A stretch of 32,000 bases of DNA from Nostoc punctiforme PCC 73102 (GCF_000020025.1 NC_010628.1:4350001-4382000), one strand, 5' to 3'. Positions 1-32,000 are shown, counted from the stretch's first letter. The notes: generated by a model not told the origin, from the sequence alone. Made by a program: numbers and translations.

Positions 1-290
1 GCATACGAAGTATCAGCACTAATGAAGCTAAAGACCTCGTATAATTTGCGTTAACTTTATATCAGGAACCAATTTAAAGTACCATAGGGCTTAATTTTAA
101 ACATTTTATCAAATTGCTAACATTATTTTAAGTTAGTAATATGTTAAGCTGAGTATAATCAGATAAAGGCTAAGTAATATATATTACTAAATATTCATCT
201 AAGTTACCAAGTAAGCAAAATATTTGTAATACTAGTAGTATATCTGAGCTAAAGTCAAAACCTTAAAGTTACTAGAATGGGTTCCCCCAG

Positions 291-2261
291 ATGAAATCCC
301 CACCTCCTTCAAATTCTTGGATTGGTCGCTTGGTAGGTGATAACGAGCGATATCGTTTAGACAAACGGTTAGGCGGGGGTGGCATGGGAGATGTCTTCCT
401 GGCAACGGACACCCGTGTGGGTCAACAGGTAGCGTTGAAGTTGCTCAAAGATACGCTGGTGGCATCACAAGAAATGAGAAAGCGTTTTGAGCGTGAGGTA
501 GCAGTTTGTGCTGCTTTGCAAAGTGACCACATAGTTAAAATTAGTGATTGTGGATTCACTTCGGAAGGGTTTCCATTTTATGTAATGGAATATTTACGCG
601 GGCAAACGCTCAGACAATTACTGCTGCGCGAGAAGCGGCTATCTGTTGAGCGGGCGGTAAAAATTATGGCGCAAGTTTGCAAAGGTTTACAGCTTGCCCA
701 TCAAGGAGTTACTCTCCAACGGGAAGGCGGAAAAAGCACTGAGCATATTCAGGTAGTTCATCGTGACCTGAAACCAGATAATATATTTTTAGTACCTACA
801 GATTTGGGTGAGTGGGTAAAGGTTTTGGATTTTGGTGTTGCCAAAATTCGGAGTGAATCTTCAGAAAATGCCAATATTACCAATATCACCAGTACTTTTA
901 TTGGGACATTTCGTTATGCACCCCCTGAGCAAATCCAAAGCGATAAAAACCTGGATGCAAGGGGTGATATTTACAGTTTAGGAATTATCCTTTATGAAAT
1001 GCTGAGTGCTGCCGATCCCTTTGGAATCAGCATTAAGGGTAGTCATGTCAGCGAGGCTTCTTGGGTATTAGCTCATGCTTATGAACCACCGAAGCCACTG
1101 CGATCGCAGCCAGGTTGTGAGCATTATTCCACAGAATTGGAAGCAGTGGTGATGAAATGCCTCCACAAGAACCCAGCGAACCGATTTGCAACGGTAGAAG
1201 AATTGAATCAAGCTTTGCAAGCTGCTGCCAAATCTGTCACAAACACTATTAATTTACCCGGAAAAGCTATCGGGCAATCACAACCTTCCTATAATCAAGG
1301 TTCAAACCACGAAACTATTCCCAGACAGTCAAACGACGACACCGTTTACCGTCCTCCATCTGCATATAATCAAGGTTCAAACCACGAAACTGTTTCCAGA
1401 CAATCAAACGACGACACTGTTCTCCGTCCCCCATCTGCATACAATCAAGGTTCAAATCACGAAACTGTTCCCAGACAATCGAACGACGACACCGTTCTCC
1501 GTCCCCCATCTGCACATAATCAAGGTTCAAATCACGAAACTATTCCCAGACAATTTAACCCGATTGAGCAAAACCAATCTGAGGAACCACTCCCTCCCCT
1601 TCAGCCTAAATACAACCAAGGTTCAAATAACGAAACAGTTCCGAGGCAGTTTAATCCAGTTGAGCAAAGTCCACAGAGTCCTGTGAATAATCCCAACCCC
1701 AGCAAACCGGACGTGACCTTGTATCAACCGCGACCTGCGGCTAATCAAGGCGGACAACAAGTGCCACCAGATAAGACCTTGTATCAACCGAGACCTGGAG
1801 CTAATCAAGGCGGACAACAAGCGCCACCAGATAAGACATTATATCAACCGCGACCTGGGGCTAATCAAGGCAGACAACAAGTGCCACCAGATAAAACATT
1901 GTTTCAACCGCGACCTGCGGCTAATCAAGGCGGACAACCAGTGCCACCAGATAAGACATTGTTTCAACCGCGACCTGCATCCAATCAAGGCAGACCACAA
2001 GTGCCGCCAGATGTGACATTGTATCAACCAAGACCTGCATCCAATCAAGGCAGACCACAAGTGCCACTAGATGACACTATTTACCAACCAAAGCTAAGTG
2101 GGCAGCTAACTCCGAAAATTACTCCCAATTTTTTGCGAATCTTGGGAGTAGTCTTGGCAATTGGGCTGACTTTAGCATTGGTGTCCTATATTTATACTCA
2201 ATCTCGTAAAGAACCAAACAACCAGCAAAGTTTACCTAATAGCGATCGCATTCAGAACTAA
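291..2261 (+). CDS. Hanks-type Ser/Thr protein kinase with a repeat-rich Pro/Gln/Asn linker and a C-terminal membrane anchor
   Basis: ATG at 291. Kinase motifs are present in the translation: glycine loop GGGGMGDVF, VALK lysine, HRDLKPDN catalytic loop, DFG, and PPE in place of APE. The C-terminal hydrophobic helix is ILGVVLAIGLTLALVSYIY. Confidence 0.9.
   Translation: MKSPPPSNSWIGRLVGDNERYRLDKRLGGGGMGDVFLATDTRVGQQVALKLLKDTLVASQEMRKRFEREVAVCAALQSDHIVKISDCGFTSEGFPFYVMEYLRGQTLRQLLLREKRLSVERAVKIMAQVCKGLQLAHQGVTLQREGGKSTEHIQVVHRDLKPDNIFLVPTDLGEWVKVLDFGVAKIRSESSENANITNITSTFIGTFRYAPPEQIQSDKNLDARGDIYSLGIILYEMLSAADPFGISIKGSHVSEASWVLAHAYEPPKPLRSQPGCEHYSTELEAVVMKCLHKNPANRFATVEELNQALQAAAKSVTNTINLPGKAIGQSQPSYNQGSNHETIPRQSNDDTVYRPPSAYNQGSNHETVSRQSNDDTVLRPPSAYNQGSNHETVPRQSNDDTVLRPPSAHNQGSNHETIPRQFNPIEQNQSEEPLPPLQPKYNQGSNNETVPRQFNPVEQSPQSPVNNPNPSKPDVTLYQPRPAANQGGQQVPPDKTLYQPRPGANQGGQQAPPDKTLYQPRPGANQGRQQVPPDKTLFQPRPAANQGGQPVPPDKTLFQPRPASNQGRPQVPPDVTLYQPRPASNQGRPQVPLDDTIYQPKLSGQLTPKITPNFLRILGVVLAIGLTLALVSYIYTQSRKEPNNQQSLPNSDRIQN
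1290..1560 (+). repeat. In-frame 75-bp (25-aa) tandem repeat, about 3.5 copies (YNQGSNHETxxRQSNDDTVxRPPSA)
   Basis: Copies start at 1290, 1365, 1440 and 1515, all on codon boundaries of the kinase ORF. A degenerate extra copy lies near 1611. Confidence 0.9.
1707..2090 (+). repeat. In-frame 60-bp (20-aa) tandem repeat, about 6.4 copies (PDKTLYQPRPxANQGGQQVP)
   Basis: The period of 60 nt was read directly from the sequence. The copies differ by scattered substitutions. The array also generates the antisense ORFs at 1623-1820 and 1839-2060. Confidence 0.9.
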
Positions 2262-2274
2262 TTTAGCTAATAGT

Positions 2275-2329
2275 ACATCTCCACAAGGGTTATAGATAAC
2301 GTATATTTCATTTCTGGAGATGTCTTTTA
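2275..2329. terminator. Possible hairpin between convergent genes
   Basis: acatctcca (2275-2283) pairs with tggagatgt (2315-2323) and is followed by cttttac. The loop is 31 nt, so this is a weak terminator candidate. Confidence 0.3.
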
Positions 2330-3928
2330 CCTATATTCATCCCAAGCTACGGGAAAAGAATAATCTGAAAACGCCGAAAAATCACGATTTTCGCTGCGGG
2401 TTTCTTCATCCAAAACCTTGACAACTTTGTTATAAATATCTTGTGCTTGTTGCGGAGAATCACCGATGCTGGTTAATCCCAACTTACCAAACTGCGAAAG
2501 ACAACCCATGAGATGAAACACTGTGCCTGTTTCTGTACCGCTGTCGAAATGCAGTCTGTGATGAGCGATGATATCCATCAAATCATTAGGTAATAATCCT
2601 TGATAGCGCTCTTTTTGCAAATTATCAGTAGCAATGTAGTATTTTGGACGACCTTGCTGACTATAAAATAAACCCGTAGAAAGATCGTAGCGACCGTTGG
2701 TTAATAATTTCAAGGTCATGAATGGATGAGTTGTACCGCCTTTACGCAGATTAATTTCGATCGCCTGAATATCCCACTCACCATTACCCTTGTCAACGGC
2801 GATAAAATCTACACCAAATCGCTCTAAAGTACCTTTCTCTGCTAGCGTTCTACCAACTTGTAGTCCTAATTGTTGTAATTGCAATCGATAGCTTTCATCA
2901 GCCGGAAAGCGACAACCAAGATAAATCTGACCGTCTGGTCCTCCGAGAATTTGGTCGTGGGTTGAAAGTATTTCCACTTCGCCAGTGGGTGTGATCCGTC
3001 CTTGGACACTGGGCGAGCGCTTTATTTCCCCTTCCACAAATGCTTCGGCAATTGCCCCTAATTCTGGGATTCTTCCCGAAAAATTATCCCAAGTCTCAAG
3101 TTTTGCTTGAAAGCGCATTGTTGAGAAGCGATCGCTAATTGCTGCTACCCTTTGAGCATGAGTACCAATACCTGGCGCTAAATTCTCAATTGGTCTTAGA
3201 TCGAGCAAGGCATTTCCCTCTCCCGAAATGCCTTCATTGAGTTTTACCACTACCCGTTTTAATGTCGGTTGTCTTTCCCACAAGTCACTGGTAGCTTCTG
3301 CCAAATCTGTGTGGTTCCAAATTTTTTCGCTGCCATCTGGATGCGGTACTCCACTTCCCTTGAAGATTTGCCGACTGCCACTTTTTGTCCCCCAAATCTG
3401 TAAATCTGGTGCAGCAGCATAGAGTGGTACACCTAATTTTAAAGACAATTCGCCTTCCCAGTGCGAAGAGTTGTAGCAGATCATAAATGATTTGTCTAGT
3501 CTCAAAGATTGATGAATCCGCTCTAATAGACGGGGACGTTCTAAAATCTTTTGGCTGAGAGGTTTAAGGGAAGAATCGTAAGTAGAAAGTAGCAGCAAGC
3601 GATTGCGAGCATGAGAAAAGGGGATTCCTGGCAAAAGTTGCAGATAATAATCAATGATACTAGGATGCAGTGGTACTGATGTTACATAAATCAGGCGAGT
3701 CCGGGGATTCTGCAACCGAATTAAAGAAAATAGTAATCTTTCTTCATAATGTTCGCACCCTTCAATCTTTTGGAGTTCGCGCTGGTCAATACTTAGGGAG
3801 GGAATAATTAAAATATCCGCTTCACTATTGTCAAATGACTCGATCGTTTTCCAGCGATCGCGCAGGGTTAATTGTAATTGGCGAAACTTTTCAACCTGCT
3901 CTAACTCGGAAATATTTAGTATTGCCAT
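2327..3928 (-). CDS. ATP-grasp domain protein, PGM1-like peptide-ligase family (pre-ATP-grasp + ATP-grasp)
   Basis: Long clean ORF. The track start at 3934 is GTG, and the first ATG is at 3928 (MAILNISELEQ...). The family call is from memory of conserved cyanobacterial PGM1-like proteins and was not aligned. Confidence 0.55.
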   Translation of the reverse strand: MAILNISELEQVEKFRQLQLTLRDRWKTIESFDNSEADILIIPSLSIDQRELQKIEGCEHYEERLLFSLIRLQNPRTRLIYVTSVPLHPSIIDYYLQLLPGIPFSHARNRLLLLSTYDSSLKPLSQKILERPRLLERIHQSLRLDKSFMICYNSSHWEGELSLKLGVPLYAAAPDLQIWGTKSGSRQIFKGSGVPHPDGSEKIWNHTDLAEATSDLWERQPTLKRVVVKLNEGISGEGNALLDLRPIENLAPGIGTHAQRVAAISDRFSTMRFQAKLETWDNFSGRIPELGAIAEAFVEGEIKRSPSVQGRITPTGEVEILSTHDQILGGPDGQIYLGCRFPADESYRLQLQQLGLQVGRTLAEKGTLERFGVDFIAVDKGNGEWDIQAIEINLRKGGTTHPFMTLKLLTNGRYDLSTGLFYSQQGRPKYYIATDNLQKERYQGLLPNDLMDIIAHHRLHFDSGTETGTVFHLMGCLSQFGKLGLTSIGDSPQQAQDIYNKVVKVLDEETRSENRDFSAFSDYSFPVAWDEYR

Positions 3929-4852
3929 AACCACTGCCCTCTAATAATCCCAATGTAGCGTACCATACAGGCTTTTGGCCTATTAGTTTGATAACTGGTC
4001 AGCAAGTACTTTATCCTACAAAAATGTGGCTATGCAGATATCAGCCTAAATTAATAGTGATGAAATTAAATGCATAATATTACTATTCTGTCAAGTTAGT
4101 TTTAAAGGTTTGTAGTAATGAGTTTAGTACTTAGAGAATAAGGACTAAACTCATTAATCTAAAATTGTCCATAGGACTCATATTTGATTACGTGAAAAAA
4201 GCCCGTACAAATCAAAAATCCTTCTTTCTTATTGGCTGTAGCCTGCCCACCCAGTAACTATGGCTACCCCATACTGCACAAACAAAAATCCAAGCGGATT
4301 CCTATATCTATAAATTTAAACTTGACAGACTGCTAGGTAGTTGTGCAACTACAAAGTGAAAAAGTAGAAATCTATATTTTCATTTATCGAAAATAGCGCG
4401 GTTCTTGAGTGAGCTATAAGAATCATGATTAATTAATTCAATAACTCTTATTATTTAATTCGTTTTCCGTCTTAAGGTTGAGCAAATCTAAGCTTAGTTT
4501 ACCTCTATGGAGCGATAAATTACAGCAACTTAATAGTTAACTTAATAGCAGATGAAAGGCATAACTATTTCATCGAATCATAGTTTTATACTTGTTTTTG
4601 CCGTCAGGTGAATAGTGTCTGTCATGTTTGAGTAGAAATAACGTCAGCCGCCTACAATTGCTAGAAATAAATGCCTTTAGTACGAATTCGGGATATGTAT
4701 ATCCGAAAAATTGCAAATGGCAAGTAGGAGCCAAAGCAGAAAACAAACCTTGGGTTAAATTTTTGATCCAGGGTTTGCTTTTGAAAATGGCTAATGAGAA
4801 AGATGGGGGTAATAAATGCCCAATTCAATATTCAATTACCAAGAAAAAACCT

Positions 4853-5725
4853 ATGGCTAAATCAAAAGAGAAAAAAGAGCAAACATTGCAACCACCACAG
4901 CAGCAAGAAGTTCCAGGTGTTGAATCAGAAATGACACCAAAACCGAAAGCAGATGATGCCCAGTATCGGGGTAGTGGTAAGTTGCAAGATAAAGTAGCAT
5001 TGATTACGGGTGCAGATAGTGGTATTGGTCGTGCTGTAGCGATCGCATTTGCTAAAGAAGGTGCAGATGTTGCTATCCTTTACCTAAATGAACACGACGA
5101 TGCCAAAGAAACAAAACATCTGGTAGAAAAACAAGGTCGTCGTGCAGTAACTATCGCAGGCGATATTGGCGATGAAACTTTTTGTCAGCAAGCTATCCAA
5201 CAAACAGTTGGTGAGTTTGGCAAACTCGATATTCTCATCAACAACGCTGCCGAACAACATCCTAAACAAAGTATTGAAGAAATCACTAAAGAACAATTAG
5301 AGCGAACTTTCCGCACTAATATCTTCTCAATGTTTTTTATGACTAAAGCTGCACTCAAGCATTTGCAAACAGGCAGTGCTATCATCAATACCACATCGGT
5401 AACAGCTTATAAAGGTAGCCCACAACTGCTAGATTATTCTTCTACAAAAGGTGCGATCGTTGCTTTTACCCGCTCCTTATCACAAAATTTGGTTTCAAAA
5501 GGAATTCGCGTTAATGCTGTCGCACCAGGACCAATTTGGACACCTTTAATTCCCTCAACGTTCCCAGAAGAGAAAGTTGAGAGTTTTGGGAAACAAGTAC
5601 CAATGCAACGAGCCGGACAGCCAGAAGAAGTTGCTCCTAGCTATGTATTTCTAGCATCTGATGATGCTTCTTATGTCTCTGGACAAGTGCTGCACGTAAA
5701 TGGTGGCGAAGTAGTCAATGGCTAA
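4853..5725 (+). CDS. Short-chain dehydrogenase/reductase (YghA/YhdF-like SDR)
   Basis: Contains TGADSGIGRA (TGxxxGIG) cofactor loop, NNAA, the catalytic YSSTK (YxxxK), and a C-terminal HVNGG. The track ORF begins at TTG 4628, but the 290-aa product from ATG 4853 (MAKSKEKKEQ...) fits the family length. Confidence 0.85.
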   Translation: MAKSKEKKEQTLQPPQQQEVPGVESEMTPKPKADDAQYRGSGKLQDKVALITGADSGIGRAVAIAFAKEGADVAILYLNEHDDAKETKHLVEKQGRRAVTIAGDIGDETFCQQAIQQTVGEFGKLDILINNAAEQHPKQSIEEITKEQLERTFRTNIFSMFFMTKAALKHLQTGSAIINTTSVTAYKGSPQLLDYSSTKGAIVAFTRSLSQNLVSKGIRVNAVAPGPIWTPLIPSTFPEEKVESFGKQVPMQRAGQPEEVAPSYVFLASDDASYVSGQVLHVNGGEVVNG

Positions 5726-5732
5726 TTAAAAA

Positions 5733-5855
5733 AGTTAGGATTTAGAAGTCATAGAATTTAGAATTTTATATTTTTCCTTGAATTCCAAATTCAAAAACTA
5801 AAGTTATCAGAGTTAAAAATTCTAACCTATTAACTTCTAACTCCTAACTTTTTAC
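5733..5855. repeat. Long imperfect palindrome just downstream of the SDR gene (terminator-like or MITE-like)
   Basis: agttaggatttagaagt (5733-5749) matches the reverse complement of acttctaactcctaact (5833-5849) at 16 of 17 positions and is followed by ttttta. The interior also carries partly complementary ttag/ctaa-rich segments. Confidence 0.45.
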
Positions 5856-5957
5856 GTCTAACTCTACCCTCATTGTCTTCCATTAGAGGGATGAGTAAAA
5901 ATTGAAATATTGATAGTCTATTCAGCAGCGTACATTTAAGAGATAATAACTACGTCT

Positions 5958-6215
5958 ATGGCATCTCCTACACCACTATATGGCACAGAACTAGTAGATT
6001 GTGCTAGAGCAAATGCCAAGCAAGGAATTGAAACTGCTGCTTATCAATGTGGCTATGGTCAAGACCTCAACAAATTTGCCCGCGAACTCAGACAAGCTTG
6101 TGAAGAAATGAATTTACAAGTAAAAGAACTCAGTGGATTAATTACTGAACAGGACATGATACTGCAATTGGGTACTGGCGAAATTGTTGCTCCGGTGACG
6201 GAATCAGAATTGTAA
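5958..6215 (+). CDS. Hypothetical 85-aa acidic protein
   Basis: ATG-initiated ORF in an otherwise gene-free interval. I recognise no motif. Confidence 0.45.
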   Translation: MASPTPLYGTELVDCARANAKQGIETAAYQCGYGQDLNKFARELRQACEEMNLQVKELSGLITEQDMILQLGTGEIVAPVTESEL

Positions 6216-6416
6216 AAATTAGTCATTTGTCGTTTGTAGTTTGTTATTCACTAATGACCAATGACTACCTTCATAACTTTAAAATCAATGCCGGATCTAA
6301 ACGGAGGTAGCGAAATAGAAACGGCAGTGCTGAACCAGGGATAGAAGCTAAAACAGAAATAGCTACCAGGCTAGCGCAGCGATCGCTACTTCTAATCGCT
6401 TTTGCAGAAAGTAAGC

Positions 6417-6671
6417 CTAGAAAGTAGCGATCGCACCTAACATTCCTCCTAATAATGCCCCAGCGTAGATGGAAAGCGCCTTGTCGTCGTCAGACATCGT
6501 TTCTCGGTCAACTACCTGCAATGTGCCAAGCGATCGCATTTCATCGATGTTCATCCCTCCAATCACCACTGTAGAAGACTGGTCACCCACATCAACACCA
6601 GCACCAGTCAGCAAAGGGATAAACGCCGCCAGTGTCACCACTTTTGTTAAAATTTTCTCTTGCGACTTCAT
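6417..6671 (-). CDS. Small membrane protein resembling part of the MgtE transmembrane domain
   Basis: The internal ATG at 6671 gives MKSQEKILTKVVTLAAFIPLLTGAGVDVGDQSSTVVIGG... This resembles the MgtE TM consensus (..ALAvFiPllaGmGGNaGsQsstvviRG..). A second Gly-rich helix is YAGALLGGMLGAIATF. It may be a fragment or pseudogene. Confidence 0.4.
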   Translation of the reverse strand: MKSQEKILTKVVTLAAFIPLLTGAGVDVGDQSSTVVIGGMNIDEMRSLGTLQVVDRETMSDDDKALSIYAGALLGGMLGAIATF

Positions 6672-7609
6672 AATTGTTCCCGTAATGGTGTATTGGTTAT
6701 AAGTAAAACCAACAACCAATACAACCCGCTTCTGAGCAATTTCTAATAAATTCATCTGCAAATAGTTGTCGCCCCCGACTGCACACTACCACCCAAGGCA
6801 TAGATATCTTCGGTGGTTTCTTATTGTTTTCAATCAGCTTGAACAGTTCCCACTTGCCCTTAGTCTAAAGGAAAGTGGGAATGTTCAACTTCAAATTTGT
6901 AATTTTTCTAAGTTTGAGTAAATTAAAAACTTTTGTAAATTAACGAAAAAGTTAGGGTTTTGGACGTTGATAAGTCCTTGCATTCAGCGTCGTACCCTTA
7001 CGAGGAGAGTCTCATAGCCATTCGCTGGATAATCCACCTAAAACAGGTTTACTCGAAAAGCACGATAATCAGCAAATTACAGCAGATTGTGTTCCCTAGC
7101 TTAAATGCATGACTGATAAAGCTTTTACAAAACTTTTCGCTTCACTGACTAGCTTATTAGCACTATATCTCTCCTATTTCTTATAACAAAAATATGAATT
7201 AACAGTCAAGATAAAGCATAGATAAATATTACTTTTTCAAATCTTTAAGTAGTACAATTTTTCTTTATACAATTTTCATGTAATTAATAACTATGGGGCT
7301 AGAAAACATGGGATCATTCCCTATATTGGGAATTTTTATTTAAAAATCATTAAAACTTTTATATTCCTTTAAAAAGGTATACAGCAATGTGAAATTTTAA
7401 ATAAAGTTCTATAAAAAACATAGACATAACACCGTGATATAGTGTCCAATGTGTAGTTGATCAATCTAATGGCACTACTTAAGTACCCGCATGTAGAATA
7501 TAACCTTCGACTACTTAAGCATTTATCTCATATCCTGGTTTTGCTTTGTCTCAACTTTATGTAACTGCATATTAGTTAGGTTAAAAGCTCTTAAGAGAAG
7601 TTACTTATA

Positions 7610-7649
7610 ATTTTTAATTAAATTCACCAAAGTGAATTTAATTAAAAAT
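7610..7649. repeat. Perfect 18-bp inverted repeat with a 4-nt loop
   Basis: atttttaattaaattcac / caaa / gtgaatttaattaaaaat, read directly from the sequence. It lies inside the 1.3-kb AT-rich ORF-free region. Confidence 0.8.
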
Positions 7650-8056
7650 CATAAGCTTGTCGCAAAAAAACGATTTATAAAGACTATTACACCCTTGCGA
7701 TAATTAATATCTAGTATTTCTTGTAGTACCAATTCTTTTATATAATCTACTATCAAAGAATATATATAAAGGTACATCAGGTCATGCTCGTTCATTTTGA
7801 GATTGATACAAATAGACAGCCCATTAGAAAGGGATATGAGCTAAAGAGCATATATAAAAGAAATAGTTTCTATCAGTAATTAAAAGAGAATATTACATGC
7901 AACAAACATACTAATAAGGAAATTTACTGCTATCTTATTAATATGTTTACAGCTAGTAAAATTACGCATTTTTTGTTGGAAATACCCATTCTCAAACTAG
8001 TTTCACAGCATTAATTATGGAATTAGTTTTAGAACTATTGTGAGGCATATATTTCA

Positions 8057-11000
8057 ATGAATGAGTTACAGAATCAAAATCCTACGGTGGTAGCACCTGT
8101 AAATAGCGATCCATCTCTACAAACCCTTGATCAGACGCTACCAAGTAGTTCTCCTCGGGCTAGCGCCAGTGTGCTTTCTCAGGGAGATGGACTCAAAGCA
8201 GAGTACTACGACAACATCGACTTCACCAACCTGAAGGTAACTCGTACAGATGCGACGGTGAACAATGACTGGGGTTATGGTTCTCCAGATCCGACCGTTG
8301 GTGCAGATACCTTCTCAGCACGTTGGACAGGTCAGGTGCAAGCCAAGTACAGCGAGACTTACAACTTCTATACCACGGCTGATGATGGTGTGCGACTCTG
8401 GGTGAATGGTCAGCAAATCATCAATCAATTTGTTAATCAATCTGCCACTGAATCTGTCGGCTCGATCGCACTAGTTGCAGGTCAGAAGTACGATATTAAG
8501 CTTGAATACTTCGAAAATACTGTCACTGCCGTTTCCAAGTTGGCTTGGTCGAGTGCTAATCAGACCAAAGAAATCATTCCTCAGTCACAACTTTATAGTC
8601 AAAGCGCCGGACCTGCTATTGGCAACGGCAACGGACTCAAAGCAGAGTACTACGACAACATCGACTTCACCAACCTGAAGGTAACTCGTACAGATGCGAC
8701 GGTGAACAATGACTGGGGTTATGGTTCTCCAGATCCGACCGTTGGTGCAGATACCTTCTCAGCACGTTGGACAGGTCAGGTGCAAGCCAAGTACAGTGAG
8801 ACTTACAACTTCTATACCACGGCTGATGATGGTGTGCGACTCTGGGTGAATGGTCAGCAAATCATCAATCAATTTGTCAATCAATCTGCCACTGAATCTG
8901 TCGGCTCGATCGCACTAGTTGCAGGTCAGAAGTATGATATTAAGCTTGAATACTTCGAAAATACTGTCACTGCCGTTTCCAAGTTGGCTTGGTCAAGTGC
9001 TACTCAGACCAAAGAAATCATTCCTCAGTCACAACTTTATAGTCAAAGCGCCGGACCTGCTATTGGCAACGGCAACGGACTCAAAGCAGAGTACTACGAC
9101 AACATCGACTTCACCAACCTGAAGGTAACTCGTACAGATGCGACGGTGAACAATGACTGGGGTTATGGTTCTCCAGATCCGACCGTTGGTGCAGATACCT
9201 TCTCAGCACGTTGGACAGGTCAGGTGCAAGCCAAGTACAGTGAGACTTACAACTTCTATACCACGGCTGATGATGGTGTGCGACTCTGGGTGAATGGTCA
9301 GCAAATCATCAATCAATTTGTCAATCAATCTGCCACTGAATCTGTCGGCTCGATCGCACTAGTTGCAGGTCAGAAGTATGATATTAAGCTTGAATACTTC
9401 GAAAATACTGTCACTGCCGTTTCCAAGTTGGCTTGGTCAAGTGCTACTCAGACCAAAGAAATCATTCCTCAGTCACAACTGTATTCACCACTTCTTCAGG
9501 CCACAATTACATTAGGATCGTCTTCCACAACTGTGAACGAAGGCGCTGGTAATGTTAACATAACTTTGCTCAGGACTGGTGATTTAAGCAGCACATCTTC
9601 AATCAAGTATGCAACCCTAGCTGGTACTGCCACAGCAGGAGTTGACTACGGAAGTGATGGCACCGAAAGCGCTGGCACAATTATTTTTGCGCCGGGGGAA
9701 AGTAGCAGACAGGTATCAATTCAGATCAATGACGATTCATCTACAGAAGTGGATGAAACCTTTAGTTTTGTTATCGATCAGCCAGGGGGAGCAACACTAG
9801 GGCTCCAAAGAACTCTCGGAATTACGATTCAAGATAACGATCGCTCTGGCATCGATTTTAGTGCGCCAGTAGTTAATGAGGGTGCTGGTACAGCTACGGT
9901 GATAGCTACACGAGGTAACACTGTAGGGGCTGCTAGTGTCAACTACACAACAGTGGATGGAACTGCTAAAGCTGGATCTGACTACCAAAGTAAATCTGGA
10001 ACCTTGAGTTTTATAGCAGGACAAAGCCAGCAAAACATTATTATCCCCATTATTAATGACAACGTTGGGGAATCAAATGAAACATTTACTTTGAACTTCA
10101 GTAATGCAATTGGAGTCCAACTAACTAATCAACAGACAAATATTACGATTCTTGATGATGACTCTGGTAAGTTTGCTTTAGATACGGTAGCTTCTGGTTT
10201 GAATCAACCCACAGCTTTTGACTGGACAGCTGACCAAAAGCGGATGTTCGTTGCCCAGAAAAATGGGGTCGTGCGAGTCTTAGACAACGGCAAATTATTA
10301 GCAACACCATTTATCGATATTTCTGGACAGGTAAATGACACGCGCGATCGCGGTCTTTTAGGCATTGCCGTACATCCAGATTTTGGCAAAAGTCCAACAG
10401 GCAACAACTATGTTTACCTCTTGTATACTTACGATCCACCAGAAACTAATCCAAACAACCCTAAGAACAATGCCAATAGCACATTGGACAATCCCGATCA
10501 GAATGGGAATCGGACTGCACAGCTAATTCGGGTAACAGCTGACCCCAAAACGAATTACACTACTGCCATTGCTGGCAGCCAATTTGTCCTACTGGGTACT
10601 AATGCCACTTGGAATAATATTAGTCATCCAGATGGAAATAGCACAAATGTCTCACTTGGCTACGCACCATCAGGAATTCTCAACAAAGATACTGGTAAGC
10701 CGTTTACTAGCTTGCAGGATTATCTCAATAATCTCGATAAAGTTCAAAATATCCAGAATTTTATAGCCAACGATAGTGAATCTCACTCAGTTGGTGCTGT
10801 GCGCTTTGGGACCGATGGTTCTCTGTTTGTGAGCTTAGGGGACGGGACTTCTTACAATGGGATAGATCCGCGAGCAATTCGCGTTCAGGATATCGATAAT
10901 CTGTCCGGCAAGATCCTGCATATTGATGCTATTACTGGTCAAGGTTTATCAAGTAATCCTTTCTACAACGGCGATCCCAATAGCAATCGTTCCAAGGTCT

Positions 11001-11545
11001 ATAACTTAGGTCTGCGTAACCCCTTCCGTTTCACAATTGATAAGAAGACCAATACCCCTGTTATGGGTGATGTTGGCTTTGATACTTACGAAGAGGTCAA
11101 CGTCGGAAAACCAGGAGCTAACTTTGGCTGGCCGTTCTATGAAGGAGGTCTTGATGCGAATGGCAACATCGTCAGCCTGCAACAACCAAAATATGCGACC
11201 CTAAATGCAGCAAAAGACTTTTATAGTAGTGGCAAAACTGTTACAGCACCAGTTTACACTTACAAGCATTTTAGTTCCAATTCAATTGTTTTAGGTGACT
11301 TTTACACAGGCAATACTTTCCCATCAATCTATCAAGGTGCGTTATTCGTAGGTGATTTCAGTCAAGGAACTATCGATGCTTTGAAATTTGATAGCCAGGG
11401 CAAACTTACCTCTGTTAAGCGGTTTGCTTCTCCAGCAGACACGCCAAATCTAGGAGTGCCTACACAAATCACCACTGGACTAGATGGCAATCTGTACTAT
11501 GCAAACTTGACCGGGGGTGAAATCGATCGCTTCCGACCTGCTTAG
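8057..11545 (+). CDS. Large multidomain protein: 3x PA14, 2x Calx-beta, C-terminal PQQ-type glucose/sorbosone dehydrogenase-like beta-propeller
   Basis: PA14 signature: GLKAEYYDN..FSARWTGQ..YNFYTTADDGVRLWVNGQ..KLEY. Calx-beta signature: VNEGAG...GTA.AG.DY...F.PGES...I.I.DD...E..E.F, twice. Dehydrogenase propeller signatures: ASGLNQPTAFDW, RGLLGIAVHPDF, GLRNPFRF. An in-frame TAG at 8030-8032 fixes the N-terminus. Confidence 0.9.
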   Translation: MNELQNQNPTVVAPVNSDPSLQTLDQTLPSSSPRASASVLSQGDGLKAEYYDNIDFTNLKVTRTDATVNNDWGYGSPDPTVGADTFSARWTGQVQAKYSETYNFYTTADDGVRLWVNGQQIINQFVNQSATESVGSIALVAGQKYDIKLEYFENTVTAVSKLAWSSANQTKEIIPQSQLYSQSAGPAIGNGNGLKAEYYDNIDFTNLKVTRTDATVNNDWGYGSPDPTVGADTFSARWTGQVQAKYSETYNFYTTADDGVRLWVNGQQIINQFVNQSATESVGSIALVAGQKYDIKLEYFENTVTAVSKLAWSSATQTKEIIPQSQLYSQSAGPAIGNGNGLKAEYYDNIDFTNLKVTRTDATVNNDWGYGSPDPTVGADTFSARWTGQVQAKYSETYNFYTTADDGVRLWVNGQQIINQFVNQSATESVGSIALVAGQKYDIKLEYFENTVTAVSKLAWSSATQTKEIIPQSQLYSPLLQATITLGSSSTTVNEGAGNVNITLLRTGDLSSTSSIKYATLAGTATAGVDYGSDGTESAGTIIFAPGESSRQVSIQINDDSSTEVDETFSFVIDQPGGATLGLQRTLGITIQDNDRSGIDFSAPVVNEGAGTATVIATRGNTVGAASVNYTTVDGTAKAGSDYQSKSGTLSFIAGQSQQNIIIPIINDNVGESNETFTLNFSNAIGVQLTNQQTNITILDDDSGKFALDTVASGLNQPTAFDWTADQKRMFVAQKNGVVRVLDNGKLLATPFIDISGQVNDTRDRGLLGIAVHPDFGKSPTGNNYVYLLYTYDPPETNPNNPKNNANSTLDNPDQNGNRTAQLIRVTADPKTNYTTAIAGSQFVLLGTNATWNNISHPDGNSTNVSLGYAPSGILNKDTGKPFTSLQDYLNNLDKVQNIQNFIANDSESHSVGAVRFGTDGSLFVSLGDGTSYNGIDPRAIRVQDIDNLSGKILHIDAITGQGLSSNPFYNGDPNSNRSKVYNLGLRNPFRFTIDKKTNTPVMGDVGFDTYEEVNVGKPGANFGWPFYEGGLDANGNIVSLQQPKYATLNAAKDFYSSGKTVTAPVYTYKHFSSNSIVLGDFYTGNTFPSIYQGALFVGDFSQGTIDALKFDSQGKLTSVKRFASPADTPNLGVPTQITTGLDGNLYYANLTGGEIDRFRPA
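8189..9480 (+). repeat. 444-bp tandem repeat, 2.9 copies, each encoding one PA14 domain
   Basis: Copy starts are at 8189, 8633 and 9077. Copies 2 and 3 are identical by eye for about 400 bp. Copy 1 differs at about 5 positions (e.g. agcgag/agtgag, gttaat/gtcaat, tacgat/tatgat, tcgagtgctaat/tcaagtgctact). Confidence 0.95.
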
Positions 11546-11669
11546 AGATGACTTGAAGAAGGCAGGAGGCAGAAGGCAGGAGGCAGAAAGAAGGAAGTAA
11601 ACTTTTTATGTCTGATTTTTTGAATCCTGTACTTCATACCTCATTTACTTGAAAACTGCTGTATCAATT

Positions 11670-11708
11670 ATCAGTGAACAGTTATTCGATTGTTCACTGA
11701 TTTTTATT
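11670..11708 (+). terminator. Rho-independent terminator for the PA14 gene, overlapping the stop codon of the convergent reductase gene
   Basis: Stem atcagtgaaca (11670-11680), loop gttattcgat, stem tgttcactgat (11691-11701), then ttttatt. Confidence 0.65.
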
Positions 11709-13257
11709 AAGATAACTTAGTCAAAAATCCCAACAATTTTTTGGTATTTGATGTTAAAAGTGTGCGGCGATAAGCATCAGCTGCTTTTTTAATCGCTTCA
11801 GCTTGAGTGGGATAAGGATGAATTACACTGCTTAACTTACTCAAACCAAGCTTATTCACCATTGCTGTAGTCACTTCTGAAATCATCTCACCTGCGTGAC
11901 TAGAGACAATAGTTGCACCGATTATTTCATCAGACCCCTTTTTATGGTGGATTTTCAGAAATCCTGATTCTTCACCATCTGCGATCGCTCGGTCTACACT
12001 ACTAAAAGGTATTTTGATTGTCGTCACCTCAATACCCAATTTCTGCGCCTCGTGTTCGTACATCCCCACGTGGGCAATTTCTGGGTCAGTATAAGTTACC
12101 CACGGCATTACCAAACTACTGAGTTTCGAGCGTCCTATGCCAAAGGGAGAGAACAGAGTATTTTTAATTACAATTCGCGCCGCAGCATCAGCAGCATGGG
12201 TAAATTTCCAGTTCATGCAGATATCGCCAGCTGCATAAATTTTGGGATTGGTCGTCTGGAGATAATCATTTACCTTCACACCTTGGTGCTTGTCGTATTC
12301 TACACCCACAGCTTCTAAATTTAGATTTTCGACATTTGGCGATCGCCCCGCACCGACTAAAATTTCATCTACTGTCACCGAATCTCGATGACTATTAGAA
12401 GAAAAGTAAAGCCGTTTCCCTTCAGTAACAGTTACTACTTCTTCTAATTTGGAATTCAACACTACGCGAATTCCTTCCCTAATCAAAACCTTTTGCAGAA
12501 TTTCAGCAGCTTCAGCGTCTTCTTTATTCAGAAGATGAGAACCGCTATGGAAAAGTACCACCTCAGAACCCAAGCGCCGGAAAGCTTGCGCCAATTCGCA
12601 ACCAATGGGGCCGCCACCAATCACCGCTAAACGTTCCGGTCGTTGAATCAGCGAAAAAACCGTCTCATTCGTTAGATAACCCGCCTTTTCAATCCCCGGA
12701 ATCGATAGTTGTGCGGCTCTTGCGCCAGTAGCAATTACAGCTTTTTTAAACCGCAGGGTTTTGCCGCCAACTTCCACGGTATTCTTACTCGCAAATCGAC
12801 CGCTACCCAAAAATACATCGACACCCAACTTTTGAAACCGCTCCGCTGAGTCATTAGGGCTGATATCAGCCCTGATTCGCCGCATCCTTGCCATGACTTT
12901 GGGAAAATCAACATCTATATTATGTTGGGGAATATTAACTCCCAAGTCTTTAGCATCCCAGATTTCGCCAACTACACGGGCAGACCGAATAATAGTTTTA
13001 GATGGTACGCAACCAACATTTAAGCAATCTCCACCCATGAGATGCTTTTCAATTAACGCCACTTTTAAACCCAAATCTAGACCCGCAGCACCCGCTGCCA
13101 CAACTAATCCCGCCGTACCAGCCCCAATTACTACCAAATCATAAACATCTGCGGGTTGAGGATTAACCCAGTTTGGCGGATGGACGTAAGACACCAACTT
13201 TTGGTTATACTCATCCGTTGGGCGAACCGTGACTCTCTCTAAATCTGAATTGGTCAT
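11707..13257 (-). CDS. FAD-dependent pyridine nucleotide-disulfide oxidoreductase (class I flavoprotein disulfide reductase, mercuric-reductase-like but not MerA)
   Basis: Contains the GAGTAG FAD loop, the redox-active GGDCLNVGCVPSK (Cys78/Cys83, nt 13024-13026 and 13009-13011), a second GGGPIGCE dinucleotide loop, and a C-terminal HPYPTQAE dimerisation motif. It has no NmerA domain and no C-terminal Cys pair. Confidence 0.9.
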   Translation of the reverse strand: MTNSDLERVTVRPTDEYNQKLVSYVHPPNWVNPQPADVYDLVVIGAGTAGLVVAAGAAGLDLGLKVALIEKHLMGGDCLNVGCVPSKTIIRSARVVGEIWDAKDLGVNIPQHNIDVDFPKVMARMRRIRADISPNDSAERFQKLGVDVFLGSGRFASKNTVEVGGKTLRFKKAVIATGARAAQLSIPGIEKAGYLTNETVFSLIQRPERLAVIGGGPIGCELAQAFRRLGSEVVLFHSGSHLLNKEDAEAAEILQKVLIREGIRVVLNSKLEEVVTVTEGKRLYFSSNSHRDSVTVDEILVGAGRSPNVENLNLEAVGVEYDKHQGVKVNDYLQTTNPKIYAAGDICMNWKFTHAADAAARIVIKNTLFSPFGIGRSKLSSLVMPWVTYTDPEIAHVGMYEHEAQKLGIEVTTIKIPFSSVDRAIADGEESGFLKIHHKKGSDEIIGATIVSSHAGEMISEVTTAMVNKLGLSKLSSVIHPYPTQAEAIKKAADAYRRTLLTSNTKKLLGFLTKLS

Positions 13258-13507
13258 TGGCGAAACCTCTTTTAAGAATTGAAAATGCTAAAGTCAACTA
13301 CCTTTAGGAGGAATTAAAAATTAATAATCCTGATAAATTTAGGTGGCTCAGTCTCTTATTTTTTATGTTTGTTTAATAATAAATACAGCCTTTGAATTGT
13401 TTTGTCCGTTTGGGAATTGACAGATACGATTAAAGTTTTCCTGTATAAACGTTTCAACAATCAATAATTTACAGCAATTTGCTATTGAATAGCCCACAGT
13501 GGAGTAC

Positions 13508-14278
13508 CTACAATTCCTCTTCTAAAGCTTTGCGTGCAATCCGGGTTACATAAACTGTAACGGCTACTGTCGCAATCAAACCCAAAATCCGAATTGCCCA
13601 TTGTAAAGTTGGGTTAGTAAGTTGAGCTTCGGTGCCAATCATGGCAAGATTACTTGCAAGGGAACCTATATAAACGTACATAATGGTTCCGGGAATCATG
13701 CCTAGAGAGCCGATGAAGTAATCTTTAAGTGAAACTCCTGTGATGCCAAAGGCATAGTTGAGCAAATTGAAAGGAAATATCGGGGATAGTCGCGTTAACA
13801 GGACAATTTTTAATCCTTCTTTACCTACCGCTTCGTCAATGGCGGCAAATTTTTTGTTATCCGCGATTTTACCAGCAACCCAGTTTCTTGCTAAATAACG
13901 TCCTACAAGGAAAGCAGCAGTAGCGCCAAGGGTTGCACCGACAAATACGTAGATAGAACCCCAAACTGCACCAAAAATTACACCCGCTCCCAAGGTGAGA
14001 ATAGAACCTGGGAAAAAAGCGACGGTGGCGATAATATAAAGGGCAATAAAAGCTATGGCTCCCAACGCACCCAGGCTATCAATCCACTGCAACGAGTCCC
14101 GTAAAATGGTTTGAGGATTGAAATAATTTGGATTTGCAGATTCTTCTGCTAAAGCCGCGTCTGTGTTTAATGCGAAAGCACTCGCCAATATCAATAATAT
14201 TAATCCTAGGCTAAAAAACTTTTGGAAGTTTCTGGCTTCAATACTTTTAAATATCTGAATGATTGTTAGTTTTTTCAT
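13508..14278 (-). CDS. TVP38/TMEM64 (DedA superfamily, SNARE-associated) membrane protein, paralog B
   Basis: Multi-pass hydrophobic protein with LLTRLSPIFPFNLLNYAFG and GxxPGT motifs. It is highly similar to the upstream paralog. Confidence 0.85.
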   Translation of the reverse strand: MKKLTIIQIFKSIEARNFQKFFSLGLILLILASAFALNTDAALAEESANPNYFNPQTILRDSLQWIDSLGALGAIAFIALYIIATVAFFPGSILTLGAGVIFGAVWGSIYVFVGATLGATAAFLVGRYLARNWVAGKIADNKKFAAIDEAVGKEGLKIVLLTRLSPIFPFNLLNYAFGITGVSLKDYFIGSLGMIPGTIMYVYIGSLASNLAMIGTEAQLTNPTLQWAIRILGLIATVAVTVYVTRIARKALEEEL

Positions 14279-15005
14279 GGGTTGTGATTTCTTCTACTGC
14301 CACACTTTGAGCTAATGCTTTCTGAGCAATTTTTGTGATATACACAGTTACAGCAACGGTAGCAATCAACCCAACTACTCGCATTATCCATTGCCAGGCT
14401 TGAGTTTCTGGGGTAATTGGTTGATGAGATGTGTTAATCATGGCAAGATTACCAGCTAACGAACCAATATAAACGTACATCAAAGTACCGGGAATAATGC
14501 CGAAGGAACCTAATATATAGTCTTTGAGAGAAACCTGTGTGACTCCAAAAGCATAATTTAATAAATTGAAAGGAAAAATGGGACAAAGACGAGTCAACAA
14601 GACAATTTTCCATCCCTCTTTGGCAACTGCTAAATCAATCGCTTTAAATTTAGGATGTTTTTCCATTTGTCGAGAAACCCAATCGCGCGAAAGGTAGCGT
14701 CCAATAATAAAAGCTAAAGTTGCTCCGACCATTGCAGCAATTAACACATATATTGACCCCCAAAATACTCCAAACAGACAACCGCCTTTAAGTGTTAGGA
14801 GGGAACCGGGGATAAACAGTAATGTTGCCAAGTTGTAAATGACTATGTAAGCGATAGGCCCTAAAACTCCAAGACTCTCAACCCAAATGACTGATGCCTG
14901 TAAAAGTCCCTGAAAGTTTAACTGTTTAGCAGCAATTATGAGAGTGGCAATCAGGCAACTTAAGAGTAGTAGTTTGAGTTTGGAATTTAATACAGACTTC
15001 CTCAT
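14247..15005 (-). CDS. TVP38/TMEM64 (DedA superfamily) membrane protein, paralog A
   Basis: It has the same motifs (LLTRLCPIFPFNLLNYAFG). Its 3' end overlaps paralog B by 32 nt. The track start at 15047 is TTG; ATG candidates are at 15041 and 15005 (MRKSVLNS...), so the start is uncertain. Confidence 0.8.
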   Translation of the reverse strand: MRKSVLNSKLKLLLLSCLIATLIIAAKQLNFQGLLQASVIWVESLGVLGPIAYIVIYNLATLLFIPGSLLTLKGGCLFGVFWGSIYVLIAAMVGATLAFIIGRYLSRDWVSRQMEKHPKFKAIDLAVAKEGWKIVLLTRLCPIFPFNLLNYAFGVTQVSLKDYILGSFGIIPGTLMYVYIGSLAGNLAMINTSHQPITPETQAWQWIMRVVGLIATVAVTVYITKIAQKALAQSVAVEEITTHEKTNNHSDI

Positions 15006-15015
15006 TTTTATAAGT

Positions 15016-15103
15016 TTTATCTTTAAAATCTGAAAGTTCATGTTCAAAACCTAAAGCTTCATGTTCAGAACCTCAAACTTCGTGTTCAGAACCTTAACAC
15101 TTC
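15016..15103. repeat. 21-bp tandem repeat, about 4 copies (ttcatgttcagaacctaaagc)
   Basis: Units lie at 15037, 15058 and 15079, with a degenerate unit at 15016. The array spans the 5' end and leader of TVP38 paralog A, in the 89-bp gap after the GT2 gene. Confidence 0.75.
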
Positions 15104-15146
15104 AAATCCAATGCCCTTAAGATATATTACTTACATGAGAAACAGC

Positions 15147-15857
15147 TTAAATCCTCTTAAATTTTTCTTGGCGATACCAGCGACAAATTCGCTCAGGTGA
15201 AACGCCGAGTAAATAAGCAATAATTACTATTTGATTAAGTAGCGTAGTTTTAAACACTCCCTTTTGTAACCATCTACGGGCTGAGGTAACAACTGGTGTG
15301 GGAATAATTACAATCCGTCCGATGCGTTTTAAACGACGCATGAGTTCAAAGTCTTCCATGATAGGCAATTCAGGAAAACCGCCAATTTGTTGAAATACTG
15401 CTTTTTTAGAAAAAATTGCTTGGTCGCCATAGGGCATTTGGTAAAAATGCGATCGCACATTTACTCCCCACTCCACCCATCGTAAACTTAAAAGTGGTGC
15501 ATCAATTCGCAACTTAAATGCACCAGCCACAGTCCCAGGCTGTTGTAGCGCTGTGCAAATCATCTCATCAAACCCAGCAGGTAAAAGGGTATCTGCATGG
15601 AGAAACAGCAGAATTTCCCCACTAGCCGCTACAGCACCCGCGTTCATTTGCATAGCACGACCGGGAGATGATGAAATAATTTTGACATTTAAAGATTGAG
15701 CGATCGCTACAGTATCATCACTAGAGCCACCATCGACTACAATGACTTCTATATTTATACTGCCTTGAGTCGTAGCAATGGCTTTTTTAATATTCCCCGC
15801 TTCATTAATAGCCGGAATAATAATCGAAATTTTGGCTGCGTCAATACTCTCACTCAT
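15147..15857 (-). CDS. Family 2 glycosyltransferase (small GT-A, TIGR04283-like)
   Basis: Contains IIIPAINE...VVDGGSSDDT...LFLHADT (DxD-type) motifs and a C-terminal hydrophobic helix LLNQIVIIAYLLGV. The ATG overlaps the upstream stop as ATGA. Confidence 0.8.
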   Translation of the reverse strand: MSESIDAAKISIIIPAINEAGNIKKAIATTQGSINIEVIVVDGGSSDDTVAIAQSLNVKIISSSPGRAMQMNAGAVAASGEILLFLHADTLLPAGFDEMICTALQQPGTVAGAFKLRIDAPLLSLRWVEWGVNVRSHFYQMPYGDQAIFSKKAVFQQIGGFPELPIMEDFELMRRLKRIGRIVIIPTPVVTSARRWLQKGVFKTTLLNQIVIIAYLLGVSPERICRWYRQEKFKRI

Positions 15858-16255
15858 GATTGCTGAGTTTTCTTTTCCGGTTGGTCAGGAAACGAACACT
15901 CTACCGTTATCTTCAGATTACTTTCAGCCGTGCCTTTAGTAACATAAGGTATACCTGCTTCACCGCCAACTTTGATGCCAAATTCTAGAGTGACTTTATC
16001 AATATTAGCAACAGGGATTTTCTTAAAAGCATTGAGTGAATAAACAGTGTAAGCCCGAATTGTACCTTCAATTGCTTGGAAATTTTGGACTATCTGTTTT
16101 TGTGCAGCATCAGCATCCCATCCCTTATCAATTAGCGCTTCTTCTTCTCCCTCTGGAGTAACTTCGGTAATGACTGGTGGTGCATCTATATTATCTGTAG
16201 CCTCAATGTAAATAATCGTGCCATCTTCTAACTGAATAGGTGTGAGTTGAGCCAT
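15854..16255 (-). CDS. Small Trypco2-like (CU044_2847-type) protein
   Basis: 133 aa. The N-terminus is MAQLTPIQLEDGTIIYIEA and the C-terminus is VTLEFGIKVGGEAGIPYVTKGTAESNLKITVECSF. Both match my recollection of the Trypco2 pattern (..IEL.DG..v.vE.. / ..vEFG.k...eaG..i.k...e.n.kvtl.w). No HMM was run. Confidence 0.6.
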   Translation of the reverse strand: MAQLTPIQLEDGTIIYIEATDNIDAPPVITEVTPEGEEEALIDKGWDADAAQKQIVQNFQAIEGTIRAYTVYSLNAFKKIPVANIDKVTLEFGIKVGGEAGIPYVTKGTAESNLKITVECSFPDQPEKKTQQS

Positions 16256-16391
16256 AGGATTAAATCTCGCCTAAAAGAATTGCGTCTAAGGTAGCCCAGC
16301 GGTGCTTATCTACAAAATTTTACGGAAAATGCGGTAAATTTCTTGTAGAAGCTGGAAATAATTCGGCACAACTATCATAGGGCTTTGCAGG
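16256..16391. promoter_or_regulatory. 136-bp divergent intergenic region that must hold promoters for both the Trypco2/GT2 operon and the caspase-STAND gene
   Basis: This call is positional only. I could not pick convincing -35/-10 boxes or an NtcA site. Confidence 0.4.
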
Positions 16392-19166
16392 ATGAGTCGA
16401 GACGCTTTGGTGGTGGGAATTAATACGTATGACTGCTTAAAGAGTCTCAACGCACCAGCTGCCGATGGTGAAGCGATCGCTCAAATCTTACAACAATATG
16501 GTGAATTTCGGGTAACGCGGCTCCCAGCAGTCAAAGACAAGGAAAATGAGACGATTCGCATTGGTAAGCAAACTAAAGTTAGTTTAACTCAGTTAGAAAG
16601 AGCGATCGTCCAATTATTTAAACCAGATGGGAAGCCACCAGACACAGCGTTGCTGTATTTTTCTGGTCATGGGTTACGGAAAAATTTAGGAATTCAGGAA
16701 GGTTTTTTAGCAACGAGTGAAGTCAACCCCGATGCGGGTAATTGGGGATTATCTTTGCAATGGCTGCGGCGACTGCTGCAAGAAAGTGAGGTAAGACAAC
16801 AAATTGTAATTTTGGATTGCTGCTATAGCGGAGAGGTGCTAAATTTTGCAGAGGCAGATCCAGGCGATCGGGGTAAAGGTAGAGACAGGTGTTTTATTGC
16901 GGCTTCTCGTGATTTTGAAGTAGCTTTTGAAGAGATTAACAGCCAACACAGCGTCCTAACCGCCGCACTGCTGAAAGGTTTGGAACCAAAACAAGACCGT
17001 TGGGTAAGTAACTACACTTTAGTAGACTTGCTCAATCAAGAACATCACCCGTTCCCGCAGCGTCCCATTTTTGCTAACTCTGGTGAAGCAATTAATCTCA
17101 CCCGCAAATGGAATTCCTCTCCTGTTAACTCCACAGTACAAGTATCAGCTATTTGTCCTTACAAAGGCTTGTCTTATTTTGATTGCACAGAAGCAGATGC
17201 CAACTTATTTTATGGCAGAACAGCGTTAACCGACGAATTATTAGAAAAAGTGCGATCGGGTAATTTCCTCGCTGTGTTGGGAGCATCAGGAAGTGGCAAA
17301 TCTAGTGTTGTCAGAGCCGGTTTACTTTATCAATTAAAGTTAGGACATAGGTTATCAGGTAGCGATACTTGGCAGTTAAAAATATTTCGACCAGGGATTA
17401 ACCCCTTACAAAATTTAGCACTGGCATTTGTAGAATCAGAATTATCAGATATTGACCGAGCCTCACAGTTAGCGAAAGCTGAAGAATTAATAGCTAGAGG
17501 TGCAGTTGGTTTAGGACAGTTGATTACTGCTGCACAAACTCAGCGCTTAGTGCTAGTGGTAGACCAATTTGAGGAAGCTTTTACTCAATGTCAAGACATT
17601 ACAAAACGACAGCAGTTTTTTGAATGTGTGCTAGGTGCTTTGCAACGGGATGACAAGAAACTCTGCTTAATAATTACAATGCGGGCTGATTTTTTTAGTA
17701 AATGTCTGGAACAAGAGTATGGCGGACTTGCTAAGAAAATTCAAGAGCATTTAGTAACAGTAACACCGATGAATCGGGAGGAATTAGAAACAGCAATTAT
17801 CAAACCTGCCCAACAGGTGAACTTAGCAGTAGAACCGGAATTAGTTTCTCAGATGATTGCAGATGTAAAAAATTCACCGGGGAGTTTACCGTTGTTGCAA
17901 TACACGCTGACAGAACTATGGCAGCAAAGAACCGAAGAACGGTTAACCTTGACTACCTATAGCAAACTAGGTGGAGTCAGGGGAACCCTGCAAACACGCG
18001 CTACAGAAGTTTATGAGTCATTATCACTTGAGGAACAGCAAGCAACAAAGCGGATTTTTTTAGAATTGACGCAGTTGGGAGAAGGAACAGAAGATACACG
18101 CAGACAGGTTGTGCAACGAGATTTAGTTACTTCCCAGTATCCAGAAATTGTGATTCATAGAATAATTCAACGGTTAGCTGATGAAAAGCTAGTTGTTACC
18201 AGTACCTTATCTAATCAAATTGCTGTGGTAGATGTGGCACATGAAGCACTGATTCGCCATTGGCCGCTATTACGCAAATGGATTGAGGAAAGTCGGGACA
18301 TACTGCGACAAAAGCGGAAAATTGAAGCGGCAGCTATTGAATGGCGATATAGGCGAAGAGTTAAGGATTATCTCTTTCAGGGGAAGCGGTTAAGAGAAGT
18401 AGAAGATTTTCAGAAGCAACAAACTGAGAACTTAAGATTATCTGACCTAGCTATTGAGTTTATTCAAGCAAGTGTCAGACAAAGACGGAATAATCGCTTT
18501 CGGTCAATTGCTTTTTTCTTAATTATCCCACTGGGTTTATCAGTATATGTGGGCATAGTTATTGAGAAACCGATTAGGATAAACCAGCTTTGGCAAACTG
18601 TTGATGCTGCTAGAGAAAAGAGGGATAGTCAGGCAAGAATTCAAGCACTTGAAAAACTAGTCCAAGCTGGTGAGAGTCTAGCTAATAAAGATTTCAGCAA
18701 TGCCAACCTCAGCGATGCCAACCTCGAGAATGCCAACCTCAGCGATGCCAACCTCGAGAATGCCAACCTCAGCGATGCCAACCTCGAGAATGCCAACCTC
18801 AGCGATGCCAACCTTAGCGGTGCAACCCTCTGGAGTGTAAACCTCATCGGTGCAAACCTCAGTAATGCTGAACTTGGCCAGGGTTTCCTTAGCTTTGACC
18901 GCTTCCTCAGTCGTAGTTCCGACCTCAGCAATTCCAACCTCAGCAATGCCAACCTCGAGGATGCCAACCTCGTCAATGTGAACTTCAGCGGTGCCAACCT
19001 CAAGGGTGCAAACCTCTGGCGTGCAAACCTCTCGGGTGCCGACTTTAGGGGTGCCAAAAACCTGACTCCTGATCAATTTAAACTCACTGATTTTAGGTCG
19101 CAGTCTGCGAGATATGACAAGGATTTTCGTGCCAAGCTCGGTTTACCACCAGAACCAGCTAAGTGA
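16392..19166 (+). CDS. Caspase-like (peptidase C14) + STAND P-loop NTPase (nSTAND1/NACHT-like) + single TM helix + pentapeptide-repeat protein
   Basis: His-Cys dyad: YFSGHG (His93, nt 16668-16670) and ILDCCYSG (Cys144, nt 16821-16823). CPYKGLSYF...FYGR precedes Walker A GASGSGKS (nt 17280-17303). Walker B is LVLVVDQFEE. HEALIRHWPLLRKW follows. The TM helix is IAFFLIIPLGLSVYVGIVI (nt 18507-18563), preceded by RQRRNNRFR. A(N/D)LSx pentapeptides occupy nt ~18687-19061. Confidence 0.9.
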   Translation: MSRDALVVGINTYDCLKSLNAPAADGEAIAQILQQYGEFRVTRLPAVKDKENETIRIGKQTKVSLTQLERAIVQLFKPDGKPPDTALLYFSGHGLRKNLGIQEGFLATSEVNPDAGNWGLSLQWLRRLLQESEVRQQIVILDCCYSGEVLNFAEADPGDRGKGRDRCFIAASRDFEVAFEEINSQHSVLTAALLKGLEPKQDRWVSNYTLVDLLNQEHHPFPQRPIFANSGEAINLTRKWNSSPVNSTVQVSAICPYKGLSYFDCTEADANLFYGRTALTDELLEKVRSGNFLAVLGASGSGKSSVVRAGLLYQLKLGHRLSGSDTWQLKIFRPGINPLQNLALAFVESELSDIDRASQLAKAEELIARGAVGLGQLITAAQTQRLVLVVDQFEEAFTQCQDITKRQQFFECVLGALQRDDKKLCLIITMRADFFSKCLEQEYGGLAKKIQEHLVTVTPMNREELETAIIKPAQQVNLAVEPELVSQMIADVKNSPGSLPLLQYTLTELWQQRTEERLTLTTYSKLGGVRGTLQTRATEVYESLSLEEQQATKRIFLELTQLGEGTEDTRRQVVQRDLVTSQYPEIVIHRIIQRLADEKLVVTSTLSNQIAVVDVAHEALIRHWPLLRKWIEESRDILRQKRKIEAAAIEWRYRRRVKDYLFQGKRLREVEDFQKQQTENLRLSDLAIEFIQASVRQRRNNRFRSIAFFLIIPLGLSVYVGIVIEKPIRINQLWQTVDAAREKRDSQARIQALEKLVQAGESLANKDFSNANLSDANLENANLSDANLENANLSDANLENANLSDANLSGATLWSVNLIGANLSNAELGQGFLSFDRFLSRSSDLSNSNLSNANLEDANLVNVNFSGANLKGANLWRANLSGADFRGAKNLTPDQFKLTDFRSQSARYDKDFRAKLGLPPEPAK
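18699..18815 (+). repeat. Perfect 30-bp tandem repeat, 3.9 copies, encoding NANLSDANLE
   Basis: aatgccaacctcagcgatgccaacctcgag starts at 18699, 18729, 18759 and 18789. Three full copies are identical at the nucleotide level. Confidence 0.95.
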
Positions 19167-19375
19167 ATACTTTGGGTTGCGTTCTTACTTCTATCCAATC
19201 CGGCAATGCAACTTTCCGCAAACTTTTTCTACATTATTATTCGACTAAAAGTACTTGTTTTGCAGTCTTCTTTGCGTCTATAGGCAAAACAAAAAGATTT
19301 ATTTGTCTAAGCGAGCAAGTTCAGAGATTGCTTTGCTGGCAATGAGTTTTTATAATTAAGCGATCGCATCGCAAC

Positions 19376-19553
19376 GAACCCTGGAGTCACTACCGCCAAC
19401 CCTGAAGCCACTACCTTCAACCCTGGAACCACTCCCGTCAACCTTGTAACCACTTCCGTCAACCCTGTAACCACTCCCGTCAACCTTGTAACCACTCCCG
19501 TCAACCTTGTAACCGCTCCCGTCAGCCCTGTAACCACTCCCGTCAACCCTGCA
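19376..19553. repeat. 21-bp tandem repeat, about 8.4 copies (caacc[c/t]tgtaaccactcccgt), bracketed by HIP1 octamers
   Basis: Unit starts are at 19397, 19418, 19439, 19460, 19481, 19502 and 19523, with degenerate ends. HIP1 sites lie at 19360-19367 and 19581-19588. The array sits between convergent genes. Confidence 0.9.
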
Positions 19554-19735
19554 TTTAATCTGAAAAAATGGCATCAAAGAGCGATCGCTATTTTTCCTTG
19601 CTAGTCATAGGTATTTCAAGCTACCGACTGAATATCTTCTAGATTATCCCAAACTTCTGCAAGCGATGTATACCGACAAGTCAACTTAACGTGAAATGGG
19701 CAGTTAGAAACCTCGTCTACACAAACTCGTGGTAT

Positions 19736-20323
19736 TTACGGAAACCACCAGTTGCTTCTATTGCTATAAAACTGAAATCGTCCAAAGCCGAGAAATTGTC
19801 CGTGGGATTTCTCGCCTACCGGGAATGCTGTTACACCTAGTAAGTAGACACCAGAAAAGCTGGGATTACTCACAGGACGCAGGGCGATTGTCACTGTTTG
19901 TCCAGGAGTGACAGGCGGATCAAAATTCACAGTAACGGTTCGTGTGTCGCGTTCGTCTGTGACTGGGCCTAGTGTTAGCCGAGATTCTTTGCGTAGGCGT
20001 AGCCCGCCGTAGGCATCGCTCTTTCCGACAAAGGCACGGGTATCATTAAGATTGTAGCGGATGTTCTCTGTTCCCTCCCTTTGTGCGATCGTTACCTTCT
20101 GGAGAGATTCTCCAGCATTTTCCGGCAGGTTGATAGTGAAATAGTAAGTTCCACCCCAAACATTCACATCTTTATAAGTAGTAGTTGCATTCACAAGTTT
20201 CGGCGGTTGGACAAAGTAGACTGTACCATCTCTAAGCTGCACCGCTTGAGTTACCGGAAGCGTTGCTCCCCCAATACCAATTGCGAACGAAAGTGTTATC
20301 CCAAATAAAGTTGCAATACGCAT
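19736..20323 (-). CDS. Secreted DUF2808-like protein (cyanobacteria-specific family)
   Basis: ATG at 20323. Signal-peptide-like N-terminus MRIATLFGITLSFAIGIGGATLPVTQA. The body (YYFTINLPENAGESLQKVTIAQ...) matches my memory of DUF2808. Confidence 0.6.
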   Translation of the reverse strand: MRIATLFGITLSFAIGIGGATLPVTQAVQLRDGTVYFVQPPKLVNATTTYKDVNVWGGTYYFTINLPENAGESLQKVTIAQREGTENIRYNLNDTRAFVGKSDAYGGLRLRKESRLTLGPVTDERDTRTVTVNFDPPVTPGQTVTIALRPVSNPSFSGVYLLGVTAFPVGEKSHGQFLGFGRFQFYSNRSNWWFP

Positions 20324-20345
20324 AATTCAAATATAAAAAACCCAC

Positions 20346-20783
20346 TCATTTCAATTTTAATTCTTTGGGAATGAGTGATTTGGGAATGATGGAAGCTTGT
20401 TTTTCCCAATCAGAAGATTTCGTGTACCACCAAGCCCAAGTAATTAAAACTGCTTGTAAGGGAAGCCTGACTACGTGTACCCAAGGTGAATTTGGTATAT
20501 GTTCAATCTTAATCAGATTAACCGCCATATTAATATTGGCAGGGTAAACAGCAATAAAAAGAGCAAGAAGTCCCCAAGCAGCAGCTTGACTTACAGGCGG
20601 GACTAATAAGCCGATACCACCCAAAATTTCATAAAAGCCACTGAGATAAACTAATCCTAAAGGGTAGGGTAGTTGTGGCGGCACAATTTTGACATATTCT
20701 CCTGGAACAACAAAGTGTGTCACCCCAACCACAATGATTGATATAGCAAGAACTACACGTAATATTTCCTTATACTTATTCAT
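20346..20783 (-). CDS. DoxX-like integral membrane protein
   Basis: 145 aa with four predicted hydrophobic helices, and the general DoxX-family look (GGIGLL..., ...YPANI...). Confidence 0.55.
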   Translation of the reverse strand: MNKYKEILRVVLAISIIVVGVTHFVVPGEYVKIVPPQLPYPLGLVYLSGFYEILGGIGLLVPPVSQAAAWGLLALFIAVYPANINMAVNLIKIEHIPNSPWVHVVRLPLQAVLITWAWWYTKSSDWEKQASIIPKSLIPKELKLK

Positions 20784-20896
20784 GGTTTTGCCTGATTATA
20801 TACTTGTCTCTATTATTTCAGTTTGATTTATAGATGTTAATCTGTCTTGAGTCAACAGGAGGAAAATCGGCAAAACTTTTCAAAATACCATTTAAT

Positions 20897-21038
20897 TAGC
20901 CCTTTCAAGCTGACTGGTAAAATCTCTTTTTTCTCTTTGTGTCCTCCGCGTCTCTGCGGTTCAAAGGTCTCTACACAGAGTAAAGAGCTTAAAGAGGAAT
21001 TTTATTGACAAAAATTTTTACCCACCTTGAAAGGGCTA
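20897..21038. mobile_element. MITE-like 142-bp element with terminal inverted repeats
   Basis: tagccctttcaag (20897-20909) is the exact reverse complement of cttgaaagggcta (21026-21038). The arms extend imperfectly (ctgactggtaaaa vs tttttacccac). The interior contains the ccgcg-tctct-gcgg mini-hairpin. Confidence 0.55.
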
Positions 21039-21127
21039 GTCCTATATATAATTAAGAGATTTATTTAATTGCCCATCATATCTTACAGATACGCGACCGG
21101 TTCTTTAATCCAATTATTCATAGAAAA

Positions 21128-23302
21128 ATGAGTGATGCTTTTAGCCGACTTTCACCCTTCATCCAAGAATATATTTATCATCATCAGTGGACTGAATTAC
21201 GACCAGTCCAAATTGCCGCTTGTAAAGTTATATTTGACACCGATGCTCATTTACTAGTTACTGCTGCAACTGCTGCCGGTAAAACAGAAGCAGCTTTTCT
21301 ACCAATTTTGACTTTATTACATACCAACCCTGCTACTACCATCGGCGCATTATATATTAGTCCAATCAAAGCTTTAATTAATGATCAATTTGAGCGCCTC
21401 AACTACTTACTCAAAGAAGCAGATATTCCAGTTTGGCACTGGCATGGTGACGTTTCTCAAAGTCGAAAAAACAAACTTTTAAATAATCCTCAAGGAATTC
21501 TACAAATTACACCAGAATCTCTAGAAAGTTTGTTAATCAACAAAAATAACGACCTCCTTCGCTTATTTGGTGATTTAAGGTTTGTCATCATTGATGAGAT
21601 TCACGCCTTTATGGGTTCAGAACGCGGCTGTCAAATTATTTGCCAATTACAACGTTTAGCAAAGTTGACGCAAAAGCAACCGCGCCGTATTGGTTTGTCA
21701 GCAACTCTTGGTGATTACTCACTAGCTGAAAATTGGTTGAGTTCAGGAACAGATAAGTCAGTGATTACACCTCAAACTGACGGCATAAAACGCCAAATCA
21801 AACTAGCTGTAGAACATTTTTATATTAGTGATGAAGTAGATGAATCAGAAGCAACAGCTTATGAAAAATATATTTTTAACCTCAGCAAATCTCGCAAATG
21901 TCTGATATTTGCTAATAATCGCACGCGTACTGAATCTGTAATTGCATCTTTGCGACAAATTGCCACAGAACAAGGACTACCAGATATATATCATGTGCAT
22001 CATGGGAGTATATCTGCTAGCTTGCGGCAAGCTGCTGAAAATGCGATGCGTGAACCCAACAATCCAGCAGTTACGGCCGCCACTCTGACTTTAGAATTAG
22101 GCATAGATATCGGTCATTTAGAGCGAGTTATTCAGTTAGAATCACCCTTATCTGTAGCTAGCTTTTTACAGCGCTTAGGACGTAGTGGCAGAAGAGGTGA
22201 AGCTGCTGATATGCGCTTTATCTGTGCTGAAGAGAAACCATTATCAGAAGCTTCTCTACCAGAGCAAATACCCTGGCAGTTGTTACAGTCTATCGCTATC
22301 ATTCAACTGTACTTAGAGGAGCAATGGATTGAACCAATTAGACCGATTAAATATCCTTTGAGTTTGCTTTATCATCAGACAATGAGTATTTTAACAGCAA
22401 CAGGAGAACTTTCACCTAATGCTTTAGCTAAACAAATTTTTAGTCTACCGCCCTTTGCTGCTATTTCCAAAGAAGATTTCCAATTATTGCTTCGTTATTT
22501 GATTGATATTGGTCATATTCAGCATACTGAGAAAGGTAAATTAATCCTGGGTTTAATAGGAGAAAAGATTGTAAGAAAATTTCAGTTTTATGCTGTCTTT
22601 GCTGAACAACAAGAATATATTGTTAAGCAAGGTGCAACGCAAATTGGCAGTATTGTCACGCCGCCTGCTGTTGGCAATCAATTTGCTTTAGCTGGGAGAA
22701 CTTGGCAAGTAGTAGAAGTTGACTTTAAAAAGAAAGCAATTTTTGTTAAACAAGCCGAGGGGAAAGCTAGTATTTATTGGCGTGGGAGTGGTGGCACTAT
22801 TCATACCAAAGTTTTACAACGAATGCAACAAGTTTTATTTGAGAATGTCGAGTACAGCTACTTGCAAAAAAATGCTTTGCAACGTTTACGTGAGGTTCGC
22901 CATTTGGCGCAGCAGGTTGGATTAGATAAACAAAATATCTTAGAATTGGAAAAAGGTAAATGCTGCATTTTTCCCTGGATGGGTACAGTTGCTTATCGCA
23001 CCTTAGAAAGATTACTAAACTCCTACTGTCGAGAATCATTGGAAATTACAAGTATTGGTGGAGTAAATCCTTATTATTTAACAGTTAAATTAGCCAAGGA
23101 TAAATTTAAACATCTTTATCCTGAAATTGCTTCATTGTGTGAGCAAAGAATTACTTCAGAAGATTTGCTCAGTACTTCAGAAGCACCGGAAATTCAAAAA
23201 TACGATCGATTTATTCCTCATCCACTTTTACGAAAAGCTTTTGCTAGCGATTCTTTAGATATGAGAGAACTCAAACAGCAAGTGTCGTTGTGGAGAGAAT
23301 AA
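21128..23302 (+). CDS. Lhr-like DExH-box (superfamily 2) helicase
   Basis: Q-motif LRPVQ, motif I AATAAGKTEAA, motif II VIIDEIH, motif III SATL, motif VI QRLGRSGRRG. An Lhr-like N-terminus (FSRLSPFIQEYI...) is followed by about 370 aa of C-terminal sequence I could not assign. Confidence 0.85.
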   Translation: MSDAFSRLSPFIQEYIYHHQWTELRPVQIAACKVIFDTDAHLLVTAATAAGKTEAAFLPILTLLHTNPATTIGALYISPIKALINDQFERLNYLLKEADIPVWHWHGDVSQSRKNKLLNNPQGILQITPESLESLLINKNNDLLRLFGDLRFVIIDEIHAFMGSERGCQIICQLQRLAKLTQKQPRRIGLSATLGDYSLAENWLSSGTDKSVITPQTDGIKRQIKLAVEHFYISDEVDESEATAYEKYIFNLSKSRKCLIFANNRTRTESVIASLRQIATEQGLPDIYHVHHGSISASLRQAAENAMREPNNPAVTAATLTLELGIDIGHLERVIQLESPLSVASFLQRLGRSGRRGEAADMRFICAEEKPLSEASLPEQIPWQLLQSIAIIQLYLEEQWIEPIRPIKYPLSLLYHQTMSILTATGELSPNALAKQIFSLPPFAAISKEDFQLLLRYLIDIGHIQHTEKGKLILGLIGEKIVRKFQFYAVFAEQQEYIVKQGATQIGSIVTPPAVGNQFALAGRTWQVVEVDFKKKAIFVKQAEGKASIYWRGSGGTIHTKVLQRMQQVLFENVEYSYLQKNALQRLREVRHLAQQVGLDKQNILELEKGKCCIFPWMGTVAYRTLERLLNSYCRESLEITSIGGVNPYYLTVKLAKDKFKHLYPEIASLCEQRITSEDLLSTSEAPEIQKYDRFIPHPLLRKAFASDSLDMRELKQQVSLWRE

Positions 23303-23362
23303 ACAATAGTAGATGCACAAATCTATGATTCCCTACTATATAGTTAGATTAGCTGAAAATTG

Positions 23363-24241
23363 CTATAATTCCTCAAAAGCATAAGTAGGTAATCCAGTAA
23401 CATCAGTTTGGAGAGCAAACAAATCACCAGAGTAGAAACTTTTTTCGATCTCTGCTTGGCTTAGTCCAACTGAAGCAGTGGTAATGTAGAGTGTTTGCAA
23501 ATCCTCGCCCCCAAAAGTACAGCTACTTGGCACTTGCACAGGTAGCTTTATCCGCAATATCTCTTCACCCTTGGGGTTGAAACGAATCACACACCATCCA
23601 TTCCACATAGCTGACCAAATATGTCCTTCACTGTCTATTGTCAACCCATCTGGGTAGAAAGATTCATGAGTTAAATCAACAAAAATCCGACGATTAGTAA
23701 TATTTCCTGTTATTGAATTAAAGTCGTAAGCATATATTTTTTGTTGATGAGAATCTGTTAAGTAAAATATTTTTCGATCGGGACTCCATCCCAGACCATT
23801 AGAAATAGTCAATCCCGTTTCCATTACATGCAATGAACCATCATTGTCATAGCGATAGAGGCTAGCCTGGGGTTTTTCCAAAGAACACATTGAACCGAAC
23901 CAAAAACGTCCTTGAGGGTCACATTTACCATCATTGAGGCGGTTATCTGGCAGATTTCCCTCAATTTCTAAAATGGGGGTAATTACACCTGTCCGGGTGT
24001 TGAGAAATGCCAGGTGATGACGCAGCGCGATAATTAATCTATCTGCACCTGCTGTTGCGATCGCACCTACTACATCTCCCACATCAAAAAACAAGTCTTT
24101 CCCTGTAGCAGGATTGAACTGATGTACACGATGGTTGTAGATATCAACCCAGTAAATTACGTTTTGGGTAGAATCCCAGATGGGGCCTTCACCCAAACGG
24201 GCACGGGCTTCTAGAACATTGTGGAGTGGATATTGTACCAT
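23363..24241 (-). CDS. SMP-30 / gluconolactonase / LRE-family beta-propeller hydrolase
   Basis: RLGEGPIWD...IYWVDI signature and the propeller-repeat character. The track start at 24247 is TTG, and the ATG is at 24241. Confidence 0.8.
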   Translation of the reverse strand: MVQYPLHNVLEARARLGEGPIWDSTQNVIYWVDIYNHRVHQFNPATGKDLFFDVGDVVGAIATAGADRLIIALRHHLAFLNTRTGVITPILEIEGNLPDNRLNDGKCDPQGRFWFGSMCSLEKPQASLYRYDNDGSLHVMETGLTISNGLGWSPDRKIFYLTDSHQQKIYAYDFNSITGNITNRRIFVDLTHESFYPDGLTIDSEGHIWSAMWNGWCVIRFNPKGEEILRIKLPVQVPSSCTFGGEDLQTLYITTASVGLSQAEIEKSFYSGDLFALQTDVTGLPTYAFEEL

Positions 24242-24353
24242 AAGCAATTAATTTAAATATTAAATTAAAGTATACATCTTTACCCAATGTCAACTCAATC
24301 TCTACTATTAAGTTCTTGGTTTAACTTATAACAAATGGATTTTATGTGTTTTA

Positions 24354-24959
24354 TCATTCTTTTGATTCTAAACCATTTTGATAATAATAATTTGGATTGA
24401 AATTTACTATAATTTTTTCTTCCAAATCATAATTACATTCCAGATACCTATCTTCATCCAAAAAATAAGCATTTTGTTTATAGCATTCCGTAATTATTAA
24501 AATAAAATCTTTAATACTTTGACAAATTACATATAAAACATCATCTTTAGGAGTCCATACAACTGATCGATCGTCTGACAAAGTTCTGACGCAATAGTAA
24601 TCACCTCCGCTACCACGTAAAAAAGGAATCATATCTGGCTGCCATCCCCAACAGTCTGGATCTTTATGTACGCTATGCAAAAGATTTATAACGCTATCTA
24701 CTTTATCAATTTCGATTAAATCGTACCCAGGAAGTAAATCTGTAGGAAAATCAAAATTATTAGGACGTTCAAAACAACATCCCTTAACACATGAATATAT
24801 AGCGATTAAATCTTCAGTAATTGGATGGGTTGTAATGCTATTCTGAATTTCATCATCGAGTAGACCTTTTTTTTAAACAGCAATGTATCCAGGTCTTTGA
24901 TTTTCGATAATTTTTAGGAGATTTATGAAATATTGTTGAATATTTTCGCGATCGTTCAT
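24354..24959 (-). pseudogene. SMI1/KNR4 (SUKH-1) immunity-type protein interrupted by an in-frame TAA
   Basis: My translation from ATG 24959 gives MNDRENIQQYFINLLKIIENQRPGYIAV*KKGLLDDEIQNSITTHPITEDLIAIYSCVKG...LLPGYDLIEIDKV...MIPFLRGSGGDYYCVRT... The stop is at 24873-24875, inside gtttaaaaaaaagg, and is in the same frame as the track ORF 24354-24680. Confidence 0.6.
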
Positions 24960-25031
24960 CTTCAAATATATCTGTACTTCACAAAATTGCAGAAAAAATA
25001 TTTACAACATATTTATAACACCTCCTCCTTT

Positions 25032-25382
25032 TTATTCAAGTTCAGGGTCTGTATACCATTTCCGAAATTCCCAGTACCATTCATTAGCTTGGTCATTTGC
25101 TTCAATCCACTCTGGTAAAGTATCTGAGTCAATATGCCAATCACTTTGCCTACTTTGGTAACGAACTATGTAACCTCTGGGTAAAATCTTCCAGTAAGTT
25201 GCTTGTCAAGGTTCCAGCATATCCCAAACCTCTGTCCCTGAAATATGAACCACGGCACATACGTAACAATCGACGTTAAGAAATTTTTCTATAAATTTGC
25301 GATCGGGACTTACTATTTCTGATACAGATATTTCACCAGGGCTACAACCAAGACGCTGCGTATAATAATGGTTCCAGTCAGG
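25032..25382 (-). pseudogene. Orphan ORF fragment with an in-frame TGA, abutting the transposase remnant
   Basis: ...HISGTEVWDMLEP*QATYWKILPRGYIVRYQSRQSDWHIDSDTLPEWIEANDQANEWYWEFRKWYTDPELE. The TGA is at 25206-25208 and the final TAA at 25032-25034. I recognise no family. Confidence 0.4.
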
Positions 25383-26095
25383 ATGATTAGCTTTACTATC
25401 TTGGGTGTACCAAATTTTGATTGGCACATTGGTAAATGCTTCTACCATCATCATTATTTTCCCTGCCAACACTGTTTTTTGCTCAGATAGCGCTTTCAAT
25501 TTTTTTCGTAATTCTTCCAGTGTTGACCCGTCTGCTATCCACACTGCACCAAACTTTTGATATATTGGTTGCCACTGTAGTGGTATTTTACTTACCGATG
25601 GTGTTGCCTGGATTTTTTCAATTACTTGCTCAAACACTTGTGCAAATAATTCTGCTGGTAATTTCATCAACCTTTACGATAGTGCTTGTTTGCTTACCAA
25701 CATCGGTTCTACCCACATTAAACCTTCTGTTGCTAGCAACCTCAGTGCTTCGCTTAATCCTGCAATTCGCCTATATACCAGACTCACTACCACTGCCATC
25801 ATCACTGGTAATGTTAGTATTCTGTATCTAAAGTTTGTATTGTCTTTTGTTGATAACTGCCGCAGTGGTTTAAAGCTCGATGGTTCTAGTTATGTGTATA
25901 TTTGTGCTTCTATTTGTTCTATTGCTGGTGCTGGTACTTGGATTTGTCTTCTCAGGTCTGGATTGCTATCTTTTCTCATCCGGGGAGTAGCCATCTTGAC
26001 AACTCCTTTTGTGTTTCTCTCTACTCCCCTAATCTACCTCTTGTTGTTTACTGTTTCCTTAAGTTGACACCCATGACAGCTGTACGCCCCTAAAC
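25383..26095 (-). mobile_element. Truncated IS4-family transposase remnant (N-terminal ~200 codons, two in-frame TAA stops)
   Basis: My translation from ATG 25994 gives MATPRMRKDSNPDLRRQIQVPAPAIEQIEAQIYT*LEPSSFKPLRQL...ILTLPVMMAVVVSLVYRRIAGLSEALRLLATEGLMWVEPMLVSKQALS*RLMKLPAELFAQVF...WIADGSTL...YTQDSKANH. The stops are at 25890-25892 and 25674-25676. Similarity ends near 25383. The element ends are not defined. Confidence 0.6.
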
Positions 26096-26103
26096 ATATT
26101 TAC

Positions 26104-27042
26104 TCACAAAGCTTGTAAAATCTCCTCATCTACAGAGAAATCAACATCAGCCTTATCTTTTGCATTAGCCAAATAATCATTTTCCAGAGAATTTTGTAAC
26201 CCAGAAATCAAATCATATTCAGGATGCCAGTTTAATTCTGTTTGTGCTTTGTTCACCGAAGCAAAGAAATGCTGCACCCGCATCGGAAAAGCTTTGCGTT
26301 TGCCGAAATCAAACTTTTTCGGGTCGTAATGGACGATTTTTGTAGCATCGGGTGATTTGCCAGCCGCTACAGCACTAGCACGGGCTAAACCATCGAAAGT
26401 GACAAAGCGATCGCCAGAGATATTATAAATCTGTCCTATGGCTTGCTTATTACCCAAAATCTGGGTCATTGCTTTTGCCAAGTCTTTGACATGACCCAGC
26501 TGAGTAATATGCAAACCATTTCCGGGGATGGGAATGGGGCGATCGCGCACAATTCTGTCAAAAAACCACCCTTCCAACTCATTATAATTACGAGGCCCGT
26601 AAATATAAGTAGGACGAATGGAAGTAAAGGGCAATCCCAATTGAGTCAAATAAGCTTCCGTTTCATGCTTACCCTTATGGCGACTTTTGGGATCTACTAA
26701 ATCTCCTTCGACATGGGGTAGTTGATCGGATTTGAGATAGACTCCGGCAGAACTCATATACACAAAATGTTGCACTCGACCTTGAAAAATCTCTGCAAGT
26801 GGTTGAGTATCAGTAAGCTCCCGCCCATTATTGTCAAAAATGACATCAAAGCTTTCTTGTGATAACTTTGCTTTTAATTGGGTAGGGTCAGTGCGATCGC
26901 CTATAATTTGTCCTACTCCCTGTAAAGAAGGTGTTGCCCGATTTCCACGATTGAACAGCACCACCTCATGTCCTTGTTCCACTAGTAATTGAGTCAAATA
27001 GATACCAATGAACCGAGTACCACCCATAATTAGAATTCGCAT
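26104..27042 (-). CDS. NAD-dependent epimerase/dehydratase family protein (CSP41-like)
   Basis: Rossmann N-terminus MRILIMGGTRFIG. The length and overall sequence resemble cyanobacterial/chloroplast CSP41-type atypical SDRs. Confidence 0.75.
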   Translation of the reverse strand: MRILIMGGTRFIGIYLTQLLVEQGHEVVLFNRGNRATPSLQGVGQIIGDRTDPTQLKAKLSQESFDVIFDNNGRELTDTQPLAEIFQGRVQHFVYMSSAGVYLKSDQLPHVEGDLVDPKSRHKGKHETEAYLTQLGLPFTSIRPTYIYGPRNYNELEGWFFDRIVRDRPIPIPGNGLHITQLGHVKDLAKAMTQILGNKQAIGQIYNISGDRFVTFDGLARASAVAAGKSPDATKIVHYDPKKFDFGKRKAFPMRVQHFFASVNKAQTELNWHPEYDLISGLQNSLENDYLANAKDKADVDFSVDEEILQAL

Positions 27043-27127
27043 AAACTCACCTTTTCCATATCAGTTGTCGTTACAGGAGTAAGCAGTCAGAAAGGGAGTG
27101 CAAGGTATGAAGAAACAGGGAAATAAT

Positions 27128-27169
27128 AATGCCCCATGCCCCATACCTCATACCCGATGCCCAATGCCC
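27128..27169. repeat. Heptanucleotide tandem repeat (STRR-like), 6 units
   Basis: atgcccc atgcccc atacctc atacccg atgccca atgccca, lying in the divergent intergenic region. Confidence 0.85.
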
Positions 27170-27322
27170 AATCTGAGGTTATCATCCATCTGGAACCTCT
27201 GACGGAAAAATTGCGTCTTATGTGCTAATCTGGGGCGCTTCCCATTAATTAATCACAAGGGGAAACTTTTCAGTTAACGTCATCAAGTTAGCCTTTGTAT
27301 CTTCCATTTATTCAAGTTAGCT

Positions 27323-28477
27323 GTGCCCTTGAAATATGCTCTGGTTCATGAGTGGCTGACACCTAAAGCCACCGGTGGTTCCGAACTCGTTGTACGAGAA
27401 ATTTTGAATCACATTGATGCTGATTTGTATGCTCTGATCGATTTTGAATCCAGCAATAAAGAAAGTTATTTATATAAGCGTCAAATTGGCAAGACGTTTC
27501 TCCAAAACTTTCCTTATGCCCGCAATGGTATACAAAAATACTTGCCTTTGTGGCCTTTGGCAATTGAACAACTTGATTTGCGGCATTACGACATAATTCT
27601 GTCTTCATCTCATGCTGTTGCCAAAGGAATCCTTACCACTCCAGAACAGATGCATATTTGCTACTGTCACAGCCCTATGCGCTATGCCTGGGACTTGACC
27701 TTTGATTATCTGCGTCACAGCAAACTGGGTAGTGGTTTAGCTGGGTGGGTGACGCGATATTTATTGCATCGTTTACGCCAGTGGGATGTATTGAGTGCCA
27801 ATCGCGTTGATTACTTCATTGCTAACTCGCAACATACAGCTCGGCGGATTTGGCGTTGCTATCGACGAGAAGCAACAGTTATTTACCCACCAGTGAATAT
27901 TGCGGAATTTCCATTTCTGTCTGAGAAAGAGGACTTCTACCTGACAGTTTCCCGGTTAGTGAGTTACAAGCAAATATCGTTGATTGTCAAGGCTTTCAAT
28001 CAACTAAAACGACCATTAGTAGTCATTGGTACAGGAGATGAAATGAACAAGATTCGCGAGATGGCAAACTCCAATATCCAAATACTGGGATGGCAACCCG
28101 ATAATGTGGTAAAAAAATATATGTCTAGGGCCAAGGCGTTTGTATATGCAGCTTGTGAAGATTTTGGGATTGCCCTAGTGGAAGCACAAGCTTGTGGTAC
28201 ACCAATAATTGCCTACGGTGCAGGAGGGGCTCTCGAAACAGTGCGAGATATTCGCTCTTGTGTAGATACAGGGACAGGTATATTCTTCAAGACGCAAACA
28301 GAGGCGGCTTTAGTGGAGGCAGTAGAAAAGTTTGAAATGTATGAGGGTTCGTTCAGTTCTGAGTATATGCGATCGCACGCCGCGCAGTTTTCACCGCAAA
28401 TCTTTGCAGATCGTTATCTAAATTTTGTAAACAAGTGCAACGAAAAAGACCGTTTTCGGAATGATGGTCTTGGTTAA
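27323..28477 (+). CDS. Family 4 glycosyltransferase (GT-B, retaining)
   Basis: N-terminal KYALVHEWL and the C-terminal EDFGIALVEAQACGTPIIA (E-x7-E) motif. The start is GTG 27323 or TTG 27329. Confidence 0.85.
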   Translation: MPLKYALVHEWLTPKATGGSELVVREILNHIDADLYALIDFESSNKESYLYKRQIGKTFLQNFPYARNGIQKYLPLWPLAIEQLDLRHYDIILSSSHAVAKGILTTPEQMHICYCHSPMRYAWDLTFDYLRHSKLGSGLAGWVTRYLLHRLRQWDVLSANRVDYFIANSQHTARRIWRCYRREATVIYPPVNIAEFPFLSEKEDFYLTVSRLVSYKQISLIVKAFNQLKRPLVVIGTGDEMNKIREMANSNIQILGWQPDNVVKKYMSRAKAFVYAACEDFGIALVEAQACGTPIIAYGAGGALETVRDIRSCVDTGTGIFFKTQTEAALVEAVEKFEMYEGSFSSEYMRSHAAQFSPQIFADRYLNFVNKCNEKDRFRNDGLG

Positions 28478-28572
28478 TGTCTTATTTTTTTAGGCTTTTG
28501 GCAATTTTCCCCAGAAGCACATCATTTTGGCTTTAATATTGGGACTATGTGTGGTGTGGATTATTAAGGAGT

Positions 28573-29334
28573 ATGATGACTGCCCAGAGCTCACTCCTCT
28601 CCGGCAAGCGAGGCGTACGGCAAGACACTAGAGCGTCTACGCGTACTTTCTTAAAACGCGGTCAAAAAACAAAGACGCCAAAAGTTAAACCCAAAGGTTT
28701 ATCTTTTCAGGGTTTAAACGGAGAGTTTGCCAAACGACTGTTCGATATAGTGTTTTCGCTGTCGGTGTTAATTTTGTTCTTCCCCGTCTACTTAATTTTG
28801 GCCTTGCTAATCGCTCTCAGCTCAGAAGGGCCAATTTTTTATGTCCAAGAACGGGTAGGGAAAAATTACAAAGCGTTTAATTGTATTAAATTCAGAACAA
28901 TGGTAAGCAATGCGGACGAAATCCTCATGCAAATGATGGAAACATCGCCCGAGTTGCGACAAGAATTTGAAAGCAGTTTTAAGCTGAAACAAGACCCCCG
29001 AATTACCAAAATTGGTCAATTTTTGCGAATTACTAGCTTAGACGAATTTCCCCAGTTCTGGAACGTTTTAAAAGGGGACATGAGTGTAGTCGGCCCCCGG
29101 CCCTTAGTAGCAGAAGAGCTGCCAAAATACGGTTGTCACATTGATGAAATTTTAACAATTCGTCCAGGAATTACTGGTTTGTGGCAGGTATCCGGGCGTA
29201 ATGACATTCCCTACCCCCGGCGAGTCCAGATAGACCTGCATTATGTCAAATTTAGGAATTTCTGGCTTGATTTATGGATCATCTTGAAAACTGTGGATGT
29301 AGTTATTTTACCCAAAAATAACGGGGCATACTGA
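28573..29334 (+). CDS. Polyprenyl-phosphate sugar-phosphate transferase (bacterial sugar transferase, WbaP/WecA-unrelated small PGT type)
   Basis: An N-terminal re-entrant helix (FDIVFSLSVLILFFPVYLILALLIAL) is followed by KFRTM, DEFPQFWNVLKGDMSVVGPRP and the PGITGLWQVSGRN motifs. The track start is GTG 28549; ATG 28573/28576 follows a taaggag. Confidence 0.85.
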   Translation: MMTAQSSLLSGKRGVRQDTRASTRTFLKRGQKTKTPKVKPKGLSFQGLNGEFAKRLFDIVFSLSVLILFFPVYLILALLIALSSEGPIFYVQERVGKNYKAFNCIKFRTMVSNADEILMQMMETSPELRQEFESSFKLKQDPRITKIGQFLRITSLDEFPQFWNVLKGDMSVVGPRPLVAEELPKYGCHIDEILTIRPGITGLWQVSGRNDIPYPRRVQIDLHYVKFRNFWLDLWIILKTVDVVILPKNNGAY

Positions 29335-29342
29335 TTTAATAC

Positions 29343-29378
29343 TTAGGGGCGATTCTGTGGGGCAGTTAATGCCCCTAA
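29343..29378 (+). terminator. Possible terminator hairpin after the sugar transferase gene
   Basis: ttaggggc (29343-29350) pairs with gcccctaa (29371-29378). An alternative inner stem is ggggc/gcccc. There is no clean U-tract. Confidence 0.35.
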
Positions 29379-29696
29379 AAATCTGATTTCAAATCTCTAT
29401 TTTATTCAGTCTTCACAAAACCAGACATATATGAAATTTTGACAAAAAACAACGTACACAAAAAGATTCTTGATATATCTAGTAAAAGAAAAATATACAT
29501 ACTTAAACAATCTTGGTCTATCTAAGATTGAGTTTACGTCTTTAATTGCTTTTTATTAAGTATATTTATTTACGGGAAAAAACCTCATAACAACAAGAAC
29601 TCGTAGGTTTCCCATTAGGCAATTTAGCAATTAGCTGCTAGCTTGTATCAAATTGCCTGTAACTTTTTAATCAAAGACAATAAGGGATAATTGAGC

Positions 29697-30776
29697 ATGA
29701 CGCAACAGAAGCGAGCGTTGATTACTGGTATTACTGGTCAAGATGGTTCATATCTAAGTGAGTTTTTACTAGAACAAGGTTATGAGGTTCATGGCATCAT
29801 TCGCCGGACTTCTACCTTCAACACAGACCGCATCGATCACATTTACGAAGACCCCCACAAACAGGGAGTACGGTTGTTTCTTCACTATGGTGACTTGACA
29901 GATGGTACGACGTTGCGACGTATTTTAGAAGAAGTCAAACCAGTAGAGATTTACAACCTCGGCGCTCAATCCCATGTCAGAGTAAGCTTTGATTCACCAG
30001 AATATACGGTGGATGCTGTAGGAATGGGGACGCTGCGTCTGTTGGAAGCAATTCGAGACTACCAACACCGGACTGGAATTCAGGTGCGATTTTACCAGGC
30101 GGGTTCTTCAGAAATGTATGGTTTAGTACAAGCAATACCGCAAAGTGAGACAACGCCCTTTTATCCCCGCAGTCCTTACGCCTGTGCAAAAGTTTACGCC
30201 CACTGGCAAACTGTAAATTATCGTGAGTCCTACGATTTGTTTGCTTGTAACGGCATACTTTTTAACCATGAGTCACCAAGACGTGGTGAAACCTTTGTAA
30301 CCCGCAAAATTACTAGAGCAGTTGCTGGTATAGTTGCTGGTAAGCAAAAAAAGATTTACATGGGTAATCTAGACTCAAAGCGAGATTGGGGCTATGCGAA
30401 GGATTACGTAAAAGCAATGTGGTTGATGTTGCAGCAAGACCAGCCAGACGATTATGTAATTGCTACTGGTGAAACCCATTCAGTGCGAGAATTTTTGGAA
30501 CTAGCATTTAGTTACGTAAATCTCAATTGGCAAGATTATGTAGAGTTTGATGAGCGTTACCTCCGTCCATCTGAGGTAGATTTATTGATTGGCGATGCTA
30601 CCAAAGCACGTCAGAATTTGGGCTGGAAAACATCAGTAACCTTTAAAGAATTAGTTTCCTTAATGGTAGAAGCAGACTTACAAGCATTGGGTCACACTTC
30701 ACCCAATGGAAATGGTTCGCAATTTCCATTAGATATTGCCACTGTTCGTCAAGAACTCGGCGCTTTGCACTTCTGA
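29697..30776 (+). CDS. gmd: GDP-mannose 4,6-dehydratase
   Basis: [31 protein letters not shown], the SSEMYG region, and the NHESPRRG motif are all typical of Gmd. ATG at 29697 (the track start at 29691 is TTG). Confidence 0.92.
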
Positions 30777-30800
30777 ATTTGCAGCACAGAGGATAAAAAT

Positions 30801-31745
30801 ATGACCGCCTTAGAACTAAAAAATCAACGAATTCTCGTCACTGGTGGGTCGGGGTTTCTAGGTCGTCAGGTGATAGATCAACTGTGTAAAGCAGGGGCTG
30901 ATCGTGAGAAGATTACAATACCGCGATCGCGCGATTGCGATCTGCGTGTCTGGGAAAATAGCCAGCGGGCAGTTGACCAGCAAGACATAATTATCCACTT
31001 AGCAGCTCATGTGGGTGGCATCGGTCTAAACCGCGAAAAACCCGCAGAGTTGTTCTACGATAACTTGATCATGGGTACGCACCTGATTCACGCTGCCTAT
31101 CAAGCTGGAGTAGAAAAATTTGTTTGTGTTGGCACTATCTGCGCCTATCCTAAATTTACCCCAGTGCCATTTAAAGAAGACGATCTTTGGAATGGCTACC
31201 CAGAGGAAACTAATGCTCCCTACGGAATTGCGAAAAAAGCGCTTTTAGTTCAATTGCAATCTTACCGCCAGCAATACGATTTTAATGGAATTTACCTACT
31301 GCCAGTTAATTTATATGGTCCAGAAGATAACTTTGACCCCGGAAGTTCCCACGTTATTCCAGCGTTAATTCGCAAAGTTCACGAAGCCCAAATTCAAGGA
31401 GAAAAGCAACTCCCAGTTTGGGGTGATGGCAGTCCCACCCGCGAGTTTCTGTATTCAGAAGATGCAGCACGGGGGATTGTTATGGGAACTCAATTCTATA
31501 ACGAATCAGAACCAGTTAACTTGGGAACAGGTTATGAAATCTCCATTCTTGATTTAATAACTCTAATCTGCGAATTGATGGAGTTTAAGGGTGAAATTGT
31601 TTGGCAAACTGATAAGCCTAATGGTCAACCCCGCCGTTGTTTGGATACTGAACGGGCAAAGCAAGCCTTTAATTTCACAGCTCAGGTGGGCTTTGAGGAA
31701 GGGTTAAAGAATACCATTGAGTGGTATCGTCAACACGCCGCATAA
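30801..31745 (+). CDS. fcl: GDP-L-fucose synthase (GDP-4-keto-6-deoxymannose 3,5-epimerase/4-reductase)
   Basis: [11 protein letters not shown], the catalytic YGIAKKA (YxxxK), a position immediately after gmd, and about 314 aa. Confidence 0.88.
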
Positions 31746-31771
31746 CAATGTACTAGTGAATGTCGGTTGTT

Positions 31772-31803
31772 ATAAGCTGGGCGATGCCCAGCTTATTTGT
31801 TTG
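31772..31803 (+). terminator. Rho-independent terminator after fcl
   Basis: ataagctgggc / gat / gcccagcttat, followed by ttgtttg. Confidence 0.75.
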
Positions 31804-31818
31804 AGGCTATAAATTTTC

Positions 31819-32000
31819 ATGGACAAAGTTAATCATCAACTAAATAAAGCAGAACTACGCCGCACTCTCCTGAAAACACGCCAATCAATATCCGTTAGAG
31901 AATGGAGAGAAAAAAGCGATCGCTTATGCTCTCATTTACAAAACTCTACTTTATTTACCCAAGCAAAAACAATACTTGCGTATTTTAGCTTTCGCCAAGA
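31819..32000 (+). CDS. 5-formyltetrahydrofolate cyclo-ligase, N-terminal part (runs off the window)
   Basis: ATG 31819. MDKVNHQLNKAELRRTLLKTRQSISVREWREKSDRLCSHLQNSTLFTQAKTILAYFSFRQ fits the family N-terminal pattern (K..LR..ll..R..l.......S..i...l.....f..a..i..Y). Confidence 0.6.
   Translation, partial: MDKVNHQLNKAELRRTLLKTRQSISVREWREKSDRLCSHLQNSTLFTQAKTILAYFSFRQ

Follow-up and report, generated by a model that had tools for sequence, protein, structure and literature searches.

Overall, the divergent gene pair found in a 32,000-nucleotide stretch of Nostoc punctiforme PCC 73102 DNA (the window) is real and conserved, and it belongs to the class of recently described bacterial immune or suicide modules and not to a new type of system. 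The best explanation, to which we assign a probability of about 55% as a whole and which draws on analogy, is a two-gene, protease-armed STAND module whose sensor-triggered caspase would activate the small Trypco1 protein as a death effector. The original prediction had placed two ORFs on opposite strands with a 136-bp gap, and both were borne out, i.e., a 133-aa gene of the Trypco1/CU044_2847 family (15854..16255, minus strand; ACC81882.1) with Pfam and NCBIfam matches and a 924-aa caspase-nSTAND1-transmembrane-pentapeptide gene (16392..19166, plus strand), whose product is 100% identical to ACC81883.1/WP_012409857.1 of the same strain. The intergenic region (16256..16391) is presumably the site of both promoters; a simple sigma-70 scan found no site in these 136 bp, and the corresponding gaps of caspase/Trypco1 pairs span 54 to 447 bp in 24 other loci. 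The comparison argues that the ORF and domain architecture is not attributable to chance, given the exact database identity and the number of homologues, at least 120 in full length for the large protein and 1323 for the small one.

All four domain calls of the original prediction proved right for the large protein, which has Pfam matches to C14, nSTAND1 and Pentapeptide models and one transmembrane helix. The Peptidase_C14 (orthocaspase) domain (aa 5-211; 16404..17024, plus strand) reaches 52.5 bits with a Pfam cut-off of 21.4 and contains the expected intact His-Cys dyad, with His93 in the motif YFSGHG (codon 16668-16670) and Cys144 in ILDCCYSG (codon 16821-16823). Its closest solved fold among the matches listed is the MALT1 paracaspase. 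The NTPase module (aa 256-656; 17157..18359, plus strand) is indeed of the nSTAND1 subgroup (Pfam 416 bits, E = 2.8e-124), with the Walker A motif GASGSGKS at aa 297-304 (Lys303 codon 17298-17300) and the Walker B motif LVLVVDQFEE at aa 386-395; its fold matches are CED-4, the Sr35 resistosome and ORC/Cdc6. The full-length AlphaFold2 (AF2) model has a mean pLDDT of 78.2. Homologues were checked for degenerate catalytic residues, and the dyad and both Walker motifs are invariant in alignments of 15 and 60 sequences, as are His93 and Cys144 in all 80 of the 80 Trypco1-paired caspases.

The label Trypco2, which had been proposed for the 133-aa protein, has to be replaced by Trypco1: the protein matches Pfam Trypco1 (PF19493; 82 bits, E = 5e-23) and NCBIfam CU044_2847_fam (99.4 bits), and the Pfam search gave no Trypco2 match. 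This correction matters, since SsPepco, the sole experimentally characterised "Pepco", is a Trypco2 (PF19631), and a profile-profile comparison of the two families yielded just a local match of 22-25 columns with a probability of 6-9%, i.e., no significant similarity. For this reason, a pore mechanism for Trypco1 would be an analogy. The predicted element order is an N-terminal beta-strand, an acidic disordered linker, a long helix, an amphipathic beta-hairpin and a short charged tail. The low-confidence AF2 monomer model (pLDDT 61.9) places strands at 14-19, 87-95, 104-106 and 114-121, a helix at 48-78 and disorder at 22-46 and 126-133, and a PDB fold search with this model returned no match. 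In strands 86-96 and 112-122, the polar/hydrophobic alternation is strict (muH 0.66 and 0.65), and 91-100 of 101 representatives retain Phe92, Gly101, Pro103 and Cys120. The charged, proline-containing tail comprises 1-12 aa in this clade, with a single residue at two loci, and the SsPepco mode of activation, in which a C-terminal tail is cleaved, therefore cannot apply unchanged. The acidic linker (aa 20-46) has eight acidic residues and one basic residue, Lys44 (codon 16124..16126, minus strand), which is followed by Gly45 and falls in a segment with a pLDDT of <50. The Lys44 column is K or R in 25 of the 27 caspase-paired Trypco1 sequences, and the next residue is G in 20 of them. Basic P1 residues are favoured by orthocaspases (PMC8283722), and we infer that the conserved (K/R)-G is a candidate caspase cleavage site.

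The pairing was assessed in both directions. Among 40 caspase-nSTAND1 loci with sufficient upstream DNA, 25 have a divergent Trypco1 ORF, immediately upstream and oppositely oriented in every case (11/12 for the pentapeptide type), and 15 lack it. For nSTAND1 genes without a caspase, Trypco1 was found at 1 of 31 loci, as a disrupted copy, and it is absent beside the kinase- and TIR-headed nSTAND1 relatives. Conversely, a divergent caspase lies within 700 bp at 52 of 67 metagenomic Trypco1 loci and a co-directional one at two more; at the other 13 loci no protease is nearby. The pairing is kept even where the large proteins share no more than 30-35% identity, also in a Thiothrix metagenome-assembled genome, and the more similar two Trypco1 proteins are, the more similar their caspases tend to be (correlation of pairwise identities, r = 0.79, Mantel p = 0.001, n = 80). 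Trypco1 tracks the caspase module and not the nSTAND1 or sensor module, because it also accompanies caspases without nSTAND1 (five loci) and is missing from kinase- and TIR-headed nSTAND1 genes. The small divergent gene thus emerges, as had been predicted, as a functional partner of the protease-STAND gene.

In the proposed mechanism, a ligand or perturbation outside the cytoplasm would meet the pentapeptide solenoid, the transmembrane helix would relay the signal inward, and the nSTAND1 module would take NTP and oligomerise like other STAND proteins. The oligomer would draw the caspase domains together and thereby render them active. By analogy, Trypco1 is probably cleaved by its caspase partner, killing the cell: the cut would turn latent Trypco1 into an effector that damages membranes, probably by forming oligomers with an amphipathic beta-structure, and a cut at Lys44-Gly45 would strip off an N-terminal autoinhibitory strand. 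The outcome would be the death or dormancy of the affected cell in the filament. The pair would accordingly act as a suicide or defence switch, and its biological role may lie in phage defence, in a different kind of conflict or in the response to stress.

Alternatively, Trypco1 might regulate the caspase as an inhibitor, chaperone, decoy substrate or adaptor, and any killing would result from the cutting of cellular proteins by the caspase. We consider this unlikely, but it is the strongest of the competing readings. The pairing with the protease domain is equally compatible with a regulator and with a substrate-effector, no relationship between Trypco1 and the pore-forming Trypco2 could be detected, and promiscuous prokaryotic caspases are a separate known class, "PCaspase" (bioRxiv 10.1101/2025.11.14.688446). 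However, in both tested partner classes (Trypco2-type Pepco and EACC1), killing is due to the small protein, whose deletion abolishes toxicity, and the two amphipathic strands together with the conserved Phe92, Gly101, Pro103 and Cys120 fit a structural assembly better than a simple inhibitor.

The sensor part of the large protein bears on the nature of the trigger. Its pentapeptide-repeat beta-solenoid (aa 768-887; 18693..19052, plus strand; Pfam Pentapeptide 106 bits) consists of a block of 13 in-register units (768-832) and a block of eight (848-887), separated by a degenerate stretch (833-847); the total of about 21 regular units agrees with the roughly 20 that had been anticipated. The AF2 model shows a regular succession of one strand per five residues with a break at 834-840, and PDB matches include Np275/276, MfpA and lumenal Rfr proteins. 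The solenoid is followed by a cap, AKNLTPxQ...YDxDFRxKLGLPP (19053..19163, plus strand), which both alignments (15 and 60 sequences) show to be conserved and which is modelled with short helices at 893-915. A perfect tandem DNA repeat (30 bp x 3.9; 18699..18814, plus strand; TRF 100% matches, score 232), which encodes NANLSDANLE units, is indicative of a recent array expansion. The length after the transmembrane helix ranges from 127 to 493 aa in 76 homologues with at least 85% identity over the first 700 aa, i.e., the sensor array changes its length rapidly, about four-fold among near-identical homologues.

Such changes and the perfect DNA repeats are typical of arms-race sensors, and the tested related modules are phage-triggered. 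Both observations speak against a module that is not antiviral and would instead switch on death or signalling as part of the physiology or development of a filamentous cyanobacterium, triggered, e.g., by envelope, light or nutrient stress or by contact with non-kin filaments. We regard this reading as somewhat more doubtful still than a regulatory Trypco1. In its favour, the sensor has a predicted outward orientation, whereas Avs sensors bind cytosolic phage proteins; the family occurs mainly in filamentous cyanobacteria; and orthocaspases have been discussed for stress-induced cell death (PMC8283722, PMC7475262). In addition, the window contains housekeeping neighbours without a defence island or mobile-element surroundings, and PADLOC recognised no defence system at the locus, reporting a generic caspase model only. 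A non-antiviral role would concern the trigger alone and is compatible with most of the preferred explanation, including the step from protease to Trypco1.

The predicted topology agrees with the single N-in/C-out helix that had been proposed. The 19-residue window aa 706-724 (18507..18563, plus strand) is the most hydrophobic of the protein, with a Kyte-Doolittle mean of 2.6, far above the usual threshold of 1.6 for a transmembrane segment. It is preceded by the flank RQRRNNRFRS and lies within an unbroken helix (685-739) of the AF2 model. The segment is kept in 105 of 108 full-length homologues, 99 of these 105 have more K+R on its N-side (means of 4.26 versus 2.41 on the C-side), and TMHMM places it at 705-724 (PMC8283722 supplement). 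A transmembrane segment 40-60 aa past nSTAND1 recurs in relatives from Chloroflexota, Planctomycetota and Actinomycetota. We therefore predict a single-pass protein with cytoplasmic caspase and nSTAND1 parts and the solenoid in the periplasm or thylakoid lumen, for which the solved lumenal pentapeptide proteins Rfr32/Rfr23 (2g0y, 2f3l) and TL15 (3n90) provide a precedent. The same observations make it quite improbable that the hydrophobic segment is no membrane anchor and that the solenoid is cytoplasmic, as a Qnr/MfpA-like DNA mimic or protein-binding scaffold, even though cytoplasmic MfpA and Qnr are among the closest solved pentapeptide folds and the segment is missing from a few homologues. 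Since at least four homologues lack it, outside-in sensing does not hold for every member of the family.

A chance neighbourhood of the two genes, with Trypco1 belonging to the downstream glycosyltransferase/DedA operon, is very improbable, and the comparative data largely refute it. In its favour, the stop codon of Trypco1 and the start of the TIGR04283 glycosyltransferase gene, the first of that operon, overlap by 4 bp (ATGA) with no terminator found between them, and eight other Nostoc-type loci show the same overlap. However, this adjacency occurs in just 9 of 108 Trypco1 loci, all of them from close relatives in Nostoc, a divergent caspase adjoins Trypco1 across orders and phyla, and one locus keeps the glycosyltransferase while Trypco1 has decayed and the caspase gene is lost too. 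Co-transcription of Trypco1 and the glycosyltransferase may be a lineage-specific trait of Nostoc.

With respect to known systems, the novelty of the combination had been overstated. The pairing of Pepco with cysteine proteases and with "transmembrane STAND ATPases" is already on record for cyanobacteria (bioRxiv 10.1101/2025.11.14.688446), and WP_012409857.1 is listed in the supplement of an orthocaspase survey (PMC8283722, 2021) with TM 705-724, C14, AAA_16 and Pentapeptide; its nSTAND1 module and Trypco1 partner went unrecognised there. SsPepco-SsAvs4 of Streptomyces subrutilus also combines the gene of a small non-enzymatic protein with an adjoining protease-STAND sensor gene. SsPepco, a beta-barrel pore activated by the adjoining protease (bioRxiv 10.1101/2025.11.14.688446), is a latent membrane-active death effector with protease-dependent activation, as proposed here, and shares a helix, amphipathic beta-strands and a charged proline-containing tail with the Nostoc protein. 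However, the latter is a Trypco1 with an additional N-terminal strand and acidic linker, its protease is a caspase instead of a trypsin-like enzyme, its sensor is a transmembrane pentapeptide solenoid instead of the cytosolic, phage portal-binding sensor of SsAvs4, and its genes are divergent instead of co-directional.

In EACC1-KrAvs12 of Ktedonobacter racemifer, a caspase-like domain is likewise fused to a STAND NTPase, and KrAvs12 cleaves its small neighbour EACC1, which removes an N-terminal autoinhibitory part and releases a toxic, membrane-permeabilising C-terminal fragment (bioRxiv 10.1101/2025.11.14.688446). The best NCBIfam match of the Nostoc caspase is "caspase_w_EACC1" (95.7 bits, which is below the cut-off of 140), but its partner is Trypco1 and both the STAND family and the sensor differ. 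The caspase-like LcCaspase of Lysobacter capsici activates an adjoining alpha/beta-hydrolase zymogen by a cut at a conserved basic-Gly site, R|G (bioRxiv 10.1101/2025.11.14.688446), which parallels the conserved (K/R)-G of the Trypco1 linker; its effector is an enzyme and there is no STAND-transmembrane-pentapeptide sensor, whereas the Nostoc partner is a small structural protein. The VMAP ternary and STAND conflict systems, described in the study that defined Trypco1 (Kaur, Burroughs, Iyer and Aravind, eLife 2020, PMC7159879), share a peptidase, a small co-occurring gene, variable effector and sensor modules and an occurrence in multicellular bacteria. That study pairs Trypco with trypsin and caspases with alpha/beta-hydrolases, whereas Trypco1 is systematically paired with a caspase here, and no vWA-MoxR component was found in the window. 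Cyanobacterial orthocaspases such as MaOC1 have the C14 fold, the His-Cys dyad and the expected basic P1 specificity in common with the Nostoc caspase, but MaOC1 is a stand-alone enzyme. Finally, Np275/Np276 (2j8k), Rfr32/Rfr23 and TL15 form the same right-handed quadrilateral beta-helix of A(D/N)LXX units; they are stand-alone solenoids, whereas here a transmembrane STAND protein carries the solenoid as its C-terminal module, with a length that differs sharply between strains.

On the chromosome of Nostoc punctiforme PCC 73102, the caspase-STAND gene (16392..19166, plus strand) encodes a protein of 924 aa that is 100% identical to ACC81883.1/WP_012409857.1, and the Trypco1 gene (15854..16255, minus strand) encodes the 133-aa protein ACC81882.1/WP_012409856.1. 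Both ORFs were recovered as in the original prediction, divergently oriented and separated by 136 bp, and the sequence features claimed for the large protein were all present, i.e., His93 within YFSGHG, Cys144 within ILDCCYSG, Walker A GASGSGKS at 297 to 304 (with Lys303), Walker B LVLVVDQFEE at 386 to 395, and a hydrophobic helix at 706 to 724, which is the top 19-residue window (Kyte-Doolittle mean of 2.6) and directly follows the basic stretch RQRRNNRFRS. The large protein belongs to three Pfam families: Peptidase_C14 (PF00656; aa 5 to 211, 52.5 bits versus a curated cutoff of 21.4), nSTAND1 (PF20703; aa 256 to 656, 416 bits, E = 2.8e-124, profile positions 1 to 376 of 379), and Pentapeptide (PF00805; 106 bits). 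The pentapeptide array, which is of the A(D/N)LXX type, reads as 13 in-register units (768 to 832), a degenerate stretch, and 8 further in-register units (848 to 887).

The expectation that the key residues are intact across homologues was borne out. Neither the alignment of 15 nor that of 60 homologues shows any substitution at His93, Cys144, Walker A (including Lys303), or Walker B Asp391 to Glu395 (DQFEE), and the dyad is likewise unchanged in 80 of 80 Trypco1-paired caspases. The full-length AlphaFold2 model (mean pLDDT of 78.2) starts with an alpha/beta caspase fold and a disordered linker (240 to 252), continues with the NTPase, helical and winged-helix parts, and a long helix (685 to 739) holding the transmembrane (TM) segment, and ends in a solenoid with one strand per five residues, broken at 834 to 840, and a small helical cap. 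In Foldseek searches against the PDB, each part finds the expected fold: the caspase part matched MALT1 paracaspase; the NTPase part matched CED-4, the Sr35 resistosome, and ORC/Cdc6; and the solenoid matched pentapeptide proteins, among them lumenal Rfr and the organism's own Np275/276, with E values down to 5e-12. From the orthocaspase MaOC1 (PMC8283722) and from LcCaspase, a Lysobacter capsici caspase that cuts a hydrolase zymogen at R|G, we infer by analogy that the large protein would be proteolytically active with a preference for basic P1 residues. The RGKGR loop after the catalytic Cys (160 to 164), a conceivable autoprocessing site, was not used as evidence, since its conservation is restricted to the closer half of the paired caspases. 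An assignment to the EACC1-associated caspases (NCBIfam NF047832) was likewise rejected, because the score of 95.7 bits lies below the cutoff of 140 and the neighbor is Trypco1, not EACC1.

Full-length homologues nearly always have a TM segment (105 of 108), and only a few relatives have lost it. In the homologues that have one, Lys and Arg average 4.26 within 15 residues on the N-terminal side versus 2.41 on the C-terminal side, with the N-side count being the higher one in 99/105; a published TMHMM run on the large protein places its TM segment at 705 to 724 (PMC8283722 supplement). The claimed TM helix and its positive-inside bias thus hold for the large protein and most of its homologues, and the conservation, the charge bias, and the TMHMM result together predict a single-pass N-in/C-out protein, whose protease and NTPase would be cytoplasmic and whose solenoid would sit in the periplasm or thylakoid lumen. 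Relatives headed by a kinase or TIR domain (Chloroflexota, Planctomycetota, and Actinomycetota) usually have one TM segment 40 to 60 residues past nSTAND1. Inside the pentapeptide array lies a perfect 30-bp x 3.9 DNA repeat (18699-18814), and the post-TM length spans 127 to 493 residues in a set of 76 homologues sharing 85% or more identity across their first 700 residues. Both observations indicate, at the level of sequence, a fast-evolving sensor array that is reshaped by repeat expansion and contraction, while the protease and the NTPase remain constant.

The small protein matches Trypco1 (PF19493) with 82 bits (cutoff of 24.6) and the NCBIfam model CU044_2847_fam (NF041216) with 99.4 bits (cutoff of 23), and a profile search for Trypco2 (PF19631) gave no match to it at E <= 0.1; of the two family names originally proposed, "CU044_2847" is therefore right and "Trypco2" wrong. 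The definition of Trypco1 and Trypco2 comes from the NTP-dependent conflict systems of multicellular bacteria, where these small genes co-occur with genes for trypsin (PMC7159879). The gene in Nostoc does adjoin a peptidase gene, but it is a caspase gene 136 bp away on the other strand and not that of the name-giving trypsin. Clustering of its homologue family leaves 1323 representatives at 90% identity and 316 at 50%, and Phe92, Gly101, Pro103, and Cys120 are conserved in 91 to 100 of 101 diverse representatives. The AlphaFold2 monomer, of modest confidence (pLDDT of 61.9), shows a strand (14 to 19), a disordered acidic linker (22 to 46), a helix (48 to 78), strands at 87 to 95, 104 to 106, and 114 to 121, and a disordered tail; polar and hydrophobic residues take turns near-perfectly along the strands DKVTLEFGIKV and SNLKITVECSF. 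Searches of the PDB for solved-structure relatives with phmmer and Foldseek returned only noise.

Trypco proteins have been renamed Pepco in a recent preprint, which describes them as accompanying sensor-fused serine/cysteine proteases in Actinobacteria and cyanobacteria and lists "transmembrane STAND ATPases" among the linked sensors (10.1101/2025.11.14.688446). The characterized SsPepco of Streptomyces subrutilus, whose sequence was taken from the supplementary table of the preprint, scores 65.6 bits on Trypco2. Homology of Trypco1 to SsPepco was not upheld, since hhalign with three successively richer Trypco1 profiles yielded only a local Trypco2 match of 10 to 25 columns with a probability of 0.2 to 9%; because no significant relationship emerged, the pore mechanism was not taken as transferable by homology. 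The modeled amphipathic strands and the disordered linker and tail are nevertheless compatible with the Pepco-type class of pore effectors.

The association of the two genes was examined in both directions. In the forward test, one genome per species was scanned with the large-protein alignment, yielding 80 loci whose ORFs were searched with custom HMMs for Trypco1, caspase, and nSTAND1. Counting the window, 40 caspase-nSTAND1 loci extended 700 bp or more upstream, and 25 of them carried a Trypco1 ORF, in all 25 cases on the opposite strand and directly upstream, with a gap of 54 to 447 bp where both starts are clear. Trypco1 was present at 11/12 loci encoding a pentapeptide-rich C terminus, and the pairing is kept at 30 to 35% identity of the large protein, where WD40 replaces the pentapeptide repeats, as well as in a Thiothrix MAG. 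Of the nSTAND1 loci without a caspase, whose proteins carry an N-terminal protein kinase or TIR domain, only 1/31 had a Trypco1 match, at L033, where the caspase copy is disrupted. For the reverse test, a metagenome scan with the Trypco1 alignment provided 80 further loci, 67 of them with enough upstream DNA: a caspase gene was divergent within 700 bp in 52, co-directional in 2, and missing in 13. Partner caspases that lack nSTAND1 were found at five loci (L105, L140, L144, L149, and L151). The two genes are hence conserved neighbors, as had been proposed, and both tests together with the nSTAND1-free partner caspases show that Trypco1 follows the protease module rather than the NTPase or the sensor. 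The identity values of Trypco1, compared pair by pair, correlate with those of the caspase domain (r = 0.79, Mantel p = 0.001, n = 80), which is consistent with co-inheritance, shared phylogeny contributing to the value.

Other arrangements were encountered among the compared loci. At three loci (L018, 9693-11695; L023, 3972-5932; L032, 2468-4470), the caspase-nSTAND1 gene lacks Trypco1 and is flanked instead by a conserved pair of ORFs of ~170 aa and ~460 to 490 aa, the latter with a C-terminal hydrophobic segment and neither with a Pfam family; this pair may act as a substitute partner module. Proteins from Chloroflexota and Planctomycetota (L047, 5062-9714; L054, 5104-9954; L050, 5485-10161) share the nSTAND1-TM core and combine it with an N-terminal Ser/Thr protein kinase or TIR domain and with WD40 after the TM segment; here, effector and sensor have clearly been exchanged around an NTPase-TM core that stays constant. 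Orphan Trypco1 genes account for 13/67 loci of the reverse test; those of L106, L114, L117, and L135 (each at ~4200 to 4850) have no protease within 5 kb and divergently adjoin a conserved ORF of ~160 to 189 aa (MADL...EDAQQIL...).

On the other side of the Trypco1 gene, its stop shares 4 bp with the start of a gene for a TIGR04283 "arsenosugar biosynthesis" glycosyltransferase, so that in Nostoc the two may be transcribed together. The glycosyltransferase belongs to a minus-strand cluster (11707-15857) with two paralogous VTT/DedA genes, which come next, and a pyridine-nucleotide-disulfide oxidoreductase gene. A conserved functional link of this operon to Trypco1 was nonetheless rejected: the arrangement occurs in only 9/108 Trypco1 loci, all from close Nostoc relatives, and at L160 the glycosyltransferase gene is kept, whereas Uma2 genes stand in place of the caspase gene and only a decayed C-terminal remnant of Trypco1 is left. 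Both facts argue for lineage-specific synteny. At this metagenomic, Nostoc-like locus, three tandem genes for Uma2 (putative restriction endonuclease) occupy the caspase-STAND position (4244-5881), and the remnant comprises the C-terminal 61 residues, with the glycosyltransferase start still overlapping. The gap separating the glycosyltransferase gene from the first DedA gene holds a tandem repeat of 21 bp x 3.3 (15025-15094).

PADLOC recognized no known anti-phage system (Avs and others) at the pair; for the large protein, it gave only a hit to a "caspase" model that is generic (PDLC02987, E = 4e-18) plus weak P-loop matches, and for the small protein, none. Within the window, the pair is surrounded by ordinary chromosomal genes without mobile elements, and no Rfam family was matched. 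A promoter/terminator scan of the 136-bp gap, which is uninformative for cyanobacterial promoters, found no consensus site. The DUF2808 gene (19736-20323), encoding an accessory domain of some orthocaspases, was dismissed as a conserved neighbor, since it recurs only at L001 and farther off. Just past the large gene, an intergenic 21-bp x 8.3 tandem repeat (19377-19551; 87% matches), which has no Rfam family, encodes the spurious minus-strand ORFs 19307..19546 and 19356..19577. Farther away, a 1162-aa protein with three PA14 and two Calx-beta domains and a glucose/sorbosone-dehydrogenase beta-propeller (8057-11545) probably binds carbohydrates as a large secreted or surface protein; the stretch 7001-8000 has a GC content of 0.29 versus ~0.41 elsewhere, and no ORF of at least 100 aa lies between 6761 and 8057. 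A 656-aa Ser/Thr protein kinase (291-2261) and a 724-aa Lhr-type DEAD/DEAH helicase (21128-23302) are without an evident tie to the pair.

By analogy with the systems of the preprint, a chain of five steps can be proposed as the most likely mechanism of the pair: a signal would reach the pentapeptide solenoid, the nSTAND1 NTPase would oligomerize, the caspase domains would be switched on by proximity, Trypco1 would be cut by the caspase, and membrane damage would follow. SsPepco, the partner of SsAvs4, is a preformed 9- to 10-mer beta-barrel that becomes toxic once the protease cuts its C-terminal tail, and EACC1 is cut by its caspase-STAND protein (KrAvs12), which releases a membrane-permeabilizing C-terminal fragment (10.1101/2025.11.14.688446). 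Removal of the tail is an unlikely general switch in the Trypco1 clade of the pair, because the tail past the conserved ...VECSFP end has only 1 to 12 residues there and a single residue in two loci. The acidic linker offers a better candidate. It contains eight acidic residues and one basic residue, Lys44, followed by Gly45; the column of Lys44 is K or R in 25/27 caspase-paired Trypco1 sequences, and the next residue is Gly in 20/27. Since this is the lone conserved basic-Gly pair of the linker, orthocaspases favor basic P1 residues (PMC8283722), and LcCaspase activates its hydrolase by cutting at conserved R|G motifs (10.1101/2025.11.14.688446), Lys44-Gly45 is suggested as the best candidate for the scissile bond. 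A cut at this position would, in an EACC1-like manner, strip away the acidic linker along with the N-terminal strand, which is conserved.

Combined with the topology, these considerations lead to a tentative joint reading, to which we assign a chance of roughly one in four: an axis from an outside-in TM STAND receptor via a caspase platform and a (K/R)-Gly cut in Trypco1 to a pore. A solenoid in the periplasm or lumen, which repeat slippage would have diversified, would pick up a cue from outside the cell, e.g., an adsorbing phage or a non-kin filament making contact, and the signal across the membrane would assemble the cytoplasmic caspase platform. Cutting of the linker, and not trimming of the tail, would then activate Trypco1 by taking away an autoinhibitory strand at its N terminus, much as for EACC1 or gasdermin. 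Such a (K/R)-Gly linker activation would be an undescribed mode for "Pepco," and the axis as a whole would represent a bacterial receptor-caspase-pore system that senses threats before their entry into the cytoplasm.

If the model is right, the pair provides a tractable case in N. punctiforme PCC 73102 for the role of Trypco1, as only Trypco2 has been tested experimentally. It would also exemplify a caspase, not a trypsin, that activates a Trypco-type partner, with K44-G45 as the candidate site, and a STAND NTPase driven by a sensor across the membrane, and it would bear on programmed cell death and cyanophage resistance of filamentous cyanobacteria. The role of Trypco1, the caspase cut site, and trans-membrane STAND sensing are directly testable in genetically tractable Nostoc.

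Overall, the observations behind the original prediction proved correct and its interpretation largely so, apart from the label of the small protein and an overstated novelty. A literature search by accession gave no mention of the large protein in a main text; its architecture (TM, C14, AAA_16, Pentapeptide) was tabulated in a 2021 survey of orthocaspases (PMC8283722 supplement). At NCBI, the large product already goes by [quoted passage not shown] and the small one by "CU044_2847 family protein." The pair opens no new category, as its class, domain families, and architecture are already in the literature and annotation pipelines; it joins a class of systems that has been described computationally and whose siblings have been characterized experimentally.
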